Below are positions 1 through 64,000 of a DNA stretch of 64,000 nt, in pieces. The DNA is from Candidatus Falkowbacteria bacterium RIFOXYA2_FULL_47_19. Its GTDB lineage: Bacteria; Patescibacteriota; Patescibacteriia; Patescibacteriales; UBA12075. The notes beneath the pieces were generated by a model, which was not told the DNA's origin, did no database searches, and saw nothing but the letters and a program-made list of their open reading frames with translations. A program made the position numbers and the translations under genes. The stretch is from contig MFGB01000006.1 in the NCBI GenBank assembly GCA_001780275.1, positions 1,756 through 65,755 of the forward strand. The letters are read 5' to 3'. Positions within the stretch are counted from its first letter, which is position 1. Each line of letters opens with the position of its first letter.

Positions 1-58
1 CCATGGACTTAATTGATTATGCGTTTAGGATATAATTAATGATTTGATCTGATATTTT

Positions 59-1999
59 CTAAATTATCTTATTTATCCAGCCGAAAGTATTCTCTAAAAT
101 GTTCAAGATTATCTGGATGATCGATTCTTTCTTTTTAGCGGTCATGAAAGTGTGCGGCTTGGAAATCACGGTATTCCCCCCCGAATCGATAGATTCGACC
201 TTAAAGCTGTAAACCAGACCTGGTTTGAATTTCGTGATAACGATCACATGCTCCTTCGTGTAGTTGTTGTTGAGGTCGGTGGCCTCGCTTAAGGTCGCGT
301 CGCCGCCGTGCACCCCTTCCTGAAAATATACCCGCGAAGTCGACGGCTCGTTGGTCAGCCAGGAGATTATGGCCTGGGTCTTATTGCTCCGGTCCACGAA
401 TACGGTTGAATCCGCTTTGATGTGCGAAATAATAGGCGGCAGATCGTCCTCTGACGTTGAGAAACGGTCCACTGTCTCGGAGGCCAGGTTTCCTTTGGCG
501 TCGATGCTTACTATCTGCACTTCATAAAAAGTGCCCGCTTCGAACTCGTTGACCTCTATCTCGTGTATGACCGATACCGCCGTGTCTTTGATGGTTTTCG
601 ATTGGTCTATGGAAAGGACATTGCCGCGATAGGGTGAAAACTTGATAGCCGAATCCGCTTCCTTATTGGTCGTCCATTTGAATACCGCCGTTTCGTTATC
701 CACTATCTGGGTAAAGTAGCTCGTGATCTCAAGCTCTTCGATCGAAGTCCGGAAAGTATAATCCCGTGATCTGGCCGTGGGACCGAAACTCGCCTTGCTT
801 CTGAGTTGAAAATGGTAAAGGGTGTCAGGTGCCAGATTATATAAAGTAACTTCATGCTCCCTGGTCTGCTCTTCGGAATCGCCGGTTATCTGGAGATAGG
901 GCTCCGCCGCCCCGGGGTTGTATCTGTCTTCAGGTGCGAAGGCCACCAGTGAATTGGCCGTAATATCGGTTCGCCAACCGATAGTAGCCTGGGTCGCGCT
1001 GACGTCGATATCCGGAGCCCCGGACATAACCGGCACCGGCAAAAGGCCTGATAGCTTATCGAACGAATCGATCGTGGTTAAAGGGTCCTGCCCTAATTCA
1101 TTCAATGATATTTCGGGAAAAAGACGGCCGAAAAATTCTAATATCCGCGCTGACGTATCTTCGGGTTCTGGCTCTGGCTCGGGCTCCTCTTCTTCCTCGG
1201 GGGTGGAGGTCGCTTCTTCAACAAGCCCTTCCGTCGTGGTAAAGATAAAATTTTCAGAGTAACCGGCGTTCCCCCAGGTATCGCTCGATAAAGCGCGGAA
1301 ATTATAACGTTGTCCCGGCGTAAGATTAATGAGGACAACGGCGTGTTCCGCAACCTCCTCCCAATGTCCGTACGTATTGCCGTATGACGCAGTCTGACCG
1401 TACTCGATAAAGCTTGTCGCCTCTTCGTCTGTCTGCCAAGTAATCCGGGCCGAATCTTCCGATACCGTATCGACGGCAACATTGGAAATTACAGGCGGGA
1501 TTTTATCGGTCTTGTCTATGATCAGTATTCCGCCGCCTCCGCCAGATGCCGGCTCTTCAGGTTCCGGTTCGGCCGGCGCTGATCCGGTCGTAAAGCTGCG
1601 CACGGTATTATCGGTGGTAATACCGCCGTTGATCCGTTCCGATCTGACTTTGTAGAAATAGGTCGTGGAATAATCAAGCCCGGTAACGTCTACGCTGTGG
1701 CTGGTCGCGTTTTTAACGCCCGTCCCCTGCTCTTTGGCTGATGAGAAACCGCTATCCGTATCGTAGACAACGAAAGAGTCCGCCGCTATATTAGTGCCCC
1801 AGGTTACGGTAGCGATATTCCCGGCAACGGATTCGCTTACGCCGGAGATTACCGGGCCGTCAAAGGTATGCATAGCGTTCTCGTAAATTATATAGCTTGT
1901 GCTTTGCATGGCGGCCATGATCCCGTCCGCTGGAGCAAAGAGCATGGCAAAAAGGATCAGAACGGAGAATATCTTTAATTTTATTTTTATGGTCATCAT
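59..1999 (-). CDS. Secreted/cell-surface protein with about five tandem fibronectin-type-III-like domains
   Basis: 646-aa ORF with an ATG start and a hydrophobic signal-like N-terminus (KIFSVLILFAMLFAPADG). An Fn3/PAP-N-like pattern recurs (TW.T...A.S.V.Y ... H.V.L..L.P.T.Y.F...S). Domains are joined by EPEPEPE and SGGGGG linkers. Confidence 0.75.
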   Translation of the reverse strand: MMTIKIKLKIFSVLILFAMLFAPADGIMAAMQSTSYIIYENAMHTFDGPVISGVSESVAGNIATVTWGTNIAADSFVVYDTDSGFSSAKEQGTGVKNATSHSVDVTGLDYSTTYFYKVRSERINGGITTDNTVRSFTTGSAPAEPEPEEPASGGGGGILIIDKTDKIPPVISNVAVDTVSEDSARITWQTDEEATSFIEYGQTASYGNTYGHWEEVAEHAVVLINLTPGQRYNFRALSSDTWGNAGYSENFIFTTTEGLVEEATSTPEEEEEPEPEPEPEDTSARILEFFGRLFPEISLNELGQDPLTTIDSFDKLSGLLPVPVMSGAPDIDVSATQATIGWRTDITANSLVAFAPEDRYNPGAAEPYLQITGDSEEQTREHEVTLYNLAPDTLYHFQLRSKASFGPTARSRDYTFRTSIEELEITSYFTQIVDNETAVFKWTTNKEADSAIKFSPYRGNVLSIDQSKTIKDTAVSVIHEIEVNEFEAGTFYEVQIVSIDAKGNLASETVDRFSTSEDDLPPIISHIKADSTVFVDRSNKTQAIISWLTNEPSTSRVYFQEGVHGGDATLSEATDLNNNYTKEHVIVITKFKPGLVYSFKVESIDSGGNTVISKPHTFMTAKKKESIIQIILNILENTFGWINKII

Positions 2000-2000
2000 G

Positions 2001-2180
2001 CTATTTTATGTACTTGCGGATAAACTTCCTCACGTCACTCTCAAAGACCCGGTAGGTTTTCCGTCCGATCCGAGCCGCCTTTAGATCGCCGGATTCTATC
2101 CAACGATAAACAGTCCTCTTGTTGACCTTGAGGACCTTGGCGACTTCTTCGATTGTGAGGATGTCATCCTTGAAAAACAC
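2001..2180 (-). CDS. Small helix-turn-helix DNA-binding protein (excisionase/MerR-type HTH), absent from the supplied ORF track
   Basis: Hand-translated 59 codons from GTG (2178-2180) to TAG (2001-2003): VFFKDDILTIEEVAKVLKVNKRTVYRWIESGDLKAARIGRKTYRVFESDVRKFIRKYIK. The stop lies 1 nt upstream of the ATG of the Fn3 gene, which implies co-transcription. Confidence 0.6.
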   Translation of the reverse strand: MFFKDDILTIEEVAKVLKVNKRTVYRWIESGDLKAARIGRKTYRVFESDVRKFIRKYIK

Positions 2181-2189
2181 TGGGGATCT

Positions 2190-2729
2190 TTCTAAGAATT
2201 ATGATTTATATATAAAAATATATTTAATAGCCGGAGTTTTATTGGTTTTTATATTAACTGACAATGAACTTAAGTTAAAAAATTAATTAAAAACAGTTGT
2301 GCACAACTAATATTATTATATAAATTTTGTACACTATTGTCAACAAATATTATCCACAATAATCAATAATATTTAAAAATATATTATATTATTTAATTAT
2401 AATCTATTTTTTTCTATATTTATTTATAATTATTAAATATCTATTATTTTAAACTATATATAATTATTATACATAATAATTTACTATTGTCACAAAAAGT
2501 ATTATTTAGTGGCTTATATTATTAATTTTTAAACAAAAAAATACGCCATTTTAAGGCGTACTCTGCTAAACTGACAAAAACACAAATTGTTTACAGTTGA
2601 TTACTTATCACGAATAGAAATTTTTACCATGAATGATTTTATATCATTTGTGTAGATTGGACGATATATTCCTAGCTCAGGAGTTGAAAAATTTACAAAA
2701 AGGCTCTTTCTTATCTGCTTCCGTTCAAA
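2190..2729. promoter_or_regulatory. Extremely AT-rich 540-bp intergenic island upstream of the HTH-Fn3 operon
   Basis: Composition is visibly far below the window average. It has no ORF and contains repeated TTGT(G/A)CAC / ATTGTC words plus a perfect 12-bp palindrome. Confidence 0.5.
2534..2560 (-). terminator. Rho-independent terminator of the giant gene
   Basis: Stem tacgcc (2542-2547) pairs with ggcgta (2555-2560) around a 7-nt loop. On the minus strand it is followed by a run of 8 U (plus-strand A run 2534-2541). Confidence 0.7.
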
Positions 2730-5700
2730 TCATTTAAATTTAATCGTCCCTTTCATCTTAAACGTCCCTCCGGGGCTGAAACGGTATTTCGGCGTAGCGC
2801 CGGAATATTCGAACGCGCCGATGTCAAAAGCGTCATCATACGGCCGCGGGTTGCCGGCGATGTCGTCAGTGACCAGGGTGATCGTCGTGCCAGCATCATA
2901 AAGAACCGAGGCGATGTCGCGGATACGGAAATCGTAGTTTTGCCAATCGACAAAGGTCGCGTCCCAGATGGCAGTTGATGAGCCTAAATTTATGGCATTG
3001 TCTCCTGTGGCATCATCTGACGCATTGAAACTGAATATATCAAAATCAGCCGAATTATTATAGTCATTGGTGTAATTATTGAATATCACATTATTCTGCG
3101 CGACCACATAGGCGGAAGAATCGACAGCGATGCCGTTGTTGTTGCCATATATTGTATTATTGTATATTTCCAAATTCCAACCCGATCCCTCCTGATAGAT
3201 CGCATGCGAATCTAAGCCGGCGCCCCAACCGAATATGACGTTATTAATAACCTTTGCTCGATTTCCCGCAACAACATTACTAAAAATAAGACCATAGTTA
3301 CTGGCCCCGCTTGTATTATTGCCGTTTATTAGGTTGTTGGAAATTTCGATTCGATATGTGATAGCGTTTCCAAAACTCAAACCGCTCATCGCCTGGCTTT
3401 GATCCGCATTGATTTGCAGACCGTCAATCCTCACGTCAGAAATTTCAACATCAAAGACATCTATTATGTTTGTTCTTACTGCATATTTCTGTGGATTCCA
3501 TATCCCCTCATGTCTTTGACTCTCACCGACTTCATCTAATAAGTACGGGGTGTAAATTTTAATGTATGACGATGTTGCTGTCGTCCATCCGAAAAAAATA
3601 ATATCTGCATCGGGAAGGTAGTCTTCACTAGTGGAAGCATAGCAAGCGACAAGGTGCGCGGTATTTGAGGCGGTCAGATCTTGATTAGGTATTAAGACTA
3701 AATCATCAACTGTGTCATTAATTAGACTATTAACTCTATTTGCCTGGTTAAGAGTCCAATCTGCTATATATTCATGTGCACGGAACACCCCGACGCTTGC
3801 CGTCGTAGTGGCGGTCGGTACGCGGCCATAGCGGTCACGGACGTCATAGGTTGATGATGAGATTCGGCTGTGGATGAAGGCGACATCGTAATAACCGTCC
3901 CCGCCGAACTGGATCACGTCGCCGACGCCGACATTGGCCGGCAGGTCGGCGGAGAAAGTAGCGATTGCGGTCGTCGATGAAATGGTTACGGTTGCGGCGC
4001 TGGAATTAAGGTCATAAGGATGGCGGCCAACGCTCCTATAAAGAATGGTCGGCCCCTCCAGAGCGCCGATGTCCCATTTGGCATCATAGCGCTCCTGGCC
4101 GTCGGCGCCGTAGATAATACTTGATCTTATCGAGCCGGTGGAAGTGCTTAATGTCAGATCATAGCCGGCGTCAATGGCCGGATTCTTGCCGCCGCCATCC
4201 GCATCATCATTTTCCGGCATCAGATGGTAGTCGTTGTTGGCGGCGTCGACGAAGGTAACGGTGGTATTGGTTTGCGAGTCGGTGCCAGGAGCAGTGGCGT
4301 CGGAGGAGATATTGTTCGACGATGAGGCACTGAAACTCCCATCATAATCAACATTGGCGTTATTTACAATATTATTTATTGCATTAGGGTAGACTAACTC
4401 TGAATGAATACCAACGCTACCAATGTCGTAAATCGTGTTATTATAAATATTTATTTCTGAGCCAGGATCCAACGAGATGTACATGCCCGCGGTGTTATAT
4501 CCATAAATTATATTGTTATATATATTGTAATCGGCAGCCTCATTCCATGCGCTAATTTCTATCCCTTGATTTCCAATATTCGAAGAATTGGTTGATTTGA
4601 TTATATTATTTGTAATTATTCTCTTTCCGCCAGCACCCGTAGAATAAATACCACTTCGATAATCATCAGATCCGCCGATTTCTATCTGTAGGCCGTCTAC
4701 AATAGCATATTTTATGTCATACAGAATTAGGCCGGAATCTGCATCGGTATAAATCCTGTATTTTGTTTCTTCCCACTTCCCGCTGTGCCGGGCTGATTCA
4801 GTCGTATAGATCTTTACATAATTATACCTTTCCGTCGTCCAACCAATAAGCCAAACCTGATTAATATCTTCATTAGTCCAAACCCCATCAATCCTCGCCA
4901 CCGCGATTGCCGGATTGCCGCCGTTGATCAGGGTGGTGGTGCCTTGGCCGTCTCCGACTTGTTCGCCCGCGACGAAGGCGCCGGAAATGTTAACCAGCAA
5001 AAACTGGTCCATTACGGCGGAGGTCGTGGTGGAGAGATGGACGAGCTGTCCGGTAGCGCCGGAGGTCTGGCCGGTCATGAGGCGGGATGACAGGGCAAAA
5101 GACTGAAAGATGCCGGTGGAGCTGGTGGCGTCGAGGACGGCGGTGCCAGTGGTGGTCAAATCGGATTGGATGGCGGCTTCCCAGGATGACAGAGTTGAGA
5201 AATCGCCGCCTGTCTCCATTACCGTGGATACGAATTCAACCGAGGCATCATCGGCGCCGATATCCCAGGTGCGGATCGGTTTGCCGTCGATGTCATCTGT
5301 GACAATCGATGACACGGACGAAGTGCCTTGGTCGATGCCAGGAGAATTGGGGGCGAGATGGTAATCTTGATTGGCTTCGTCCCAAAATATTACATTTGTA
5401 TCCTGTAATGAATCATCACCCGGCGCAGTGGCGTCCGATGAAATATTGTTGCCATAGGAAGTTATAAATCCGGCTCCGACATTGCCTAGATCAAAACTTG
5501 TTCCATTGCTTTGGACTAAATTGTTTTTTATATTCAGATAAGCAGACGTCGGCCACCCTGCTATATTTATGCCATCATAATTATTGTTAATTATCGTATT
5601 ATTATGTATTGAAATATTCGAATCTTCTGTTCCACCTGTATATATACCGACGTTGAATCCTTTAACTATGTTATTCCATACATACATCTTATTCTTGCCG

Positions 5701-8700
5701 TAAGGTAGGTCAATCCCTAATGGTCCGTCAGGTGTGATACTTGAATGTCCGTGATCGGAATAAATTAAATTATTGCTGATATAGTACTCGCCGTTATCAT
5801 GTGTGCCATGATTATCCTGAATTCCGCAATGTGCCTCTCCTGCTTCATCTAAAACACCGGTTTCTTTTAGTTGCAGGCCATCAATACGGATAGAAAGTAA
5901 CGACTGTCCAATGCTTATAACCCCAAAATAATCTTCTACGCTTATATTATATTTAGTGTCATCCCATTTGCCCGGATGCCTTTGCGATGCGCCGACCTCG
6001 CTGGATGTTACAGGCGTGAAAATCTTGATGAAATTCTGTTCGCTCGTAGCCCAGCCTTCAACCACCACCGCTTCATCATCTCCATTTGAACTCGCGTAAG
6101 CGGCGATCATTTGGACAGTGTTTGATGCGACCAGGTCGTCCGACGCTAAAACCACCCAGTCATCAACAGTATCGGAGATACCGGAATTGACGTTTTCAAC
6201 TGTTTGCGTTTCCCAATCATTCAAAGTCAAATGCGCCCGATAGATATTGAACGCCGCACTCGTGGTCGCGGTCGGCGCACGCGTGTCCCAGGCCTGGACG
6301 CTATAGACGGTTGAAGAAGAACGGCCAGTGATGAAGGCCAGATCATAATACCCGGCCCCGCCGAATTGGATCACATCCCCCACCCCGACATTATCTGCCT
6401 GCGCGGCGGAAAATGTGGCTGTCCTCGTTGACGAAGAAATCGTCACTGTGCCGGTCGAACCAAGCGAAGCCGTGTCATTGCCGACGCTACGATACTGTTT
6501 GGCCGCGGTTTCATCTGCGCCAATGTCCCAGCCAAGGTCGTCGGGGTTGCGGAGAGCGCCGTCAATGTCGGTACTAAAACTTGATATTACGTCCAAAGTC
6601 GAGCTTGAGCTGTAATCAAAACCGGCGTTTCTCGCACCCGCGTCGCTTTCGGCCAGATGGAAATCCTCGGCATTGGCCGTTGTAGAAACGAAAGAAAAAA
6701 CCTGATTGACGAGCGTGTTGGCGCCCCCGGTCGGAGTATCGCTTATGTCGGTGGCATTATGGGTCGTCGCGGCCGCGAAAGCACCGTTAAAAGGATCGGT
6801 GGAAGAGGCGATAATATTATTTATCGCGATAACTGTCCCGTTATCCTGTTCAATGCCCCGCCCGAAATTATAGATCGTATTGTTATAAAAATAGCCGGTG
6901 CCAAGATCGCAATTGAAAAATATTCCGCCGTATAACCAAAAGCCGGTAGTATAGATAATATTATTAAAAGCCTTGACCAAGCGGCAATTCGTAAATTTTA
7001 CTCCGCCGGAACCGAGTTGCGTATTGGTGTAGCCGACAGCCAGGTTGGAGGAATATTCAAACTCTCCTAAATCGTTATAAGAGTCAAAATTCGTTATAGC
7101 GTCCCAGGTTCCGTTAGCCGTGCTTACGAGCTGGAGTCCCTGGACTTTCGCGTAATCTTCCACGATATTCAAGGGCTCGTCAATTGAGACCAAGCGGTAT
7201 TTTGAATCGGAAAAAACGCCGTTGTGCCGGGCCGCGTCGGCCGTATAAATTCTTATATAATTATCATTATCCGTCGTCCAGCCGGTAATTGAAACCGCTT
7301 GTGTGTCCGAGGCGCTCCATTCTCCGTCTATCATCGCGACCGCGATCGGAGAGGCGCCGAGAGAGTCGCCGGTACCCGTGACGGTCCACATATTCGTGGT
7401 TCCGCCGGTATAGCGGAACTGCGTTCCGGAAGCGGCGATTAAGGGGCTTGAGGTGCCGGTGATCCCGTCCACCAGTATCTGGTCCGTGGTCGTGGCCACG
7501 ACCACGACGTTAATGCCGGTGTCAGACCCGCCGACATAAACGTCCAGCGAATTATTTTCGTTCAAAGTGCCGGTTTTCCAGCCCGAGAAAACCCGGGTCG
7601 TGGAAGCCGAGAGATTTGATTCCACTAGGTTTTCCCAGTCAAAAAGACGGCTATAGTCGCGATTGGCGCAGTCCCCGCCGGCCGAATTCGTTTCGCAGAT
7701 CGTGGACACGAATTCTTGCCCGACTTCGTCGGCGCCGATGTCAAAAGCCGCTCCGCGGGCCGTATAATCGATATCATATTGGACGGGCGCGGAAGCATCC
7801 CAAAAAACCGTGGAAGTGCCGGCGTTTATAGCGGCTGTGTCATCGGACGCCAGGTGAAAATCATAATTTGCCGCGTCCAGAAACGACACGCTTGTTAATG
7901 ATTTAGAATCATCGCCTTCCGCGTCATTCAAATTAGAGATATTGTTGCCTGAAGCGCCGTAAGTGCCGCGGAATCCATAGATCTCGCAATCCTGCGCGAT
8001 ATTATTGAAGGCGTAAACAGTAAGTGTGGTTTGATTATAAAAGCATTCGCGGGCGGAAAACACGGTGTTATTATAAATATAGCCGGTCGAATCGCCTCTG
8101 ATCCTGATGCCGATATTGTTATCAAAGTTAAAAACAATATTATTAGTTATGTAAATCCTGGCATAACGATTATCGCCCGCAACGCCCAAGCCAATGCCGG
8201 AATTGTAAGCTGAACTGTTAACGGCTTGGACAATATTATCTCCAAGATAAATTTCATTTTGCCCGGCAGTTAATGTTCCGTTTACCACTATTCCATATCT
8301 ATAATTTCCGCTGATCGTTCTTTTTACCTGCAATCCGTAAACCCGCACATGATCCTCTGATATATTGACCGATGCCGAAGCGTCGGATGTGCTTAAAACG
8401 TACTTAGCATCATCCCACTTCCCCTTGTGCCTCCCGTAAGTATCCGTCGGATCGGTCCAGATTTTAATATAGGTCGTGGTAGCGGTCGTCCAACCAAGAA
8501 TTTCAACCGCCGTTGTGTCGTCCGTGCCGCCGGTAGAGCGGCAAGTGGCGACGGCGATGGCCGAGTCGCCGGCCGCCTGGGCGCCGGAAAGGGTGAAATA
8601 CGAGGCGCTGTTGCAAGTGGTGTTCGTGTACCAAACGTCATTCGCCTGTTTCGCCGTCCCGCCGGCGATCGACCGGAGGAGGATCTGGGAGGAAGAAGCG

Positions 8701-9023
8701 GCATGGACAAGAGTGGCCGTATTGCCGGTCTGGTATACTCCGCTCCGGCAGAGATAGACCGCCGTGTTGTCCGCGATCCCGCCCGTCCGCGTGCCGGAAA
8801 AGACCTGGGTGGTGGTGGCCGCGAGATCCGACTGCACCGCCGCCTCCCAGGCCGCCAAGCTCGTATAATCGGTACCGACGGCGTTGTCGGGATCAATTAT
8901 GGAGATGAATTCGGTGGTTGCTTTTGACGGGCTTGGAAATAATAAAAAAATACCGATTGACAACAAAAGGGAAATTAGAAATTGGAAATTAGAAATTGGA
9001 AATTTAAAACTATACTTTCTCAT
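2730..9023 (-). CDS. Giant (2097 aa) secreted right-handed parallel beta-helix repeat protein built from five tandem ~400-aa modules
   Basis: One uninterrupted ORF with an ATG start and a signal-like N-terminus (LISLLLSIGIFLLFPSPSKA). Dense NN(I/V)(I/V)..N beta-helix turns are present. Each module ends in D(Y/F)HL....(I/A)DAG ... (W/F)DIGA(D/L/F)(E/D). Confidence 0.85.
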   Translation of the reverse strand: MRKYSFKFPISNFQFLISLLLSIGIFLLFPSPSKATTEFISIIDPDNAVGTDYTSLAAWEAAVQSDLAATTTQVFSGTRTGGIADNTAVYLCRSGVYQTGNTATLVHAASSSQILLRSIAGGTAKQANDVWYTNTTCNSASYFTLSGAQAAGDSAIAVATCRSTGGTDDTTAVEILGWTTATTTYIKIWTDPTDTYGRHKGKWDDAKYVLSTSDASASVNISEDHVRVYGLQVKRTISGNYRYGIVVNGTLTAGQNEIYLGDNIVQAVNSSAYNSGIGLGVAGDNRYARIYITNNIVFNFDNNIGIRIRGDSTGYIYNNTVFSARECFYNQTTLTVYAFNNIAQDCEIYGFRGTYGASGNNISNLNDAEGDDSKSLTSVSFLDAANYDFHLASDDTAAINAGTSTVFWDASAPVQYDIDYTARGAAFDIGADEVGQEFVSTICETNSAGGDCANRDYSRLFDWENLVESNLSASTTRVFSGWKTGTLNENNSLDVYVGGSDTGINVVVVATTTDQILVDGITGTSSPLIAASGTQFRYTGGTTNMWTVTGTGDSLGASPIAVAMIDGEWSASDTQAVSITGWTTDNDNYIRIYTADAARHNGVFSDSKYRLVSIDEPLNIVEDYAKVQGLQLVSTANGTWDAITNFDSYNDLGEFEYSSNLAVGYTNTQLGSGGVKFTNCRLVKAFNNIIYTTGFWLYGGIFFNCDLGTGYFYNNTIYNFGRGIEQDNGTVIAINNIIASSTDPFNGAFAAATTHNATDISDTPTGGANTLVNQVFSFVSTTANAEDFHLAESDAGARNAGFDYSSSSTLDVISSFSTDIDGALRNPDDLGWDIGADETAAKQYRSVGNDTASLGSTGTVTISSSTRTATFSAAQADNVGVGDVIQFGGAGYYDLAFITGRSSSTVYSVQAWDTRAPTATTSAAFNIYRAHLTLNDWETQTVENVNSGISDTVDDWVVLASDDLVASNTVQMIAAYASSNGDDEAVVVEGWATSEQNFIKIFTPVTSSEVGASQRHPGKWDDTKYNISVEDYFGVISIGQSLLSIRIDGLQLKETGVLDEAGEAHCGIQDNHGTHDNGEYYISNNLIYSDHGHSSITPDGPLGIDLPYGKNKMYVWNNIVKGFNVGIYTGGTEDSNISIHNNTIINNNYDGINIAGWPTSAYLNIKNNLVQSNGTSFDLGNVGAGFITSYGNNISSDATAPGDDSLQDTNVIFWDEANQDYHLAPNSPGIDQGTSSVSSIVTDDIDGKPIRTWDIGADDASVEFVSTVMETGGDFSTLSSWEAAIQSDLTTTGTAVLDATSSTGIFQSFALSSRLMTGQTSGATGQLVHLSTTTSAVMDQFLLVNISGAFVAGEQVGDGQGTTTLINGGNPAIAVARIDGVWTNEDINQVWLIGWTTERYNYVKIYTTESARHSGKWEETKYRIYTDADSGLILYDIKYAIVDGLQIEIGGSDDYRSGIYSTGAGGKRIITNNIIKSTNSSNIGNQGIEISAWNEAADYNIYNNIIYGYNTAGMYISLDPGSEINIYNNTIYDIGSVGIHSELVYPNAINNIVNNANVDYDGSFSASSSNNISSDATAPGTDSQTNTTVTFVDAANNDYHLMPENDDADGGGKNPAIDAGYDLTLSTSTGSIRSSIIYGADGQERYDAKWDIGALEGPTILYRSVGRHPYDLNSSAATVTISSTTAIATFSADLPANVGVGDVIQFGGDGYYDVAFIHSRISSSTYDVRDRYGRVPTATTTASVGVFRAHEYIADWTLNQANRVNSLINDTVDDLVLIPNQDLTASNTAHLVACYASTSEDYLPDADIIFFGWTTATSSYIKIYTPYLLDEVGESQRHEGIWNPQKYAVRTNIIDVFDVEISDVRIDGLQINADQSQAMSGLSFGNAITYRIEISNNLINGNNTSGASNYGLIFSNVVAGNRAKVINNVIFGWGAGLDSHAIYQEGSGWNLEIYNNTIYGNNNGIAVDSSAYVVAQNNVIFNNYTNDYNNSADFDIFSFNASDDATGDNAINLGSSTAIWDATFVDWQNYDFRIRDIASVLYDAGTTITLVTDDIAGNPRPYDDAFDIGAFEYSGATPKYRFSPGGTFKMKGTIKFK
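2808..4055 (-). repeat. Giant-protein module 5 (type B, begins LYRSVGRHPYDLNSSAATVTISS, ends FDIGAFE)
   Basis: DIGAFE codons lie at 2808-2825. Confidence 0.7.
4056..5246 (-). repeat. Giant-protein module 4 (type A, begins VEFVSTVMETGGDFSTLSSWEAAIQSDL, ends WDIGALE)
   Basis: DIGALE codons lie at 4056-4073. Confidence 0.7.
5247..6509 (-). repeat. Giant-protein module 3 (type B, begins YRSVGNDTASLGSTGTVTISS, ends WDIGADD)
   Basis: DIGADD codons lie at 5247-5264. The N-terminal ~190 aa align along their length with module 5 (VGVGDVIQFGG.GYYD.AFI ... RAH....DW ... DTVDD ... IKI(F/Y)TP ... SQRH.G.W). Confidence 0.7.
6510..7715 (-). repeat. Giant-protein module 2 (type A, begins EFVSTICET..DYSRLFDWENLVESNL, ends WDIGADE)
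   Basis: DIGADE codons lie at 6510-6527. Confidence 0.7.
7725..8918 (-). repeat. Giant-protein module 1 (type A, begins TEFISIIDP..DYTSLAAWEAAVQSDL, ends FDIGADE)
   Basis: Boundaries were placed on the DIGADE codons at 7725-7742, read directly from the sequence. Confidence 0.7.
8971..9005. repeat. Left arm of the inverted repeat bracketing the four-helix-bundle gene (gaaattagaaattggaaattagaaattggaaattt)
   Basis: The reverse complement of 9392-9418 is gaaattgaaaattagaaattggaaatta. This arm lies inside the first codons of the giant gene, where it encodes FKFPISNFQFLIS. Confidence 0.7.
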
Positions 9024-9391
9024 TTTATATTATTACAACAAGCTTTTATGTAAGAGTTTAATTTTTTATGCATTTTTTCAAGATTAGACAGCATTTCATT
9101 GTAGATCGGTTTTTGGATCAATTTTCTTTTTTGCAAAAGCAAAGTCCAATGTTTTGATTCTAAAAGCGAGCCGCGAGAATTATAATAAAACTTGATTTTA
9201 TCTTTATGATGATAACGTCCATAGCCCTCGGCGATGTTTGCTCCGACAGAATCAATGGCACAAATAAATTGATCTCCGATAATTTTTTTCGTCTGCCAAT
9301 CCATTTTTTCAAAAACGCTCCACGCTAAATCAGATGACTCAATTGCCAATTTATATATTTCCAAATTGCCTAATTTTATATAATCGGGCAT
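9020..9391 (-). CDS. Four-helix-bundle protein (23S rRNA intervening-sequence protein family)
   Basis: The sequence LEIYKLA......W.VF......K.IGDQ...A..SVGANIAEGYGRYH.KD.I.FY..SRGSL.ES is typical of the family. The track start at 9400 is a TTG; the first ATG is at 9389-9391. The TGA stop overlaps the giant gene's ATG (ATGA). Confidence 0.8.
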   Translation of the reverse strand: MPDYIKLGNLEIYKLAIESSDLAWSVFEKMDWQTKKIIGDQFICAIDSVGANIAEGYGRYHHKDKIKFYYNSRGSLLESKHWTLLLQKRKLIQKPIYNEMLSNLEKMHKKLNSYIKACCNNIK

Positions 9392-9418
9392 AATTTCCAA
9401 TTTCTAATTTTCAATTTC
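9392..9418. repeat. Right arm of the inverted repeat bracketing the four-helix-bundle gene
   Basis: The sequence aatttccaatttctaattttcaatttc is complementary to 8971-9005 and starts immediately upstream of the ATG. Confidence 0.7.
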
Positions 9419-9463
9419 GTGTATTTCAAAATGCTTATAGTTTTATATTTATAAACCTATTTT

Positions 9464-10042
9464 TTATAATGCATTCTTCTTCTCCACCACCCCCCAATCA
9501 AACACCCTCTCTGTATACGGCTGGCCATTCATGAGCTGTTCGCGTAAAAAGCCGGCAAAAATCTCGTCTTCCAGGCGGATGCGGTATAACCGCGGCCGGA
9601 GCGTTTCCGTTTTTGGTTTCGGACGGTATTCTCTCCCTTCTTGCTTAGCGCGCGTCTCTTCCTCCTCGGCCCTTTTCTTCTCCTCTTCGCTCCATTCTTT
9701 TTTCGGGATCTCCCGTTCATCGGCCATCGTAAGTTTTTGGACCTCGTCTTCGGTTAATTCCATTTTCAGGATAAGAAAGCTGATACGCTCCGTGGTGGAC
9801 CACTGCAAAATTTTTCCCTCTTCTTGTTTTTTCATGATCAGCACGTCACCGATCTTCATGTCGTTTTTAAGACTTTCGGCGCTATTATCGCCTTGATCGT
9901 GGGCGAATACGGCCACCTCATAAAGCGCTTTCGGCGCGGGTTTAAAAAATAAATTTATAAGCACCCCTAAAATAACAAGTCCGGCCAAAACGAATCCGGC
10001 AATAAGCGCTTGTTTTTTGGTTAAATGCTTGATTTTTATCAT
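9464..10042 (-). CDS. Hypothetical N-terminally membrane-anchored protein with a highly charged K/E-rich region
   Basis: The ORF has one TM segment (ALIAGFVLAGLVILGVLINLFF). The track start at 10084 is a TTG; the first ATG is at 10040-10042. Confidence 0.5.
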   Translation of the reverse strand: MIKIKHLTKKQALIAGFVLAGLVILGVLINLFFKPAPKALYEVAVFAHDQGDNSAESLKNDMKIGDVLIMKKQEEGKILQWSTTERISFLILKMELTEDEVQKLTMADEREIPKKEWSEEEKKRAEEEETRAKQEGREYRPKPKTETLRPRLYRIRLEDEIFAGFLREQLMNGQPYTERVFDWGVVEKKNAL

Positions 10043-10287
10043 AAAAACAAAAAACACGGTTAAAAACCGTGGAAGTTGCAACAAAAAAATATAAAAGTAG
10101 GTTTTTCCTTAAGCATGGGGATGGCCTAAAATTACAAAAAATACCGGGAGCGATATCCTGGTATTATTATACAATAAACTAAGGCATGTTTCAATATAAA
10201 AATTATTTTCGAACAAATGTATGAAGCGCGCGACTAGTCATTCCTGTTTAAAAATAATTCCTGTATTTCCTCTGAACCGTTTAAGGA

Positions 10288-10530
10288 TCAACCGAACATC
10301 GGTTCCAGCTTCAACTGTTTTTCTATTCTCTCCAATCTTTTTTCAAAACGGTCATGAGCGGCCTGGTTAGAGACGAAAGCATGTTCAATGTCATCAAGCT
10401 TTTTCCTTTGAGCGTCCATTGCGGTAAGCAATTGGCCCACGCCCTTTTTCACATCTTTTAAATCATTGCTTAATTCATTAAACTCGTCTTTCGTGGCCAA
10501 CTTATTGAATTGTTCCGGCGTTAACGTCAT
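10288..10530 (-). CDS. Hypothetical 80-aa coiled-coil protein
   Basis: ATG-initiated ORF with heptad-like charged sequence and no recognisable motif. Confidence 0.4.
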   Translation of the reverse strand: MTLTPEQFNKLATKDEFNELSNDLKDVKKGVGQLLTAMDAQRKKLDDIEHAFVSNQAAHDRFEKRLERIEKQLKLEPMFG

Positions 10531-10565
10531 AATATTTATTAAAAATTACCCGTCCTCTGATAATA

Positions 10566-12038
10566 TTATAATTTACCAGCCGGTAGTTTGTCAAATACCA
10601 ATCCCATGATCAACCCCAAAAATAACATTCCGAAATGTCCGCTCCACCACCAATGATCAGCCTGAAACAGCACGAACATTGAGGCTAATAACGCAATAAT
10701 ATAAATTTCGTCCTTCGTCGTTCCGTCTCGTTTCCATAATATATAAACAATGGCGCAGAAAACGGATAAAAATAAAACCGATCCGATAATCCCAATTTCA
10801 GACCAGATCAATAAAAAAACGTTGTGGACCGGCTGGTAATCCCAGGCTTTTAAATTCGGCTCTATTTTATGCAGATACTGAGTATAATTTCCGACTCCCA
10901 CGCCGAAGAGCCAGTTGTCGCTGATAATTTCCCGGGCCGATTTGAGGGATTCTATCCGTTCGGTATTCGATTTTATCTCCAGGCGGGTATCCCGGGAAAG
11001 CCTGGTCAGGACAAGATCGGAAAACAGATTGAAAAATATAAAAATCATTATTCCTCCCGCTAAAACAATTTTCAATAGATATTTCTGCGTCGACAGATCT
11101 TTTTTTATTAAAGCAGATGAAAACATGGCCAGTATCCCAAAGATCAATCCCGCCCAGGCCGCTCTTGAGAAGGTGAAGAATATTGCGGATAAAAAAACTA
11201 AAAACAAGGACCAAAGCAGGTACGGATATAAAAATATTAGATATTGGATATTGAATATTGGATATTTGCGCAAGCCCGAATCTGATAAAAAGTTTTTATT
11301 ACCTCCCAATATCCGATATCTAATATCTAATATCGGCCTGTTAGCTTCCGAGGATTTGAATAATAGCATGAACAAAAAAAGCAAACCGACCACTAAATAT
11401 CCACCCAGAATATTCGGATGATCAAGTCCTCCATAGGCCCTGAGCCACCTTTCCCCTGATAAGGTTTCTATGACGGATGTTCCCGGGACGGCCGGATCGT
11501 GCGAGGCGAGACCGAGCCACTTGCAGGCGAAAGATGATTGCGACAGGAATTGCCAAATACCTAAAATAGCCTGCACCACCGCTCCGGTCAAGAACGCATA
11601 AAGCATTTTTATCCGGTCATAATCCGCACTAACAACCATCCAGAACAATCCGACTCCTAATAAAAACCAAAAATACTTCTGCAGGGCTACGAGCTTATCC
11701 GGTGAGCGGAATATAGATATAAAAATAATCAAATCAAACAAAGCAATGCTGAACAAAAAAAATTTATGTTTAAAAATTGATAATTGATCATTGATCGGAT
11801 ATTGGGCATTGGATATTGGATATTGAAAACGTTTTAATAGAAAAAACGCTGCTGCCGCAAATAACAAAAAAGCGAGCACTACATCCGTTCCATATAAACT
11901 GATCGTTCCAAACTCGGAATACCCGCCGTTTATTATTCCCGGCCGGATGATCCATCGCGTCTGCCAGGGCAGTAAAAAAACCAAAAAATACAGGCCGTAT
12001 TCGATTATTTTTTTATACGTTGTCGACATATTTCTCAT
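10566..12038 (-). CDS. O-antigen ligase/polymerase-like (Wzy_C) polytopic membrane protein
   Basis: 490 aa with more than 10 hydrophobic segments. The Wzy_C-type motif FTFSRAAWAGLIFGILAM is present. The CDS contains two in-frame low-complexity palindromic insertions. Confidence 0.7.
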   Translation of the reverse strand: MRNMSTTYKKIIEYGLYFLVFLLPWQTRWIIRPGIINGGYSEFGTISLYGTDVVLAFLLFAAAAFFLLKRFQYPISNAQYPINDQLSIFKHKFFLFSIALFDLIIFISIFRSPDKLVALQKYFWFLLGVGLFWMVVSADYDRIKMLYAFLTGAVVQAILGIWQFLSQSSFACKWLGLASHDPAVPGTSVIETLSGERWLRAYGGLDHPNILGGYLVVGLLFLFMLLFKSSEANRPILDIRYRILGGNKNFLSDSGLRKYPIFNIQYLIFLYPYLLWSLFLVFLSAIFFTFSRAAWAGLIFGILAMFSSALIKKDLSTQKYLLKIVLAGGIMIFIFFNLFSDLVLTRLSRDTRLEIKSNTERIESLKSAREIISDNWLFGVGVGNYTQYLHKIEPNLKAWDYQPVHNVFLLIWSEIGIIGSVLFLSVFCAIVYILWKRDGTTKDEIYIIALLASMFVLFQADHWWWSGHFGMLFLGLIMGLVFDKLPAGKL

Positions 12039-12079
12039 AAAAACGTATCAGGCTGAAGCGAGGGCATATTTCGGAAGCG

Positions 12080-13018
12080 TCAGCCAAGAACGATTTCCAG
12101 TCTTTCCTGCCACCGCCTGCGATATTCTTCCCTTCTGTCCTTGGAATGCAGTTTTAGGACCTGGTCGTTTATGGTTACCCGGGTATCCTTATTCATTCCC
12201 TTTTTCAAAGCAATCGGCAGTTTCCGCAGCTGCCAGGCCTTAAGGTTCTTCTCAAGCCCGCCGACGAACAAATCGACCGTATCGCGGTAAAATCCCGATA
12301 GACCCTCTCCGGCGGTTTGCCCGGGAAGAGGACGCTTGGGATATTTCCGGTTAGGAAGATATTCCCGAAGCCATCCGTTTTTTTCGATAAGCGCGCCATA
12401 AAAATCGCCTTTATCGAAAACGGGGATCAAGCCGGCAAGCCAATGGATAAAGTAAATATCCTTTCCGCCGTTTAGCATTAGGGGCCTTAAGTCCAGTGAT
12501 CCAGCGGCCACGTAAAAATTTAAACAGATCTTGTTTCTGGTCTTATTCTCTTTCGGCCGCAAATCCAATAATTTCAGGAAACCCGCGCAAAAAAAACGGG
12601 TTATCCAGATCCTTTTCGGTTCGGTTACGATAAAAAGGTCGATATCGCTTTCGTCTTTAAGATTATTGGCGCCTATCACGTTACTTAAAGCGATCAGGTT
12701 TATCCAGGGGATCAACTTGAATATCCGGGCCATTAAAATCGCGCGTTTTAGCTTCTCCTTGGCGTAATTATATCTCCTGGCTCTCGTTTCCACTGTCTGC
12801 TTCCTTCCGGAAAAAAAATAAAACCCGTCCTGTTCCTCTAAAATATTCTTCAGATCATCTTTTTTGAGCACGGCTGATATTTCTTCGAACACGAAAGCTG
12901 TATCGCAATATTGCCAGATCTCAAAAGCCGTCAACGGATAATCGAACATGTCGAAGAACGCTATCGTCCTGATAATAGCATTTTTCAATCTTCCCGTGTC
13001 GTTTCCTTCTGGCGGCAT
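12080..13018 (-). CDS. Hypothetical protein, possible nucleotidyltransferase fold
   Basis: 312 aa. The segment GANNLKDESDIDLFIV resembles the G.(S/N)...D.D motif of NTase-fold proteins. This is weak evidence. Confidence 0.35.
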   Translation of the reverse strand: MPPEGNDTGRLKNAIIRTIAFFDMFDYPLTAFEIWQYCDTAFVFEEISAVLKKDDLKNILEEQDGFYFFSGRKQTVETRARRYNYAKEKLKRAILMARIFKLIPWINLIALSNVIGANNLKDESDIDLFIVTEPKRIWITRFFCAGFLKLLDLRPKENKTRNKICLNFYVAAGSLDLRPLMLNGGKDIYFIHWLAGLIPVFDKGDFYGALIEKNGWLREYLPNRKYPKRPLPGQTAGEGLSGFYRDTVDLFVGGLEKNLKAWQLRKLPIALKKGMNKDTRVTINDQVLKLHSKDRREEYRRRWQERLEIVLG

Positions 13019-13149
13019 AAAAAAATGAATATTAAATATCAGATATAGGATATTATGCTACAGGCTTGAATCGTTATATCAATAAAAATCGGCATCAGGA
13101 TTTAATATCTGTTGTTATAATATCAAATATCCAATATCTAATTACCCGT

Positions 13150-14259
13150 TTATTCTATTTTAGGTTTATCTATGGCTAATACCTCGATCTTCGATTCCCC
13201 GTCCGTGATCTTAACGACATCCTTGTCTATTTTTCTGAATTCGATGTAAGCGTTATTATAATGGTTGACCGTCGCGGCCATGGATATGCCCAGCTTGCGC
13301 ATGAAATCGTCATAGGAGAGGAGATGCTTCCCGAGCTTTTCCACGTTAGCCCGGATCGTTTTGGCGCTTTCCTCTATCTGCAGCGCCCGGAGTCCCTGGA
13401 GAACGGTCTGGAGATAGGCCAAAAACGAAGTGGGCGAAACTATGATCACGTGCCGGTCGCGGAACGCGTATTCAATAAGGTCGCGGGTCGATACCTTTAC
13501 GGCCCCGACTTTGTTTATAAGGAGATCGTAATAGATGGCCTCTGAAGGAATGAACATAAAAGCGAAATCCATGGTTTTTTCGGACGGCTTTACGTATTTG
13601 CTCGTTTCATCGATCCGGGTTTTTAAGTCCTGTTTGAAGATCTTTTCCAGTTTTTCCCGTTCCGCCTTGTCGCTGGCGTTAAGTATCCGCTCGTAATTCT
13701 CGAGGCTGAATTTCGAATCGATCGGAATAACCTTGTCTTTGACGAATACGACGGCGTCCACGATCGAACCGTCTTTAAAGGGGTACTGCATCTGGTAAGA
13801 ATTGGGGGGCAGGACATTCTTAAGCGTTTCTTCAAGATAATACTCGCCCAACACCCCTCTCTGTTTGGGGTTTTTAAGTATATCCTGCAGATTCTGGAGC
13901 TGGCTGGAAAAATTGACCACCTGCTTGTTGGTCTCGTCAAGTTTGGTCAGGCGTTCTGTTACTGAAGATATAAGCTTGGCCGACTGGCCGCTTATCGATT
14001 GCACCGTTTTAATGGTTTGCCCGATCTGCTCCTGGGTACTGCGGTACTGCGCCTGCGTAGCCTGATGCGTTTCGGCCAGTTTCGCGTCTATCATCTGCCT
14101 AAGTTCCCGATTCTGCTCGGCCAGGATCGCGAGCCGCTCCATCATCGCCCCCTGTCTCTCTTCGCTCCCGGCACCGTCTTTCTTTTTAAGCATAAGATAT
14201 ATCGTTACCGCCAAGCCGGCTAAAAGAAGAAATAATAAGATAATAGTGAAAACCTGCAT
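13150..14259 (-). CDS. rmuC: DNA recombination protein RmuC
   Basis: N-terminal TM segment followed by a long coiled coil. The C-terminal RmuC nuclease-like core reads VDAVVF......IPIDSKF ... FAFMFIPSEAIY ... VIIVSPTSFLAYL. Confidence 0.85.
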   Translation of the reverse strand: MQVFTIILLFLLLAGLAVTIYLMLKKKDGAGSEERQGAMMERLAILAEQNRELRQMIDAKLAETHQATQAQYRSTQEQIGQTIKTVQSISGQSAKLISSVTERLTKLDETNKQVVNFSSQLQNLQDILKNPKQRGVLGEYYLEETLKNVLPPNSYQMQYPFKDGSIVDAVVFVKDKVIPIDSKFSLENYERILNASDKAEREKLEKIFKQDLKTRIDETSKYVKPSEKTMDFAFMFIPSEAIYYDLLINKVGAVKVSTRDLIEYAFRDRHVIIVSPTSFLAYLQTVLQGLRALQIEESAKTIRANVEKLGKHLLSYDDFMRKLGISMAATVNHYNNAYIEFRKIDKDVVKITDGESKIEVLAIDKPKIE

Positions 14260-14284
14260 ATTTATTGTATTAGTGTTTAATATC

Positions 14285-14312
14285 TAGTATTTAGCTGTCC
14301 GGCTAAATACTA
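14285..14312. promoter_or_regulatory. 11-bp inverted repeat in the divergent rmuC/uvrA promoter region
   Basis: tagtatttagc-N6-gctaaatacta, followed by ctaaatac/aaaatac word repeats. Confidence 0.3.
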
Positions 14313-14518
14313 AATACAAAATACTATATACCTTATATTACCAATTCTCTACGATTACCGCAACCGAACGCTAAAAATAGCCTAATTTCCATAATTTTTA
14401 TTTTGTAGCGCACCGCTCTTGCCACAACCCGATATTTAATGTATAATAAACTCCGTTTACAATCACATAATTCGCTATCGGCTGATTGGCGCTTATTTGC
14501 CGATCAGTATTATATTTT

Positions 14519-17389
14519 ATGCCAAAAACCAATTCTAACACCATAAAAATAAAAGGCGCCCGGGTGCATAATCTGAAAAACGTAAGTCTGGAGATCCCGC
14601 GCGACAAGTATGTCGTCTTTACCGGACTCTCCGGCTCCGGCAAATCTTCTCTGGCCTTTGACACGATTTATGCGGAGGGGCAAAGGCGCTACGTTGAATC
14701 TCTTTCGGCCTACGCCCGGCAATTTATCGGGCTTATGGACAAACCGGACGTGGATTCGATCGAAGGCTTAAGTCCGGCGATCTCGATCGACCAGAAAACG
14801 GCTCCGCATAATCCCCGTTCCACGGTCGGCACGATCACGGAAATATACGACTACATGCGCCTGCTCTTTGCCCGCGTCGGCATTCCGCATTGCCCGGAAT
14901 GCGGCCGGAAAATAAAGCAATACACGGTCGACGAGATAGTCAATCAGATTTCGGCGGAATACGCCGATAAGGAGACCACGATCCTCTCGCCCGTGATCAA
15001 GGACAAAAAAGGCGAACACAAGAATACGCTGCCCGGGATAAAAAAAGCCGGTTACGGCCAGGTCCGGTTCGATAATAAGACCTACGCGCTTGACGAATTC
15101 GAGGACATGACCGTAAATAAAAAATTAAAACATAATCTGGAAATAGTGATCGACCGGCTTAAAATTTCTAAAAATAAGGAAGATATGGCGAGGCTGTCCG
15201 AGGCCATAGAAAGCGCCCTGGACCTGTCTAACGGACTGGTAACGGTCTTGGGGGGCGATAACAGCGGTAAAAAAGAAGACGCAAAGACTTTCTCCCGGCT
15301 ATTCGCCTGCCCTGATTGCGGCATCAGCCTCCCCGAATTGGAACCTCGCAACTTTTCTTTTAACTCCCCCCACGGCGCCTGCGAGGAATGCTCCGGCTTG
15401 GGCACGAAGCTGGAGATCGATTCGGAATTGATCCTTAATCCGAATCTGACGATCGCCCAAGGCGCGATCCGGCCCTGGGCCCATAACACCGCGACCGGCC
15501 AGACCTGGCTCATGCGCATTCTCGGCACGGTCGCCAACAAGAACGGTTTCGACCTGAACACCCCCCTGAAGAATCTAACGAAAAAACAGATGGATATCGT
15601 TCTTTACGGCACCGGCGACAAGAACTATAATGTCGACTACGAAAGCGAACGTTTCTCTGGCGAGCTGACCACCGAATTCGAGGGCGTTATTCCTAATCTC
15701 GAGCGCCGCTACGGAGCGACCGAATCGGATTACGTGCGCAAGGAGATCGAACAATACATGCGCGTCCTGGTATGCCCGAAATGCGGCGGCCAACGCCTGA
15801 AAAAAGAAATGCTATCCGTTAAAGTAGCCGAACTGTCGATTTCCGATATAGCCACCATGACGATAGAGTCGACCAAAGAATTTTTTACGGGGCTGGAAAA
15901 TTCGAAAACCCTTACCGTCCGGGAAAAGAAGATCGCGTCCCAGATCATCAAAGAGATAAAGGCCAGGCTTGAATTCCTTTTAAACGTCGGTTTGAATTAT
16001 CTGACGCTTGACCGGTCCGCCAATACCCTCTCCGGCGGCGAAGCCCAGCGCATCCGGCTGGCTAACCAGATCGGCACCTCTCTCGTTGGGGTGCTTTATA
16101 TATTGGACGAACCTTCGATCGGGCTCCATCAGCGCGATAACAACAAGCTTATCGATACTTTGAAAAAACTCCGGGATATCGGCAATACGGTGATCGTGGT
16201 CGAGCACGATGAGGCTACGATGGAAGCTGCCGACTGGATCGTCGACGTCGGTCCCGGCGCCGGCGAACATGGCGGCAAGATCGTCGTATCCGGAACGCCG
16301 GCTAAAATAAAAAACACAGCCGCTTCTTTGACCGGACAATACCTGTCAGGAAAAAAATCAATCCCGATCCCGAAAAAATACCGCCCCGGCAACGGCCAGG
16401 CGATCCGTATCTTGGGCGCTTCCGAACACAATCTCAAGAATATCGACGTTTCCTTCCCCCTGGGCAAGTTCATCGCTATTACCGGCGTATCCGGCTCCGG
16501 TAAGTCGACCCTTATGACCGATATCCTGGCCCGGGCGTTAAACCAAAAATTCTACCGGGCGAAGACCGAACCGGGAAAGCACAAATCGATCGAAGGCTTA
16601 AGACAGATAAATAAGGTCATCAATATCGACCAGTCTCCGATCGGCCGCACCCCCCGCTCCAACCCGGCTACCTATACGGGAGCTTTTACTCCTATCCGCG
16701 AGCTCTTCGCGAGCTTGCCGGAATCTAAGATCAAGGGTTATAAAGCGGGCCGCTTTTCGTTCAATGTCGTCGGCGGACGCTGCGAGGCCTGCGCCGGCGA
16801 CGGTATGGTAAAGATCGAAATGCAATTCCTGCCCGACGTTTACGTCGAATGCGAAGTCTGTCATGGCCACCGCTACAATAAAGAAGCTCTCGATATTTAT
16901 TACAAGGACAAGAATATTTCCGAGGTTCTCAACATGACCGTAGAGGAGGCCATGACCTTCTTTAAAAATATACCGGCAATCTTTCAGAAACTCGATACTT
17001 TAAACGAGGTCGGTCTGGGCTACATAAAATTGGGCCAATCGGCCACGACTCTCTCCGGCGGCGAAGCGCAGCGGATCAAGCTTGCGACCGAACTTTCCCG
17101 CCGGGCCACCGGACAAACTCTTTATATATTGGACGAACCCACGACGGGCCTGCATTTCGATGATATTAAGCGTCTTTTGGACGTTTTGAACCAGCTGGTC
17201 GACAAAGGCAATACGGTCCTGATCATCGAACATAATCTTGATGTGATAAAATCCGTCGATTGGGTGATCGACCTCGGACCCGAAGGCGGAGATAAGGGCG
17301 GCTATATCGTGGCCGAAGGCACGCCCAAAGATATTGCCAAAGTAAAAAACAGCTATACCGGGCAGTATTTAAGCAAAGTATTGAAATAA
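14519..17389 (+). CDS. uvrA: Excinuclease ABC subunit A
   Basis: Two ABC ATPase modules ([12 protein letters not shown] and [10 protein letters not shown]; LSGGEAQR twice). Zinc-finger Cys pairs CPECG, CP.CGG and C.AC.G are present. The likely start is the ATG at 14519 ([19 protein letters not shown]). Confidence 0.95.
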
Positions 17390-17414
17390 TCGCGTCAAAT
17401 TATTTAATGCCATA

Positions 17415-17446
17415 AGAGGCGCCCGGCGGGGCGTCTCTTTGTTTTT
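17415..17446 (+). terminator. uvrA rho-independent terminator
   Basis: 10-bp stem agaggcgccc/ggggcgtctct. Its G19-T34 position is a wobble only on the plus strand. It is followed by tttgttttt. Confidence 0.75.
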
Positions 17447-17450
17447 AAAC

Positions 17451-17498
17451 AAAAAAAGGCCCGCCTATTGGACCAGATTGTTCTGGTAATAAGCGGGC
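17451..17498 (-). terminator. Minus-strand rho-independent terminator, convergent with the uvrA terminator
   Basis: 11-bp outer stem 17459-17469/17488-17498 plus inner stem accaga/tctggt. The single non-Watson-Crick position is C.A on the plus strand but G.U on the minus strand. A 7-U run follows on the minus strand. Confidence 0.7.
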
Positions 17499-18445
17499 GG
17501 TGCGTCACGTTTTTAGCGACGCTAGATATATTTTCCACGGCGTTGGCCGTAGGTCTTTCGGTACATTCATACCTCCTCTCCGGCGCGCGCAGCGGGCGAC
17601 CGGTGTTGGGTTGATGGAAAGGTGGGCGATCCGGCCGCAGAGCGGGAGAGAGCCCTTGGGGCCCCCTTGCCTCATGGGCGGATCACCCGGACGGCCGCGT
17701 TATTGGACGCAACTACGGCCATTTGCCTGGCGGGCGAAAAACCGGGGCTGCAGGGGTCATCTTTTCTCCTTTTTCAAGGGATGGGCGAGGGGTGCGGAAG
17801 TGTCTCCCGATACCGGGGGGCCGCGCGCGTCCGGCGGCGGCCGATGGGGGGACGTCTCTAGCCGCGCCCCCGCCCTTGGGAAATCCAAGCCGTACGGGGG
17901 CCGGAGTCGGGCCGATATTCGGCGCGGCCGACTCATTTTTTTTGACCAAAAGGCTTGGATACGCCGACCTACCGCCGAACATTGTGGGCGGTCAAAAGCC
18001 GACGCTCCTCATAGGTATTCCCGGTTTCAATGTCCCGAAACGAATCGGAACTCCGCCGAAGAACCCTATAGGGAGTGGAGCGCTGGCGACCAGGACGGGC
18101 CGGCCAACTTGATCACGGGCAGAAAAATCGGCAACGAGTGAAGGCCACGTTTCTGTTCACAATAACGGTACCGTCCCGAATGGGACGCAAATAATAGGTC
18201 ATCCCGGATCTCCTTTCCTTCCCTCAAGGGCGCCCTTAGGGGAAAAAATATTATGATAAACCCCGTTATCCGGTCACGCCGCCTTCAAAGAAGCGGCCGC
18301 GGATGAACGGAGATACCACCGCAAGACAAAGAGCGAATCGTAGAAACGCGACGTAGAGACGCGATTAATCGCGTCTCTACGTCGCGTTTTCATATTTAAC
18401 GCAGAATTTTATCTTAGCAGATATTAAAAATCTTTCAAGGTACGT
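17499..18445 (-). ncRNA. Candidate large (~0.95 kb) structured noncoding RNA of unknown class
   Basis: The locus is GC-rich with only overlapping Arg/Gly/Pro-rich ORFs in several frames. Many helices are visible (see findings). It is flanked by a promoter at 18452-18480 and a terminator at 17451-17498. Strand assignment is tentative. Confidence 0.45.
18344..18389. repeat. Perfect 46-nt palindrome (aaacgcgacgtagagacgcgat|taatcgcgtctctacgtcgcgttt)
   Basis: Read directly from the sequence. It gives a 21-bp stem and belongs to the GTAGAGACG palindrome family. Confidence 0.85.
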
Positions 18446-18451
18446 TTCTGT

Positions 18452-18480
18452 ATAATAACACACACAAGAATATTTGTCAA
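18452..18480 (-). promoter_or_regulatory. Sigma-70-type promoter: TTGACA, 17-nt spacer, TATTAT
   Basis: The minus strand reads ttgacaaatattcttgtgtgtgttattat. It lies between the CDF-gene terminator and the GC-rich locus. Confidence 0.55.
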
Positions 18481-18531
18481 TAGTAAATTAAATATTTAAA
18501 CACAATTGGCTAAAATTCAATTAATCTATAT

Positions 18532-18557
18532 AAAAAAACCCCGCGTATTACGGGGTT
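18532..18557 (-). terminator. Terminator of the CDF transporter gene
   Basis: Stem aaccccg/cggggtt with a 7-nt loop, followed by a U run on the minus strand. Confidence 0.75.
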
Positions 18558-18564
18558 ATAGTTT

Positions 18565-19344
18565 TTAATGACAGCATTCTTCATGCTTTGTTCCGAAACA
18601 AAAACCGGATAAAAACAGTAATGTGCCGGTAATGACAGAATACTGGCCGAACGAAAGACCGGCCACGAAAACCAGAATAAATGATAGCAATCTATAGCGC
18701 CGGGTCTCATTTAAAAATTTAGAAAATAGCCGTCCCGAAAGGAAAAATATGTATCCGGCGAGCAATATCGAAATATACGGGTCGGCCTTTGTCCAGCCGG
18801 AAAAAAATATAATCACAGCAGACGCGATCACGGCGAGCGAACAGAAAAGATCGGATAGAACATGCGCTGATAAAACCTCGTGCGTCGAGCTCCGATGCTT
18901 TTCCGGTGCCGCGCCCAAGATCTTATGCACCAGATAGTTTCCGGCCGCGCCCGCCATAGCAACGAGCATTACCGGCCAGACGATAAAGATCGCCGGGTTA
19001 ATCAACCGCTCCTGAGCCTCGCTTAAAACATGCAAACCGCCGATGAACAAAAGCAGAGTGCCGAGACAAGCGAACAAACCGCGGATAAATCCTTCTTTCC
19101 GTTTAGTAATTTTAAGGCAGATGCAGGCGATAATGAGAGAGGCGATGTTGACGATAAGATCGGATGACGCGTGAAAGGTGTCCGCCCGCAAGGCTAAGTT
19201 ATTCGAAAACCAAACCGCGATAAGCTGAAACAAAAGTATTCCCAGGGTTATGCCGACCGCCCGCTTATATCTTTCGATCTCGCAATGGCAGTCTTTTTCG
19301 TCTCCCGTATCGGGAAACCGGCAATGATCGTAATGACCGTTCAT
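18565..19344 (-). CDS. Cation diffusion facilitator (CDF)-like metal efflux membrane protein lacking the usual cytoplasmic C-terminal domain
   Basis: CDF TM2/TM5 signatures ALRADTFHASSDL and HVLSDLF are present. Both termini are Cys/His-rich: HYDHCRFPDTGDEKDCHC at the N-terminus and KHEECCH at the C-terminus. Confidence 0.65.
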   Translation of the reverse strand: MNGHYDHCRFPDTGDEKDCHCEIERYKRAVGITLGILLFQLIAVWFSNNLALRADTFHASSDLIVNIASLIIACICLKITKRKEGFIRGLFACLGTLLLFIGGLHVLSEAQERLINPAIFIVWPVMLVAMAGAAGNYLVHKILGAAPEKHRSSTHEVLSAHVLSDLFCSLAVIASAVIIFFSGWTKADPYISILLAGYIFFLSGRLFSKFLNETRRYRLLSFILVFVAGLSFGQYSVITGTLLFLSGFCFGTKHEECCH

Positions 19345-19429
19345 ATTCGCCTCCTGGCCGCTTTTCAGGCGCTTTCGAAAAAAGAGAGGCCGCTCACATG
19401 CGAACGGCCCTGATAATTGCTTTAGAATG

Positions 19430-20488
19430 TCAATTCGCCAAAAAATTATTCCGTAAAAAAGCTACGGCTGGCGGATAATATTTGCGGAGGGACGTTCCCG
19501 AGGCGAAGGAAAAATGTCCGCCCGGACTGGCGAAAACGGCTTTTTGCGGAGAGGAAACATAATGGATCACTTCCGTGGCCTGGCGCGGCAGGGTAATCTG
19601 GTCCTTTTCACTGTAAATAACGCTTAAAGGGCAGCGGACATCGGCCAGGTTTACCCTGCGGCCGTGGACCGCAAACTCTCCCTTGATGAGCAGGTTTTCG
19701 AAGAAAAGATCCTTGACGGTCTGTAAATACTGCCGGCCGGGCAGACACTGCGTCTTGTAATACCAACGACGGAAATCTTCGTATTTAGCGAGTTTTCCCG
19801 CCTCTTTCCGGAGGATCATCTCAAAAAGTTTCGGACCGTCGTCTTCGATGCGCTTCTGCCAGCTCATGGCGATGAAGCCTGCTACCAGCCAGCGCCCGTC
19901 CATAAGGCCATAGCCGCACGCCACCATATATTCATAAAATCCGTATCCATAAGTATCAAGGGCCTTCTGGATCGGACCGCCGTCGATCTTAAAATCAACC
20001 GGCGAATTTACGAGCATGAGTCCGGCGAAAGTTCCGGGATAAAGCGCTTCAGTGATCAGGCTGGGATATCCGCCCTGGCAAACTCCGATTCCTATGGTCG
20101 GTTTGCCGATCTTTTTAACGCACTGGCGGATGCCGTCGACGAACTCGTCGAAACCTTCGTTTTTCCGGTCCATAGTCGCGTCTTTGGAGACCTTCAGGTA
20201 TACCGCACCGATCGTATTGTCGTGGACCATCCGGACGATTGACTGCTCTTCGGATAAAGCCATGCAATTTCCGGTATGTCCGGCTTCGGGAGCGGCCAGT
20301 AAGGAAGCGAATGGCGCATTATCCCGGCCGTCATCCGGAAAAAAACGGTAAAGGATATATCCCGGTTCGTCGAGTACGATCTTACAGGGGTGGGGCCAGG
20401 GAATTTCCTGCGGTATCGGACACAAAGTTATTGTCCACCACGTTAACCAGGCTTCCCAATAATCGAGAAGATTCGTATTTGCTTTCAT
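19430..20488 (-). CDS. Class III PHA synthase (PhaC)-like alpha/beta hydrolase with a Cys nucleophile
   Basis: 352 aa. The lipase-box variant G-V-C-Q-G-G is followed by ...LVNSPVDF, and SPGGHFSFASG lies near the C-terminus. As I recall them, this resembles the GxCxGG / GGH pattern of ~355-aa class III PhaC proteins. Confidence 0.55.
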   Translation of the reverse strand: MKANTNLLDYWEAWLTWWTITLCPIPQEIPWPHPCKIVLDEPGYILYRFFPDDGRDNAPFASLLAAPEAGHTGNCMALSEEQSIVRMVHDNTIGAVYLKVSKDATMDRKNEGFDEFVDGIRQCVKKIGKPTIGIGVCQGGYPSLITEALYPGTFAGLMLVNSPVDFKIDGGPIQKALDTYGYGFYEYMVACGYGLMDGRWLVAGFIAMSWQKRIEDDGPKLFEMILRKEAGKLAKYEDFRRWYYKTQCLPGRQYLQTVKDLFFENLLIKGEFAVHGRRVNLADVRCPLSVIYSEKDQITLPRQATEVIHYVSSPQKAVFASPGGHFSFASGTSLRKYYPPAVAFLRNNFLAN

Positions 20489-20599
20489 CTCTTTCCTCCG
20501 TGGAAACTTTGGATTTTTGTAAAGATCTTTTTGAATTTATATACTCAAAGTATCTTATTTTTTAGAAAAAAAGTCAATCGCAAATAACAAATAAAGGCT

Positions 20600-21151
20600 T
20601 CAGAAAACCTGAGCGGTAAATATTAATATTAAAGCGTCCTTCTCTTTGTAATAATCCCGCGGCAATCCCGCTTTTCCGGCGCAAAGTTCGGACAGAAAAG
20701 CTTCCAGATTATTATGGAAGTGTTCAGCTACCTGAGGCAGGAACACGCCGGAGCGGAGGCCGCTTTTGATTATAACGCCGTGCTTGCCCATCTCGATCTT
20801 CCGCCAATCTTTTATCGGTTCCGGCGCGGACAAAACGCTTATTTCATATTCAAGGTCTTCGAGCTCTTCGGGTTCGACCGGCAGGAAGCGGTTGTCCTCG
20901 CTCGCGGCCGCGATCGCCATTTCCCGGATTACCGCCCAAAGCGGTTCACCGGCCGGAGCGATAAGTCCGATACATCCCCGCAGCTGTCCATTCCTGCTTA
21001 AAGTGACGAAAGCGCCTTCCGGCCGATTCAAACGTTCATCTCTGATATCGAAATCCGGTATGACGCCGGTCTTGACGTAAGTTTCCACGGTTTCTCTGGC
21101 GATATCTAATAATATATTTTTTTGTTTTCGGCTTAAATCGCTTTTTTGCAT
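20600..21151 (-). CDS. AMMECR1 domain protein
   Basis: The motif LRGCIGLI...PL......A..AA.ED.RF.PV is present and the length of 183 aa fits the family. Confidence 0.8.
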   Translation of the reverse strand: MQKSDLSRKQKNILLDIARETVETYVKTGVIPDFDIRDERLNRPEGAFVTLSRNGQLRGCIGLIAPAGEPLWAVIREMAIAAASEDNRFLPVEPEELEDLEYEISVLSAPEPIKDWRKIEMGKHGVIIKSGLRSGVFLPQVAEHFHNNLEAFLSELCAGKAGLPRDYYKEKDALILIFTAQVF

Positions 21152-21176
21152 ATAGTTTAATATAAAATATCTAGGA

Positions 21177-21668
21177 TCATAACTTTTCCAATATCTTCAA
21201 CTCCAACTTACCGCTCTCCGTCTCCCAAACCGCGAACGTCGCCTTCGAAAACGTCCCACCGAGCGTTCCAGGATTAACTACGTGCATCCGGCCCCGTTTT
21301 TCGATCCAGGGTTCATGGGTATGGCCGTAAAAAACAAGATCGCACGGGCCGTGCCGGAGGACATAATCGATTAAAAAGGGCTCATGGCACACACCGATCA
21401 TTTTGCCGTCCAGCTCGAAGCGCCCAATCCGTCCGTAATATTTTATATTCCCGTATTTTCCGACCCCTTCTTCATCGAAAAGGACGGCATTACCCTTCAC
21501 TAAACGGACAAAACCGGCGAAATTGCCGGCTAAAAATTCCAAAGTTTCATCGGTGGTCACGTCGCCGCAGCAAATAATCTCCTGAATATCGTTTTGACGG
21601 CACCAATCCAGGCACTTTTTTAGATTGGTTATATTATCATGTGTATCCGAAATAATAACGATTTTCAT
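21177..21668 (-). CDS. YfcE/MJ0936-family metallophosphoesterase
   Basis: Motifs found: ISDTHDN, CCGDV, GNAV and YGHTHEP. Confidence 0.8.
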   Translation of the reverse strand: MKIVIISDTHDNITNLKKCLDWCRQNDIQEIICCGDVTTDETLEFLAGNFAGFVRLVKGNAVLFDEEGVGKYGNIKYYGRIGRFELDGKMIGVCHEPFLIDYVLRHGPCDLVFYGHTHEPWIEKRGRMHVVNPGTLGGTFSKATFAVWETESGKLELKILEKL

Positions 21669-21678
21669 ATTATCCGCG

Positions 21679-22683
21679 TTAATTCATGATCTCTGGGTCC
21701 CTTTTTACCATCCTGAATATCACGACCTGGAACATTGTTGTCGTTACCAGCGTCGTTACTACCAGAGCTGAATATAGATTCGACGGTAATATGCCGACCG
21801 TCATGGCAATATAGGCAATGGCCAGCTCAACCGCTCCCTTGGCGTTCATCCCCCATCCCACGAGCCATAATTGGCTCCAACTCAGTCTGGTTATCGGCCT
21901 CGTCAAAAAAACCCCCAAAATCTGTCCGACGGTGGCGGTGGTAATTACCAGAACCAGAATAGGGATATCGACACGAAAGCTGCTTAGATCGAAATTCAGA
22001 CCAATATTAACGAATAAGAAGGGTACTATAGTAGCTAAAAGAATATTTTCCAGCCGCTTTAAGTGTCTATTTTCCCGGTTAAACAAACAGTGGACGAAAA
22101 TACCGATAAAAAATGCCGCCAACATCCCGCCCAAAAGCCAAACCTCCTCCATGGAAATATTGTTATCGGTAAAAAAATAAGCGACCAGGATCAACATAAA
22201 GACACCGATGATATCATTGATAATGCCGGTGCCCATAAGCAATGAACCAAGCCTGGTTCTTATTTTGCCCATCTGCATAAGCACCCTGGCCTTGACGGAT
22301 TCGGCCGTGATCCCGAAGCAAATACCCATAATAAGGGACGTTGAGATTTTAAATCCAAGAACGGTGAAAACAACGAAACCCAAAAAAAGGGAAGTAGCCA
22401 CCGTAAATAAGGTTATAACCAGCGCGCCCCGGCGTTCCTTGATGATCATATTCCATGAAACCTCGAAGCCGGCTAGAAACATAAGGGTAACAAGTCCTAT
22501 GTTGGCCAGACCGCCAAACATCTCTTTGTGTCCGGCCACCACCAATGACCTTATCGGGGGTATGGCCAATATCAATCCGGCCACGATCAAACCGATAACC
22601 GATGAAAAATGCAGCCGATTAGCTAATCGCGTAAAAACATAGGAGATTAAAATAATGAGAGTTATACTTAGAAAAAGGGGCAT
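21679..22683 (-). CDS. Cation:proton antiporter (Na+/H+ exchanger family) membrane protein
   Basis: About 10 TM segments with a CPA-type N-terminus (RL.FSSVIGLIVAGLIL). The track start at 22689 is a TTG; the first ATG is at 22681-22683. Confidence 0.65.
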   Translation of the reverse strand: MPLFLSITLIILISYVFTRLANRLHFSSVIGLIVAGLILAIPPIRSLVVAGHKEMFGGLANIGLVTLMFLAGFEVSWNMIIKERRGALVITLFTVATSLFLGFVVFTVLGFKISTSLIMGICFGITAESVKARVLMQMGKIRTRLGSLLMGTGIINDIIGVFMLILVAYFFTDNNISMEEVWLLGGMLAAFFIGIFVHCLFNRENRHLKRLENILLATIVPFLFVNIGLNFDLSSFRVDIPILVLVITTATVGQILGVFLTRPITRLSWSQLWLVGWGMNAKGAVELAIAYIAMTVGILPSNLYSALVVTTLVTTTMFQVVIFRMVKRDPEIMN

Positions 22684-22776
22684 AGACAATATATCTGGAC
22701 ATGCAAAAACCAGGTTCTGTGCATATTTTTAGGACCCGATAAAAAGACGCCAAAATTAATCTTCTTAAATAGAGGA

Positions 22777-23934
22777 TTATTTAACGATAAAATAATAAAT
22801 TAAATTATATACAATACCGCCCAGGAACATCAGGATAAAAAAGCTCGTAATAAAATTCCCCGGCTGCCGGTCGAATAGGACCAGTTTGCCCTCCTGTTTC
22901 TGAAGCTTCCGGAATATAAGTATCAAAACGATGCCGCAAAAACCGCTGCCGATAGAACCGACGAAACCGATCACGTCCACCAAATTTCTGGCTCCGGTAA
23001 TATACATAAGATAAGGTACGAAGACCGCTATCGCCCAGGACAACTTCTTGCCCACTCCGTAATCCCAATTCAATATCTCCTTGACGGATTCCGACACCCC
23101 GAAGAACGATGTTATCATGGTTAGCACCCCGAAGATCAGGGAAAAGAACACTACCCCGTCATTAAGGACTTGCTTGACTCCCACTAAAGCGTCTTCCGTG
23201 GTAGCGGACCCGGAAATACCGACGATAACCAGGGTAAAGATTATAATGACAACCACCGGCAGGAACGTGCCGATACGTATCACGCTTTTTATGGATTTTC
23301 TGTCGCGATCGAGAAGTTTTGATATTATAGGCATCGATCCGTTCCCGTCCAGGGAGAAAAGCATGACGCCGTAAGGAAGAAGGATATATTTCCAGTCAAG
23401 CAGGCTGTAGTTAACCGCGCTGATCTCTCCCCATCCTTTCCAGGCGATAAGAGCCGGCATTAAAAGCAGAAACGCGGTCAGGACTAATTCCACCTTGGCG
23501 ATCATGCCGATGCCAAAGTAAACGACGACGGCTTCCAGTGCAAAAAGAACGGAGGCATAAACGAATTCACTCCCGCCGAAATACGGAGAAAAAAGCTCGT
23601 GTAAAAATATGCCCGTAATGATTATGTAGGCCAGTAGTCCGCCGAAATTGCCCGTCATCTTCGCGATCAGGACGAAAATTTTATATTTTTTCCCTAAATA
23701 CTCGGTCGCATAACCTGGCAGCCGGCGGCTGGTACCTGAAACGCAGATAATATTCGCGTAAACTAAATGCAAAAAATATTGTATCGGTCCTAAAAATAAA
23801 AGAAAGCCAAAAAAGGTCAAAAGTCCGGCTTTCGCGACGACAAAGGGGAGACCGAACATCCCGACGCCGATGATGTAGCCGACCATGACGGCGATGGCTT
23901 TATAATAATTCTTGTGACGGCTGGATGTAAGCAT
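22777..23934 (-). CDS. Amino-acid permease (APC superfamily, Trp/Tyr-permease-like)
   Basis: 385 aa with about 11 TM segments. The N-terminal segment AVMVGYIIGVGMFGLPFVVAKAGL is typical of the family. Confidence 0.6.
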   Translation of the reverse strand: MLTSSRHKNYYKAIAVMVGYIIGVGMFGLPFVVAKAGLLTFFGFLLFLGPIQYFLHLVYANIICVSGTSRRLPGYATEYLGKKYKIFVLIAKMTGNFGGLLAYIIITGIFLHELFSPYFGGSEFVYASVLFALEAVVVYFGIGMIAKVELVLTAFLLLMPALIAWKGWGEISAVNYSLLDWKYILLPYGVMLFSLDGNGSMPIISKLLDRDRKSIKSVIRIGTFLPVVVIIIFTLVIVGISGSATTEDALVGVKQVLNDGVVFFSLIFGVLTMITSFFGVSESVKEILNWDYGVGKKLSWAIAVFVPYLMYITGARNLVDVIGFVGSIGSGFCGIVLILIFRKLQKQEGKLVLFDRQPGNFITSFFILMFLGGIVYNLIYYFIVK

Positions 23935-23970
23935 AGATTTATCTAAATAATTTTCTTATAAATTGATAAA

Positions 23971-24092
23971 AAATCCTAAGCTCTAAATTCTAAATCCTAA
24001 ATAAATCATAAATACCAAAATTCAAATATAGAAAAACGCTTTGAATTTAGATCTTTTGAATTTGTTTAGAATTTAGAGCTTAGAATTTAGGG
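23971..24092. repeat. Imperfect ~120-bp word-palindrome in an intergenic spacer (cctaagctctaaattctaaa / tttagaatttagagcttag)
   Basis: The arms were read directly; 19 of 20 nt are complementary in the core. It lies between co-directional genes. Confidence 0.75.
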
Positions 24093-24114
24093 CTTTTCCG
24101 CAAACTACGATTAT

Positions 24115-25245
24115 TTACTTTGTCGATATATGCAATTGCCCATTTTCTACCTGCCGCGCCGTACCATTATCCACCTCCGACCATTTAACAAACTTGTCAA
24201 AAAATATTCTTCTTTCATCGTCCGCCATAAGTTCCGGCCGGCTCGATTTCGACCGCAGGGGGAATAGATCTATCGTCACGCCGCCATCGACTATTTCCAG
24301 GCCCACCGCCAGCTCCTCCTGCGTGTCCGCGGAGAAATACTGGTCAAAAATAAAATTCCCCAAAGAATAAAATATCGGCTTGCCTTTATAAATCTCCATG
24401 CCCTGGACCACATGCGGATGGTGGCCGATCACTATGTCCGCTCCGGCATCGATAAGCTTATGGGCCACTGACCTCTGGGTGGCGTTAAAATTATGTTCGT
24501 ATTCACGCCCCCAATGGATATTAACTATTACCTGATCGGTCGAGCTGGCCAGTTTCCTGACCGCATTTTCCATTTTATTCTGATCCAACAAGCCGTAAAC
24601 CATGCTGAATCCGGCCAGGCCGATTTTCCGGCCGCTTAAAGCCAAAATTTCGGAACTGCATTCGCCGATTTTTCTATCGGCGCAACCGGCGCTAATAAAA
24701 CCCAAAGCGTCCAGATTCTTCCCTGTTTCCTCTATACCCCTTTCCCCCTGATCGGACAGGTGGTTGTTGGCGATATTAAAAAAATTAAAATTGTAGTTTT
24801 TAAGCTCCGCGATCAGATCGGGATGGAAAGCGAAATCGTAAGACATTGCCGGCGGATAATGCTCGCCATTATCCGTAACCGCGCCCTCCAGGTTGGCGCC
24901 GATCAAATCGTATCCGCGGAAAAATTCAGAAACGAATCCGGAGAAAATATCATCCAGTCCGGTTCGAGCGATCTTTTCACCGACATGCCGATCAAGCATC
25001 AGGTCGCCGAAAAAAAGCATTTTTAAAGGGCGGGCGGCTGATCCCGGCAGGTTAAAGGCGAAACTTTTGGCCGGGCGTGCGAAAACCGCGGCTGGATTAT
25101 CGGCGATTGCCGGAGCGCTCTCCACCCCCCTGTCCGTGCCCGCGCCATTGTCCCAGGCGAAATAAAATATTAAAAAAACAAAAAAAATCGGTGTTAACGC
25201 CGTTATGATAAAAACAAGATCATTTGTGGAATGATTGTTTTTCAT
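24115..25245 (-). CDS. CapA/PGA_cap-family metallophosphatase-like protein, membrane anchored
   Basis: Motifs found: FFGDLMLDRHV, NLEGAVT, NIANNHLSDQG, NIHWGREY and VIGHHPHVVQG...YSLGNFIFDQ. The track start at 25305 is a TTG inside a repeat; an ATG is present at 25243-25245. Confidence 0.8.
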   Translation of the reverse strand: MKNNHSTNDLVFIITALTPIFFVFLIFYFAWDNGAGTDRGVESAPAIADNPAAVFARPAKSFAFNLPGSAARPLKMLFFGDLMLDRHVGEKIARTGLDDIFSGFVSEFFRGYDLIGANLEGAVTDNGEHYPPAMSYDFAFHPDLIAELKNYNFNFFNIANNHLSDQGERGIEETGKNLDALGFISAGCADRKIGECSSEILALSGRKIGLAGFSMVYGLLDQNKMENAVRKLASSTDQVIVNIHWGREYEHNFNATQRSVAHKLIDAGADIVIGHHPHVVQGMEIYKGKPIFYSLGNFIFDQYFSADTQEELAVGLEIVDGGVTIDLFPLRSKSSRPELMADDERRIFFDKFVKWSEVDNGTARQVENGQLHISTK

Positions 25246-25263
25246 TAAAAATATTAAAATATC

Positions 25264-25390
25264 AAGAAACAAGATACAAGGATACAAACAAATTTCAATT
25301 CGCAAATCACAAATATCAAACTATTTGTATTTTTGGTTATCGGGATTTGCGATTTGTTTGTAATTTGTATCTTGTATCCTTGTGTCTTGC
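25264..25390. repeat. Imperfect word-palindrome (caagatacaaggatacaaacaaat ... atttgtttgtaatttgtatcttgtatccttg)
   Basis: Read directly. It shares the words gatacaagga / acaaacaaat with the element at 38815-38990. Confidence 0.75.
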
Positions 25391-25409
25391 GGTACGCAAA
25401 TTTCGAGTT

Positions 25410-25985
25410 CTACTTTCCGGCTCTGATCTTTATCTCATAATCGATCTGCTCGATCTTTCGAAGATTACCCCGAGCCTGGTCGTATTTCGTCCGGAGATAA
25501 GCGGTCATATCGAATTCAACAAGCTCCGCCATGATATCATTGACGATCTTCTTGATTTTTTCCACTTCTTCGGGGCGGCCGTCAGCCGCTTCGTTAACGG
25601 CCCGGCGGACCAATTCGCCGGTCAGATCGCAAATGCCCCCCAAATAGCTTTCATAGCTTAACCGCGCCTCTTTGAATCTGTCTATTTTCTTGCCGGCAAG
25701 CACCGTATAAAGCAGCTTGGCCTCCGCGTATTCTTCCGCGCCCGCCTTATAGGACCCTTCTTCGTTTATTCGTTCAAAACCGAATTTACCTTCGAGCTTC
25801 TTGATCATTTTTTCTATCTCGGCTAGGTCGGCTTTGGCTTTTTTCGCGTCTCCCCGATGCAGAGAAAAAATAACCCGCTTCGAATCGTGAAGGACGACAT
25901 TCGAAAGGCTGATTATCTGCCGCCTCTCCCCCTCGTGCTTGTTATACTCCTCTTTTAGCTCTTGAATGAATTTTTTGTTGATCAT
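25410..25985 (-). CDS. Translin-family protein
   Basis: 191 aa and all-helical. The motif YLGGICDLTGELVRRAV matches the translin/TRAX Y..G..DL.GEL.R signature. Confidence 0.6.
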   Translation of the reverse strand: MINKKFIQELKEEYNKHEGERRQIISLSNVVLHDSKRVIFSLHRGDAKKAKADLAEIEKMIKKLEGKFGFERINEEGSYKAGAEEYAEAKLLYTVLAGKKIDRFKEARLSYESYLGGICDLTGELVRRAVNEAADGRPEEVEKIKKIVNDIMAELVEFDMTAYLRTKYDQARGNLRKIEQIDYEIKIRAGK

Positions 25986-26079
25986 TGATTTAAACAGGCG
26001 TTAGACGTTAGCGGTTAGGCCCTAGCGGATCAACCCTAAAGCCTAAAACTCTAATGCCTAGAACCCTAATACTAAATTA
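25986..26079. repeat. Word-palindrome spacer built from TTAG(C/G)/CTAA words
   Basis: cgttagacgttagcggttaggccctagcgg ... ccctaaagcctaaaactctaatgcctagaaccctaatactaa. Confidence 0.6.
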
Positions 26080-29000
26080 TCATCTCGCCACCCGAAAAAC
26101 CTCCTCAACGGTCGTCTCTCCCTCTAAGGCCTTTAAGATGCCGTCCTGAACCATGAGCATGGCCCCGCTTTTTAGGGCCGTCTGCTCGATCTCGTAATCG
26201 GTAACCTCCCGCCCCTGGACGAGTTTTTGCATTTCCGGTGTCATTTCTATGATCTCGTAAAGTCCGATCCGGCCCTTGTAACCGATGCCGCCGCACTGTT
26301 CGCAGCCCCTGCCTTTATAGAACTTGAATACCGACGGAATTTTTACTCCGGTAACAGGCGAAATACTGTCTAAAACGCTTTTTACCTCTTTAAGAGTATC
26401 CGGCGATAGATCGGTCTCTTCCTTGCAGTTCTGGCAGATCCGACGTGCCAGCCTTTGTCCGATCGAACATTCGACCGAATTGGCGAGCATCTGCCGGTCA
26501 ATACCCAAGCCAACGAAACGGGGAAACGCGCCGGCCGCGCTATTGGCGTGTATGGTTGAAAGGACAAGGTGGCCGGTCATAGCCGATTCGATCGCGATCC
26601 TGGCGGTCTCTTCGTCGCGGATCTCGCCGATCATGATCACGTTCGGATTCTGCCGCAGGAGGGATTTTAAGGCGGCCGCGAAACTATAGCCTTTTTCCAC
26701 ATCTACCTGGGTCTGCATGATTCCTTCCATGTGGTATTCGATCGGATCTTCAACCGTAATAACTTTAATATCGGGATTATTCAGATGGTTAAGAATGCTA
26801 TAGAGCGTTGTTGTCTTGCCGCTGCCCGTCGGTCCGGTAGTTATGATTATACCCTTTGTTTTCCCCATGGACCGCAAAACCGGCTTTAAGGCGTAAGGCC
26901 GCATTCCCAGGTCGTCCATCTTAAGAGCCGAGGCCTGGCTCGTCAAAAGCCGGATAACCACGGTTTCCCCGTAACCGCCGGAAATTATCGAAACGCGGCA
27001 ATCCAGTTTTTCCCTGGTTTTGCTCCCCAATTGGATACTGAAACGGCCGTCCCAGGTGGCCCGCTTGACGTTAGTCGGAAAACCGGCCAATACCTTGACC
27101 TTTGAAATGAGCTGCAGGTGATATTCCTCCGGCAGCGCGGCCACTTCGTGCAGGATGCCGTCTATCCGGAAACGAATCTTAACTCCTGCTTCCGTAGGCT
27201 CGATATGGATATCGCCGGCACTGCTTTTGATCCCGGCCGCCATAATGACGGCGATCATCTGCCGGTTCGGGACATCGTTGATCCTGGCGTTTATATCGGA
27301 AAGATTCTTGGCGGCTTCTTCGCCCCATCCCATTTCCTCATCCGTAATTTCTATGCCGCGGCCGATAGTCTGGGAAATAACGATGTCATACAAAGCATCG
27401 ACATAATCGAATTTTCCGATTACCCGATAAATCTCCTCCAGGCTAGTTACTCCGCTTAAGCATTTTAGGATTCCGTCCTGCAGCATCGTGATCATGCCGT
27501 TCTCGATGGCTTGCTGCAGAATCTTAAAAGCCGGCTGGTTGTCCAGGGTCAACTGTTTAATATCGTCGGTCATGGTAAAAATCTCAAAAATTCCGATCCG
27601 GCCCTTATAGCTGATGCCTTTACACTCCTTGCATCCCGGTCCGGGCTTATAAAGGGTCGGAAATTTGTTCGGTATGCTCACTCCCGCGCGGGGAGATATG
27701 ACGGCCAGGATCTTTTTTACCCTTTCCCTTTCAGAGACGTCCAATTCGTGTTTTATCTTGCAGTGGTCGCAAAGTTTTCGCACGAGGCGCTGTCCGATAA
27801 CCGCGTTTATCGAGGGCATGAGAAAATAAGGCTTGATACCGATATCGATAAGGCGCGGGATCACGCCGGCGGCGTCATTGGTGTGAAGCGTCGACAGGAC
27901 CAAATGCCCGGTCAGGCTCGCCTGGACCGCGATCTCGGCGGTTTCCAGGTCGCGGATCTCGCCGACCATGACTATATCCGGATCCTGGCGGAGTATCGAA
28001 CGCAGACCGTTGGAAAAAGTATATTTCTTTTTTTCATCAACCTGGCTTTGGTTGATGCCCTCAAGGTGATATTCGATCGGATCTTCCAGGGTAACGATCT
28101 TCGTTCCCGGCTTGTTCAATACGTTTAAAATCGCATAAAGAGTGGTGGTTTTTCCGCTGCCGGTCGGTCCGGTCGTAAGAATAAGGCCGTTGGGTTTTTT
28201 AATTTCCCGTTCCAATACCTGGAAAGCGGAAAACGGTATTCCCAGATGATCAAAGGGAACCTTGATCTCACCGGACCGAAGCAGGCGCATAACCACGCTT
28301 TCGCCGTTCGAGGTGGGCAGGAAAGAGGTGCGCACCTCGACCTTCTCTTTGGACAACAATATGGTGTACCGGCCGTCCTGCGGCTTGTCGGCGATATTTA
28401 TCTTAACCCCGGCCAGAAGTTTCATGCGCGACACGATCTTTTTCCATTTTTCCTTGGCAATTTCGGCCGCGTTCTGTAAAACGCCGTCGATCCGTAGCCT
28501 GACCGCTATCCCGTTTTCTTCAGCTTCGATATGAACATCGCTGGCCTGGGTCTTTAACGCCGTGGCCAATACGAGAGTAACAACATCGCTGATGTTAACC
28601 TTGTTTATCTTTTCATTTAAGCTGCGGTAATCCTTTATGTCGGCATCGAACTTCTTAAGATCTTCTTCTCCGATCTCGACGCCTTTAAAAGCGGGAATTA
28701 GTTTAGGCAATATCCTGTATAGATCAAGGCCGTAAGCAAGGCTGCGCTCTGAAATAAGGTAGATCTTTCCCTGGCAAAAATATTTCCTGTCCAATTCGTC
28801 CAATAGTTCTCCGACTCCGGGATTTTCCGGTTCGGTGGTCGCTATCCTGATCTTTTCGCCGTCATAAAAAAAACAAACGGTTTTTAGCCGAGTGGCGTCT
28901 TCTATGTCTATAAGGGATAACGCGTCCGGGCTGATCGGAAATCCGAATAAGTTCACGTAGGGAATACCGGCCTGCGCCGCCTTCTGATTGGTCAGTCTTT

Positions 29001-29124
29001 CCATTTCTTTCATCATGATGTCGCGCTGTTTTTTTTCGAACTTTCCTTCAGGACTGTCTTCATCGACCGGGCGCCCCTGGGAAGAACTGATTAGATCTTC
29101 GATTGATGGTATGTCATCGGCCAT
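26080..29124 (-). CDS. Tandem-duplicated PilB/GspE-type secretion ATPase (N-terminal T2SSE_N domain plus two complete N2-ATPase units in one chain)
   Basis: 1014 aa. Two Walker A motifs GPTGSGKTTTLY have codons near 28143-28172 and 26815-26845. There are two Walker B motifs (DIVMVGEIRD, NVIMIGEIRD), two His boxes (TGHLVLST(L/I)H) and two tetracysteine clusters (CDHC..C.EC and CQNC..CEQC). Confidence 0.85.
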   Translation of the reverse strand: MADDIPSIEDLISSSQGRPVDEDSPEGKFEKKQRDIMMKEMERLTNQKAAQAGIPYVNLFGFPISPDALSLIDIEDATRLKTVCFFYDGEKIRIATTEPENPGVGELLDELDRKYFCQGKIYLISERSLAYGLDLYRILPKLIPAFKGVEIGEEDLKKFDADIKDYRSLNEKINKVNISDVVTLVLATALKTQASDVHIEAEENGIAVRLRIDGVLQNAAEIAKEKWKKIVSRMKLLAGVKINIADKPQDGRYTILLSKEKVEVRTSFLPTSNGESVVMRLLRSGEIKVPFDHLGIPFSAFQVLEREIKKPNGLILTTGPTGSGKTTTLYAILNVLNKPGTKIVTLEDPIEYHLEGINQSQVDEKKKYTFSNGLRSILRQDPDIVMVGEIRDLETAEIAVQASLTGHLVLSTLHTNDAAGVIPRLIDIGIKPYFLMPSINAVIGQRLVRKLCDHCKIKHELDVSERERVKKILAVISPRAGVSIPNKFPTLYKPGPGCKECKGISYKGRIGIFEIFTMTDDIKQLTLDNQPAFKILQQAIENGMITMLQDGILKCLSGVTSLEEIYRVIGKFDYVDALYDIVISQTIGRGIEITDEEMGWGEEAAKNLSDINARINDVPNRQMIAVIMAAGIKSSAGDIHIEPTEAGVKIRFRIDGILHEVAALPEEYHLQLISKVKVLAGFPTNVKRATWDGRFSIQLGSKTREKLDCRVSIISGGYGETVVIRLLTSQASALKMDDLGMRPYALKPVLRSMGKTKGIIITTGPTGSGKTTTLYSILNHLNNPDIKVITVEDPIEYHMEGIMQTQVDVEKGYSFAAALKSLLRQNPNVIMIGEIRDEETARIAIESAMTGHLVLSTIHANSAAGAFPRFVGLGIDRQMLANSVECSIGQRLARRICQNCKEETDLSPDTLKEVKSVLDSISPVTGVKIPSVFKFYKGRGCEQCGGIGYKGRIGLYEIIEMTPEMQKLVQGREVTDYEIEQTALKSGAMLMVQDGILKALEGETTVEEVFRVAR

Positions 29125-29222
29125 ATTTAGCGGTTAGCTGTTAGCTTATAGCTTTTAGGATCATAAAAACTAAACCCTATAAGCTAAAAGCTATAAGCTA
29201 AAACCCAGATTTGAACTGATAA
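29125..29222. repeat. Word-palindrome spacer (gcttatagcttttag / ctaaaagctataagc)
   Basis: Read directly. It begins with tttagcggttagc, related to gttagcggttagg at about 26007 on the other side of the ATPase gene. Confidence 0.65.
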
Positions 29223-30185
29223 CTATTTTCCGAATAGCCTCAAGATCTTGCTTTCCCCTCCCCGGCTGATAAGATCCAAAAATAAACCGGTCCAGGCTGA
29301 TATCTGGAAAGTGGCCAATATCGCGCCGCTCGCTATAATAACGAACAAAAGCAATATCAGGCCCGCCGCCACGATGAGCCATAAATTAAAAATAAGGGCA
29401 AATCTGGATAAAACGATCACTACGAACAAAAAGGGAATGGACAGGATCAAAAACAGCAGCAAGAGTCCTAACGCAAAAAGGAAGGTAATGAAAAATAACA
29501 TAAAGGCCATCTCCAGGCTGATGAGCCAGTTTTTCAGAAAAAGCCGCCAGCTTAAACGCAGGGAATCCAAAAACTTTTCATTTTTTATTACAATATAACA
29601 TATCGCGTATTTGGTAATAAAAGACAAAATAACCGCCAAAGGAATAAACACCATAAAGGCCGCTATCTGGTATGCGGCGGATAGCATGTCCTCTGCGCCG
29701 TCGAGAAGATATAAACCGAATAAGCTGAAAATACCGTAAATAACGATTTTAAGCAATAGATTAAGACCGACGACCGGCCAAAACTTGCTGATTCCGGAAT
29801 GAAGCCCGTTCGAGAAATCATGCTTTTTACCCGTGATGATCCTGGTCGTGTTGTTCACTAGCGCGGACTGTGAAATTATCGTCAGCCAAAATAGGAATAA
29901 GCTTAAAGCCAGGATGATCAAAAGAACCAGCAAAGACATAAACAGCGACAAATAATTATTACTGGATATTTGGCTTAAATTAGAAAATAATTTCCCGTTT
30001 AAAAAAATACCGCTAAGTATTTGAAGGCCGTACGGCAGACCCTGATCACTGTTAGTCCCCCGAAAAACGATTTCAAGATCTCCCCAGCCTCCTAGCAGGG
30101 CCGCAAAAAGGCCGAAAAACCATAAATACTTATGACGCCAGGTATTTTTCCAGGCCTGGCTAAGGATGTCGCGGTATAAAAACAT
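29223..30185 (-). CDS. Hypothetical polytopic membrane protein
   Basis: 320 aa with about 7 hydrophobic segments and no recognisable motif. Confidence 0.5.
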   Translation of the reverse strand: MFLYRDILSQAWKNTWRHKYLWFFGLFAALLGGWGDLEIVFRGTNSDQGLPYGLQILSGIFLNGKLFSNLSQISSNNYLSLFMSLLVLLIILALSLFLFWLTIISQSALVNNTTRIITGKKHDFSNGLHSGISKFWPVVGLNLLLKIVIYGIFSLFGLYLLDGAEDMLSAAYQIAAFMVFIPLAVILSFITKYAICYIVIKNEKFLDSLRLSWRLFLKNWLISLEMAFMLFFITFLFALGLLLLFLILSIPFLFVVIVLSRFALIFNLWLIVAAGLILLLFVIIASGAILATFQISAWTGLFLDLISRGGESKILRLFGK

Positions 30186-30300
30186 AAAAAACTTCCTTTA
30201 TAACAGCCGTCTTTGAAGATGACGACTATGATAAATAATAAATTACTAAGCTTTTATATTATAACATATTCAGTTATCGAACACAAAACCGGCTGATACA

Positions 30301-30329
30301 AAAACCATCCCGGATTTCGGGATGGTTTT
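30301..30329. terminator. Bidirectional hairpin terminator
   Basis: 12-bp stem aaaaccatcccg/cgggatggtttt with a 5-nt loop. Confidence 0.6.
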
Positions 30330-30346
30330 GTGGGGAGTATATATTA

Positions 30347-31378
30347 TTATTTATTCCATATATATCGGACGAACCGCCAGCCGTACTTAGCCGCCAGGAT
30401 CAACAGGAAGATGTAAAGTGCGTACTGGATAACGAGGAGAATTGCGGCTAAAAGACCGATGCTCATCGTCTGCAGGGTTATATTTACATCCCTTACGAAT
30501 TCCTTGACCGCCGCTTTCCAGGAATCTTTGATATTTTCACCGTCCACGAATTTATTCTCGTAAACGCTCAGATAAAAATAAGTATAGTCGAGCCGATCAA
30601 GCTGCTCGGCCTTTGCCCGAGACAATCGATCAAGCTGTTCATTGACGCTGATCCTGTCCTGCGACAGACGCTCAATGATCCTGATCTTGGAATCTATGAT
30701 CTTTGCCAGGCTTTCCGCGTCCCGGGCCTGGGTGGCTACCCTGGCGATCTCGTCATAGGAAGCGATCGCGTCGGAGAGCGTCCTTTCGATCGACTCTTTC
30801 TTCTTCGTGAGTATCTCGGTCTCACTGGTGAAGTCATCGATCTGACGCTTGATGGTATTAGTGTTCTCGACCAGGGTTTTCGGATCAAGTCCCTTGACCG
30901 TTTCCAGTATCTCGTCTTTATGCGAACGCTCCACCTTAAAATTATAATTGCAGCCGCGATCATATTCATTGGCGCTCTCAAAGATCACGTAATCCTTGGT
31001 CTTAAGGGCGGCCAGTGCCCCACAGGTCCCGTCCAGGTCGCGAGTCTCGATGGTTCCGCTATACTGGGTAACCTCATAATCCTCCGATCTATCGCCGGTT
31101 ACGGTCTCTTCATACGGAGGCATGGGCGCAATATTGCGGGCCGATAATTCCGGTGCGGCGGCGCCGAAGGATGCCTTGCTCCCGTCAGAATCATAGGCCA
31201 ACATGTTAAAGCCACCCGCGCTTTCTTCGAGGCCTTGCCGCGTTACCGATCCGAAAGAGGAGCCGATCACCCGAAAAACGAGAGTAAGCAATATGATTCC
31301 CAAAAGAGCCGCCAGTACCAGACCGGCTACTTTAAAAATAATGGCCGGCTTAAGATTGAGTTTGTTTAAAAATTCCAT
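30347..31378 (-). CDS. Membrane-anchored coiled-coil protein, DUF4349-like
   Basis: An N-terminal TM segment, a central coiled coil and a C-terminal TM pair match the general DUF4349 architecture as I recall it. Confidence 0.45.
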   Translation of the reverse strand: MEFLNKLNLKPAIIFKVAGLVLAALLGIILLTLVFRVIGSSFGSVTRQGLEESAGGFNMLAYDSDGSKASFGAAAPELSARNIAPMPPYEETVTGDRSEDYEVTQYSGTIETRDLDGTCGALAALKTKDYVIFESANEYDRGCNYNFKVERSHKDEILETVKGLDPKTLVENTNTIKRQIDDFTSETEILTKKKESIERTLSDAIASYDEIARVATQARDAESLAKIIDSKIRIIERLSQDRISVNEQLDRLSRAKAEQLDRLDYTYFYLSVYENKFVDGENIKDSWKAAVKEFVRDVNITLQTMSIGLLAAILLVIQYALYIFLLILAAKYGWRFVRYIWNK

Positions 31379-31617
31379 AATTTTTTTACATATATAATTA
31401 TAAATAAATATACGATAGCGGCGGCAGGAAAGTAACGCCTCTTTATTAAATTATAACAAAAAACCTTCCATTAGGCGAGTTCTTGCTAATTGCGGTGATT
31501 TATTGTAAGATTTAACCGGTTTTAAAAACAAAATAATCGCGTTTTCGTTTACTAAAAAATCTGCTACAATTAGGAATATTCTATCCTTTATTCAAAATTT
31601 TATAACTTTTTACCAGC

Positions 31618-32799
31618 ATGATCGATCTAAAACTAGAAGCAAACCGGGTCGGGCCGGTCAGAGCCCGACACCCCTGGGTGTTTTCCCGGGCCCTAACCAG
31701 GATTCCCGACGGGATCGGATCCGGCGAACCGGTCCGGCTTTTTGACGGGCAAGGGGAATTTTTAGCGAGCGGATACTTTAATTCCTACTCCCAAATCGCC
31801 GTCCGGATCTGGGGATATGACAAAAACGAAAAAGTCAACCGCGATTTTTTCCGCCGCCGGATCGACCGCGCCCTTGCCTGGCGCGAGCAGTATCTCGACA
31901 GGGAAAAAACCGACGCCTACCGGCTTATAAACGGGGAAAACGATTCCTTGCCTGGTTTAGTGATCGACCGTTACGGTCCCTATCTGGCCGTGCAGTTCCA
32001 TACGGCCGGAATGGAGCGCTGGCGCAAAGAAATAACCGAAGCGCTCGTAGCCGCCTTAAAACCGATCGGAATATATGAACGCTCAGATCTTAAAGTGAGA
32101 TCACTGGAAAACGAAACCCCTAAAACAGGAATTATTTACGGAAAGATCCCCGATTTGATCGATATCCGTGAAAACGGCTTCCGCTTTTCGGTAAACATTA
32201 AAGAAGGCCAAAAAACAGGGTTTTTCCTGGATCAGAGGGACAAGCGCGCCGCTCTGTCTAAATATTGCCGTGGACGGGAAATACTTAATTGCTTTTCTTA
32301 TACAGGGGGGTTCTCGGTTTACGCGCTCGCCGCCGGAGCAAAGAGAGTGGTAAACGTTGACTTGTCGGAAGCCGCCCTGGAGATCGCGAAACGGAACATG
32401 GCATTAAACGGTCTTGATACCAAGCGCGCGGAATTTATCCGCGCCGACGTCAAAGACTATCTCGCCCGCCTTGAACCCGGAAAATTTCCGCTTATTATTC
32501 TCGATCCGCCGGCTTTCATAAAAGACCGGCGAAAAATAAAAGAAGGCATGAACGGCTATAGAAGGATCAATACCCTGGCGCTGGAAAAAATCTCTCTGCC
32601 CGGAATACTTCTGACCTGTTCCTGCTCCACGCATCTTAAGCGCGATGATTTCCGCTTTCTTCTCGGCGAGGCGGGCTCCCGGGCGGGCCGGACCTTAAGA
32701 ATCATCGAATCTTATACGCACGGCCTGGATCATCCGGAATTAGTGCCGTTTACGGAGGGTGAATACCTAAAGGTTTTCTTCCTGGCCGTAGATAAATAA
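31618..32799 (+). CDS. Class I SAM-dependent rRNA (cytosine-C5) methyltransferase, RlmI-like (PUA plus MTase)
   Basis: N-terminal RHPWVFSRAL. Other motifs: GLVIDRYG..L..Q, GQKTGFFLDQR, NCFSYTGGFS and ILDPPAF. Confidence 0.85.
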   Translation: MIDLKLEANRVGPVRARHPWVFSRALTRIPDGIGSGEPVRLFDGQGEFLASGYFNSYSQIAVRIWGYDKNEKVNRDFFRRRIDRALAWREQYLDREKTDAYRLINGENDSLPGLVIDRYGPYLAVQFHTAGMERWRKEITEALVAALKPIGIYERSDLKVRSLENETPKTGIIYGKIPDLIDIRENGFRFSVNIKEGQKTGFFLDQRDKRAALSKYCRGREILNCFSYTGGFSVYALAAGAKRVVNVDLSEAALEIAKRNMALNGLDTKRAEFIRADVKDYLARLEPGKFPLIILDPPAFIKDRRKIKEGMNGYRRINTLALEKISLPGILLTCSCSTHLKRDDFRFLLGEAGSRAGRTLRIIESYTHGLDHPELVPFTEGEYLKVFFLAVDK

Positions 32800-32880
32800 A
32801 ATAAACAGACGCGTTTAGGCGATATTTTCAGGTTTGTTAGTTAAAATTCCAAAGTCGACCATTACGATCTTAGAAAAACA

Positions 32881-32943
32881 AAAAAACAGACGACAGAAAA
32901 TAGAATGCGGATATTGAATATTCCGGCTGTCGTCTGTTTTTTT
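32881..32943. terminator. Bidirectional terminator between convergent genes
   Basis: Stem acagacgacag/ctgtcgtctgt, flanked by an A run upstream and a T run downstream. Confidence 0.75.
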
Positions 32944-33012
32944 GTTGTCTAAATAATTATTTATGCGCGGAATAATCATTGAACAATCCGCAGCCCTAAA
33001 ATCATAAAAAAA

Positions 33013-36000
33013 TTACTGTTTTTTAGCGTTAAGCGGCAAATAAACGTAAAAGGTCGTGCCCGCATTTTCTTTTGATTCGAACCAAATACGGCCGCCCAAT
33101 TCTTCGGTGAAAAGTTTGGCGATATATAAACCCAGTCCGGAGCTTTCTCCTTCGGTCCGGAGCATTTCATGGGCTTTATATAATTTTGTGAATACTTTCG
33201 GCTGCATCTCGGCCGGAATACCCGGACCGGTATCGGTTATGCCGATAACCACTCCGGAATCTTTAGCGGCGGCCGAAACGATGATCCGGCCTTTTTCGGG
33301 CGTATATTTAATGGCATTGGATATGAGATTCGAGAGGATGTTGCGGAAAATATTAGGATCGACCGTCATGGTGCCGGGAATATCATCGGCGTATTCCGCG
33401 ATGATACGCTGACTCTTCTTGGCGGCTAGTATACCGAGATTGCCGGCAACCTCCTTAAGAAATGGCCGGAGCTCGATATCTTTTGGATTATCCGTAAAGG
33501 TTCCCATTTCTATCCGAGAGATGTTTAAGAGTCGGTTGACCAGATCGGTCATGAAGCCGATATCTTTATAAGCACTTTTTAAATAATCAAGGCCATCCCC
33601 GTCGATTTTACCCTTAGAGCTTTTAAGCAGCAATTCCAGCGCGAAACCGGCGCTCGTTAACGGGGTGCGAAGCTGATGGGACGCCATGGACACGAATTCC
33701 GTTTTGGCTCGGTCGAATTTTTTAAGGTCGCTTATGTCGCGGGAAACGCCGTATACGGCTTCTACCTCCCCCTTTTTATTTCTGACCGGGGTCATGGTCT
33801 CAAGACAAACATCCCGATTCGCGCCCTCCGGGGTGTGTTCGATCTCGATCGTACTGGTTTCTCCCGCTAAGGCTTTTTCGAATGTTTTCCTGAATTTTCC
33901 CCGGTCTTTTTCGACCATGCATCCGAAATAATCCCAATCCGTCGCTTCTTCAATGCTTTTAAGGCCATGTTCTTCCAGGCCGGCTTTATTTATGTAAAGA
34001 AGCCTGCCCTCGGGATCGAAAAGCTTGATGCAGTCCGGAGAGGTTTCGGCCAAGGCTTTATATTTTTCCTCGCTTTGACGCAAAGCCTCCTGAATGCGCT
34101 TGCGCTCGGTAATATCCTGAGTCGTGCCGAAACCGCCCAAAAGCTCGCCTGCGGGATCGAATTCCAACTCGGCCTTTTCCCGGACCCACCTAATCTCGTT
34201 CCCGGAAACAATCCGATGCTCGACATCATAAGGAGCGCCCGCCAGGGCCGCCGTCCATTTTTCATCGACATATTTCCGGTCCGCCGGATGGACGGAGGCC
34301 AGAAAAGTTTCATAGGCCATGGGTTCGCCCGGCGGCACGCCGAAAATCCGATGATTCTCTTCCGACCAGACTAACTCGTTCTTTTTTGTATCAAGCCGCC
34401 AGCTGCCGATATGAGCCACCGCTTGAGCCCGGTTCAGGTCGCGCTGATTCTCTTTAAGCGCCATTTCCGCGGCTTTACGCCCCGTGATGTCGTTCATGGC
34501 CATGATCACCTGCCGCCGCCTGCCGGACACTACCGGATCGGCGTTCAATTCGAACCAAAAGTGCGCGGCCTTTCCGTTAATGACCAGGGTCGCTTCAACT
34601 TCGATGCCATGAACCGGCTCTCCGGTAGAAAGCGCCGATTCGAAGGTACGGCGCAGCGGACAATCCCGGCAAAATTCCATTTGTCCGCAAAGCGCGCCTT
34701 TTTTGCCGGCGGCATGAATACACCCAAGGGCGTTCCCGGGCCGGATTCCGGTTATAGCCGATCCTTTTTTATTGACCCATTCCAGTATCGTATCGTTGGC
34801 GCGGTCGATCGTGCTGTCTTCGTTCAACAGAAGCAAACCGACGTTAACGCCGTTAAAAATCGCTTTAAGATTGGTTTGCTCGATCGCTAATTTCCGTTCG
34901 GTTTTTTTAAGTTCCGTGATATCGCTGCCGTACAGATTTACGTGATTTTCGGCGGTATTCGGAGATAGAGAAAACAGGAATATTCTCCCCCGGCGATCCG
35001 TGAATTCGAAATTATTTTTTACATTCAGGTTTATGGTTCTGTCTACGGTCGCGCGCAAAGCCGCCGGCAACGCGCCGGTGCCGCCATCCTCTCCGGAAAT
35101 ACCAAGCATCTCCCGGCCCGGCTTGTTCGCATAAAGCACCTGTCCGTCGCCGGAGGCGCGTATGACCGGATTGGGATTATCCTCCGGAAACCGCGCCAGA
35201 TTACGCATTTCAGCTTCAATGCGTTTTTTTTCCGTAATATCTATAGACAACACGAATATGCCCTCTTCTGCCGGCTGAACGCTTAATTTAAACCAACCGC
35301 TATTGCCGCCGGGATAAACAAATTCATTTTCCAACGCTACCGGCTTCCTTTGCTCCATGCACTGACGCAAAACGGCGAATAACGCGGTCTTCTCGATGTC
35401 CGGATACGCCTCCATCATGGTCCTGCCGATCAAATCTTCTTTAACGGCGCGGCCGTGCAGAGCGGCCGTATTGTTGACATACAGATAACGCCAGTCAAAA
35501 CCTATGATCTGGCAGCCTTCCAGCATATTATCGAGCGTCCCCCGAAAACGCTCCTCGCTTTTTCGAAAAGCCCCTTCACTGGCCTTGAGCTTATTGAATA
35601 TTATGCTCTGCGGATCCCGCAAGCCGGTTATGACTATCGACCGGTAAATAAGATAAAAGGATATGATCTTGAAATAATGACCCAGCGCGTTGAATAAGCC
35701 GTACGGATCCTGGTAGAGAGTAAAGGACAGTTCTGATAAAACGGTAAACGACATGGAAGCTATAAGCAGACTAAAAACATTTTTTTGAAAATAACCGCGT
35801 TTTGCGGCGGTAAACATGATCGCCGCTGATAAAATAAAAGATATTACGTATTCACTTACGACCTTAAACGGCGTCAAGCCTGATCCGGTTATAAAAGCAT
35901 CAGGAAAATAAGAAGAAAAAATAGCGGCCGAAATCAAGATGAAAATGGCGCTAAAACCGGCAAAGGTCTTGCCTATGGAAATTTTCCCGGAAAGGAAAAG

Positions 36001-36417
36001 GGGCGCAGCCAGAAGCGCCAAAGCCTCCAGATAACGCGCCGCTATCCAAAGCTGGGTGGGGGTGTTGGAGTTAAAACCTTTGAATATGTTCATGCCGGAA
36101 TAAGATGAGGCGTGCAGAAGGTCAAGGCCGGCAATAAACAGATAGGCGATCCCCAACCAAACAAAATAGTGGTTATCGGCGTAACGCCTCGAGTGCCAAG
36201 CCAACACAAAGACCATACAGGCGATAATAACGCTGAAGATCTCCGCCATAAAATGGAACAAAAGATAGTTATAACGGCTGACGGAATAAAATACCGCTAA
36301 AATCAGGATTACGGAGAAAAACCATGGCAGGTTAAACTTTGTCTTGGCTTTTTCTTCCCCCATCCTGGTCCAATCTGCCAGAAAACCAAAATATTTGATC
36401 GAGTTAATTTTCTGCAT
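33013..36417 (-). CDS. Sensor histidine kinase: MASE3-like membrane domain, about five PAS domains, HisKA and HATPase_c
   Basis: The N-terminus has about 7 TM segments (NYLLFHFMAEIFSVIIA). PAS-like units recur. The H-box is SMASHQLRTPL, followed by N, G1 and G2 boxes (NLISNAIKYT, DTGPGI, GLGLYI). No response regulator gene is adjacent. Confidence 0.85.
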   Translation of the reverse strand: MQKINSIKYFGFLADWTRMGEEKAKTKFNLPWFFSVILILAVFYSVSRYNYLLFHFMAEIFSVIIACMVFVLAWHSRRYADNHYFVWLGIAYLFIAGLDLLHASSYSGMNIFKGFNSNTPTQLWIAARYLEALALLAAPLFLSGKISIGKTFAGFSAIFILISAAIFSSYFPDAFITGSGLTPFKVVSEYVISFILSAAIMFTAAKRGYFQKNVFSLLIASMSFTVLSELSFTLYQDPYGLFNALGHYFKIISFYLIYRSIVITGLRDPQSIIFNKLKASEGAFRKSEERFRGTLDNMLEGCQIIGFDWRYLYVNNTAALHGRAVKEDLIGRTMMEAYPDIEKTALFAVLRQCMEQRKPVALENEFVYPGGNSGWFKLSVQPAEEGIFVLSIDITEKKRIEAEMRNLARFPEDNPNPVIRASGDGQVLYANKPGREMLGISGEDGGTGALPAALRATVDRTINLNVKNNFEFTDRRGRIFLFSLSPNTAENHVNLYGSDITELKKTERKLAIEQTNLKAIFNGVNVGLLLLNEDSTIDRANDTILEWVNKKGSAITGIRPGNALGCIHAAGKKGALCGQMEFCRDCPLRRTFESALSTGEPVHGIEVEATLVINGKAAHFWFELNADPVVSGRRRQVIMAMNDITGRKAAEMALKENQRDLNRAQAVAHIGSWRLDTKKNELVWSEENHRIFGVPPGEPMAYETFLASVHPADRKYVDEKWTAALAGAPYDVEHRIVSGNEIRWVREKAELEFDPAGELLGGFGTTQDITERKRIQEALRQSEEKYKALAETSPDCIKLFDPEGRLLYINKAGLEEHGLKSIEEATDWDYFGCMVEKDRGKFRKTFEKALAGETSTIEIEHTPEGANRDVCLETMTPVRNKKGEVEAVYGVSRDISDLKKFDRAKTEFVSMASHQLRTPLTSAGFALELLLKSSKGKIDGDGLDYLKSAYKDIGFMTDLVNRLLNISRIEMGTFTDNPKDIELRPFLKEVAGNLGILAAKKSQRIIAEYADDIPGTMTVDPNIFRNILSNLISNAIKYTPEKGRIIVSAAAKDSGVVIGITDTGPGIPAEMQPKVFTKLYKAHEMLRTEGESSGLGLYIAKLFTEELGGRIWFESKENAGTTFYVYLPLNAKKQ

Positions 36418-36639
36418 AATTTAATCTGATATTATGTATTTACCGCTAAAAATAAGATTAGGAAGATTCATTATCTTAATGAATGAAAATTAAGTTTTCA
36501 TTAAATCCCAATTTTTACACGAATATTTAATTATATCACAATTTAATATCTTTGTCAAGTATTTTAAATTTTAATATTATACATTTTCCTGTTTTTTGCT
36601 ATACTTATTTTATAACGTTAAAAATTAAATAATAAACTT

Positions 36640-37407
36640 ATGGGATTTGTCTATCTCTTGTTGATTTTAGGCTTCTTGCTTTTATTGGCCGGACTAAGAG
36701 TGATCGACCAATATGAGCGGGCCGTAGTTCTCACTCTGGGAAAATATACTTCTACCAGAGAACCCGGGCTTACCTGGATATTCATAGGAGTCCAGCGTAT
36801 CCTCAAAGTTGATATGCGCATCGATACCGTCGATATTCCCCAGCAGGAAGTGATCACTAAAGACAATGTCACGGTCGGCATAAACGCCGTGGTTTATTTC
36901 CGGGTCATGAATTCGGAAAAGGCGGTATTGGAGATCCAGGACTTTAAGCATTCGGTCGCGCTCTATGCCCAGGCGACCCTCCGGGACGTCATCGGCGAAG
37001 TCGAGCTTGATACCCTTCTCTCTCAAAGGGATAAGATCGCCGGCGATATAAAGAAAGTGGTGGACGTCGCTACCGATCCGTGGGGTATCGACGTACAGTA
37101 CATAAAAATGCAGGATATCGAACTGCCGGCGGACATGAAACGGGTTATGGCCAAGCAGGCGGAAGCGGAACGCATGCGCCGCGCGATAATCATCCAGGCG
37201 GAAGGCGAATACACCGCCGCCGACAAACTCTCTCAGGCGGCCGAGCTTCTCTCCGGCAAACCGGGCGGTATGTCCATGCGCACCCTCCAAACCATCGAGA
37301 AGATCAACCCGGATCCGTCAAAAACCGTCCTCTTCGCCCTGCCGATCGAATTCATGGAGGGCATGAAAACGATCGCGAACTTTATGGCGGATAAGGCAAA
37401 AAAATAA
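36640..37407 (+). CDS. SPFH/band-7 (stomatin-like) protein
   Basis: N-terminal TM segment followed by YERAVVLTLGKY ... P.Q.VITKDNV.V.I.AVVY.RV ... R.VIGE..LD..LS.R. Confidence 0.85.
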   Translation: MGFVYLLLILGFLLLLAGLRVIDQYERAVVLTLGKYTSTREPGLTWIFIGVQRILKVDMRIDTVDIPQQEVITKDNVTVGINAVVYFRVMNSEKAVLEIQDFKHSVALYAQATLRDVIGEVELDTLLSQRDKIAGDIKKVVDVATDPWGIDVQYIKMQDIELPADMKRVMAKQAEAERMRRAIIIQAEGEYTAADKLSQAAELLSGKPGGMSMRTLQTIEKINPDPSKTVLFALPIEFMEGMKTIANFMADKAKK

Positions 37408-37423
37408 AATTCCGATATAATTT

Positions 37424-37450
37424 AAAAACTCCGGTTATTCCGGAGTTTTT
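37424..37450. terminator. Bidirectional terminator
   Basis: aaaaactccgg-ttatt-ccggagttttt. Confidence 0.8.
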
Positions 37451-37487
37451 AGATATTTAAATTTATAAAAATCAGGAGATGCGCACA

Positions 37488-37994
37488 TTAAAATTTTATA
37501 ATGGTTTTTTCGATAAACCCCTTCTTAAACTTTTTATACTTCCCGCCGTCCCCGCCGGCGAATTTAACGGCCTCCTTTTTTATCGCGGCATATTCTTTAA
37601 TAAGCTCCGGATGTTTTAACAAATAATCCCGAAAACCCACCATTTCTTTCCAACCCCGGCCCGGGAATTTTACTAAATGGATGTGGATTCTTCTTGTACC
37701 GCCTTTACGAGTATAATCCCGCCAAAAAAACAATCTTTCGGGATAGCTGGCTTCTTCACAGAATTCATAACCGGCCTCTTCGAGTTTATTTTTAGCCGTT
37801 TTAAAATTCGACGCTCCGACCACGATATCTATTATTCCTTTTCCGCCCAAACCAGGAACAGCGGTCGATCCTACGTGCTCGATCCTGGCCGCAGGGTTCA
37901 GTATCCCGGTCAGTTTCTCCTTTTCCGACATGAAAAAAGCCGGATATGCCGGGTTGTATTTCCTGAAAACATATTTTTTCATTTCAGCTGTCAT
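37488..37994 (-). CDS. GrpB-family protein
   Basis: Contains HVGSTAVPGLGGKGIIDI and IHIHLV motifs. Its ATG overlaps the stop of the upstream gene (ATGA). Confidence 0.75.
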   Translation of the reverse strand: MTAEMKKYVFRKYNPAYPAFFMSEKEKLTGILNPAARIEHVGSTAVPGLGGKGIIDIVVGASNFKTAKNKLEEAGYEFCEEASYPERLFFWRDYTRKGGTRRIHIHLVKFPGRGWKEMVGFRDYLLKHPELIKEYAAIKKEAVKFAGGDGGKYKKFKKGFIEKTIIKF

Positions 37995-38797
37995 TTGATT
38001 CCCGCTAAAAACTCCTCGGCCAGTGAGGCGGTATTATCGGCGCTCTCATAGAATTTTTTCCAGACCACGACGATATCGGCGTCGTTGAAGATCGCGCTCT
38101 CCACCTCCCGGATCGTGTCTCCGCCGGCTACCGCGATCATCATGTCGTAATTCCCCTTAACGCGCCTGATCTCGTGGAGCGGGAGCATTTTCTGTTTATT
38201 GCCCTTCTCTTCATCCACGCCTCGGTGCAGGATCACTATCGGGGGCTGTTTTTTAAGTTTACGTAAAACCGCCAAAGGATAGTCGACATTCATCATGTCG
38301 ATCATAGGATCAAGGCCGCGCGCTTCACAGGCGGCGATAAAGGCGTTAAGCGCTTCGGCCGGCGCCGAACCCATGGCTACGGCCGCGCTGGCCCCGCCCC
38401 GATAAGCGATTTCGACTTCGGCTTCGCCGCGATCGATCATCTTAAGATCCGCCACCACATAAGGCTCGATTATCCCTCTCGCATCGGTTCTGCCGGCTTT
38501 CTTGGTCCGGTTTTGCTTCACGGCTTGGTTTATTATTAAACCCAAAAGTCCGCCGGTCTTCGTGTAGATTTGTGGCATTGCCGGCAATCCGTTTAAGCGG
38601 GCGCTCCACCATTCCCCTATCTTCCTTATGCCCTCTTCGCCGTAACGCTTGATCAAGGGGGTGCCGGCCTCGACTATTATCCGGTCGCTTTGGGGCAGCT
38701 GGTTTATTATCCTATGAGCCTCCTCTAAAGTACTGTTTAAGGCCACTTGTAGGTATTTCTTTTTAGGATCTAATTTTGATTGATGTTTTTGCAACAT
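37991..38797 (-). CDS. 3-hexulose-6-phosphate synthase-like protein (OMP-decarboxylase suprafamily) with a ~50-aa insertion
   Basis: Segments LQVALNS, VEAGTPLIK, VVADLKMID, MIDMM, LHRGVD, AVAGG and DIVVV are colinear with the HxlA-type sequence as I recall it. Confidence 0.6.
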   Translation of the reverse strand: MLQKHQSKLDPKKKYLQVALNSTLEEAHRIINQLPQSDRIIVEAGTPLIKRYGEEGIRKIGEWWSARLNGLPAMPQIYTKTGGLLGLIINQAVKQNRTKKAGRTDARGIIEPYVVADLKMIDRGEAEVEIAYRGGASAAVAMGSAPAEALNAFIAACEARGLDPMIDMMNVDYPLAVLRKLKKQPPIVILHRGVDEEKGNKQKMLPLHEIRRVKGNYDMMIAVAGGDTIREVESAIFNDADIVVVWKKFYESADNTASLAEEFLAGIK

Positions 38798-38814
38798 AAA
38801 TTTATTAATTTACC

Positions 38815-38990
38815 TTACGCAAACTTGCTGTAACTATAAAGATACAAGGATGCGAGATACAAACAAATTACAATTTCCAAAAAAACAAACTTCAAACATA
38901 AAAATTATTGCAAAAAAATTTGATTTTTGTTTTTTGAGTTTTGAAGCTTGTTTGTATTCTTGTATCTTGTGTCCTTGTTTCTTGCTGCTC
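38815..38990. repeat. Imperfect ~170-bp word-palindrome, same word family as 25264-25390
   Basis: aagatacaaggatgcgagatacaaacaaatt ... cttgtttgtattcttgtatcttgtgtccttgtttcttgc. Confidence 0.7.
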
Positions 38991-39026
38991 CATAATCAGG
39001 ATTGCGGCGCTTAGCATGAGTTATTA

Positions 39027-39608
39027 TTAGGCATTACCCCCTATTACTCCCCTTTTAACCAATTCAAAAAAACATCTCGCGCAGGCCTCGACATCGACCA
39101 GGGCGTCGTGCGCGCCGTCGAAATCGCAGCCGAATAATTTCATGTGCAATTCGGACAAGGTCGGCCATTTATAGCCGTATCCGCCGGGAATCTGGCAGAA
39201 ATTTGTCGATTCCTCTTTCGTGCAGATCCTGACCGTATCGAACAGATTATGGCTCATGCTATTGCGCAGAAACTCCGCGCCCATGATCTTTTCGTCGAAA
39301 CTGATGTTGTGCGCCACGATGATCTTCGCCCGTTCCACGTCGGCCGCGAATAATTTCAAAGCTTCCGCAAGGTCGACGCCCTCGGCCATGGCCTTCTCTG
39401 TGGTAATACCGTGCACCCGGGAAGCTTCTTCGGGAATAATAAAGCCTTCCGGCTTCACTATAATATTATTGCCGCCGGCCTTATTTCCCTCTCCGTCGTA
39501 CATAAGCCAGGCTAATTGTACGAGGCGCGGCCAATTATCAAGATCGGCAAGCGGCGCCCGCCAATTCTTCGGCAGGCCGGTCGTCTCCGTATCGAAAAAC
39601 AAGAACAT
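39027..39608 (-). CDS. DnaQ-like 3'-5' exonuclease (DEDDh)
   Basis: Motifs FFDTETTGLP, AHNISFDEKIM and GAHDALVDVEA are present. Confidence 0.8.
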   Translation of the reverse strand: MFLFFDTETTGLPKNWRAPLADLDNWPRLVQLAWLMYDGEGNKAGGNNIIVKPEGFIIPEEASRVHGITTEKAMAEGVDLAEALKLFAADVERAKIIVAHNISFDEKIMGAEFLRNSMSHNLFDTVRICTKEESTNFCQIPGGYGYKWPTLSELHMKLFGCDFDGAHDALVDVEACARCFFELVKRGVIGGNA

Positions 39609-39685
39609 AATTTTAAAGGTTAGTGATTAGGAATCTTTTAAAATTATATTAACACACAATCCGCAAAATGAAAAACGCCAAAAAC

Positions 39686-39713
39686 AAAAACTGTCCCTAA
39701 AAGGACAGTTTTT
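39686..39713. terminator. Bidirectional terminator
   Basis: ctgtcc-ctaaaa-ggacag, flanked by an A run and a T run. Confidence 0.65.
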
Positions 39714-39752
39714 GATAAGAAATATATTAGATGATAAAAAGATTTATCGAAA

Positions 39753-39926
39753 TAATTTATTCTTAAAACCGGCGCGGGCGGCTTTGCCTCTGTTGGCGGT
39801 GGCAGTCCCGGCAATAAAGGGGACGATTTCCATCCGGTTCGAAAGGCAGTTCCGTGATCTCGGCTCCGCATTGGGAGCAGGTCCAGGTGCCCTTGTACAT
39901 CTGGCGGTCGCCAGCCTGGTTGTTGT
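39753..39926 (-). CDS. 57-aa zinc-ribbon protein (CxxC...CxxC), absent from the ORF track
   Basis: Hand translation: MYNNNNQAGDRQMYKGTWTCSQCGAEITELPFEPDGNRPLYCRDCHRQQRQSRPRRF. It resembles the CxxC-x17-CxxC small-protein family, though I count an 18-residue spacer here. Confidence 0.6.
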
Positions 39927-40125
39927 TGTTGTACATTGACTTTGATATTGGTTCGCGTAGATTTTAAGAATAAAAATTAACGCAAACTTTTACTTAATTA
40001 TGCTGTCACTATAGCATGTCGGCCGTAATCTGTCAATAATGAACCGCCAACTCAATATAATTTTTATTAATATTGGCCTATTTGCAAAGTAAAATAAAAG
40101 CCCGCGTACGGACTTTTGTTTAAAA

Positions 40126-41472
40126 TCAATATCTGATCCTGAGGCCTTCCGGCAGGGGTAGACTGGGGTTTTTAACCGCCGGATTCAACGCGATAAGACG
40201 CTTAAGCAATCCATAACGTTCGATTCCTTTTTTTTCAGCAATTTCTCCGGCAATGGTTTTAAGGGTAACCATCTTGCCCACACCCGATGGAATAACGAGT
40301 TTTAAACCAACTTTTATAGAATTGGAGTTTTTGAGATGGTTGATCTTTAAAATATCGGATAAACGTACACCGAATCGGAGGGCGATACGCGAAAGACTAT
40401 CTCCGGATTTAACGATATATGTTCGAGTAGCGCATACTTGCCCGACAGTAAAAATTTCGAATTCCAAAGTCGGCTCCTCGTTCCCGGCAAAACCCTCCTC
40501 AATAAGTTCTATTGTCGCCCAAAAACGAGCCGCAAAACGAAAATTCTCCCTCAGGCCGGCCGCTTCTTTTGAAAATACGATCCGCTTGGTGCTTTCCGTC
40601 CTGTTCGGAATCAAAATGACCATACCCCTTTTCAGGATATCTCCGGCGGAAAGGCGGTTTATTTCGGATAATTCTTTTTTTGTTACCCGGAAAACACGCG
40701 CAATGCCGCCTAGTGTATCGTTCTTTCTGATCCGATACGGGTAAACATCAAGACGCTCAATATCTTTTTTCAGAATATTGGCCCGGCGCTCCAAATAAGC
40801 CAGAAAATCGTCGTAGTCGATAACGGCGAACTCGTCTTTTTCCCTGGCTTCCTCCAGACAAGTCTCTGAAAAGCTACCGTTATATCGCGATAAGGCCAGA
40901 TCGATCGATCCGAACATATCATACAACCTGCGCAAATATCGAGCCGCGGCTTGTCCGGCCAGAAGCGGATCAAGCCGCTCGTCAATATTATAATGTCGGT
41001 CACAACTCAAGTTGTAATCTTTAGCGGTTCTGGGCATGAATTGGTAATAACCGGCCGCTCCGACGGGTGATTTGCGCAGTATCCAATGAGACTCCGGTAT
41101 AGCCAGATATATAAGCTTATCTACCGTTTCCACCGGCAATCCGGAACCCGCGAATTCGTTACGAAAAATTTCGATCAAATATTTCTTCCAAGCGCCGATG
41201 TGGTAGTGGGCCTTACGAAAAATCGCTCCCAGCCTGTTATCAAGCTTATAACGATTCTTGTAAAAACTCTTATAATCGAGCCAGGACTGACGATTGATCT
41301 TTATTTCCCGCGAATAATCAAAAATTTCATATTTCGATTTTTCTTTGAGCTTTTCCGCAAATTCATCCGAAAACTTGATTGATTCCGAATTTTTCGACCC
41401 GTCATCCTTGGCCATGGCCAGATCCGGTAAAAACAAAAGGGAGAAAATCATCAGGATCACTGTTGGTTTCAT
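40126..41472 (-). CDS. Lytic transglycosylase (SLT domain) with two LysM domains
   Basis: Signal peptide present. The SLT catalytic region is LAIPESHW...GAAGYYQFMP.TA. The LysM units are YRIRKNDTLGGIARVF and YIVKSGDSLSRIALRFG. Confidence 0.85.
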   Translation of the reverse strand: MKPTVILMIFSLLFLPDLAMAKDDGSKNSESIKFSDEFAEKLKEKSKYEIFDYSREIKINRQSWLDYKSFYKNRYKLDNRLGAIFRKAHYHIGAWKKYLIEIFRNEFAGSGLPVETVDKLIYLAIPESHWILRKSPVGAAGYYQFMPRTAKDYNLSCDRHYNIDERLDPLLAGQAAARYLRRLYDMFGSIDLALSRYNGSFSETCLEEAREKDEFAVIDYDDFLAYLERRANILKKDIERLDVYPYRIRKNDTLGGIARVFRVTKKELSEINRLSAGDILKRGMVILIPNRTESTKRIVFSKEAAGLRENFRFAARFWATIELIEEGFAGNEEPTLEFEIFTVGQVCATRTYIVKSGDSLSRIALRFGVRLSDILKINHLKNSNSIKVGLKLVIPSGVGKMVTLKTIAGEIAEKKGIERYGLLKRLIALNPAVKNPSLPLPEGLRIRY

Positions 41473-41721
41473 TGGGATTCTCCTTGTTTACTTAAAATTT
41501 TAAGGATCGTATTTTAATTTAATATTGTTTAATAGGTTCTTTTAAAAATATTACGGGCACAAACTTTCATTCACGAACTTTTTAAGATTTGTCATAAAAT
41601 AGATTATTTTATCCACAAAATTTTTCGAAGAACCGTTTAATTTAAATATGTATCCCTCTTTAGAACAAGGATTAAGCATTAACTGACAAAGCGTCAAAAC
41701 CAAAAACAAAACAACCGTCCC

Positions 41722-44367
41722 TTATAACTGCTTTAGCTGGATCAACAATTTAGTAAGATCGTTCTTTCTGGCGTGAAGGTTGCTGTGTTCTTTCTCCACT
41801 ACCGCCGGCGGCGCTTTGGACGTAAATTCTTCGTTAGCCAGCTTCTTTTCGGTTCCAGCGATCAGTTTTTCCAGGTTAGCGATCTCTTTTTCCAGGCGTT
41901 TTTTCTCTTTGTCTTTGTCGATAGCTCCGACAAGATATATATCCATGTTAGAAACGCCTTTTACGGAAATACAGATCGAATCATCCGGCTCATCCCCGTC
42001 CTTGGCGATCGTGAGCTTCCCGATACCGGTCCTAAGCCCCTTTATGATCTCCGACTGCGATTCTATCAGGTCCTTATTGTTGCCGGTATAGATCACGGCG
42101 TCGATCTTCCGCCCCGGTTCGATCTTGTTTTCGGCCCGCGCGTTACGGATAGCAATTACAATATTTTTTATCAATTCGAAATCATCTCCATTATTTCCAG
42201 GATCATATTTTATTTCCGGCCATTTTTCGACCATCAATAATTTTTCTTTACCCATAAGCTCCCATATCTTTTCAGTGACAAAAGGTATGAACGGATGCCA
42301 TAAAATCAATAAATTTTCCAATACATAACGCAACACCTTGACCTTCTCGGTGGATTTATCGAATTTTGCCGCCTCTAAATACCAGTCAGCCAAATAATCA
42401 TATGTAAACGTACGCAGTAATTCCGCCGCTATAGAAAAATTATAGTTGCTCAAAAATTTTGTTGCCGAAGTGGCGTTTTTGTCTACCAATGCGTTAAAAT
42501 GGGCCATAATCCATTTATCCGCCAAGGTCAAATTTTTAAGCTCTATTTCAGTCGTATTTTCATCTGCGGTCTGCAGGATAAATCTCGCCACATTCCACAG
42601 CTTATTCACGAAATTCCTATCCCCCTCTATCTTTTCCTCGAAAATGCGCACGTCATTGCCCGGCGTCGAACCGATCAATAAGGATAACCGGACCGCGTCC
42701 GTGCCGTATTTGGCGATAACGTCCAGTGGGTCGATGCCGTTCCCCTTGGATTTGCTCATCTTCTTGCCGTTCTTATCCAATACCATGCCGTGGAGATAAA
42801 CCGTATCGAAGGGCTTTTCGCCGACTGCGAAAAAGCTCATCATGATCATCCGCGACACCCAGAGCGTCAATATCTCATAGCCGGTTTCAAGCACCTGGGT
42901 CGGATGGAACCGGGCTAAATCGCCGCTTTTTTTGCCGTCTTTAAAAGTATCCGGCCAACCCAGGGTGGAAAATGTCCACATACCGGACGAAAACCAGGTA
43001 TCGAGCGAATCCGGGTCCTGCTCCCAGTCTTCGCCCTCCGGTGGATTTTCCCCGACATAAATATCGTCAACGTTACGCGAATTATACCACACCGGTATCC
43101 GGTGCCCGAACCAGATCTGGCGCGAGATGCACCAGTCATGCAGATTCCCCATCCAATTGACGAACCTTTTTTCGAAACGGTCCGGAATGAATTTTATCTC
43201 TCCCTTTTTCGCCGCCTCGATCGCCTTTTCTTTGAGGGACATATTCCCTAGCCGCGGCAGTTTCTTGTCGACGGACACGAACCACTGTTTCGAGGGCAGG
43301 GGCTCGATCGGGGTGTCGCAGCGGTAGCAGACCGACAACTTATTCTCGTAACCCTCTTCGATATGATCAATAAGGCCCATCTTCTCCATGTCGGCGACGA
43401 TCTCTTCCCGGGCTTCGACGGTGGTTAATCCGGCGTACTTGCCGCAATTGTCCATCATGCGCCCGTCCTCGTTTATGATCTGCTTCCAGGGGATATTGTT
43501 GCGGCGGGCCATCTCGTTATCGGCGAAACTGTGGGCCGGGGTAACCTTGACCGCGCCGGAGCCGAATTCCGGATCAACGTGATGGTCGGCTATGACCTTT
43601 ACTTTGAATTCTCCCAATACGCCCGGTATCATATATTCCTTACCGACCATATCCTTATAACGCTTATCGCCCGGGTGGACGGCAACGGCCGTATCGCCTA
43701 ATTTTGTTTCCGGTCTCGTCGTAGCCAATACGAAAGGCCCGTACTTTATCCAGTACAGCTTGCTTTTTGTCTCTTTATATTCAACTTCATCATCCGCCAG
43801 GGTCGAGTGGCAACGCGGGCACCAGTTGACGATCCGTTCGCCGCGGTAAATAACGCCCTCGTTATACATGTCTACGAACATTTTTCTGACCGCTTTTTCG
43901 CGCTGTTCGTCCAGGGTAAAAGCCGTCCGGCTCCAATCCAGGGATGAACCCATTTTCCGGGTCTGTTTCAGTATTGTCGTCTGCGTTATGCGCAAAAATT
44001 CCCAGACTTTTTCTAAAAATTTTTCTCTACCCAGATCATGCCGGGTTTTACCATCTTCCTTAAATAGCTTCTTCTCGACAACGTTCTGTGTCGCGATCGC
44101 CGCGTGATCCGTGCCGGGAAGCCAAAGCGCCCGGTAGCCCCGCATCCGGTAATAACGGATCAATAGATCTTCTATGGCCAGCATCGAAGCGTGCCCCAAG
44201 TGCAATTTATCCGTGATATTCGGTGGCGGCAAAACGATCGTATAGCCGGGCGCGTCCGCGGGCAGATCCAAATTATCCGGATTAAAAAAACCGGACTCTT
44301 CCCATCTTTTGTAAATCTCATCTTCGTAAAGCCCGGGTTCGTACGCTTTGGGCAATTCTTTGTTCAT
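41722..44367 (-). CDS. valS: Valine--tRNA ligase
   Basis: 881 aa with the HIGH variant LHLGHA, KMSKSKGN, a class Ia editing-domain region and a C-terminal coiled coil. Confidence 0.95.
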   Translation of the reverse strand: MNKELPKAYEPGLYEDEIYKRWEESGFFNPDNLDLPADAPGYTIVLPPPNITDKLHLGHASMLAIEDLLIRYYRMRGYRALWLPGTDHAAIATQNVVEKKLFKEDGKTRHDLGREKFLEKVWEFLRITQTTILKQTRKMGSSLDWSRTAFTLDEQREKAVRKMFVDMYNEGVIYRGERIVNWCPRCHSTLADDEVEYKETKSKLYWIKYGPFVLATTRPETKLGDTAVAVHPGDKRYKDMVGKEYMIPGVLGEFKVKVIADHHVDPEFGSGAVKVTPAHSFADNEMARRNNIPWKQIINEDGRMMDNCGKYAGLTTVEAREEIVADMEKMGLIDHIEEGYENKLSVCYRCDTPIEPLPSKQWFVSVDKKLPRLGNMSLKEKAIEAAKKGEIKFIPDRFEKRFVNWMGNLHDWCISRQIWFGHRIPVWYNSRNVDDIYVGENPPEGEDWEQDPDSLDTWFSSGMWTFSTLGWPDTFKDGKKSGDLARFHPTQVLETGYEILTLWVSRMIMMSFFAVGEKPFDTVYLHGMVLDKNGKKMSKSKGNGIDPLDVIAKYGTDAVRLSLLIGSTPGNDVRIFEEKIEGDRNFVNKLWNVARFILQTADENTTEIELKNLTLADKWIMAHFNALVDKNATSATKFLSNYNFSIAAELLRTFTYDYLADWYLEAAKFDKSTEKVKVLRYVLENLLILWHPFIPFVTEKIWELMGKEKLLMVEKWPEIKYDPGNNGDDFELIKNIVIAIRNARAENKIEPGRKIDAVIYTGNNKDLIESQSEIIKGLRTGIGKLTIAKDGDEPDDSICISVKGVSNMDIYLVGAIDKDKEKKRLEKEIANLEKLIAGTEKKLANEEFTSKAPPAVVEKEHSNLHARKNDLTKLLIQLKQL

Positions 44368-44543
44368 ATATTAAAAATATTACTTATATTACTACTTTTT
44401 ACGTTACCAAATAATGCTCCTTTTGGCAAGCTGCCGGGTTGCGACTTTTCATTAAAATCTTTAAACAATTTTGTTTAATATTAAATAAAATTATTTTAAT
44501 CGCGCACGCTTACCCGTTTCTTGTCGGCTATTTTCAAAAAACC

Positions 44544-44572
44544 TTGACATGCTCGTTTTTATCGTGTATATT
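44544..44572 (+). promoter_or_regulatory. Sigma-70-type promoter: TTGACA, 17-nt spacer, TATATT
   Basis: ttgacatgctcgtttttatcgtgtatatt, read directly. Confidence 0.55.
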
Positions 44573-44626
44573 AAAATCTTAAACATTTTAATCTATACTT
44601 AATGATCGTGACCCGCTTAGGTGCGG

Positions 44627-44665
44627 AAAAACCATGCTTCTCGATGGTTTTTAGTTTTTTATTTT
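44627..44665 (+). terminator. Terminator-like hairpin inside the leader, 16 nt upstream of the DHH-like gene start
   Basis: aaaaaccat-gcttctcg-atggttttt, followed by agttttttatttt. Confidence 0.5.
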
Positions 44666-44680
44666 ATCCAACCCTGACAC

Positions 44681-45823
44681 ATGCTGACGCAAGAGCAACA
44701 AATTTTCGAACAAATTAAAAAGGCCAAAAGCGTCCTGATCACTTTCGGCAAAACCTGGAACGGTGATGCGGTCGCGTCATCCCTGGCCTTTTATCTGCTG
44801 CTTAAAAAACTCGGCAAGAGCGTTGAGATCGCGGCGGAAAACTTCGATCAGGGAAAATCCTATTCTTTTCTTCCCGCTTACGAGGCCATCCGGCACTCCC
44901 TGGATAATCTGAGGAAATTCATCGTTTCCCTGGATATTACGAACGCTAAGGTCGGAGCCATAAAATACAAAGTTGAGGAAAACGTCCTTAACTTCATTAT
45001 TTCCCCCAAAGAGGGTTTTTTTACGCATGACGATATAAAATCCCGTTCGGGTGATTTTAAATATGACCTGGTGATCGTCCTTGATACTCCCGACCTTGAA
45101 TCCCTGGGGGAAATTTACGATAAAGACACGGAATTTTTCTATCAAGTACCGGTAATAAATATTGCCCACAGCTCAAATAACGAAGAATTCGGCCAAATTA
45201 ACTTAATAGAACTTACCGCCATCGCCACAGCCGAGATCCTGTTTAACCTGTTCTCCGGATACTCCCGCGACCTCATCGACGAGGATATCGCCACCTGCCT
45301 CTTGGCCGGCATTATCTCGAAAACCCGCAGCTTCAAAACCCAGAATATCACGCCGCAATCCTTATCGATATCTTCGGAACTTATTTCCTTGGGAGCCAGG
45401 CGCGAAGAGATCGTAAATCAACTTTACCGCTCCCGGTCCCTGGATGTCCTTAAGCTCTGGGGTCGGGTATTGGCCAGGTTGACGGCCGCCATGGATAATT
45501 CCCTTGTTTGGTCGGTTTTGACCGAGATGGATTTCCAGAAAACCAATACCGGAGAAAATGACCTTCCCGAGGTCATAGATGAGCTCATAATCAACATCCC
45601 CCAGGCTAAGATCGTTCTCCTTATTTATGAATACGGGGCTGAAAAAAATACGCAGGCCATGATCTACTCGATAAAAAACATCAATTCCCTCAATCTGGTA
45701 AAAAAATTCTCGCCCGTCGGAACTAAAAATTTCGTCCGAATTAATATCCCGAAACCAGTTTCCGAGGCGGAAAAGGAAATCGTCGATCACATTAAGGAAA
45801 ATTTAAATAAACTATCGATATAA
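44681..45823 (+). CDS. DHH/DHHA1 phosphoesterase-like (NrnA-like) protein with degenerate catalytic motifs
   Basis: The NrnA-like layout is present (NGDAVASSLAFYLLLKKLGK). The DHH position reads AHS (VINIAHSSNNEEFG), and I see no GGGH motif in the C-terminal domain. Confidence 0.6.
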   Translation: MLTQEQQIFEQIKKAKSVLITFGKTWNGDAVASSLAFYLLLKKLGKSVEIAAENFDQGKSYSFLPAYEAIRHSLDNLRKFIVSLDITNAKVGAIKYKVEENVLNFIISPKEGFFTHDDIKSRSGDFKYDLVIVLDTPDLESLGEIYDKDTEFFYQVPVINIAHSSNNEEFGQINLIELTAIATAEILFNLFSGYSRDLIDEDIATCLLAGIISKTRSFKTQNITPQSLSISSELISLGARREEIVNQLYRSRSLDVLKLWGRVLARLTAAMDNSLVWSVLTEMDFQKTNTGENDLPEVIDELIINIPQAKIVLLIYEYGAEKNTQAMIYSIKNINSLNLVKKFSPVGTKNFVRINIPKPVSEAEKEIVDHIKENLNKLSI

Positions 45824-45840
45824 ACGACCCGCACGAATAA

Positions 45841-45871
45841 AAACATCCCGCTTTAAACGGGATGTTTTTTT
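45841..45871 (+). terminator. Hairpin terminator, copy 1 of a duplicated unit
   Basis: aacatcccg-ctttaaa-cgggatgtt followed by a run of T. It lies downstream of the DHH-like gene. Confidence 0.7.
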
Positions 45872-45874
45872 GTG

Positions 45875-46018
45875 TGGGCGACACAAGAGTTTCCGCCCGA
45901 GGCGGATCCGCCTTTGGCGGAGAACTTGTGACCCCCGCAAAGCCGCTGACGCGGCCTGCGGGGTAAACTCTACGATGTCAATCCCGCCATACGGCGAAAT
46001 AGAACTCTGCGCTCTAAC
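45875..46018 (-). pseudogene. tRNA-Val-derived partial copy (D-loop to 3' end) carrying three GC-hairpin insertions
   Basis: Segments GTTAGAGCGC, TTGACATCGTAGAG, GTCACAAGTTC and AACTCTTGTGTCGCCCA are identical to the intact tRNA-Val. They are interrupted by 27-, 35- and 30-nt blocks. The 5' acceptor and D-stem strands are missing. Confidence 0.65.
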
Positions 46019-46021
46019 AGA

Positions 46022-46052
46022 AAACATCCCGCTTTAAACGGGATGTTTTTTT
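46022..46052. terminator. Hairpin terminator, copy 2 (identical to 45841-45871)
   Basis: It is part of the 50-bp perfect direct repeat 45841-45890 = 46022-46071. Confidence 0.6.
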
Positions 46053-46055
46053 GTG

Positions 46056-46129
<74 letters not shown>

Positions 46130-46172
46130 GGATAAATAAATAATAAACAATAATAGTATAAATGTAAATATG

Positions 46173-46222
46173 TGCGCCCAGATGGACTTGAAGGGGCGGA
46201 AGCCCCACACCATCATAGGACC
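46173..46222 (-). pseudogene. tRNA-Ile-derived 3' fragment with 4-nt and 17-nt insertions
   Basis: GGTC[CTAT]GATGG[TGTGGGGCTTCCGCCCC]TTCAAGTCCATCTGGGCGCA compared with intact GGTCGATGGTTCAAGTCCATCTGGGCGCA. The 22-bp perfect direct repeat is 46171-46192 = 46349-46370. Confidence 0.6.
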
Positions 46223-46350
46223 GGTTTTTCGCGTAAAATTTGCCGATACCGATATTTAAGGTCCATTCTTCTTTGAATCTTCTTCAAAATGGTTCAAATC
46301 TCTGAACACGCAAAATTATACCGGCCCTGCGGCGGGCCGTTATAATTTTG

Positions 46351-46424
46351 TGCGCCCAGATGGACTTGAACCATCGACCCCAGGCTTATAAGGCCTGTGC
46401 TCTAACCAACTGAGCTATGGGCGC
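46351..46424 (-). tRNA. tRNA-Ile with anticodon UAU
   Basis: Hand-folded 74-nt cloverleaf: GCGCCCA TA GCTC AGTTGGTTA GAGC A CAGGC CTTATAA GCCTG GGGTC GATGG TTCAAGT CCATC TGGGCGC A. Positions 34-36 read TAT. Confidence 0.85.
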
Positions 46425-46640
46425 GATAAATATCTTAAAACAAAAAAACCGCTTTACTCTTGAATTAATATAGCACTATTATTAACTTTTTTCAAGGGAC
46501 GGTAATATGTTGCTTTTAAATCGATAATGTATTATAATAATTAATAAGACTAACAATCATTTATAGGTTGGGTGTTTTTATAAAGATTATATTTCCAATC
46601 AGGGAATATCAAAAAAACGCCAGAAGACCAAAAAAATATC

Positions 46641-47135
46641 ATGAAAAAATTTTTCCGAAAAATATCCGGTCTGGGCCGTGATAACCCGATCAATTTAGCG
46701 GATGAAAAAGCCGATTCCGAGAATGAGGAAGTTTACGAAGAATTGGACAAAGAGCTGGAAGCCGGGGAAGAAGAGGAGAAAGAATGGCTGGGAGAAGAAT
46801 ATGAAGAGGGTCAATTATCCATAGATGTTTATCAAACCCCCAAAGATCTGGTGGTAAAATCGACCATTGCCGGCGTAAAACCGGATGATATCGATATCTC
46901 GATCAATAATGACATGCTGACCATCCGGGGTAAACGGGAAATGCAGGATAACATAAAAGAGGAAAACTATCTTTACCGGGAATGTTATTGGGGCTCTTTC
47001 TCGCGCTCTATTATCCTGCCCCTGGAAATAGAACCCGATAAGATAGAGGCGTTCCTGGAAAATGGGATTCTGACAATAGTCCTTCCGAAAGCTAAAAGCG
47101 CCAAAGAAATTTCCATAAAAGTAAGGGAAAAATAA
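46641..47135 (+). CDS. Hsp20/alpha-crystallin small heat-shock protein
   Basis: Acidic N-terminus followed by an alpha-crystallin domain (DVYQT.KDLVV...IAGVKP.DIDI......L.I.G.R...F.R...LP......I.A...NGILTI.LPK). Confidence 0.85.
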   Translation: MKKFFRKISGLGRDNPINLADEKADSENEEVYEELDKELEAGEEEEKEWLGEEYEEGQLSIDVYQTPKDLVVKSTIAGVKPDDIDISINNDMLTIRGKREMQDNIKEENYLYRECYWGSFSRSIILPLEIEPDKIEAFLENGILTIVLPKAKSAKEISIKVREK

Positions 47136-47152
47136 AATTTTAGCGGCTATTT

Positions 47153-47368
47153 ATGCGCCTCAACCTAATTATCGACCGCTTTGAGGGAGACAAGGTGGTG
47201 TTTAAAACTGAAAACAACGCGACGATCGTTTGGCCCAAGGATGCCCTGCCGGAAAATATCCACGAGGGCATGGTTTTAACTTTTACGATAAACAACTCTA
47301 ACGGCAAAGAAGATAACGACAAGCGGCTGGCCAAGGATATATTGAACGAAATTCTACAGCCGGAATAA
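47153..47368 (+). CDS. DUF3006-like small protein
   Basis: IIDRFEGDKVVF.......I.WPKDALPE.IHEGMVL matches the DUF3006 pattern as I recall it. Confidence 0.55.
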   Translation: MRLNLIIDRFEGDKVVFKTENNATIVWPKDALPENIHEGMVLTFTINNSNGKEDNDKRLAKDILNEILQPE

Positions 47369-47371
47369 TTT

Positions 47372-49237
47372 ATGGCCGGAGAAAAAAAGGAAAAAAAACA
47401 TCTTTTCTTAGAATGGTTACTGACTGTCATGGCCATTTTTTTTGTATTGGCCGTTTGTTTGTCTGCCGCTTATTGGCGATACTCCGAAAAATACGCCGAT
47501 AAGATATACCCAGGCGTGCATGCCGGCCGATACGACCTTTCCGGGTTGACGCGGGATGAGGCAAAAAGCATCATGAACCAAAAAACCGATATTATCCACA
47601 AGCAAGGGATTATTTTTTCTCACGGCCAATATCGCGCTTCCCTCTTTCCGCTCATATCTTCCGTCGAAGGAGATCTGGCTTACCGGATATTCGATTTCGA
47701 TATCGAAAAAAACGCGGAAGACGCTTATGCCTTCGGCCGGAAGGGCGGCTTTTACGATAATTTAAAGGCGCGGCTGAGGTCCCTGCTTATTCCGTATCGT
47801 TTCGATATATATTACATTATCAACGAAAAGGAGGCGGAAAAATTCCTGAACGAAAATTTCTCGCGCTTCGTGGAGTCGGCGAAAGACGCCCGGTTGGTAA
47901 TTAACGCCGCCGACGCGAATAACCTGAAATTTTCCATCGAAGCGGAAAAGATCGGACAAAGTATCGACTATCAAAAGACGGTCGATTTACTGAAAAGAAA
48001 TTTGGGAATACTCGATAATAATCCGATCGAAGTGATCACTGACATCGACTATCCTAAAATTTATGAAAGCGATTGTCTGAATATCGAGTCTCAAGCGGAA
48101 AAAATGCTTTCGGCGGCGCCTGTTTCCCTCGCGTACGGTTCCGACGTCTGGCAGGTAAACTTCAGCCATCTGACCGACTGGATCGTACTTAGACCCGGTC
48201 CGGGCACCGGACAAGAAGACAAGGTGGTGGTCGGCCTTGATCCGGCAAAAGGGAAAAGGTTCATATCTGAATGGGTGGCGCCCAAAATAGACCGCCCCGC
48301 GCAAAACGCCAAATTCGAAATCAAGGACGGCCGGGTAGCCGAATTCCAGGCAAGCCGGGACGGCTTAGAGCTTAACATAAACGAAAGCTTCGATCGGCTG
48401 GAAGCGGAATTACGTGAAGGCCGCAATCGGGTGGAGTTGGTGGTCGGTGACAAAAAAAGCGCTCTGCAAACCGAAGAGATCAATAATTTAGGCATTAAAG
48501 AAATAATCGGTACCGGCCATTCGAATTTTTCCGGTTCGCCTGCCAATCGCCGCCACAACATAAAAACAGGCGCCAATTCCTTGAACGGCGTTCTTATAAA
48601 ACCGGGAGAAGAATTTTCGCTGATAACGACCCTGGGGAATATCGATAAAGAGGGCGGTTATCTGCCGGAACTTGTCATCAAAGACAACAAAACCGTTCCG
48701 GAATACGGGGGTGGTCTCTGCCAGATCGGCACGACCATGTTCCGGGCGACGCTTAAAACCGGCCTGCCGGTTACCATGCGGCGCAATCACTCATACCGGG
48801 TGTCGTATTACGAGCCCGCCGGAACGGACGCCACTATCTATAACCCCTGGCCGGATTATAAATTCATAAATGATACCGGAAACCATATCCTGATCCAGGC
48901 GCGCATCGAGGGGGACGATCTTTATTTCGATTTCTGGGGAACCCGTGACGGACGGAAGGCGGAGACGACTGAACCTGTCATAAATAATATCGTCAAACCG
49001 GCGCCGACAAAATTCATCGAAACCCTTGATCTTAAGCCAGGGCAAAAAAAATGCACCGAACACGCCCACAACGGCGCCGATGCGTCATTCGATTACACTG
49101 TTACCTACGCCGACGGAAAGGTTGAGGAAAAAACTTTCAAATCCCATTATGTGCCCTGGCGCGAGGTCTGTCTTATCGGTGTTGAAAAACTATCGACGGA
49201 CACGGCCACTTCTTCGCCCGAAGCGATTCCGCGATGA
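47372..49237 (+). CDS. VanW-family protein, membrane anchored
   Basis: N-terminal TM segment. The C-terminal VanW core reads GGGLCQIGTTMFRA....GLP...R.NHSYRVSYY. Confidence 0.8.
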   Translation: MAGEKKEKKHLFLEWLLTVMAIFFVLAVCLSAAYWRYSEKYADKIYPGVHAGRYDLSGLTRDEAKSIMNQKTDIIHKQGIIFSHGQYRASLFPLISSVEGDLAYRIFDFDIEKNAEDAYAFGRKGGFYDNLKARLRSLLIPYRFDIYYIINEKEAEKFLNENFSRFVESAKDARLVINAADANNLKFSIEAEKIGQSIDYQKTVDLLKRNLGILDNNPIEVITDIDYPKIYESDCLNIESQAEKMLSAAPVSLAYGSDVWQVNFSHLTDWIVLRPGPGTGQEDKVVVGLDPAKGKRFISEWVAPKIDRPAQNAKFEIKDGRVAEFQASRDGLELNINESFDRLEAELREGRNRVELVVGDKKSALQTEEINNLGIKEIIGTGHSNFSGSPANRRHNIKTGANSLNGVLIKPGEEFSLITTLGNIDKEGGYLPELVIKDNKTVPEYGGGLCQIGTTMFRATLKTGLPVTMRRNHSYRVSYYEPAGTDATIYNPWPDYKFINDTGNHILIQARIEGDDLYFDFWGTRDGRKAETTEPVINNIVKPAPTKFIETLDLKPGQKKCTEHAHNGADASFDYTVTYADGKVEEKTFKSHYVPWREVCLIGVEKLSTDTATSSPEAIPR

Positions 49238-49262
49238 TCGATCGATAACTATTTAAAATAAG

Positions 49263-49299
49263 CGACAGAGACGAGGCGTGCCTCGTCTCTGCTGTTTTT
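49263..49299 (+). terminator. VanW-gene terminator (GTAGAGACG-family hairpin)
   Basis: cagagacgagg-cgtg-cctcgtctctg, followed by ctgttttt. Confidence 0.8.
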
Positions 49300-49305
49300 A
49301 GCCAA

Positions 49306-49453
49306 CAAAAAAAGACCAACTAAAGCGGCCAGGCAAGAAATTTTCGTCAGGAAAAACTTAGTTCTAGAACCGAATTTTTCCTAACAGAAAGATCCCCATG
49401 CTTGTCGTGCCTGTGCCGCTTTAACCGGCCTTTTATTTAAAAATTCAAGTTAA
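49306..49453 (-). ncRNA. Candidate ~145-nt rod-like sRNA of unknown class
   Basis: Closing helix is 49313-49333 with 49411-49432. All of its non-Watson-Crick positions are G.U only on the minus strand. A 7-U tail follows on the minus strand, and a promoter sits directly upstream. Confidence 0.45.
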
Positions 49454-49459
49454 TATATC

Positions 49460-49488
49460 ATCTTAGCACACCACAGAAAAGTTGTCAA
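49460..49488 (-). promoter_or_regulatory. Sigma-70-type promoter: TTGACA, 17-nt spacer, TAAGAT
   Basis: The minus strand reads ttgacaacttttctgtggtgtgctaagat. Confidence 0.5.
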
Positions 49489-49649
49489 GACTTAAATGCC
49501 ACAATAAAAATATTTTATTTAAAACTAGCAAAAAAATTATATTATTTTTACCTATACTACGATATAATGAAAGTATAACAACACTTTATTAATGAAAAAT
49601 TAAAAAAAACCGCCTATAATCAAGACGGTTCGCGAACAGGATTTAACAA

Positions 49650-50927
49650 TCAAATTAGCTTAGCCTGTCCCCTTTCTTCGTCCGTAAAAATCCTGACCCG
49701 ACCGTATTGCCCGTCAAAACCGGGCTCGATCCGCAACCGGCCCTCCCTTACCCGGCGTATACCCTCGACAACGGCCGGCGATAAGCCCCCGGCTAAACTC
49801 TCGATCGGTTCGTCAAGAAGAACGTTTGTTTCGTTGCCATATCTCCCGATAATATCATTGTATTCGGCTTGCACTTTGACGGACGTCCGGCTCTTTACCC
49901 CTAACGCTTCGGCGATGATCTTATCGAGTTCGACCAATTTCCTCGCTCCCGGCGCTCCCGCGGGCTTAAAACCTTCTTTCCGGTCGGCGAGCTCTTCCAC
50001 CCGGTTAAGGACACCGACCACCAGCGGTTTTTTACATTTAGGACAAATATTTTTATGCTTTTTCGTTTCGGCGGGCGTAAAGCGCACGCCGCAATCACGA
50101 TGGCCGTCGAAATGATACATGCCTTCTTCCGGATAAAACTCGATCGTATAATCCAGGTAGGATTTACCGGTTGTAGAGACGCCCCGGCGGGGCGTCTCTA
50201 CGCCTTTTATGACATCATGCAATTCATCATAAGCAACCTTTTCCAGCTCGAAAACGTTGGCCTCGCGGGCGATATTAGGAAGCGAGTGGGCGTCGGAATT
50301 CGACAAAAGCGTAAATTTATCCAGGGCCGAAAGCCGCCAGTTCATCTCCGGATCGGAAGACAGGCCGGTTTCATATGCGTAAATATCTTTCGTGTATTCC
50401 CCGAAGCATTCTTCCATGGTGTCAAAACCGGATTTTGATCCGAAGACCGAAAACCATGGCGTCCAGATATGCGCCGGATAGACGAGGAATTTCGGATGAA
50501 TAGAGAGACAAAGTTTCATTAATTCCTCTGCGCTCATGCCGAGTATCGGCCGTCCGTCCGAACGGATATTGTAATGCTTATCCAGGTATTTATTTAATTC
50601 TTCCGCGGCCGCGACATTCGGGGCGGTCACAACGATATGTATCCGCCGGCAGCGGTCATTTTTTTTATATATTAAAGCCAATTCAGTCGATAAAATGAAT
50701 TTTATCTTATCGTCCGGCGCCGTTTTCAATTTATATAATCCGCCGTTTTTTATCTCTTCCAGTTCGTTTTTTATGGAAGCAAACCAGTCCGGAAAAGTAA
50801 AATCACCGGTGGCGATGATATCGACTCCCTTGATCCGGCAGGCCTTATCAATATTTTCCAAAGTCAGATCCTTGGAGCAGGCCCGCGAATATTTCGAATG
50901 GATATGCAGATCGGCTATCTGGCGCAT
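49650..50927 (-). CDS. Endonuclease Q-like protein (PHP-type metal-binding N-terminus plus Zn-finger)
   Basis: ADLHIHSKYSRACS at the N-terminus, then ATGDFTFPDW, and the Cys cluster DCG...CPKCKKPL. The track start at 50954 is a TTG; an ATG is present at 50925-50927. The CDS contains an in-frame palindrome at 50173-50201. Confidence 0.6.
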   Translation of the reverse strand: MRQIADLHIHSKYSRACSKDLTLENIDKACRIKGVDIIATGDFTFPDWFASIKNELEEIKNGGLYKLKTAPDDKIKFILSTELALIYKKNDRCRRIHIVVTAPNVAAAEELNKYLDKHYNIRSDGRPILGMSAEELMKLCLSIHPKFLVYPAHIWTPWFSVFGSKSGFDTMEECFGEYTKDIYAYETGLSSDPEMNWRLSALDKFTLLSNSDAHSLPNIAREANVFELEKVAYDELHDVIKGVETPRRGVSTTGKSYLDYTIEFYPEEGMYHFDGHRDCGVRFTPAETKKHKNICPKCKKPLVVGVLNRVEELADRKEGFKPAGAPGARKLVELDKIIAEALGVKSRTSVKVQAEYNDIIGRYGNETNVLLDEPIESLAGGLSPAVVEGIRRVREGRLRIEPGFDGQYGRVRIFTDEERGQAKLI

Positions 50928-50932
50928 AAATT

Positions 50933-51319
50933 TTATGGCTTTAATTGCTCGCAATTTTCCTTGTCGTGCATATAAATTCCCTGGATTTCATACAGTTTTT
51001 CTTTCGGCACCTGACATTGTCCGTCAATGATTTTCTTGCTACACTCCTCGTCATATTTGGCCCGGTATTCCTCGTAAGCCTTTTTTAGACATTTGATATA
51101 TTCCTCTTCTTTGCTGTTCACACTATCGCGCGCTTCTTCTTCCGTTTTTTCCGTCTCTATTGTCCCGATCCGCTCCCCCTGCTCCGCGGTCTTTTTAAGC
51201 CGGTGATCAACATAAGCTGCTAAAGAAAAATAAATAATCGCGCCAGTAACGAATAAAACCAAAAACGCTTTAAACAAAAATATCATGACTTTCGATAAAT
51301 ATTCAAAAAACTTCTCCAT
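50933..51319 (-). CDS. Hypothetical membrane-anchored 128-aa protein
   Basis: One TM segment (IFLFKAFLVLFVTGAIIYFSLAAYV) and a charged Cys-containing C-terminal region. Confidence 0.45.
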   Translation of the reverse strand: MEKFFEYLSKVMIFLFKAFLVLFVTGAIIYFSLAAYVDHRLKKTAEQGERIGTIETEKTEEEARDSVNSKEEEYIKCLKKAYEEYRAKYDEECSKKIIDGQCQVPKEKLYEIQGIYMHDKENCEQLKP

Positions 51320-51364
51320 ATCGTACTATAAAAATAGGATCATATTAAAACCGACGGCATAAAT

Positions 51365-52111
51365 TTATTCGGAAATACTCCACAAATAATCGTAAAGACT
51401 CCGGAAGCTTTCGACTATCTCGCGGTTTTTGATTGCCGTCACGAAGGGCGGATGGCCGGAGAAAAGCACCAGGGTTTTCCCTATGAGCCAAAGCGAAGCG
51501 GAAAATCCGATCGTCGGCGGCATTTCTTTGATAACGATATTCTGCGTCCTGATCTTGTCCGGATTTATAGTCTTTAGGGTTCGATACGGCACGAGCGTGC
51601 GCGTGCTCATACCCTTTTTATTCTTAAGACCGACAAGGATCTTTCCATACTCGCGCGACAGCACTTTATCGTAGTTGCCGGCGCTGGGACAATCGATGGT
51701 GCAGATCAAGCTTTTTGCCGGCGCATCGCTTAAGATTTTGGCGATGAATGTTTTTATGGATTTCTTGGTATCAAAAACGAGGGTGCCGGGAAAATCGGCT
51801 TCGCTGCGATAAAGGCCGGCCAGGCTTTTCCCGAGCTCCTCCGCGATCTTTACCTTATTTTCCATTATACTCTTGATCGTCTGCGGAGATTCTATCCAGT
51901 AGTAGGTGGTGCCGCGGTATTTATGCGTCGTGATATAGCCGCTTTCCCTGAATTTTTCCAGGATGCTTATGGCCGTGGTCCGCGGCATATCGGCCTTTTT
52001 CGCGATATTGGCCGCGCTCGATTCGCCTAGTTCGGTCAGGGCGATATAAACGCTTATTTCATTTTCCGAAAAACCCAGTTCCCCGAGGCTTTTTTTGATC
52101 TTGGAAATCAT
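51365..52111 (-). CDS. TrmB-family transcriptional regulator
   Basis: N-terminal winged HTH: LGFSENEISVYIALTELGESSAANIAKKADMPRTTAISILEKFRESGYI. Confidence 0.75.
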   Translation of the reverse strand: MISKIKKSLGELGFSENEISVYIALTELGESSAANIAKKADMPRTTAISILEKFRESGYITTHKYRGTTYYWIESPQTIKSIMENKVKIAEELGKSLAGLYRSEADFPGTLVFDTKKSIKTFIAKILSDAPAKSLICTIDCPSAGNYDKVLSREYGKILVGLKNKKGMSTRTLVPYRTLKTINPDKIRTQNIVIKEMPPTIGFSASLWLIGKTLVLFSGHPPFVTAIKNREIVESFRSLYDYLWSISE

Positions 52112-52294
52112 GCTGTTTTGCTGTCGAAAATTTACGACAGTTTATTTTATATTTTTTGCTAAAATAAGGAAACATCTGTTTTTTCTTTAAACAACTCCTG
52201 CTTTCCGGCATTTTTTCCTGTTTTAATTATATACTTAAATACAGATCTTTGACAAGCTTATCTTTTTAAAAATTTAAAAAGAAAGGAGAAAAAT

Positions 52295-53368
52295 ATGGAA
52301 AACATATTCATCTATCCGGGGACCTTCTGCCCGCCGACCTATGGCCATCTCCATATTTTAAAAAAAGCCTGCGAAATATTCCCCCTGGTAAGGGTCGTAT
52401 GTTCGGATAACGACAGAAAAAAAGACCGATGGTTTCCGGCCTACGAATGCGCCCGCTTATGGAAAGCTTACCGCCTTCCGGAAAACGCCCGGGTAAACAC
52501 CTTGGACGAACTTAAAAAAGAGAATATCGATCCGGACCGCTTAACTATGATCAGGGGAATACGCGGACAGGAAGATATAAACCATGAAACAGAGGTGATG
52601 GAACTTAATACCCGGGATTTCGGGATAAGCAGATACTTTTTTATTTACGCCGATCCGGCATACGCGCGCGTCTCATCCAGCGCGGTCAGACAAGCGGCGA
52701 AGAATTTCGAACTCGAAAAATTGTCCGCCTTTGCTTCGCCTCTGATCATCTCGTGCCTTTTGGAAAAGATCCTTCATATCGAAAATCTTTTTTTGGTAGT
52801 CGGTCCGCCGGCAAGCGGAAAATCCACGCTTATGAAAATACTCGGGGAAATTGACGGGGGCAACCTCCATATCGATACGGATAAATTCAGCGAGAAACTT
52901 AAACCGCTCCTTCGGGAGTATTTTCCCGGGCAAGACCTCGTCGAGCTGGCGCTAAAACAGAGTGAAATATTAAAAAAGACGATCGGGCCGGCCTGGCTGG
53001 AGCTCCTTAAGGATTCTTTGCGGCATATACGGAACAAGGCCAACGTATTGGTAGAAATTCCCTATGGCCTGGAAAAAGACAAGAATATGTTCAGATTCCT
53101 GGGCGGCAAGATAATTTTCGTCGGCTGCGGAAACAAAAAAATAAATCTGGAAAGGAATAAAAAGAGAGCCACTCCCGAGCTGGAACCTTTTATCGAAAAA
53201 ATACCCGGCCGAAAGGAAACAGTCCGTATCGCGAAAAAGAAAGGATTGTACGTTTATACCCTGGACACGAACTGCTCTCTGGCCGAATTGAGGCAAATGG
53301 CGCATAAACTGAACGCAAAATTCGCTTTTACCGATCTTGATATTTACGGAGGGACGAAAAATGGATGA
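52295..53368 (+). CDS. coaD: Phosphopantetheine adenylyltransferase (CoaD) fused to a C-terminal P-loop kinase-like domain
   Basis: N-terminal half: YPGTFCPPTYGHLHIL, IRGIRG..D...E..M...N and VSSSAVRQ. C-terminal half: Walker A VVGPPASGKSTL. A strong SD (aaaggagaa) precedes the ATG. Confidence 0.75.
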   Translation: MENIFIYPGTFCPPTYGHLHILKKACEIFPLVRVVCSDNDRKKDRWFPAYECARLWKAYRLPENARVNTLDELKKENIDPDRLTMIRGIRGQEDINHETEVMELNTRDFGISRYFFIYADPAYARVSSSAVRQAAKNFELEKLSAFASPLIISCLLEKILHIENLFLVVGPPASGKSTLMKILGEIDGGNLHIDTDKFSEKLKPLLREYFPGQDLVELALKQSEILKKTIGPAWLELLKDSLRHIRNKANVLVEIPYGLEKDKNMFRFLGGKIIFVGCGNKKINLERNKKRATPELEPFIEKIPGRKETVRIAKKKGLYVYTLDTNCSLAELRQMAHKLNAKFAFTDLDIYGGTKNG

Positions 53369-53762
53369 ATTGATTTTTCCGGTTTTACTCGCCCATTTTG
53401 CCGGGGACTATTGGCTGCAGACGAAAAACATGGCCTTAAACAAATCGAAAAAAGGCGTCAGAGGCATACTGACCTGTTGCCTTCACTCCCTTGTCTATAC
53501 CGCCTGCTTCTGCGCTTTTCTTCGGACACCGGACCCCTGGCTGGCGGTCCTCATATTCCTGAGCCATTATCCGCTCGATCGCTGGTCTTTGGCGGAAAAA
53601 TGGCTCAAACTGATTAACGGCCGGAACGTCATGGGCGCATTCCTGTCGCGCGATAAATACCGGGAAATAGATCTTTCGTTTTCCTGTATAGTCTATGCTG
53701 TAACCGATAATTCCATGCACCTCTTCCTTATCTGGCTCATTATAAAATTCATTTCTTTTTAA
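53361..53762 (+). CDS. DUF3307-like membrane protein
   Basis: LLAHFAGDYWLQT motif with about 4 TM segments. The ATG at 53361 is preceded by ggaggga and overlaps the upstream stop. Confidence 0.55.
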   Translation: MDELIFPVLLAHFAGDYWLQTKNMALNKSKKGVRGILTCCLHSLVYTACFCAFLRTPDPWLAVLIFLSHYPLDRWSLAEKWLKLINGRNVMGAFLSRDKYREIDLSFSCIVYAVTDNSMHLFLIWLIIKFISF

Positions 53763-53766
53763 TGCC

Positions 53767-53796
53767 AAAAACCGAACGGACAGTTCGGTTTTTTCT
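53767..53796 (+). terminator. Rho-independent terminator
   Basis: accgaac-ggaca-gttcggt followed by tttttt. Confidence 0.75.
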
Positions 53797-53876
53797 TTGC
53801 GTTCCGGGTCTTTTGTTTTTATGGATATTTCTGTATAATTAAAGATAAATAACCATGTTTAATATATAAAGCCAAT

Positions 53877-54812
53877 ATGTCTATATTAACTAATTCACTG
53901 TTGCTTTTGATCCTGTTCGCGGTCCTCGGGGTGGCTGCGGATTTCGCTGTCCGTAATATAAAATATATCGCCTCGGTCCTGAAAATGAGATTATTCGCCT
54001 TCGGGATCCTGCTTGGCCTTATTACCACCTTGCCGGAACTGTCCGTCGGCATAAACGCCACAATAGACAAGGCCGCTTCCTTATCGGCCGGAAATCTTCT
54101 GGGCGGAGTGATCGTTCTTTTCGGCCTCGTTCTGGGAACCAGCCTTTTCCTTAACCGCCAGATCGATACGGACGATAATCTAAAAACCCTTATTCCGGAA
54201 ATGGCCGTGATATTTTCTCCGGTGTTATTCGGCCTGGACGGACACTTTGGGCTTTTGGACGGCCTTATGATGATCGGCTTATATCTGGCGCTCCTCTACT
54301 ATCTCTATCGCGCCAACCATGCTTTCGGAGGTTCGCATTTTGGTCTTATAGACAAGAATAAAATCGCCCGGGCGGCGCTTTTGTCCATCTTCGGGATAAT
54401 ATTCATCCTCCTGGCTTCACATTGGATAGTGGAGATTAGCTTAAACCTATTGCGGTACTTTGGCATAAGCAAGCTGCTCATGGGAATTTTAGTTTTCTCT
54501 ATCGGAACGAATTTGCCGGAAATAACCATTACCGTGACCTCCTGGCGCAAAAAAATATCCGAACTTTCCCTGAGTCATCTCCTAAGTTCCGCATTTACCA
54601 ATACGCTTGTCCTGGGGGTTCTCGCGTCGATCCAGCCGATTTCTTTTACCCTCGGACCGGCTTACTGGATTTTGATGTTTTTCATTATCCTGTTATTGAT
54701 GTCATTCCTCTCTTTCTATCATAGCGGAAAAAAAATGGACCGGCGCGAGGGATTGATACTCCTGTTGATTTACGTGGTATTCTTGGCCGTTAATTTATTG
54801 ATAATAAAGTAA
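53877..54812 (+). CDS. Ca2+/cation antiporter (CaCA, YrbG-like) membrane protein
   Basis: Two alpha-repeat signatures are present: GNLLGG and IGTNLPE. Confidence 0.75.
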   Translation: MSILTNSLLLLILFAVLGVAADFAVRNIKYIASVLKMRLFAFGILLGLITTLPELSVGINATIDKAASLSAGNLLGGVIVLFGLVLGTSLFLNRQIDTDDNLKTLIPEMAVIFSPVLFGLDGHFGLLDGLMMIGLYLALLYYLYRANHAFGGSHFGLIDKNKIARAALLSIFGIIFILLASHWIVEISLNLLRYFGISKLLMGILVFSIGTNLPEITITVTSWRKKISELSLSHLLSSAFTNTLVLGVLASIQPISFTLGPAYWILMFFIILLLMSFLSFYHSGKKMDRREGLILLLIYVVFLAVNLLIIK

Positions 54813-54827
54813 GGTCTATCGGATATT

Positions 54828-56012
54828 ATGCGCACTAAGAAAAAAAACGATACCTTGGGCGTCCTGGCGCGGCTCTTGCGGGACAATAAAGAAAATATCA
54901 TGAACGCCAATCGGCGCGATATATTATCCTGCCGAAGCGCCGGCGCTTCTATGCTCGACCGCCTAAAAACGGATGAATCTAAAATTTCCGGCATGATAGC
55001 GTCTCTTAAACTGTTAAAAAAAATGCCTGATCCGGAAAACCGGACGATCTATTCTTATAAGCACCGCAACGGACTTAAAATAGAAAACAGAACCGTTCCT
55101 TTCGGCACGATCCTCATAATCTACGAATCCCGCCCCGACGTGACGATCGAAGCGGCCGCTACCGCCTTTAAAGCGGGGAACAAAGTGATTCTTAGGGGCG
55201 GGACCGAATCAAGAAAGACTAACATAGTTTTGACGAAACTCTGGCGGAGGGCATTGGCCGCTTGCGGTCTATCCGCAGATTACGTCTCCTACCTCGATCT
55301 CGACCGAAAAAAAATAAAAGAATTTATTAAAAACAGCCGAGAGCCCGATCTGATCATTCCGCGCGGCGGGAAGGGACTTATTGATTTCGTCAAAAAAAAT
55401 ACCGATATTCCCGTGATCGCGAGCGGCCGGGGAAATAATTTTTTGTATCTCGATAAAAAATCCGACCTGGCCATGGCCGCGAAGATCATAATTAACGGCA
55501 AATCAAGAATAAGCGTATGCAACGCCCTGGATAAGGTTCTTATAAATCGCGATCTCCCTGATCTGAAAAACAGTCTTTTTAAATTAACGGAAGCCCTTCT
55601 CTCCGCCGGCATCGCCGTGTACGGAGATCGTCCGGTTTGCCGCCTCGATAAAAAGATCAAAGAGATCAGGGACGATTCCGCATTTGCGGAAGAATTTTTA
55701 TCCGCTAAAATATTCATAAGCCTCGTTAAGGATATCGACACGGCCATAGACCTTATAAATGAATATTCCGGAGGCCACTCGGCGGCCATAATCACGGCCG
55801 ACGCGAAAAAGGCCTTAAAATTCCAGAATGAAGTCGACTGCGCGGCCGTTTATCATAATGCCTCAACGAGATTTACCGACGGCGGAGAATTCGGATCGGG
55901 CGCGGAGATAGCGATAAGCACGCAAAAGCTGCATTTCCGGGGGCCGATCGGGCCGAACGAGCTTGTTACCAATAAATGGTTCATAAACGGCCGCGGCCAG
56001 ATCAGGAAATGA
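54828..56012 (+). CDS. proA: Glutamate-5-semialdehyde dehydrogenase (gamma-glutamyl phosphate reductase)
   Basis: Contains YESRPDVT.EAA..A.K.GN.VILRGG.E, IIPRGG..LI, C.NA.. and HSAAIIT. Confidence 0.85.
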   Translation: MRTKKKNDTLGVLARLLRDNKENIMNANRRDILSCRSAGASMLDRLKTDESKISGMIASLKLLKKMPDPENRTIYSYKHRNGLKIENRTVPFGTILIIYESRPDVTIEAAATAFKAGNKVILRGGTESRKTNIVLTKLWRRALAACGLSADYVSYLDLDRKKIKEFIKNSREPDLIIPRGGKGLIDFVKKNTDIPVIASGRGNNFLYLDKKSDLAMAAKIIINGKSRISVCNALDKVLINRDLPDLKNSLFKLTEALLSAGIAVYGDRPVCRLDKKIKEIRDDSAFAEEFLSAKIFISLVKDIDTAIDLINEYSGGHSAAIITADAKKALKFQNEVDCAAVYHNASTRFTDGGEFGSGAEIAISTQKLHFRGPIGPNELVTNKWFINGRGQIRK

Positions 56013-56788
56013 ACAGACAAAAAAATATGAAAAAAAAATTAGTGGTAAAAATAGGGACATCGACACTTACGGCCGGCACCGACCGGATCTCCTACGGCAA
56101 AATCGAGGATATTGCCCGGCAGACAGTCTCCCTGAAAAAATCTTACGATATCGTTCTGGTCTCTTCCGGCGCTATCGCCGCCGCCCGGCAGTTCATAGAC
56201 ATAAACGGCCACAGGAAAAGGGTTGATTCGAAACAGGCGATGGCGGCGATCGGGCAGCCTAAGCTTATGGGTATCTACGACGAGGTTTTCGGCAGCTTCG
56301 GGTTAAAGACCGCGCAATGCCTAATGACCTACCGGGATTTCGAGGACAAAACGGCTAAAAACAATACGAGAAACACGATAGGAAAACTGCTTGAAAACGA
56401 TTATATCCCGATAATAAACGAAAACGATACCGTCGCGATCGAAGAAATAATCCTGGGAGATAACGATAAATTATCCGCTCTGGTGGCTTCGATCATAAAA
56501 GCGGATCTTCTGGTTATCGCTTCCGATATCGACGGGCTGTACGACAAAAACCCTCATCTTAACGAAAACGCGGTCCTGATCGAAGAGGTAAAGAACCTGA
56601 AACGGGTCGCCGCCTTCGCGGAAGAAAAAAGATCCGGTCCGGGGACCGGCGGAATGACCTCGAAGATCCAGGCGGCCGCTATCTGCCGGAAAAACAAGAT
56701 AGAGATGTGGATCGTTAACGGCGCAAAAAACGGTTTTCTGGTCAAAGCGCTTGGGCGCGAAATATCCTTTACTAAATTCAAATTTTAA
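56009..56788 (+). CDS. proB: Glutamate 5-kinase, short form without a PUA domain
   Basis: Contains LVVKIGTSTLT, VLVSSGAIAA, IPIINENDTV and GDND.LSA. The start is either the ATG at 56009 (ATGA overlap with the proA stop) or the ATG at 56027. Confidence 0.85.
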   Translation: MNRQKNMKKKLVVKIGTSTLTAGTDRISYGKIEDIARQTVSLKKSYDIVLVSSGAIAAARQFIDINGHRKRVDSKQAMAAIGQPKLMGIYDEVFGSFGLKTAQCLMTYRDFEDKTAKNNTRNTIGKLLENDYIPIINENDTVAIEEIILGDNDKLSALVASIIKADLLVIASDIDGLYDKNPHLNENAVLIEEVKNLKRVAAFAEEKRSGPGTGGMTSKIQAAAICRKNKIEMWIVNGAKNGFLVKALGREISFTKFKF

Positions 56789-56790
56789 AT

Positions 56791-57570
56791 ATGAACTACG
56801 GCTTTATCGGTTTCGGCAACCTGGGCAGGGCCTTATATCTCTCCCTGAAAGACGATAAAAATCTGTCCTTCGCATACGTGTCGAAAAACAACAAGCGTAA
56901 AGATATCCGGTCAATGAAGAATATTCCGGCTCTGGTTTCATTCTCCGACGTGGTCTGGTTGTGCGTAAAGCCCAGTGATCTGCCGGAAGTGTTGGCCGAA
57001 TTGCGAAAGACGGAATTAAACGGCAAAACGATCGTCTCGCCCGTAGCCGGCATAGACCTCGCTTTCATTCGGAAAAACCTGGGAAAAGGGCCCGAATTAA
57101 TAAGAATAATGCCAAACCTGGCGATCGCTTATAAAAAATCGGTTACCGCTTTTTGCGCGGATAAAAAAAATTCCGTCAAAGCAAAAATAATCAGGCGCGT
57201 TCTTTTAAGATCGGGGCGCGTGATCGACTTGCCCGAAAAACATTTCGACCTGTTCACGGCTGTTTTCGGAAGCGGCCCGGCCTTCCTTTTAGAAATAATG
57301 CGCGTATTCGGAAATATGATCAAAGAACTGGGCATAGCGGAAAAGGACGTTAACCTCCTTTTGGCCGATCTCATGGCCGGCACCCTGGTCCATTTCCGAA
57401 AAAATCAAAATAAAAAAACCATCGCTGATCTCATAGGCGGTATCGCCAGCAAAGGCGGTACGACCGAGGCCGGACTCGCATATTTTAAGAAAAAAAATCT
57501 GGACGAATTGTTGGCCGGCGTCATAACGGCGGCTCGCGACAGATCAAAAAAATTAAACACTAAAGCATAA
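56791..57570 (+). CDS. proC: Pyrroline-5-carboxylate reductase
   Basis: N-terminal Rossmann motif GFIGFGNLG. Also RIMPN.A, GSGPAF and SKGGTTEAGL. Confidence 0.85.
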   Translation: MNYGFIGFGNLGRALYLSLKDDKNLSFAYVSKNNKRKDIRSMKNIPALVSFSDVVWLCVKPSDLPEVLAELRKTELNGKTIVSPVAGIDLAFIRKNLGKGPELIRIMPNLAIAYKKSVTAFCADKKNSVKAKIIRRVLLRSGRVIDLPEKHFDLFTAVFGSGPAFLLEIMRVFGNMIKELGIAEKDVNLLLADLMAGTLVHFRKNQNKKTIADLIGGIASKGGTTEAGLAYFKKKNLDELLAGVITAARDRSKKLNTKA

Positions 57571-57581
57571 ATCATAAAGTT

Positions 57582-59894
57582 ATGAATTTAGAGAAAAACC
57601 TCAAAGCCCATGAAGTGGTCCATCCGGAGCCGCGAGAGATATTGGCGGAAGAGGCCGGCACAATGAGAAAACTGGGGAAAAAAGCGAAGAAGATAGCCAA
57701 GGTTTTAACTTTTTTTACCTTGGCGAGCCTGGGCTGCGCTTTGCCGAAACAGAAAGAGGACGGATTCGAACCCGGTAAAGCAAGACCCGCGGCCGAAGAG
57801 ATTGAAGCGGCAGCGTCTACCCGTCCTTTCGGCGAAGAAATCGACAAAGCGCGCGAAAGAACTATGTCCGACGAAGAACGTAGCGTATTAAAGATCGCGG
57901 AAGAAGCTCCCTGGGAATTTTTAGGGAGAATCGATGAATTCGCCTCCCTCGATATAGACCTGGTCCCCTACATAGAGAAGGCCGGGCTAAAAGCGCCTGA
58001 AAGCCTTTTTAACGCGGCTCCTAATCTGGTTTTACTGAAAATCCCGGGCTTGGATCTGGCCGCGCTCATAACAAAAGCGGCTCTTAAGGATCCGGGGGGG
58101 TTCTATATTAATCTCGGATATCTTAGGGATATTCCCGATCTGGATCTGTCTAAAATAACCAAGGAGGAGGCGGCGGCCAGCGTTAAAAATCCGTGGGTAT
58201 TCCTGAATACCGTCCAATACATCCCTAAAGACATCCCCGACGTTGACCTTACATCCGAAGCTATCTCTGTCTGCGACGGGATTCCTTATCGCTTCATCGG
58301 TAGCGCAAACAAACTTAAAAACGTCATGAGACCGTCTGAATGGCAGGAGCAACTGGAAAAATCATTCGAAACTTATCCTGAAGCGATCAAGAGTTATGGC
58401 GAAACATTAAAGAGCATAAAGGATCCAAAACTGGAATCGACCCGCGTTCTCCAGACAATAAACGACTGGACGGCTGCGTTGCTCTTGAACGATATGGTCA
58501 GACACGGCCTATCCGAAGAAGGGGCAGTAAAAATAGCAAATAACGAAAACGAATTGTTCAAAGCGCTGGTTAAAATAAAATCAGAACCCGGCCATATCGG
58601 CGGTTTGACCGTCGAGGAACATCTGCGGGATTTAAGCTTAAAGACGGTAAAGCAAATCAACGATCTTCACGAAGAATCGAATACGGTAAGATTCAAACCG
58701 GCTAACGGCTTAAAGTCCCGGGAATTGTACGGTTTGATGGCATACGGCGAAGAAGAAATCTTTACCTCTACTTTTAACGGCTTATTCGACCGGATGATGG
58801 TAAAAATGCGGAACGAAAAAATTAACGGTCAGGAATTATTAAGAATGGTCGATAATAATAAATTCAGGACCTTTATAAAAGAATGCGCCGGATATAACCG
58901 CCTTAATGAATTTTTAGGGACAATGGACAAAGAAAACGCCCACGCCCTGCTTTCTGATGTCGTAAAAAACCTTGACGCGGCTAAAGACGGATTGTCCCAA
59001 GCCACTACGGTAGCCGATATTTTCGGAGTGATCACGGACAAGGAAGCTTTGGCCGTATTGCAGGAGCAGGTAAAACAGGAATACGAACGGGTGAACGGGC
59101 AGTCGCCGGCGGACGCTAACGGCAAGATCATTTACGGCATCCTGGCCGGAATGTCGGGGGACCGGGCCCTGGTCCACAAAGATTGGTTCAACAAGATGTC
59201 CGCTGAATTTCCGCTCGGCAATTTTAAGGAAATAAAATCCGCTGATCTTTTTAACGATGATGATCTTAACGTCCAGCAATATCTTTTTTATAACGATAAA
59301 GACGGCAAGGATTCATTCCGGAGCTTTATGTCCCAATACCAGAATGACCGCAAATGGCAGATAGAGAAAAAAGACCATTACGCCGTCATCCGTTCCGCGG
59401 GAAACGGAAAAAGAATAGAGATATATGCGAGCTATCCGGAATTTGAAGGAGAGGCTCCGGAAGAAATAGCGGAGGCGCTCAAGGAAAAAAATCTCCAAAC
59501 CAATATTATGGCGCACCGCGGTCATAGCTATCATGCCCGTAAAACCATCGAGAGAATTTCGCCGACCACTAAAATAGTTTCCCTGGGCTCCTGCGGGGGT
59601 TATAACAATGTTTTTCTGGTGCTTGAGGGATCTCCTGGCGCTCACATTATCTCCACCAAGGGTACCGGCACCATGTATGTCAATGATCCTTTATTTAAAA
59701 TGTTAAACGAGGAAATTTTATCCGGGAAAGATATTTCCTGGCCGGAGTTTTGGGCTTCAGCCGAAAAAAAGCTGGGTAAAAATCCCAATTTCCGCGACTA
59801 CGTCGCTCCGCATAAAAATCTAGGCGTAATGTTCCTGAAAACCTACAATAAAGAGCTTGAGAGGGCGAAAGATCTGCTGGTAGCGGAAAAATAA
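57582..59894 (+). CDS. Large hypothetical protein, probable lipoprotein, with a C-terminal His...Cys motif pair
   Basis: ATG at 57582. A lipoprotein-like signal begins at the internal Met at 57663 (MRKLGKKAKKIAKVLTFFTLASLGC). The C-terminal region contains IMAHRGHSYHA followed about 30 aa later by IVSLGSCGGY. Confidence 0.5.
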   Translation: MNLEKNLKAHEVVHPEPREILAEEAGTMRKLGKKAKKIAKVLTFFTLASLGCALPKQKEDGFEPGKARPAAEEIEAAASTRPFGEEIDKARERTMSDEERSVLKIAEEAPWEFLGRIDEFASLDIDLVPYIEKAGLKAPESLFNAAPNLVLLKIPGLDLAALITKAALKDPGGFYINLGYLRDIPDLDLSKITKEEAAASVKNPWVFLNTVQYIPKDIPDVDLTSEAISVCDGIPYRFIGSANKLKNVMRPSEWQEQLEKSFETYPEAIKSYGETLKSIKDPKLESTRVLQTINDWTAALLLNDMVRHGLSEEGAVKIANNENELFKALVKIKSEPGHIGGLTVEEHLRDLSLKTVKQINDLHEESNTVRFKPANGLKSRELYGLMAYGEEEIFTSTFNGLFDRMMVKMRNEKINGQELLRMVDNNKFRTFIKECAGYNRLNEFLGTMDKENAHALLSDVVKNLDAAKDGLSQATTVADIFGVITDKEALAVLQEQVKQEYERVNGQSPADANGKIIYGILAGMSGDRALVHKDWFNKMSAEFPLGNFKEIKSADLFNDDDLNVQQYLFYNDKDGKDSFRSFMSQYQNDRKWQIEKKDHYAVIRSAGNGKRIEIYASYPEFEGEAPEEIAEALKEKNLQTNIMAHRGHSYHARKTIERISPTTKIVSLGSCGGYNNVFLVLEGSPGAHIISTKGTGTMYVNDPLFKMLNEEILSGKDISWPEFWASAEKKLGKNPNFRDYVAPHKNLGVMFLKTYNKELERAKDLLVAEK

Positions 59895-59914
59895 ATAATA
59901 TTAAAGCGCGCAAT

Positions 59915-59945
59915 AAAAAACCGGAAGCTTTGCTTCCGGTTTTTA
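59915..59945. terminator. Bidirectional terminator between convergent genes
   Basis: aaaaaaccggaagc-tttg-cttccggttttt. Confidence 0.8.
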
Positions 59946-59957
59946 TATGATCAGGCC

Positions 59958-61046
59958 TTAATTTACGTATTTAGACAGATTCCGCGGCTTATCGATTTCG
60001 AGCCCTTTGCCGACCGCTATCCCGTAAGCCAAAAACTGCAAAGGAATTATCGATAAGATCGGTACAAATATATCAAGTGCCGACGGAACGCGAACTACGT
60101 CATCCGCTAAATCATCAAGCTTGTGGTTGCCGGCGGTGGTAACGGCTAAAATCTTTCCGCCCGCCCTTTTTATCTCTTTCATTATCTTGACATTATCTTC
60201 ATAGGCTGGATCTATCGGGGCTAAAAATATTACCGGAAAATCCGTATCCACGATCGCCAGGGGTCCGTGCAGAAATTCACCGGCGGCGAGGCCCTCGGCG
60301 TGCACATAAGCGGTTTCTTTGAATTTTAACGCTCCCTCGAGCGCGATCGGATAATTATAATTTTCGCCCAATATAACGAAACCTTTTTCCGAGGCATACT
60401 TGTCGGCTATAATCTTTATTTCCTCCTCCGATCCGAGAACGGCGGCGATTTTTTCGGAAAGACCTTTAAGTTCAAAAACAGCCGGTTGGCTCAAAACCGG
60501 CGGTTTCCTGTTCAAGCTGTCAAAATAAACCGCCAAAAGACCCAAAAGCATTACTTGGCTCGTAAAGGTTTTAGTGGCAGCGACTGCGATCTCTTCGCCG
60601 GCTTCCGTATAGATGCAGATATCGGCATATTTCGACAATGAGGAATTGATTTCGTTCGTTAGGCCGATAATAAAAGCTTCTTTTTCCCTGGCCAGACGAG
60701 CGGCCTTAAGAGCATCTCCGGTCTCGCCGGATTGGCTTATTAGTACGACCGCGGTACCGCTTTCTATCACCGCTTCGCGCTTTGTGAATTCGTCCGCCAG
60801 TTCGCACTCACAATTCAAGCCGGTCAATTCCTCAAAAACATAATTCCCGTACAAGGCGGCGTGGTATGAGGTTCCGCAACCCAAAAAAATGATCCGCTGA
60901 ACATTTTTAAGGATCCTGATTTTACCATGATCGAACTCGTCGAAAACCGCGCAACCTGTTTTAAAGTCCACGCGCTTATTTATAATATCTTTTATGATCA
61001 GCGCTTGCTCCCGGATCTCTTTTAACATGTTGAATTCCCTGGCCAT
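59958..61046 (-). CDS. Two-SIS-domain sugar-phosphate isomerase, GlmS isomerase-domain-like, without a glutaminase domain
   Basis: Contains MLKEIREQ, GCGTSYHA, ISQSGETGD and a C-terminal KPRNLSKYVN resembling the GlmS C-terminus. The track start at 61106 is a TTG; ATGs occur at 61046 and 61028. Confidence 0.7.
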   Translation of the reverse strand: MAREFNMLKEIREQALIIKDIINKRVDFKTGCAVFDEFDHGKIRILKNVQRIIFLGCGTSYHAALYGNYVFEELTGLNCECELADEFTKREAVIESGTAVVLISQSGETGDALKAARLAREKEAFIIGLTNEINSSLSKYADICIYTEAGEEIAVAATKTFTSQVMLLGLLAVYFDSLNRKPPVLSQPAVFELKGLSEKIAAVLGSEEEIKIIADKYASEKGFVILGENYNYPIALEGALKFKETAYVHAEGLAAGEFLHGPLAIVDTDFPVIFLAPIDPAYEDNVKIMKEIKRAGGKILAVTTAGNHKLDDLADDVVRVPSALDIFVPILSIIPLQFLAYGIAVGKGLEIDKPRNLSKYVN

Positions 61047-61109
61047 AAAACGTTTGATTATTTTATCCCTCAATATAAATGTATCATTTTTGCCGATTTT
61101 CAGCAAACA

Positions 61110-61138
61110 AAAAGCGCCATAAATTACCTGGCGCTTTT
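61110..61138 (-). terminator. Hairpin terminator after the nucleotidyltransferase gene
   Basis: aaaagcgcc-N11-ggcgctttt. Confidence 0.5.
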
Positions 61139-61145
61139 ATAGGTG

Positions 61146-61850
61146 TTAATTTTTATTTTTGCTTCTTACTTCCGACCTGGTCAAAATATTTTCCGCCCTC
61201 TTAAGGCTTGCCGGATCCGACACTTGTATCCAATCGGTTGTTTTTTCGATTCCGACCGGCCAATCCCGGGCCATTTTCGCGATCGTCTGCGGCAGGCCGT
61301 ATTCCGCTCCGTCGTGGACCGGCACGAGATCATAGTCAAAAAATTTTTTCTTGAGTACGTACATGGCCGCATTGGCCAGGGCGAAAGTTTTGTTGTGCGT
61401 GCCCTCGATAATATCGGCTAATTTGCCGGCGCCGTCTAAAACCACCCGTCCGCCGGAAAATTTTCCGCTGGCCTCCCTGACCAGGATGCATTGTTCGTGC
61501 CCGAGGCATCTTTCCGCGTCGCCGAACCCGTAAATATCGTCGCCCATCATGACCAAGAAACGCTCTCCTAATTTTTCCCGGCAGGCGTGGATAGCATGTC
61601 CGGTGCCTAATAATTTTTGCTGTTTAACATAGCTTATCTTCCGGCCACCGAACTCATGACCGAAATGATTCACGATCTGCTCGCCTAAATATCCGACGAC
61701 AAAAATGATCTCGTCTATCTCATCCGGAAGCCTGTCCAGATTATGTTCGATTAAATTTTTTCCTGCCGCCTTGACCATGGGCTTGGGCACATGGTAAGTT
61801 AACGGCCTAAGCCTCGTACCTCGCCCGGCGGCCAGTATCACTGCTTGCAT
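61146..61850 (-). CDS. Sugar-phosphate nucleotidyltransferase (NDP-sugar pyrophosphorylase)
   Basis: MQAVILAAGRGTRLRPLTYHVPKPMV signature. The ATG at 61848-61850 is preferred over the upstream ATG at 61871. Confidence 0.8.
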   Translation of the reverse strand: MQAVILAAGRGTRLRPLTYHVPKPMVKAAGKNLIEHNLDRLPDEIDEIIFVVGYLGEQIVNHFGHEFGGRKISYVKQQKLLGTGHAIHACREKLGERFLVMMGDDIYGFGDAERCLGHEQCILVREASGKFSGGRVVLDGAGKLADIIEGTHNKTFALANAAMYVLKKKFFDYDLVPVHDGAEYGLPQTIAKMARDWPVGIEKTTDWIQVSDPASLKRAENILTRSEVRSKNKN

Positions 61851-61984
61851 ATATTCATTAATATAACGCATTAAATATCGGGCGGCGCTAAAAAATCAAT
61901 CGGCTTAATACTTAATACGAAATGCTTTTACTACATACTAAATTAAACTATCAAATAAAATCATGATATTTAATAATAACATTA

Positions 61985-62590
61985 TTACAGAATTCTTAAT
62001 AAATCATTAAAACAATACTCTTTCATAGTGTGCCTGACATTTCTCGAGTGCGAGCTTTTCACTAAAATCAAACTGATTCTGTCGCCCATCGCTTTTTTGA
62101 TGGCGATATTTTCCCGAGCATTATCGTTGATTACAAGAGCCTGGCCCCGGCTCTTTTTTAAAAACATTAAAACAGAATCTTTATTCTTGTCGGTTATAAT
62201 CATTCTATCAAAATATTTTTTAATACTGAGTCCGTTCACTTTCGCTTTTTGCCAACGGATATCGCCGAAGGTAAGCAATATCAATTCATTCTTTTCCTCC
62301 CTGAGTTTCCGGAGAAGAGGAACCGCGGCCGGGTAAAGATATCTGTCCATATTTTTAAACAAGGCTCCAACTTTTTTGCGCGCCCGGACCGTATCGGCAA
62401 TACACCCCTCTTTTCTTAAATAATCAATATGCTTATAGCCGCTGTATTTACGGGAAAACGATATTTCCGGAAAATATTTCTCCCGGGTTGATCTAAAAAT
62501 GCGCGCTGACACGCCCATGGCTCCGGGCAAAACCGCTAAAAATTTCTTAGTATCGAGTAAAGTGAAATCAAGATCAAAAACGTAGATCAT
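61985..62590 (-). CDS. HAD-superfamily hydrolase
   Basis: Motif I FDLDFTLLDT at the N-terminus, and LVINDN late in the sequence. Confidence 0.6.
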   Translation of the reverse strand: MIYVFDLDFTLLDTKKFLAVLPGAMGVSARIFRSTREKYFPEISFSRKYSGYKHIDYLRKEGCIADTVRARKKVGALFKNMDRYLYPAAVPLLRKLREEKNELILLTFGDIRWQKAKVNGLSIKKYFDRMIITDKNKDSVLMFLKKSRGQALVINDNARENIAIKKAMGDRISLILVKSSHSRNVRHTMKEYCFNDLLRIL

Positions 62591-62697
62591 ATAGTATAAA
62601 TATTGCCTTTTAACACCCCTCCTGACTCCCCCGAAACGTCGGGGTCGCCACCGCCCCCTAATTAGGGGAGGAACGCGGGGAGGGGTGTCGCCGGCAC

Positions 62698-63681
62698 CTA
62701 ATCAAAAATAATCTTCTTTATCGCTCCGGCCAATTTTTTCGGATCGTGCCGCGCGATATCGCCGGAAGCGTTTAAGAGGTCTTTTCTGATTATTATCCGA
62801 TTCCCCCAAGTGTCCCGGCGGCCTATTTCCACTAAACCGGCTTTTTGCTGCCGATATTCTTCCAATACTTTTTCTTCCGGCCGGGCCGAGTTCAGTATGG
62901 CGATATCAACGGTTTTTTTAAGAAAACGTTCCAGACCGGCAATGAAATCGCGGGCGGTAAAATCATCGGTTTCGCCGAATTTAGTCATAATATTGACCAC
63001 ATAGACCAATTTCGCCCGCGTCCTGGCAATGGCTTCCGCGACACCCTCGACCAGAAAATTCGGGGTAATGCTCGTATAAAGATCTCCCGGGCCGATTAAT
63101 ATATAGTCGGCGGCGCGGATCGCTTCAAGCACCGGCGGATAAACCCTGACCTCTTCGCTCGCGTGGGGAGCTAAAAAAGTATGCTTGATGCGCCCGCGCG
63201 TTTCTCCGCGCGGCACGTCAATAGCCGCCTCTCCGTAAAGGCGCCGGCCATCGGTTAATTCCGCCACTAACGTGGCTTTGTCGATGGTAACCGGCAGAAC
63301 CGAACCGGCGCTGTCCAGTATCTCTCCCAAGGCCTTAACGCTTTCCGGGAAATCGTCGGTATACTGTGACAGCATGGTTAAGAGCATATTGCCGACGCTA
63401 TGGCCCTTAAGTTTATTTTCCCCGCTAAAGCGCTTCTGCAGAAGTTCCCGGTAAATTTCCCGATTCCGGGACAGGGCCAGGACGCATTTAAGGATATCGC
63501 CGGGCGGTAAAACTCCGAGCTCGTCCCGAAGACGCCCCGTTGAACCGCCCGAATCCATCATGGACACGACGGCGGTAATATCAATGCCGGGAAGATCTCT
63601 TAAGCCCGAAAGCAAGGCGAATTGTCCCGATCCGCCGCCGATCGTCACGATTTTTTTATTTGTTTCCCTTGGATTTAACAT
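62698..63681 (-). CDS. YvcK/CofD-like (UPF0052) gluconeogenesis-factor family protein
   Basis: Contains IVTIGGGSG, VSMMDSGGSTGRLR, PPGDI and LIGPGDLYTSI. Confidence 0.85.
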   Translation of the reverse strand: MLNPRETNKKIVTIGGGSGQFALLSGLRDLPGIDITAVVSMMDSGGSTGRLRDELGVLPPGDILKCVLALSRNREIYRELLQKRFSGENKLKGHSVGNMLLTMLSQYTDDFPESVKALGEILDSAGSVLPVTIDKATLVAELTDGRRLYGEAAIDVPRGETRGRIKHTFLAPHASEEVRVYPPVLEAIRAADYILIGPGDLYTSITPNFLVEGVAEAIARTRAKLVYVVNIMTKFGETDDFTARDFIAGLERFLKKTVDIAILNSARPEEKVLEEYRQQKAGLVEIGRRDTWGNRIIIRKDLLNASGDIARHDPKKLAGAIKKIIFD

Positions 63682-63685
63682 ATAT

Positions 63686-64000
63686 TTATTTCAAAATCGA
63701 TTTAATGTTTTCCATGTCCGCCCAATCATGAACTAAAACATCCGCCGGATATTCGCGTTCGTCGTCCCGCGCGATCAGCCCGACGCATTTCATCCCTGCG
63801 CGCTTAGCCGCCGTCATGCCGCTCATGGCGTCTTCGAATACCAGACATTCTTCCGGCCGGACGCCCATCTTTTTCGCGGCCAGTAAAAATATGGCCGGAT
63901 CCGGCTTGCCTTTTTCCACCTCGTCGCCGGAAGTGATGGTCTTAAATTTATCTTTCAGTCCCAATTTATTTAAAACCGCCATGACGTATTCTTTGCGCGA
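63686..64000 (-). CDS. HAD-IA hydrolase (beta-phosphoglucomutase-like), N-terminus outside the window
   Basis: C-terminal HAD motifs KGKPDP and FEDAMSGMTAAKRAGM are present. The frame stays open to the window edge. Confidence 0.7.
   Translation of the reverse strand, partial: SRKEYVMAVLNKLGLKDKFKTITSGDEVEKGKPDPAIFLLAAKKMGVRPEECLVFEDAMSGMTAAKRAGMKCVGLIARDDEREYPADVLVHDWADMENIKSILK

Follow-up and report, generated by a model that had tools for sequence, protein, structure and literature searches.

A 23S-IVS-type four-helix-bundle gene at the 5' end of a giant surface-protein gene lies in a hairpin cassette that recurs in unrelated operons

The window that we analysed is a stretch of 64,000 nt from Candidatus Falkowbacteria bacterium RIFOXYA2_FULL_47_19 (GCA_001780275.1, contig MFGB01000006.1, positions 1,756-65,755 of the forward strand). 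It carries, all on the minus strand and in this order, a gene for a 192-aa single-pass membrane protein without a family match (9464-10042), a small gene for a protein of 123 aa (9020-9391 with its stop codon; ORF 9023-9391) and a giant gene for a protein of 2097 aa (2730-9023). The small protein matches PF05635 (E = 3.6e-22; 79 bits, cutoff 33.8) and TIGR02436 (79.7 bits, cutoff 24) and has the S23p/Avd fold, which bears out its assignment, in the preliminary description of this DNA, to the 23S-IVS-type four-helix bundles (hereafter 4HB). The overlap between the two genes reported there is present as well: the junction reads AAAATGAGA, and the stop codon TGA of the 4HB gene (9020-9022) shares bases with the ATG of the giant gene (9021-9023) in an ATGA at 9020-9023. 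An intrinsic-terminator-like hairpin with a T-run closes the transcription unit at 2538-2564 of the minus strand; a terminator behind the pair had been rightly recognised, albeit placed at 2534-2560. The view that the 4HB and giant genes form a two-gene operon is probably wrong, since a repeat arm occupies the 72-nt spacer 5' of the 4HB gene and no good promoter match is present there, and since the 192-aa gene is a conserved neighbour. The latter is probably the first gene of the operon, and the best promoter-like sequence upstream of it, TTGAAA-17-TATAAT (11/12; 10166-10194, minus strand), is by its match to the consensus a candidate for the operon promoter.

The giant protein opens with a signal peptide (aa 1-35; 8919-9023), which is followed by five modules and a basic C-terminal tail (2733-2807). 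The motif [WF]DIGA.[ED] occurs exactly five times (aa 427-433, 832-838, 1253-1259, 1650-1656 and 2066-2072), with type A openings, EF[IV]S, at aa 38, 437 and 1263 and type B openings, YRSVG, at aa 844 and 1662, and these positions uphold the earlier proposal of five modules of about 400 aa in the order A-A-B-A-B: M1 (type A, 7725-8915), M2 (type A, 6510-7724), M3 (type B, 5247-6509), M4 (type A, 4056-5246) and M5 (type B, 2808-4055). Identities are 31-33% among the A modules and 39% between the B modules, and A and B modules are alike only over their C-terminal ~280 aa; blastn between modules returned almost nothing, so their DNA has diverged, as had also been stated. The protein matches PF13229 Beta_helix (42 bits vs 25.9) and, at aa 2039-2073, NF041518 choice_anch_Q (40.1 vs 25). 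An AF2 model of M3 (pLDDT 86, pTM 0.91) predicts an N-terminal beta domain and a right-handed beta-helix; a fold search with M3 returned generic beta-helix matches only (lyases, LnbX and tailspikes, TM <=0.38), and therefore no specific activity can be assigned. In its DIGAxE module ends (NF041518), its Beta_helix match and its predicted right-handed beta-helix the giant resembles the choice-of-anchor Q/beta-helix proteins of Patescibacteria, but it differs from the choice-of-anchor Q proteins in having no match to a specific enzyme or adhesin family, in its two alternative N-terminal sub-domains (A and B) and in a basic C-terminal tail that is specific to its family. Its homologs have roughly 3-8 such modules each.

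For the 192-aa protein, searches of Pfam and NCBIfam gave no match. Its homologs nevertheless lie upstream of beta-helix giants at related loci, which we designate by number: 77% identity in L001, 48% in L096 (E = 8e-60), 39% in L095 and 31% in L097 (E = 2e-18). Judged by these sequence comparisons, the upstream membrane protein of ~190 aa is a real conserved partner of the giant family. The order of the operon is [190-aa membrane protein]-[giant beta-helix surface protein], with the 4HB gene and the repeats that surround it lying co-directionally at the 5' end of the giant gene.

The AF2 monomer model of the 4HB protein (pLDDT 93.6) has four helices in an up-and-down bundle like that of 2gsc and 2rld, two PDB entries of S23p pentamers with five chains each. 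Foldseek gave TM values of 0.87 to 2gsc, 0.79 to 2rld and 0.77 to bAvd (4dwl), and the similarity extends to DGR ribonucleoprotein structures (TM 0.74-0.77 including bAvd); sequence identity is ~20% to the IVS-type structures and 10% to bAvd. In its predicted fold, the protein resembles both the S23p pentamers and the RNA-binding Avd. It has at least 1280 relatives, the S23p/IVS family being very large, and to our knowledge the DGR protein Avd is the sole understood member of this family. Comparison with the L001 ortholog gave a dN/dS of 0.06 with a dS of about 2.5, which indicates that the 4HB protein is under strong purifying selection. Unlike the exported giant, it has no signal peptide. 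A HEPN-like Rx4-6H motif was considered for it and rejected, as the spacing of the conserved R73...H81 does not match.

The 4HB ORF is bracketed by two arms that form an inverted repeat of 27 nt, 96% complementary, with 387 nt in between; the whole cassette measures 441 nt, and the unit of both arms is a 7-nt GAAATTR. The 5' arm (9392-9418, minus strand) abuts the 4HB ATG and consists of G-bearing tandem units, namely GAAATTG, AAAATTA, GAAATTG and GAAATT. The 3' arm (8978-9004, minus strand; extended match 8960-9009), built of the C-bearing 7-nt units AATTTCC/AATTTCT, lies inside the giant ORF, where it codes for 'KFPISNFQFLIS' at about codons 7-15 of the signal peptide; these codons hold about five tandem units of a length that is not divisible by 3. 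The inverted heptamer arrays do not figure in the preliminary description. A 20-mer of the arm has 6 matches in the window, where 0.04 would be expected. The arm duplex has an energy of -30.7 kcal/mol, against -10.3 +/- 2.9 for shuffles, and the arms pair with each other with a probability of 0.64 in a 481-nt RNA; the fold of the cassette RNA, in which the arms close, is only modestly better than that of shuffles (z = -2.2). A 3' arm in the part that codes for a signal peptide is also found in L001, L002, L098, L107, L108 and L015. Both the window and L001 retain complementary arms despite a dS of about 2.5 at the 4HB gene, unit numbers differ between orthologs, and in L096 and L097 the polarity of the arms is reversed. 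Hairpins of the same unit type without an ORF are present in the same genome, in the intergenic spacers of operons and, in frame, inside the ORF of a Wzy_C membrane protein, and heptamer-coded peptides occur within 7 of 80 giant homologs.

We surveyed 80 loci with 4HB genes from at least seven phyla and scored 77 of the 4HB ORFs for flanking inverted repeats. A score of at least 12 was reached by 61 of the 77, against 1.3% of control segments, and one of at least 14 by 44/77, against 0.26% of controls (Mann-Whitney p = 3e-42 for the scores of 4HB ORFs and controls). Across these loci the arms are tandem arrays with periods of 7-10 nt whose unit sequence varies by locus; the same unit type occurs in different loci of one lineage (for example, GGTTCATT in Sphingobacteriales), which is a hint of sequence-specific recognition over mere pairing. 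The downstream gene is co-oriented with the 4HB gene in 76/77 loci, with a median spacer of 35 nt from the 4HB gene to the next start, and the 3' arm covers the initiation region of the next gene in 31 of 55. The arms also show a strand polarity, G exceeding C in the upstream arm in 56/61. Downstream of the 4HB genes, in the 80 loci, lie unrelated housekeeping, efflux and secretion genes, such as those for OEP, GlmS, UvrC and DHFR, and the downstream products show no excess of the N-terminal hydrophobic segments of secreted proteins (23% vs 24%). Downstream genes of at least 1000 aa were found at only 3 of the 80 loci, and neighbours of at least 1000 aa occur at just 2 of the 29 CPR loci in the unbiased survey. 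In a comparison of G.U with A.C mismatches, those in the arms that are compatible with G.U pairing number 86 in the sense and 74 in the antisense direction (p = 0.38); this test gave no sign of selection at the RNA level, and a role at the DNA level is therefore equally compatible with the arms. A metagenome scan with the single 4HB protein returned 6 short loci only, too short to show their surroundings in a usable way, a scan of viral contigs revealed no relatives, and in the literature we found no account of PF05635/TIGR02436 cassettes of this architecture outside rRNA.

Among the close relatives, the recurrent neighbourhood of 4HB and giant genes that had been predicted is indeed seen (L001, L002, L107, L108, L098, L096 and L097), and takes several forms. 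The arrangement of the orthologous 4HB-giant pair is preserved in L001; in L002, L107 and L108 the giant downstream of the 4HB gene is a non-homologous T4SS-pilin/Laminin_G protein, and in L098 a Laminin_G/DUF2341 protein; in L096 and L097 the 4HB genes lie within beta-helix-giant operons, and in L097 a 4HB-like domain is read in frame with the giant. A 4HB gene is present in 3/4 independent beta-helix-giant operons examined. About 4 of the 9 independent contexts of close CPR relatives adjoin genes of at least 1700 aa for surface-protein giants, which goes beyond pure chance insertion, and a weak link to giant genes therefore remains. Other relatives sit elsewhere: one 4HB gene, 71% identical and likewise flanked by GAAATTR arms, is found between atpA and atpG, and a further close relative is placed after FtsH. 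The syntenic L095 has a 182-aa gene, the giant and an FN3 gene, but neither cassette nor 4HB gene, and its signal peptide is free of heptamers; at the S21/T4SS-pilin junction, the presence of the cassette differs between L107 and L002. Relative to the gene for the conserved ~190-aa partner, the 4HB gene has no fixed place (L096 and L097), and the ATGA overlap is not conserved, with TAAATG in L001 and a 35-nt gap in L002. The hairpin cassette, and not the neighbour gene, is the common denominator of the 4HB loci: its architecture recurs at most 4HB genes, some orthologous sites have it and others lack it, and its neighbours are unrelated.

The reading towards which we lean, by analogy with the IVSs of rRNA, is that an IVS-type hairpin cassette carries the 4HB gene as its cargo and is probably subject to processing or gating as RNA. 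RNase III excises the 23S IVSs of Coxiella and Leptospira at the duplex of their arms. The Coxiella IVS has a 28-bp stem, a size of 428-444 nt and an S23p ORF, which is decaying and probably untranslated, and RNase III cleaves it in mid-stem (PMC4990558). With the ORF-bearing 23S IVSs of Coxiella burnetii, Leptospira and Brucella the cassette shares PF05635, a stem of 27-28 bp around an ORF of ~120 aa, a similar size (441 nt against 428-444 nt), a place in host RNA and the existence of ORF-less versions alongside; the structure of an IVS, a stem of at least 20 bp that encloses an ORF within ~430-450 nt, is present here with 27-nt arms and 441 nt. Unlike the 23S IVSs, which are inserted at helix 25/45, the cassette lies outside rRNA, between and partly within the protein-coding genes of an operon, in this case between the 192-aa gene and the giant gene, and an Rfam search found no rRNA in the window. 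It is also unlike them in that its arms are tandem arrays of 7-10-nt units and that its ORF is under strong purifying selection, in contrast to the decaying ORF of Coxiella. The ORF-less relatives of the cassette recall another group: REP/BIME and Rickettsia palindromic elements are short palindromic repeats found in operons and in frame inside ORFs, and the ORF-less hairpins are likewise imperfect, lie in operon spacers and are in at least one case in frame in a membrane-protein ORF. The cassette differs from REP/BIME in its arms of tandem heptamers and in that its full form carries the 4HB ORF and not a RAYT/Y1 transposase.

Much of this could also be read at the DNA level, as the trace of a mobile element whose heptamer arrays serve insertion as terminal inverted repeats or as hairpins of DNA, whose ORF-less hairpins are non-autonomous derivatives, and whose RNA effects on the giant are incidental. 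Such an element would account for the presence and absence of the cassette at syntenic sites (L095 against the window, L107 against L002), for one cassette type in unrelated operons, for the ORF-less hairpins in spacers and in Wzy_C and the heptamer peptides in giant homologs, and for arms that have lineage-specific units and no G.U asymmetry. However, neither a transposase nor a recombinase nor a target-site duplication was found among the neighbours examined, we know of no catalytic role for the 123-aa 4HB protein, no near-identical copies at different sites were observed and no relatives were found in the viral contigs, and the co-orientation and the arm polarity both point to a function in the transcript; we consider this reading unlikely. 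The preliminary description had favoured a different one, in which the giant has in the 4HB protein a dedicated partner (a chaperone, regulator or immunity factor) that is co-expressed with it by translational coupling. The ATGA overlap, together with the lack of an SD-like purine run before the giant ATG, is in keeping with this idea, as are the pair kept in L001, the non-homologous giants that follow 4HB genes elsewhere, the in-frame domain of L097 and the frequency of 4HB genes in beta-helix-giant operons. It is hard to reconcile with close relatives in an ATP synthase operon and after FtsH, with L095, where the giant does without a 4HB gene, with an overlap that is not conserved, with partnered giants that are mutually non-homologous, with the rarity of large neighbours in CPR and the housekeeping and efflux neighbours across phyla, and with a 4HB protein that has no signal peptide while the giant is exported. 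That proposal now appears improbable: the cassette is found inside many unrelated operons in many phyla, and the 4HB gene is probably not a dedicated helper of the giant.

It is very doubtful that the arrays act as a phase-variation switch, which would turn the giant on and off by slippage of 7-nt units, with a frameshift, or by inversion between the arms. The heptamers in codons of the signal peptide resemble the situation in the opa genes of Neisseria, the giant ATG lies in a 387-bp segment between the 27-nt inverted repeats, and unit numbers vary among orthologs. Against this, ten independent assemblies of the locus agree throughout both arms and all have the same orientation, although these are consensus sequences in which minority variants could be hidden; three assemblies of the L002 locus are likewise identical and in a single orientation, no recombinase lies nearby, and most cassettes, co-oriented in 76/77 loci, precede cytoplasmic housekeeping genes. 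At L096, where the giant is split (P0171/P0124), a heptamer frameshift had been suspected because deleting a single unit joins the two ORFs; what breaks the gene is in fact a 1-nt indel between WDIGADE and IYRSVG, and the array itself keeps the frame. DGRs are abundant in CPR genomes, and one might suppose that the 4HB protein is the Avd of a DGR by which the giant is diversified. Next to DGR reverse transcriptases, PF05635 is the commonest family (PMC10053308), and the 4HB protein shares the four-helix fold with Avd (bAvd 4DWL, 8UBE), a pentamer that binds nucleic acid; the related crystal structures 2gsc and 2rld have five chains as well. Here, a scan of the neighbours and of large ORFs turned up no reverse transcriptase, no template/variable repeats exist in positions 1-20000 or between the modules, the sole direct repeat of at least 40 nt in positions 1-20000 being an internal duplication of UvrA, and identity to bAvd is half that to the IVS-type structures; this idea is largely refuted here.

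If the 4HB gene is indeed the cargo of an IVS-type cassette, the two arms would pair on the transcript into a ~27-bp duplex, as expected from the rRNA-borne members, and the cassette would act as an RNA-level gate on the giant gene. Within the stem would lie the start of the 4HB gene and the opening codons of the giant, and the giant would then be translated by ribosomes that read the 4HB ORF and re-initiate at the ATGA, or be shut off by RNase III in codons 7-15; that RNase III processes the cassette is suggested by analogy with the rRNA IVSs. The 3' arm has become codons 7-15 of the signal peptide. The 4HB protein probably works for the cassette itself, perhaps as a pentamer bound to the repeated arms, and probably not for the giant. 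More broadly, and quite tentatively, the PF05635 genes outside rRNA may constitute widespread, apparently undescribed IVS-like cassettes, bounded by lineage-specific inverted arrays of 7-10-nt units in operons of CPR, Bacteroidota, Proteobacteria, Campylobacterota and others, subject to RNase III-type processing or translation gating, with a pentameric 4HB protein on its own arms, and in CPR preferentially controlling giant surface-protein genes in which the 3' arm has become part of the signal peptide.

These results remove an attractive but unsupported story, that of a chaperone or immunity partner; the ~190-aa membrane protein emerges instead as the giant's real conserved partner. If most S23p/IVS members sit in hairpin cassettes of the kind seen in rRNA IVSs but within mRNA operons, the annotation of giant surface-protein genes in CPR, with their start codons and signal peptides, must allow for repeat arms, the function of the family becomes testable, and the IVS of rRNA would be a special case of a general element.

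The 4HB gene, encoding a four-helix-bundle protein (PF05635, E 3.6e-22; TIGR02436), lies on the minus strand at 9023-9391, its stop running to 9020, and its TGA overlaps the ATG of the giant ORF (2730-9023, minus strand; 2097 aa). Five copies of the motif [WF]DIGA.[ED] bound the giant protein's five modules, each 397-421 aa long and arranged A-A-B-A-B. The A modules are 31-33% identical to one another and the B modules 39%, A and B having only the C-terminal ~280 aa in common; at the DNA level the modules no longer cross-match. A terminator-like hairpin with a T-run lies 3' of the giant gene (2538-2564, minus strand). In all these particulars (the coordinates and overlap of the pair, the ~400-aa modules with their order, closing motif and diverged DNA, and the terminator) the preliminary description was right.

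What had gone unnoticed is an inverted repeat around the 4HB ORF. Its upstream arm (9392-9418, minus strand), a tandem array of the 7-nt unit GAAATTR, ends at the 4HB ATG; its downstream arm (8978-9004, minus strand), a tandem array of the complementary units, lies within the giant ORF and codes for KFPISNFQFLIS (approximately codons 7-15), directly ahead of the hydrophobic core of the signal peptide. The arms are 27 nt long, 96% complementary and 387 nt apart, and the arm 20-mer has 6 matches in the window vs 0.04 expected. The arm duplex, computed as RNA, reaches -30.7 kcal/mol, where shuffled partners give -10.3 +/- 2.9. Across the structural ensemble of the cassette RNA (481 nt), bases of the upstream arm are paired to the downstream one with a mean probability of 0.64, and the MFE fold of the cassette is closed by both arms (z = -2.2). 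This cassette of arm, ORF and arm, 441 nt in total, is similar to the intervening sequence (IVS) found in Coxiella 23S rRNA, which measures 428-444 nt, has a 28-bp terminal stem that RNase III cuts mid-stem, and carries an ORF of the same family, S23p (PMC4990558).

The arrangement recurs at most 4HB genes surveyed. We surveyed 80 loci encoding 4HB relatives from species-representative genomes, including 29 from the candidate phyla radiation (CPR) and others from Bacteroidota, Gammaproteobacteria, Campylobacterota, Nitrospirae, Omnitrophota and Elusimicrobia. Flanking inverted repeats scored at least 12 in 61 of 77 4HB ORFs, vs 1.3% of controls (segments of equal length from the same loci), and at least 14 in 44 of 77, vs 0.26% (Mann-Whitney p = 3e-42 for the scores). 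The arms are tandem arrays with a period of 7-10 nt, whose unit is common to loci within a lineage and varies between loci (GAAATTR, GATATTG, GTAATTR, GGTTCATT, GTTTATTA and others); G-containing units stand on the upstream side in 56 of 61 loci, L096 and L097 being among the exceptions. The gene 3' of the 4HB gene is co-stranded in 76 cases, and the 5' gene almost always so; the median spacers are 64.5 nt ahead of the 4HB start and 35 nt past its stop, and the 3' arm overlaps the initiation region of the next gene in 31 of 55 loci. From the arms, the co-orientation and the tight spacers it follows that the conserved object is the whole cassette. A literature search turned up no account of cassettes of this kind beyond rRNA; one may exist elsewhere. 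In many Bacteroidota (L021, L032, L040, L050, L051, L059, L064, L066, L068-L070, L072, L073 and L077) the cassette lies 3' of a gene of ~1225-1411 aa, and the next gene is mostly ~415-537 aa; in L021 the two encode an RND pump of AcrB type and an outer-membrane factor (OEP), an identity that in the remaining loci is suggested by gene sizes and N-termini only.

The preliminary description had proposed that the small protein acts with the giant one, and adjacency to giants does recur. The orthologous locus L001 has a 4HB protein 76% identical to that of the window, complete synteny (UvrA, RmuC, an unnamed gene, Wzy_C, an 80-aa gene, a 193-aa gene, 4HB and a 2075-aa giant) and arms that have diverged with their complementarity kept. 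Relatives with 59-66% identity sit ahead of non-homologous giants in L002, L107 and L108 (T4SS_pilin/TIG/Laminin_G_3) and in L098 (DUF2341/Laminin_G_3), the 3' arm again falling within the signal-peptide coding part; in L100 another relative comes after a 1883-aa giant, and in L096 and L097 the 4HB genes lie inside beta-helix-giant operons. The L097 giant, called at 2686 aa, has a second, divergent 4HB-like domain of ~175 aa (weak PF05635; 2501-3100) in frame ahead of its signal peptide; either a stop codon has been lost or the fusion is genuine. In L002 a single G-type arm is accompanied by three C-type arrays (7831-7956, 8405-8512), one proximal with a 68-nt loop, one past the 4HB stop and the third within the signal peptide of the giant, so alternative pairings are allowed. 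In L107 another 4HB cassette, its second, occupies the S21/T4SS-pilin junction (2576-2920), where the related L002 has none.

There is, however, more evidence against a dedicated partnership than for it. One relative, 71% identical and flanked by the same GAAATTR arms, is located between atpA and atpG, and another between ftsH and a DUF7544 gene. Survey downstream genes identified by Pfam include OEP, GlmS, TraG/VirB4-like and TrwB-like ATPases, and Laminin_G and LTD proteins, the OEP after AcrB being a conserved Bacteroidota site of the cassette; N-terminal sequences suggest further UvrC, DHFR, tRNA synthetases and FtsX. Downstream genes of at least 1000 aa occur in 3 of 80 survey loci, and a neighbour of that size in 2 of the 29 CPR loci; survey downstream genes showed no excess of N-terminal hydrophobic segments (23% vs 24% background). 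The ATGA overlap is not conserved among the compared loci. The closest non-orthologous giant (L095, 43% identical) has the upstream 192-aa gene homolog (39% identity, E 3e-31) and a downstream FN3/purple-acid-phosphatase gene; its locus has no 4HB gene, and its signal peptide (MFYFKKTIYITIFVLAAFFAVNKVSA followed by ATEFVSIIDPDN) no heptamers. In the window this upstream gene (9464-10042, minus strand) encodes a 192-aa single-pass membrane protein without a family match, with homologs in L001 (77% identity), L096 (48%), L095 and L097 (31%), and it is conserved as the neighbour upstream of beta-helix giants in all five loci, with the cassette following it (window, L001), preceding it (L096, L097) or missing (L095). 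It is the ~190-aa protein that is conserved as the partner of these giants, and it is a better candidate for a functional partner than the 4HB protein.

Superposition of the 4HB model (pLDDT 93.6) gives TM 0.87 and 0.79 with the S23p structures 2gsc and 2rld, respectively, followed by the diversity-generating retroelement (DGR) accessory protein bAvd and DGR ribonucleoprotein structures with TM 0.74-0.77 at 10% identity. A DGR was rejected, as the neighbours and large ORFs examined held no reverse transcriptase and no template/variable-type repeats were found within 1-20000 or among the modules. Phase variation was likewise discarded, both arms and their orientation being identical in ten assemblies of the window locus and three of L002, as was an array frameshift in L096, where the real lesion is a 1-nt indel elsewhere: adjacent giant ORFs of 1659 and 3311 aa are one gene, frameshifted between WDIGADE and IYRSVG (9800-10001), which marks either a pseudogene or an error of long-read assembly. 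Arm mismatches of G.U type (86) and A.C type (74) do not separate RNA- from DNA-level selection (p = 0.38). The 4HB product is under strong purifying selection (dN/dS 0.06 vs L001, with silent sites saturated at dS ~2.5) and, in contrast to that of the Coxiella IVS ORF, is a working protein; the arms too were maintained across this divergence.

The giant is one of a CPR family of proteins built from roughly 3-8 modules; a module measures ~400 aa and closes with a choice-of-anchor-Q DIGAxE motif. The model of its third module (pLDDT 86, pTM 0.91) has an N-terminal beta domain followed by a right-handed beta-helix, for which fold comparison gave generic matches only (lyases, LnbX, Rhombotarget A, tailspikes). 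Giants of this family (P0122-P0160 and the upstream giant of L100) end 21-26 aa past the last DIGAxE with a conserved basic motif, xKGx[IV]K[FM]xGx[IV]KF[KR] (here GTFKMKGTIKFK, in the C-terminal tail at 2733-2807, minus strand), which may serve as a C-terminal signal, specific to CPR, for sorting or anchoring.

Similar repeats occur away from the 4HB gene. A hairpin of GATATTG-type 7-nt units between RmuC and a 312-aa gene (13030-13146, minus strand; z = -4.05) looks like a cassette without the ORF. Within the O-antigen-ligase-like Wzy_C ORF (10566-12038, minus strand), GATATTG units form a 28-nt inverted repeat (11234-11333; 89% complementary, loop of 44 nt) that is in frame and falls in a loop differing between this gene and its L001 ortholog; another heptamer-coded peptide, QYPISNAQYPIN, is found at aa 71-82. 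The arrangement recalls Rickettsia palindromic elements. Other hairpins, mostly intergenic and some with arms of ~7-nt period, lie at 14271-14326, 23971-24088, 25270-25389, 29126-29202 and 38857-38957; at a strict threshold the window has 5 long hairpins vs 0 in each of five Markov-2 simulations. Of 80 giant homologs, 7 also have heptamer-coded peptides (ISNFQFPIS, ISNFQFLIS, ISNIQY) at internal positions, including P0123 (aa 1615), P0143 (aa 1403), P0144, P0157, P0165 and P0171; the arrays are therefore also in frame in coding regions apart from any 4HB gene. Elsewhere in the window, a 1014-aa protein (26080-29124, minus strand) with two T2SSE (PilB/GspE-type ATPase) stretches (751 bits) looks like a tandem double ATPase, and a tRNA-Ile (46350-46424, minus strand) was called with a UAU anticodon (written tat), which is uncommon in bacteria, where AUA is usually decoded by a lysidine-modified CAU tRNA.

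The cassette reading accounts neither for the tandem-array build of the arms and their lineage-specific units nor for how often close CPR relatives of the window cassette stand at giant surface-protein genes (~4 of 9 contexts). Taken together, the 4HB gene is cargo carried by a hairpin cassette of the IVS type, which is found in many unrelated operons. Here the cassette is inserted in an operon of the ~190-aa membrane protein and the giant, at the 5' end of the latter's gene, and part of the giant's signal peptide is now encoded by the cassette's 3' arm. By analogy with rRNA IVSs, the two arms would pair in the transcript, and their duplex would either be processed by RNase III or act as a gate on translation of the 4HB and giant genes.

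Follow-up and report, generated by a model that had tools for sequence, protein, structure and literature searches.

What is encoded by the GC-rich stretch of approximately 1 kb (positions 17447–18480) that lies between two genes, uvrA and a CDF gene, of Candidatus Falkowbacteria, an uncultivated groundwater bacterium? In the small genomes of the candidate phyla radiation, 1 kb of non-coding sequence is hard to accommodate. Few bacterial RNAs are large, structured, and free-standing, a function is still lacking for most of the known classes and, to our knowledge and after a search of the literature, none has been described from this radiation. In the explanation favored here, which is judged to have about an even chance of being right, the stretch is an autonomous minus-strand gene of ~1.0 kb, whose functional product is an RNA carrying SD-AUG mini-ORFs. 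The analysis concerns a 64-kb window (the whole stretch of DNA that was analyzed) and a homologue set consisting of two full sequences, from the window and from the related species L011, which are close relatives with 98% identical UvrA, together with one strain fragment.

Composition and reading frames

The interval 17447–18480 has the highest GC content of the 64-kb window, with 300-nt windows reaching 0.68 at 17600–17900, as compared with a mean of 0.465 (sd 0.07); a value of 0.62 is attained by just 0.7% of the 300-nt windows. The original prediction of a markedly GC-rich interval is therefore correct. The ORFs are solely Arg/Gly/Pro-rich and overlap one another in all three plus frames, as had been noted, and in several minus frames, not in one.

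One claim on this DNA is that of a plus-strand protein gene, as annotated: a 213-codon ORF (17500–18141) is open in the window and is called as a gene in several assemblies, and the GenBank entry at this locus is a protein of 175 aa (OGF27675.1, "hypothetical protein A2303_00400"). In L011, however, this frame is broken, because 1-nt indels shift it, such that 10 of the 213 codons meet a gap or a stop, and the long ORFs of L011 in the same region have other positions and other lengths. No long ORF of the interval is conserved in the alignment of the two sequences. When compared with 5.8 billion clusters and 1.84 billion representatives, the 213-aa sequence finds no homologue besides itself, and it has no Pfam or NCBIfam domain; a match to a protein with a conserved frame, which would have spoken against an RNA gene, is not found. 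In addition, a plus-strand promoter was not found in the interval, the sole promoter-like match on this strand in the scanned region 17000–19000 being located within uvrA. The annotated "hypothetical protein" is probably spurious, and that it is a real protein gene is considered extremely improbable. An Arg/Gly/Pro-rich entry of 175/213 aa without homologues resembles the spurious ORFs that are found over GC-rich DNA. Nevertheless, the locus is not a mere mis-call over junk, because its DNA is conserved in blocks and is bracketed by transcription signals, as described below.

Promoter, leader, and terminator

On the minus strand, a sigma-70-type promoter (TTGACA-17-TATTAT, 18452..18480) with an extended −10 TG matches the consensus at 11 of 12 positions, as had been predicted. 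In L011 both hexamers are identical and the spacer differs by one base, at the same time as the sequence just upstream is only 42–78% identical. The transcription start would be near 18445, as judged from the position of the promoter, and is followed by an AT-rich 5′ leader (18401..18445, minus strand; 85–90% conserved), which includes a second, weaker promoter-like site, TTGAAA-16-TAAGAT (18438–18411).

At the other end, the predicted intrinsic terminator (17447..17498, minus strand) is also found, as a two-tier hairpin (17498–17459) with one G.U pair, followed by a U7 run (17457–17451). It has the GC-rich hairpin and the U-run of a Rho-independent terminator, and the pairing is maintained in L011, where the A-U pair 17484/17475 is replaced by C-G, a compensatory change, the G.U pair 17492/17465 becomes G-C and the loop is 19 nt longer. 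On the 3′ side of this terminator lies the convergent 3′ end of uvrA with its terminator. The promoter and terminator sequences, both conserved in L011, set the boundaries and the strand of the unit and, together with the covariation in the terminator, support the predicted free-standing minus-strand transcription unit at the level of sequence.

Block-wise conservation

When the window is compared with L011, the unit is seen to consist of three conserved blocks (~140, ~300, and ~220 nt; 82–100% identical), with one near-neutral and one hypervariable stretch between them. Block A (18201..18340, minus strand; 90–95% identity) holds a nested hairpin (18310–18263), the inner stem of which differs in L011 by three clustered substitutions and the loss of one base; the prediction for L011 is a hairpin nonetheless. 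Block B (17801..18100, minus strand; 88–100% identity) has five predicted local hairpin domains; its 87-nt central stretch has one mismatch with respect to L011, and four single-base indels are found in this block. Because of such single-base indels, the blocks cannot be coding. Block C (17500..17700, minus strand; 82–95% identity) holds a long predicted hairpin (17688–17624), in which one apical pair, 17659/17655, has changed from C-G to U-A in a compensatory way, and further hairpins at 17604–17581, 17574–17561, 17552–17534, and 17522–17502. Pairing is kept only on the minus strand by the changes from G.U to G-C at 18107, 18091, and 17961 and from G-C to G.U at 18023.

The variable stretches inside the unit are 53–72% identical, and the 4-fold degenerate sites of the neighboring genes are 78% identical. 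Between the two genomes, intergenic DNA elsewhere is also 85–94% identical, and therefore non-coding sequence as conserved as the blocks is nothing exceptional in these organisms, and the internal variable stretches are a better control than the 4-fold sites.

Predicted folding of the two strands

All of the helices listed in the original prediction are present at their positions. The folding z-score of the core (18330–17500) with respect to shuffled sequences is −5.35 for the minus strand and −2.26 for the plus strand, and for two sub-domains the values are −2.9 versus −1.0 and, in block C, −5.5 versus −1.7. The description of the interval as densely self-complementary is borne out to the extent of these minus-strand values (−3 to −5.5), but the effect is moderate only: the 300-nt background windows of the same contig have a mean z of −0.7 (sd 1.7) and a minimum of −4.5, and so the interval belongs to the tail of this distribution and is not set apart from it. 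The two-species consensus folding gives alifold z-scores of −8.0 for the minus and −3.1 for the plus strand, and independent folds of the two sequences agree in 137 base pairs for the minus strand versus 71 for the plus strand. These calculations support the notion that, of the two strands, the minus strand has the more stable fold and the better conserved predicted structure.

The substitution test on the whole minimum free energy structure is not significant with two sequences (the pairing survives on the minus strand alone for 17 changes, on the plus strand alone for 14, and on neither for 24), and changes within the pairs of this structure disrupt the pairing as often as they conserve it. 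In a post-hoc tally of the best-conserved local hairpins and the terminator, most of the one-sided changes keep the pairing on the minus strand only, by exchange of G-C and G.U pairs, with at least eight such changes as compared with one or two on the plus strand only. The result of the substitution test, and the z-scores that do not pass the background extremes, would agree with the view that the interval is neutral GC-rich junk, with its helices and signals being chance features of a spacer, as GC-rich sequence yields many helices by chance. This view is already disfavored, and is considered very unlikely, since blocks of 82–100% identity lie beside internal stretches of 53–72% and 4-fold sites of 78%, the promoter is conserved, the terminator covaries and the AGGAG motif is enriched approximately tenfold.

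SD-AUG mini-ORFs

On the RNA strand, AGGAG occurs four times where 0.4 occurrences are expected, a number reached by none of 500 shuffled sequences. Three AGGAG/GGAGG boxes are positioned 5–7 nt before an ATG, opening mini-ORFs of 29, 15, and 14 codons, and this enrichment is confined to one strand. Such SD+ATG sites number three per 1 kb in the unit, as compared with 20 non-genic sites in ~127 kb (both strands). All three modules are kept in L011, and the multi-base indels in the mini-ORFs, of 6 and 9 nt, are in-frame. The fourth AGGAG is paired within the long hairpin 18075–18006 of block B. Mini-ORF1 and mini-ORF2 occupy the two poorly conserved linkers, and mini-ORF3 is within block C.

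The first module (18113..18214, minus strand) has SD1 (AGGAG, 18214–18210) and an ATG at 18202, which opens a mini-ORF of 29 codons, MTYYLRPIRDGTVIVNRNVAFTRCRFFCP. Just upstream of SD1 is a purine tract, with which a U/C-rich strand of block A is predicted to pair. In L011 the SD, ATG, and stop are retained, there is an in-frame 6-nt insertion and the body is 78–85% identical; by manual reading of the alignment, four changes are synonymous and eight are non-synonymous, which is about the neutral ratio, and the peptide therefore shows no sign of selection. Read-through of its UGA stop as a sense codon was considered and is rejected, as L011, by manual reading of the alignment, lacks 1 nt just past this stop and an extended ORF would thus be out of frame. 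The second module lies in the hypervariable segment, with SD2 (AGGAG, 17770–17766), an ATG at 17760, and 15 codons (17760–17713, minus strand), MTPAAPVFRPPGKWP; the counterpart in L011 has 18 codons because of the 9-nt in-frame insertion, and agrees with it in its start, its GKWP ending, and its stop. The third module (17522..17576, minus strand) has SD3 (GGAGG, 17576–17572), an ATG at 17566, and 14 codons, MYRKTYGQRRGKYI, with two differences from L011, both non-synonymous. An upstream ATG at 17570, which opens a 21-aa ORF, is ACG in L011, such that the start is kept only for the 14-codon ORF; the same change converts a G.U into a G-C pair in the hairpin GGUAYGAAUGUACC.

In the original prediction the small ORFs near the 3′ end had been dismissed as unconvincing, and the two starting at 18202 and 17760 had been overlooked. 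This judgment is not upheld: the three modules are conserved and statistically enriched, and therefore a mini-ORF-bearing or dual-function RNA is a better fit than an RNA with no coding part at all. A motif count of the kind used for CsrB/RsmZ gives no GGA excess (18 versus 17.8 expected), and a CsrB-like sponge is accordingly rejected.

It is also conceivable, although rather unlikely, that the functional products are three micro-proteins (29, 15, and 14 aa) made from a tricistronic mRNA, in which blocks A to C would be structured 5′ and intercistronic translation-control regions. The correct spacing of the three enriched and conserved modules agrees with this, as do the divisibility by three of both multi-base indels within the ORFs, the retained stops, and the conservation of just the properly spaced ATG of mini-ORF3. 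The ORFs are, however, the least conserved parts of the unit, the body of the first and the region of the second (53–62%) being less conserved than the non-coding blocks; the changes in the first are close to neutral, those in the third are non-synonymous, and none of the three peptides shows a sign of purifying selection in the comparison with L011. Open frames are also easily kept in GC-rich DNA, and the peptide of mini-ORF1, the only one long enough to be scanned, has no match in Pfam or NCBIfam in either species.

Variable segments and distribution of the unit

The predicted perfect palindrome of 46 nt (18344..18389, centered on TTAA) is confirmed. In L011 only the inner 24 nt are kept, with one mismatch, and the flanks are 55–72% identical, and two assemblies break at this position; the palindrome is a variable hairpin outside the conserved core. 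Cyanobacterial plasmids have intergenic palindromes with exactly the sequence of its 30-nt core. The hypervariable segment (17681..17800, minus strand) is 53–62% identical to L011; three assemblies break nearby, and contig L003 has a third allele. In this contig the identity to the window falls abruptly from 100% to ~94% near 17845, with alleles that are common with L011, which suggests recombination, as far as can be read from the sequences. A target of a diversity-generating retroelement is rejected for this segment, since the window has no template-like second copy. The 9-mer GCCCTTRGG is indeed found three times in the interval; the whole window has four copies where 0.9 is expected (1 of 100 shuffled sequences reached four), and this repeat carries little weight because one of its three copies in the interval is not retained in L011. 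An internal 3-fold repetition of a module is rejected, as the repeats found are short and at chance level.

The unit is not found beside uvrA in the relatives whose UvrA is 81–88% identical (L012–L014 and L016–L024), and it is therefore either young or dispensable. In two syntenic relatives, L013 and L016, a block of ~3.3 kb comprising the unit, the CDF gene, and the DUF3141 gene is missing, and no functional partner gene is kept adjacent to the unit. In L018, a GC-elevated ORF downstream of uvrA looks like a real membrane protein. A scan of genome contigs with the neighboring CDF protein finds L011 only, a scan of metagenome contigs with peptide patterns back-translated from the pseudo-protein alignment of the unit finds a single contig, which is from this organism itself, and a scan of viral contigs for the unit finds nothing. 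In a distant-mode search phages give no match, and plasmids match the palindrome core only. A replication origin is rejected because the GC skew shows no switch.

These observations bear on the reading of the interval as conserved non-coding DNA without RNA function, being a remnant of the CDF/DUF3141 insertion or a cluster of protein-binding sites, made mosaic by recombination between strains. The absence of the whole ~3.3-kb block from two relatives, the equal conservation of other intergenic regions, the identity shift in L003 with its L011 alleles, and the occurrence of the palindrome core in unrelated bacteria are all consistent with it. Nevertheless, it is considered unlikely: the promoter and the covarying terminator flank exactly the conserved part, the strand asymmetry of folding and of structure conservation is not predicted by a function at the DNA level, and the SD-AUG enrichment is strand-specific.

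Comparison with known RNA families

In the 64-kb window, the Rfam 15 models at gathering thresholds match only two tRNAs, which are elsewhere. When the region 17300–18650 and its L011 copy are searched at E ≤ 10, only chance-level matches are obtained, none of them common to both species, and the covariance models of GOLLD, ROOL, OLE, HEARO, and raiA have no match in either species, even at this threshold. Weak matches to Rfam leaders coincide with the terminator of the CDF gene, which is not part of the unit. That signatures of RNase P, tmRNA, SRP, 6S, and group I/II introns are missing is in agreement with the Rfam results and, for tmRNA, with ARAGORN, which found none; tmRNA is rejected on this basis. 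RNase P is also rejected, since there is a GGAAAG..UCCGGG resemblance but no covariance-model match in either species. No known RNA family is matched by the search against all Rfam models. With respect to the predicted large structured RNA of unknown class, the free-standing unit that matches no known family is supported, and the likening to the ornate large RNAs is a conjecture drawn on two full sequences and a strain fragment.

Bacterial RNAs with a dual function, both coding and regulatory, include Staphylococcus aureus RNAIII, with its ORF for the 26-aa delta-haemolysin, SgrS/SgrT, and SR1/SR1P. The unit resembles them in having its own promoter and terminator, a highly structured (here, predicted) body and SD-preceded small ORFs, as well as in the conservation being mainly in the RNA sequence and less in the peptide. 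It differs from RNAIII by being approximately twice as long, by having three mini-ORFs instead of one and by its host in the candidate phyla radiation, and it is not similar to RNAs of this type, either in sequence or by covariance model. The leader-peptide attenuators (the Leu, Phe, and Thr leaders of Rfam) also have an SD-AUG short ORF near alternative hairpins and a terminator, and in these too the sequence of the ORF matters less than its translation. This possibility is rejected because no regulated gene lies downstream on the same strand; the unit terminator is followed only by the convergent uvrA 3′ end with its terminator.

OLE, GOLLD, ROOL, HEARO, and raiA are large bacterial RNAs of unknown function (PMC5737381, PMC12286853), and the unit is similar to them in its scale of 0.6–1 kb, in its GC-rich multi-hairpin character and in being free-standing. 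These ornate classes have a wide distribution and strong covariation, whereas the unit is found in two close species. We know of no definition of these classes that includes embedded SD-AUG mini-ORFs. It is a tentative idea, and held to be less probable than the general one of a functional RNA, that the unit is an undescribed ornate RNA class of ~1 kb, confined to one Falkowbacteria lineage, with three domains, ribosome-loading mini-ORFs, and a hypervariable linker that is polymorphic in the population.

Proposed model and its implications

In the favored explanation of a functional minus-strand RNA, transcription would begin at the near-consensus promoter and end at the terminator (17498–17447), giving an RNA of three GC-rich, hairpin-dense blocks (A, B, and C) joined by two poorly conserved linkers. 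The folded blocks would be the working parts, in the role of a scaffold or of a surface for binding or regulation. Ribosomes or 30S subunits may be recruited by the SD-AUG modules, which may recruit them at three places, and translation of the short ORFs, which are not constrained in sequence, may govern the folding, accessibility, or stability of the neighboring domains, in a translation-coupled scheme that would resemble dual-function RNAs such as RNAIII. The unit is best read as a lineage-restricted, free-standing, structured RNA, possibly with a dual function, which makes it an interesting candidate and not a demonstrated case.

The significance is limited by the occurrence of the unit in only two close species and by its basis in sequence comparison and predicted folds. 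At the minimum, a database "hypothetical protein" is corrected, as a real protein is almost certainly not encoded there. If the proposal is true, it provides an RNA of ~1 kb whose ends are defined and which lends itself to experiments. If the fold and its coupling to the mini-ORFs are real, this would be a new architecture, in which structured domains are interleaved with translated spacers, and, in the most far-reaching reading, a large RNA that is gated by its own translation.

A putative minus-strand transcription unit between uvrA and the CDF gene

The GC-rich interval at 17447-18480 in this groundwater CPR bacterium is flanked by the 3' ends of two convergent genes, uvrA (plus strand; stop at 17389, terminator at 17414-17446) and a cation-efflux (CDF) gene (minus strand; 19344-18565, terminator at 18557-18537). 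Nine metagenome contigs carry the locus with 100% identity, and a tenth, L003, diverges close to its contig end. The GC content peaks at 0.68 (17600-17900), compared with a window mean of 0.465 (sd 0.07), and is nowhere higher in the window. The second most GC-rich spot (8400-8900, up to 0.66) lies within a 2097-aa ORF (2730-9023, minus strand), and overlapping ORFs of ~165 aa are seen there on both strands inside this giant gene.

The interval has its own transcription signals on the minus strand: an extended-TG promoter, TTGACA-17-TATTAT (18480-18452), matching at 11 of 12 positions, and a terminator consisting of a two-tier hairpin (17498-17459) with one G.U pair, followed by U7. All the helices of the original prediction are found where it described them, its 46-nt palindrome is perfect, and GCCCTTRGG occurs three times in the interval and four times across the whole window, against 0.9 expected. 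The ORFs are exclusively Arg/Gly/Pro-rich and overlap in three plus frames, as had been proposed, whereas on the minus strand the overlap concerns several frames and not one. The most economical reading, given about an even chance of being correct, is that of a free-standing gene on the minus strand whose product is a structured RNA of ~1.0 kb.

Known families and the annotated protein

The element belongs to no known family. With Rfam 15 at gathering thresholds, the whole window yields two tRNAs only, both outside the element. A tRNA-Ile with anticodon UAU (TAT in the DNA) is seen at 46350-46424 (minus strand), adjoining tRNA-Val(GAC); in bacteria AUA is normally read by a lysidine-modified CAU tRNA, and a UAU tRNA-Ile is unusual. 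A permissive Rfam search (E<=10) of the interval returns a resemblance of the palindrome to a miRNA stem and terminator look-alikes beyond the unit, and nothing else; the same search of the L011 orthologue (from a second Falkowbacteria genome, discussed below) gives no match in common with the window. No tmRNA is found by ARAGORN, and in the literature searched no RNA of this kind is described from CPR bacteria.

GenBank and IMG annotate 17500-18141 (plus strand) as a 175/213-aa hypothetical protein (OGF27675.1, A2303_00400). The sole match of the 213-aa ORF, which gene callers also predict, is itself (5.8 billion clusters; 1.84 billion representatives in an exhaustive search), and Pfam and NCBIfam give no match for the nine window ORFs and the L011 ORF1 orthologue. 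When the 213-codon frame is applied to L011, 10 of the 213 codons have a gap or stop. With no homologues and with its frame disrupted in the sister species, the annotated protein is probably spurious and, as an explanation of the locus, hardly credible.

Distribution and conservation

Scanning species-representative genomes with the CDF protein finds a single relative, the Falkowbacteria MAG contig L011, whose UvrA is 98% identical in amino acids, with 78% identity at four-fold degenerate sites. Here the element lies at 8183-9215, with ~84% identity and many indels. An extra DUF3141 paralogue separates it from the CDF gene, and a 150-nt insertion (~9216-9370), absent from the window, lies between the element terminator and the uvrA terminator. 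The unit has thus retained its own promoter and terminator alongside changed neighbours. The insertion, in which the palindrome CCTGCCTGCCGGCAGGCAGG occurs together with AT-rich CGAAAA-like repeats, resembles a small repeat element that inserted here.

In the relatives examined with UvrA 81-88% identical, the element is absent beside uvrA, and L013 and L016, two syntenic contigs of this group, are without the entire block of element, CDF and DUF3141. Metagenome and viral scans, phages and plasmids provide no further homologues. The unit therefore appears, as far as could be seen, confined to one shallow lineage. In L016 (UvrA 81% identical) an unrelated ORF-less unit of ~190 nt (7000-7215, locus minus strand) occupies the same place downstream of uvrA. 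It carries a strong terminator and, by visual inspection, a promoter-like TTGACA-17-TATATT motif; it has neither an Rfam match nor any similarity to the element. Another relative, L012, encodes a 1548-aa UvrA-like protein (1874-6520) with duplicated UvrA_inter and UvrA_DNA-bind domains, either a fusion/duplication or an assembly or gene-calling artefact.

In the pairwise alignment with L011, identity is 42-78% upstream of the promoter, 85-90% over the promoter and the first ~45 nt of the transcript, and 55-72% in the palindrome region (18420-18321), where the inner 24-nt palindrome alone survives. It is 90-95% in block A (18340-18201), 78-85% in the body of the first short reading frame (mini-ORF1), 88-100% in block B (18100-17801), which includes 87 nt with one mismatch, 53-62% in a hypervariable segment (17800-17681), 82-95% in block C (17700-17500) and ~85% in the terminator. 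Block B has four single-base indels, which excludes a protein frame on either strand as the source of its conservation. In three ordinary intergenic regions compared between these two genomes (14260-14518, 19345-19429 and 20489-20599), identity is 85-94%, and the blocks are therefore conserved like other non-coding DNA here, not uniquely. These regions, presumably functional, are clearly more conserved than the four-fold degenerate sites, which points to strong constraint on non-coding sequence in genomes this small. The fairest neutral control is the variable stretches inside the locus; set against these, the blocks leave neutral junk as a very improbable description of the whole.

The palindrome and the hypervariable segment

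Intergenic palindromes on plasmids of two cyanobacteria, Calothrix and Kovacikia, match the 30-nt palindrome core (18353-18382), CGTAGAGACGCGATTAATCGCGTCTCTACG, at 100% identity; the Calothrix copy lies between genes that converge. The core could be a short palindromic element of wide distribution, or a product of convergence. Several independent assemblies break within the element, either at the palindrome (~18360; L008 and L010) or at 17660-17860, around the hypervariable, GC-richest part (L003, L004 and L015). L003 ends in a third allele, which matches the window exactly up to ~17845 and then differs at six sites, several in common with L011; one shared change (U-to-G plus an A deletion) replaces a U-A closing pair with G-C in the hairpin 17810-17791. 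The pattern points to allelic heterogeneity or recombination in the segment; alternatively, the breaks may reflect poor coverage of GC-rich DNA.

Strand and structure

In L011 the terminator hairpin differs by a compensatory change at 17484/17475 (A-U to C-G), a G.U to G-C change at 17492/17465 and 19 nt inserted in its loop. In block C, the apical stem of the long hairpin has a compensatory C-G to U-A change at 17659/17655, and the block A hairpin is predicted to remain a hairpin despite three clustered substitutions and a one-base deletion in its inner stem. The best-conserved local hairpins have one-sided G-C/G.U changes that keep pairing on the minus strand only (for example 18242, 18107, 18091, 18023, 17961, 17681, 17569 and 17492), the tally in these "robust" hairpins being post hoc. 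With whole-molecule MFE or Watson-Crick-only local stems, the substitution split is not significant (17 kept on minus only, 14 on plus only, 24 broken on both, two compensatory).

Folding z-scores are lower on the minus than on the plus strand for the core 18330-17500 (-5.35 and -2.26), for 18112-17955 (-2.9 and -1.0), for 17700-17447 (-5.5 and -1.7) and for the two-species alifold (-8.0 and -3.1), and independent folds of both species have 137 pairs in common on the minus strand and 71 on the plus strand. Background 300-nt windows reach z = -4.5, which, like the non-significant split and the post hoc tally, counts against a conserved structure. A stretch of conserved DNA, or the remnant of an insertion, lacking any RNA function would fit the occurrence of the palindrome core elsewhere but not this strand asymmetry, and is considered improbable. 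Support is good for the minus strand and for the terminator, and the internal fold, though plausible, is unproven.

Putative translation-start modules

AGGAG occurs four times on the RNA strand, compared with 0.4 expected (0 of 500 shuffles reached four), and GGA is not enriched on this strand. Three AGGAG/GGAGG boxes precede an ATG by 5-7 nt, all on the minus strand: box 18214 with ATG 18202 (mini-ORF1, 29 codons), box 17770 with ATG 17760 (mini-ORF2, 15 codons) and box 17576 with ATG 17566 (mini-ORF3, 14 codons). The remaining window has only 20 non-genic sites of this kind in ~127 kb, counting both strands. L011 keeps all three pairs and the stops, and multi-base indels inside the mini-ORFs are of 6 and 9 nt only. 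The 21-aa ORF of the third module had been regarded as unconvincing; its badly spaced upstream ATG is ACG in L011, whereas the well-spaced downstream ATG is kept.

By our own reading of the alignment, mini-ORF1 has ~4 synonymous and 8 non-synonymous changes, mini-ORF2 is almost unalignable except for its first two residues (MT) and the ending GKWP, and mini-ORF3 has two changes, both non-synonymous, and no synonymous ones. The ribosome-start signals look selected, unlike the peptide sequences. An operon for micro-proteins, with the peptides themselves as the part that matters, is in keeping with the retained starts and stops and at odds with these substitutions; it is an unlikely but not negligible alternative.

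In the structured-RNA reading, the three conserved hairpin-rich blocks would alternate with weakly constrained spacers arranged for translation. In scale the element most resembles the ornate large RNAs, in logic dual-function RNAs such as RNAIII; translation of the mini-ORFs may be coupled to domain folding.

Follow-up and report, generated by a model that had tools for sequence, protein, structure and literature searches.

Work on motors of the PilB, GspE and PilT families has treated them as rings built from six copies of the same subunit, and the rotary C2 mechanism proposed for them is hard to test because all sites are identical. The locus considered here, part of a 64-kb stretch of DNA from an uncultured, ultrasmall Candidatus Falkowbacteria-like organism and referred to below as the window, raises the question of what becomes of such a motor when one chain carries two complete ATPase units. 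The gene and its parts are as follows.

26080..29124, minus strand: double PilB/GspE-type ATPase gene, 1014 aa, in the order N1, unit A, unit B (single ORF, Pfam, NCBIfam, homologs)
28741..29124, minus strand: N1 domain, residues 1-128, T2SSE_N/MshEN-like, one per chain (Pfam MshEN; alignment with a single-unit ortholog)
27412..28740, minus strand: unit A, residues ~129-571, comprising connector, N2 domain, ATPase domain and tetracysteine cluster
nt 28147-28170, minus strand: Walker A of unit A
26083..27411, minus strand: unit B, residues ~572-1014, comprising connector helix, N2 domain, ATPase domain and tetracysteine cluster
nt 26812-26835, minus strand: Walker A of unit B

The preliminary description had read this 1014-aa ORF as a T2SSE_N-like N-terminal domain followed by two N2-plus-ATPase units, and the Pfam parsing it had proposed as a check agrees: T2SSE matches twice at full length (751 bits together), and MshEN/T2SSE_N matches residues 53-129 at a borderline score (23.9 bits vs a cut-off of 23.1). 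N1 also aligns from residue 1 with the N-terminus of the single-unit ortholog L092, and the GspE and PilB models of NCBIfam find two matching stretches apiece. The motifs earlier attributed to each unit were all located, namely Walker A (GPTGSGKT, residues 319-326 and 764-771), an Asp box common to both units (EDPIEY), Walker B (GEIRD, residues 388 and 833), the His box (TGHLV, residues 405 and 850) and the CxxC pairs of the tetracysteine cluster (452/498 in unit A, 897/941 in unit B). The spacing of the Walker A motifs, first given as about 443 codons, measures 445. In the register of the repeat, residues 147-568 of unit A face residues 589-1012 of unit B; the units share 45% identity over 426 aa (E 1e-134). 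An AlphaFold monomer model of the whole protein (pLDDT 83.4, pTM 0.49) resembles the core chains of PilB and PilF in Foldseek (TM 0.90-0.92, target-normalised, the output leaving unspecified whether unit A or unit B was aligned), and sequence and fold comparison found no solved chain that covers both units. The protein is a true single-chain tandem of two complete PilB/GspE-type units.

A trivial origin is an immediate concern: an error in sequencing or assembly, or a chimeric contig, might have fused two pilB-like genes that really lie side by side. No frameshift or stop, named beforehand as grounds for rejecting the single chain, separates the halves in any of the 78 complete genes among the loci examined; these derive from independent samples and assemblers, and each is one uninterrupted ORF with two full units. 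The sole broken copy, L052, lies on a contig of 1579 nt at 1.5x coverage. The same A-B junction is encoded by at least 575 metagenome stretches, and conservation extends to the helix at the junction, with the motif KFDYxDxLYDIVIS kept in the connector helix of unit B; the inter-unit connector measures 68 aa in 76 of 92 sequences. Nor could repeat collapse have made the two halves, because they are only 45% identical. We therefore regard the probability of an artefact as negligible. The survey of relatives that the preliminary description had suggested recovered more than 120 full-length homolog clusters of ~1003-1029 aa. A single-protein scan of genome contigs gave two loci only and placed the lineage with a Candidatus Falkowbacteria MAG (98% identity). 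The double architecture is abundant across Patescibacteria, in hundreds of assemblies, and no published description of a tandem PilB/GspE was found in the literature searched.

To which class of motor the units belong is answered by several measures. The two halves score 471/463 and 429/417 bits against the GspE/PilB models and far lower, 191/164 bits, against the PilT model. The whole protein exceeds the equivalog cut-offs of PilB TIGR02538 and GspE TIGR02533 (871.8 and 888.9 bits), but only because the scores of its two units sum; each half alone falls below them (463/471 and 417/429 bits vs 675.65 and 630.25). Both units possess the features of the PilB/GspE clade, including the Walker A lysine, the Asp-box and catalytic glutamates, the His box and the N2 arginines, together with two that distinguish this clade from PilT, the tetracysteine motif and the equivalent of R455. 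The N2-plus-ATPase fold is likewise present in the AlphaFold model and in the Foldseek comparison. The departure lies in the subunit, which in homohexameric PilB/GspE motors has a single ATPase unit and here has two. PADLOC defence models returned generic P-loop matches only.

Whether both units are catalytically equipped was assessed by alignment to Geobacter PilB, PilB(Gm), for which 11 mechanistic residues have been defined (PMC5424180): R257, R271, R286, T327, K331, E357, E395, T411, H413, H420 and R455. Among these, R257, R271 and R286 are N2-domain arginines, E357 is the Asp-box glutamate coordinating Mg, E395 the catalytic glutamate after the atypical Walker B, T411, H413 and H420 belong to the His box, and R455 is an inter-chain arginine (PMC5424180). 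Their equivalents, in the same order, are R252, R265, R280, T321, K325, E351, E389, T405, H407, H414 and R449 in unit A, and R694, R710, R725, T766, K770, E796, E834, T850, H852, H859 and R894 in unit B. The tetracysteine clusters comprise C452, C455, C498 and C501 (unit A) and C897, C900, C941 and C944 (unit B). All 11 residues are invariant in both units over 63 family sequences, and again over 120. The earlier statement that neither half is degenerate holds on proper alignment, and a loss of catalytic residues from one half, likewise named beforehand as grounds for rejection, did not emerge. In 14 of 15 representatives of the double form, the mechanistic residues are near-complete in both units, with isolated substitutions in a few; unit B of P0132 is missing two zinc-cluster cysteines. 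Strong purifying selection preserves the nucleotide-binding, catalytic, arginine-finger, His-box, inter-chain-arginine and zinc-cluster residues in both units.

The units are nevertheless not interchangeable. At 420 aligned A/B positions, 112 are conserved and identical, 17 are conserved but different, 75 are conserved in A only and 41 in B only; each unit has gained conserved positions of its own. One may then ask whether one unit has become a regulatory pseudo-ATPase that binds nucleotide without hydrolysing it, in the manner of the alpha-beta alternation of F1-ATPase. Unit B does evolve faster (the query and P0107 share 71% identity in unit A and 63% in unit B, and other pairs show the same trend), its per-segment conservation is lower (0.71-0.76 vs 0.78-0.82 in unit A), and unit A of P0135, an independent double, has lost its Walker A lysine and Asp-box glutamate. 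Against this, the catalytic glutamate and both His-box histidines are, like all the catalytic residues, invariant in both units within this family, and we consider a pseudo-ATPase highly improbable.

The double form appears to have arisen by internal tandem duplication of ~442 codons, the connector-N2-ATPase core, in an orphan PilB-like lineage of Patescibacteria, since syntenic relatives (L092, L088 and L093/L094) carry a single-unit ortholog beside the same membrane partner. These orthologs lend substance to the duplication proposed in the preliminary description. That of L092, at 571 aa, shares 53% identity with query residues 1-568, that is, the N-domain and unit A. The single-unit orphan PilB-like ATPases of Patescibacteria also include P0136 (584 aa) and P0144 (578 aa). 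A deep neighbour-joining phylogeny of the units, bearing on whether one duplication or several took place, supported separate A and B clades in only 60/200 and 89/200 replicates.

How such a chain might assemble is a more difficult question. Because the single-unit orthologs must be homohexamers of the ordinary kind and lie beside the same membrane protein, the double form would most likely fill the same six-position ring with three chains, in the order A-B-A-B-A-B. Such a ring would carry three N1 domains rather than six, and across it every A would face a B. The ATP cycle of C2 symmetry that has been described for PilB would in that case need both units to be catalytically competent, an expectation which matches the residues kept. 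We regard a three-chain pseudo-hexamer as plausible.

A different arrangement would place six chains in a stacked double ring, with coaxial A and B hexamers, twelve ATP sites and six N1 domains. Tandem ATPases in nature often stack rings, as in p97, ClpB and KaiC, and this is an equally classical outcome of duplicating a ring ATPase. The unit-specific conserved positions, as well as the fixed-length connector with its conserved helix, would suit a defined ring-ring junction, and the pTM of the monomer model means that it says nothing on A-B packing and leaves the relative placement of the units free. However, PilB-type motors are proposed to hold the platform protein in the pore of one ring (PMC5424180), and a second ring would therefore lack an obvious substrate. 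Moreover, single-unit orthologs in the same operon-like context indicate that one ring is enough, and no stacked ring of this superfamily is among the solved structures found. A stacked ring thus seems rather doubtful to us beside the three-chain ring.

Three neighbouring genes recur.

29223..30185, minus strand: polytopic membrane protein, 320 aa, with a weak DUF7544 match; upstream, co-directional partner gene
25410..25985, minus strand: Translin-family protein, 191 aa, downstream and co-directional (Pfam Translin, E 5.5e-21)
21177..21668, minus strand: Metallophos_2 phosphoesterase, 163 aa (Pfam)

The double ATPase gene sits in an operon-like cluster with the DUF7544-like and Translin-like genes. 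In 72 of 80 loci the former is co-directional with the ATPase gene at position -1 (median gap 15 nt), and it also precedes the single-unit orthologs, whose upstream context holds FtsH or S1 genes in addition; in 68 of 77 loci the latter is co-directional at +1 (median gap 11 nt). The Metallophos_2 family (fam2) occurs at 62 loci, is co-directional at +2 in 53 of these, and lies at +5 in this window. Around the single-unit gene of L092, the Translin, PGA_cap, permease, Metallophos_2 and AMMECR1 genes follow in the same order as in the window. A structure model of the DUF7544-like protein, built with database homologs, reached pTM 0.79 and had no significant relative in the PDB; the best PDB sequence matches of the Translin-like protein are archaeal NEQ131 and AfTRAX. 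The partnership of ATPase and membrane protein is not universal, as the Paceibacteria-type doubles L006, L007 and L090 have no membrane partner next door and adjoin DHH, TsaE and PolA genes instead. Outer flanking genes are kept in ~60% of loci, in a sampled clade of generally high synteny.

The spacers on either side of the ATPase gene have a character of their own.

29125..29222, minus strand: 98-nt hairpin-forming spacer separating the membrane gene from the ATPase gene, with TTAG/CTAA word repeats (-32.2 kcal/mol, z -5.2)
25986..26079, minus strand: 94-nt hairpin-forming spacer separating the ATPase gene from the Translin gene (RNA fold -30.8 kcal/mol, z -3.1)

The preliminary description had noted related word repeats on both flanks, and this was correct insofar as the 11-mer TTAGCGGTTAG is exact at 26008 and 29127 and thus common to both hairpins. 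Its chance significance is weak (at least three matches at no more than one mismatch in 5 of 100 shuffles), and the two copies form arms of two separate intergenic hairpins. We considered whether the copies might be the terminal repeats that bound a mobile unit and rejected this reading because more than 68 loci without such spacers keep the order membrane-ATPase-Translin. In relatives the gap between membrane gene and ATPase gene is 3-44 nt; the upstream 98-nt hairpin recurs in L003 with its stem kept and its loop altered. Rfam gave sub-threshold, microRNA-like matches only for the hairpins. The word repeats on the flanks thus belong to intergenic hairpins that are particular to this lineage, and they do not speak for mobility. 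A third spacer, at 23976-24075, is rich in the same words.

The absence of adjacent pilC, pilM and pilin genes, already remarked upon, extends well beyond the immediate flanks: Pfam on 39 further ORFs and a pilin-motif scan found no type IV pilus gene in the whole 64-kb window, no pilC, pilM, pilT or pilin turned up in the 1.39 Mb surrounding 93 sources or within 10 kb in any related locus, and neither T2SSF nor further T2SSE genes were found near related loci. The double ATPase may nonetheless be the extension ATPase of the cell's type IV or competence pilus, encoded apart, with neighbours that reflect synteny and have no functional link to it. Both units are of the PilB/GspE class and bear the tetracysteine cluster that typifies extension ATPases, most classes of Patescibacteria reportedly conserve genes for pilus machinery (PMC12206443), the Paceibacteria-type doubles do without the membrane partner nearby, and the high general synteny of the sampled clade weakens the argument from gene order. 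Several observations speak for a separate role. Firstly, the 1.39 Mb are devoid of the pilus genes sought. Secondly, the pair of membrane protein and ATPase outlasts rearrangements, as little else is common to the window, L088, L092 and L093, and gaps of 3-15 nt suggest co-translation. Thirdly, each half scores under both equivalog cut-offs. A search for canonical PilB on carrier contigs and lineages, with P0139 as query, returned relatives from Omnitrophota, Paenibacillus and Nitrospirae. An ordinary pilus extension motor acting in trans is possible, though we hold it to be somewhat unlikely.

The motor would instead probably act on or with the co-encoded membrane protein rather than a PilC platform. 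Taken as a whole, our explanation, in which a duplicated PilB/GspE-class motor of an orphan lineage forms a three-chain ring and works with a membrane protein other than PilC, has in our estimation about as much chance of being right as of being wrong. A bolder version would have the DUF7544-like protein and the PilB-derived ATPase, single or double, constitute an unrecognised, Patescibacteria-specific membrane machine independent of type IV filaments, which may move or process nucleic acids with the co-transcribed Translin-like and Metallophos_2 proteins, the double form being a pseudo-hexamer of three chains that fits a three-fold partner in the membrane. Nucleic-acid handling is a weak guess from the nucleic-acid enzymes that recur nearby, and this version as a whole strikes us as unlikely.

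A natural, conserved chain with two diverged, fully equipped units would allow each class of site to be mutated separately. It would also fix the neighbours within the ring and leave half as many N1 domains for the binding of partners. The family's strict distance from pilus genes and the uncharacterised membrane partner point to a possible new use of PilB-type motors, in organisms whose nutrient uptake and interactions with host cells are poorly understood.

Compared with PilB and GspE (Geobacter metallireducens PilB, 5TSG/5TSH; Vibrio EpsE, 1P9R/4KSR), each unit has the same fold at 41-43% identity and the full set of motifs, and a single N1 domain stands at the N-terminus; the differences are two complete units per chain, the DUF7544-like partner, and the lack of adjoining pilC/gspF, pilM, pilT or pilin genes. 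The use of several extension-type ATPases is not without precedent, since two extension motors, the separate proteins PilB and TfpB, are reported in pilus synthesis by Acinetobacter baylyi (PMC8213720). The present case differs in that a single chain joins two diverged units, with no linked pilus genes. The single-unit orphan PilB-like ATPases of Patescibacteria (L092, P0136, P0144) share the operon-like context but have one ATPase unit where the double form has two. Thermus thermophilus PilF (913 aa; 6F8L, 5IT5) is also an unusually long PilB-family motor with internal repetition. Its extra length consists of repeated N-terminal GSPII-type domains, and it matches via a single ATPase core, whereas the double protein repeats the ATPase core itself. 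Type II AAA+ proteins (p97, NSF, ClpB) and KaiC, which assemble into six-fold rings, likewise carry two ATPase modules per polypeptide, a resemblance of design only, as they belong to other ATPase families and in nature form two rings stacked on each other. ClpX subunits engineered with covalent links illustrate that neighbours in a ring can be joined and still function.

The preliminary description had recognised one ORF in which a T2SSE_N-like domain precedes two N2-plus-ATPase units, and ORF, Pfam and NCBIfam analyses agree on this architecture. Domain parsing with Pfam returned two full-length T2SSE matches and, over residues 53-129, a borderline one to MshEN/T2SSE_N, and the GspE and PilB models of NCBIfam each matched the 1014-aa protein in two stretches. 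The genes concerned (window coordinates) and the paired motifs (residues of the double ATPase) are as follows.

29223-30185, minus strand: polytopic membrane protein, DUF7544-like (the membrane partner)
26080-29124, minus strand: double ATPase gene, a single ORF of 1014 aa (N1 domain, unit A, unit B)
25410-25985, minus strand: Translin-family gene
Residues 319 and 764: Walker A, 445 codons between
Residues 388 and 833: GEIRD
Residues 405 and 850: TGHLV
Residues 452/498 and 897/941: CxxC pairs

The two Walker A motifs were thus as described, their distance having been put slightly too low at about 443 codons; the spacing ranges from 440 to 445 codons across the family. Units A and B share 45% identity across 426 aa (E 1e-134). 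Scanned singly, the halves scored 471/463 bits and 429/417 bits with GspE/PilB and far lower (191 and 164 bits) with PilT, which makes both units extension-type; a PilB-PilT fusion was ruled out on the same PilT scores.

A concern raised at the outset was that a stop or frameshift might separate the halves. A junction-specific profile, scanned against metagenome contigs, recovered at least 575 stretches encoding the A-B junction. Integrity was counted over 80 of the loci found with this profile, earlier loci and the window, leaving out genes cut by contig ends, and an intact ORF with two full units was present in all 78 uncut genes (median 1004 aa). Since every one of these is a single uninterrupted ORF, a break between the halves is excluded, and the recurrence of the junction likewise rules out an assembly artefact. 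Nor is the double ATPase rare. In a large protein database, at least 120 clusters (992-1029 aa) are 62-99% identical to the query at full coverage, those with names being GspE/PulE of Patescibacteria, Falkowbacteria or Parcubacteria; a Candidatus Falkowbacteria MAG is 98% identical to the window. Among 1.84 billion cluster representatives, searched exhaustively, 15 have two full units (978-1047 aa, 38-63% identity), and single-unit proteins rank below them.

The claim that neither half is degenerate was examined by aligning each unit, residue by residue, to PilB chain 5TSG. In PilB of Geobacter metallireducens, the N2-domain arginines are R257, R271 and R286, T327 belongs to Walker A, the Asp-box residue E357 coordinates magnesium and E395 is catalytic (PMC5424180). 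The full set of equivalents was found in both units.

Unit A: R252, R265, R280, T321, K325, E351, E389, T405, H407, H414, R449
Unit B: R694, R710, R725, T766, K770, E796, E834, T850, H852, H859, R894

All 22 of these mechanistic positions, 11 per unit, are invariant in an alignment of 63 sequences, and the set is near-complete in both units of 14 of the 15 double representatives, a few carrying a single substitution; unit B of one relative, P0132, misses two of the four zinc-cluster cysteines. Both units hence look catalytically competent. When the repeat is compared over 420 aligned positions, both units conserve the same residue at 112 and different residues at 17; conservation is confined to unit A at 75 and to unit B at 41. 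This tally points to purifying selection on both units, with further constraints particular to each; of the two, unit B is evolving somewhat faster. Between the units, the connector is nearly constant in length (68 aa in 76 of 92 sequences) and includes a conserved helix, KFDYxDxLYDIVIS. AlphaFold predicts each domain with confidence (mean pLDDT 83.4), and the pTM of 0.49 gives no confidence in their relative placement. The model matches PilB/PilF core chains with TM scores of 0.90-0.92, normalised to the target, while no solved chain, sought by fold or by sequence, covers more than about one third of it.

How the double form arose is best approached through the repeat register, which aligns residues 147-568 with 589-1012, weaker similarity reaching back to about 130 and 574. 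This register and its extension indicate a duplicated segment of connector, N2 domain and ATPase domain, some 442 codons in all. The proposed tandem duplication is borne out by a syntenic ortholog (locus L092, on a 1.27-Mb contig) with a single-unit ATPase of 571 aa, 53% identical to query residues 1-568, extreme N-terminus included, and 45% identical to unit B. Its gene order – membrane protein, ATPase, Translin, PGA_cap, Trp/Tyr permease, Metallophos_2, AMMECR1 – is that of the window from 30185 down to 20600, bar one additional window gene, a Na/H exchanger (21679-22689). Two further single-unit proteins, P0136 (locus L088) and P0144 (L093/L094), have a homologous membrane protein immediately upstream. 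Given such syntenic or partnered single-unit relatives, the double form is an internal duplication inside an orphan PilB-like lineage. These syntenic forms may be either ancestral or secondary losses.

Phylogeny of the halves, suggested as a means of dating the event, indicates an old duplication, as far as neighbour-joining trees with weak deep nodes (200 bootstraps) allow: query-family units A and B were sisters in 0/200 replicates, and query unit B grouped most often with unit B of other doubles. Within three proteins the units are sisters, namely P0129 (74% identity, 200/200), P0130 (55%, 185/200) and P0135 (44%, 183/200), which suggests either independent duplications or gene conversion. 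Conversion is plausible for P0129, because it shares a TsaE/PolA neighbourhood with other Paceibacteria-type doubles.

P0135 (1047 aa; L089 10001-13144) is clearly separate from the query-family doubles. Its surroundings do not look CPR-like (sulfatases, CBM9, ECF sigma factor, anti-sigma factor), its start abuts the ECF sigma/anti-sigma gene pair and its N-terminus carries soluble T2SSF-like (PilC-like) repeats. Its closest single-unit relative, which is itself related to proteins of Omnitrophota and Paenibacillus, adjoins a PilC gene. Unit A is degenerate (Walker A lysine to T, Asp-box glutamate to Q) and unit B intact; P0135 is an independent tandem whose first unit is apparently inactive.

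The reported absence of adjacent pilC, pilM and pilin genes extends to the whole 64-kb window, where pilT and prepilin peptidase genes were not found either. At none of 85 non-redundant loci was a further T2SSE gene present within 10 kb, and no pilin-like ORF was detected in the 1.39 Mb scanned. The recurrent co-directional neighbours are these.

Position -1: polytopic membrane protein, ~326 aa, 72/80 loci
Position +1: Translin-family protein, 68/77 loci
Usually +2: Metallophos_2 phosphoesterase, 53 loci

Median gaps of 15 nt (membrane gene to ATPase gene) and 11 nt (ATPase gene to Translin gene) make the cluster appear operon-like; genes beyond it lie on the opposite strand. The membrane partner's family is unannotated and occurs only in Falkowbacteria, Parcubacteria and other Patescibacteria; the protein matches DUF7544 only weakly. 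A confident model (pTM 0.79) shows it as an all-helical membrane protein. The PDB holds no significant relative (best, choline-transporter-like protein 1, E 0.41), and a likeness to PilC or GspF is not apparent. The best PDB sequence matches of the Translin neighbour are archaeal NEQ131 and AfTRAX. At the single-unit loci (L092 2111-7654, L093 1624-4795, L088 5412-7235) FtsH precedes the membrane-ATPase pair on the same strand, as does an S1-domain protein in two of them; double-unit loci instead have aminoacyl-tRNA synthetase genes upstream on the opposite strand. Just upstream of the membrane partner, in the window and near-identical locus L003 only among related loci, a 343-aa protein (30347-31378, minus strand) carries hydrophobic segments at either end and matches nothing in Pfam.

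Paceibacteria-type doubles are located as follows.

L006: 8710-13057
L007: 8823-13030
L090: 2684-6213
L005: 10001-14613

As a caveat to the recurrent cluster, the first three, which are more distant doubles, have no membrane partner nearby, with DHH, TsaE and PolA genes alongside and RuvB downstream; generally in this type a DHH-family phosphoesterase lies directly upstream or TsaE adjoins, PolA is near and RuvB follows a few genes downstream. A window DHH homolog (44681-45823) is 34% identical to that of L006, but lies 15 kb off. Elsewhere in the window, an ORF of 2097 aa (2730-9023, minus strand) includes a right-handed beta-helix region and adjoins a 646-aa protein (59-1999) whose repeats are of fibronectin type III and purple acid phosphatase N-terminal-like kinds; both are probably large surface proteins. 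A sensor histidine kinase of 1134 aa (33013-36417, minus strand), which combines several PAS domains with a MASE3 membrane sensor domain, is large among signalling proteins for so reduced a genome.

The word repeats noted on both sides of the ATPase gene include an exact 11-mer at 26008 and 29127, within intergenic spacers of about 100 nt between co-directional genes.

29125-29222: upstream spacer, TTAG/CTAA words, long imperfect hairpin (z -5.2), ending right at the ATPase start codon
25986-26079: ATPase-Translin spacer, TTAG/CTAA words, long imperfect hairpin (z -3.1)
23976-24075, possibly also 14215-14314: further TTAG/CTAA-rich spacer

Corresponding gaps in relatives are mostly 3-44 nt and without such words; only near-identical L003 has the upstream hairpin too, with an altered loop on a conserved stem. 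The repeats are lineage-specific intergenic hairpins in an operon-like array. Mobile-unit boundaries were rejected as a reading of the 11-mer copies, both spacers folding as hairpins and relatives' gaps being without the words; attenuators within the operon, RNA-stability elements or small palindromic repeat insertions could account for them. In the 98%-identical Falkowbacteria MAG, to which L003 belongs, the ATPase-Translin spacer (9043-9617) is 575 nt long, with a possible extra ORF, putatively of the GrpB family (a guess from sequence), bracketed by inverted GTAAGAA/TTCTTAC words; the window has its GrpB gene elsewhere (37488-37994), which suggests gene-sized insertions at hairpin spacers.

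As to how the motor might work, the single-unit orthologs must, we infer, form ordinary hexamers, and the double form would replace them alongside a membrane partner common to both. Most simply, therefore, three chains would make up the same six-position ring, A-B-A-B-A-B, with three N1 domains. The principal alternative would have six chains in two stacked rings, as tandem ATPase duplication has usually produced in other families. In the three-chain ring, opposite positions would always be one A and one B. Opposite subunits share one state simultaneously in the C2-symmetric cycle proposed for PilB (PMC5424180), so both unit types would have to run the full catalytic cycle, in keeping with their catalytic residues all being retained. 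The best candidate for the motor's target is its membrane partner; enzymes of nucleic acids encoded nearby (Translin, Metallophos_2, DHH, RuvB, PolA, UvrA) hint only weakly at a substrate.

Double-ATPase sequences are public under generic GspE/PulE family names. The full-text literature searched yielded no description of a tandem PilB/GspE, nor of such a tandem paired with a DUF7544-like protein and Translin, and the double ATPase goes unmentioned in a review of Patescibacteria biology. Pilus machinery genes are reported as conserved in most Patescibacteria classes, and canonical loci of Saccharibacteria hold pilB with pilC, pilM/N/O, pilT, pilD and pilins (PMC12206443). There pilB stands beside other pil genes, whereas the double-ATPase loci examined are without them. 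The double ATPase is a naturally occurring, covalently doubled motor of the secretion superfamily, within an orphan module that may constitute a distinct machine.
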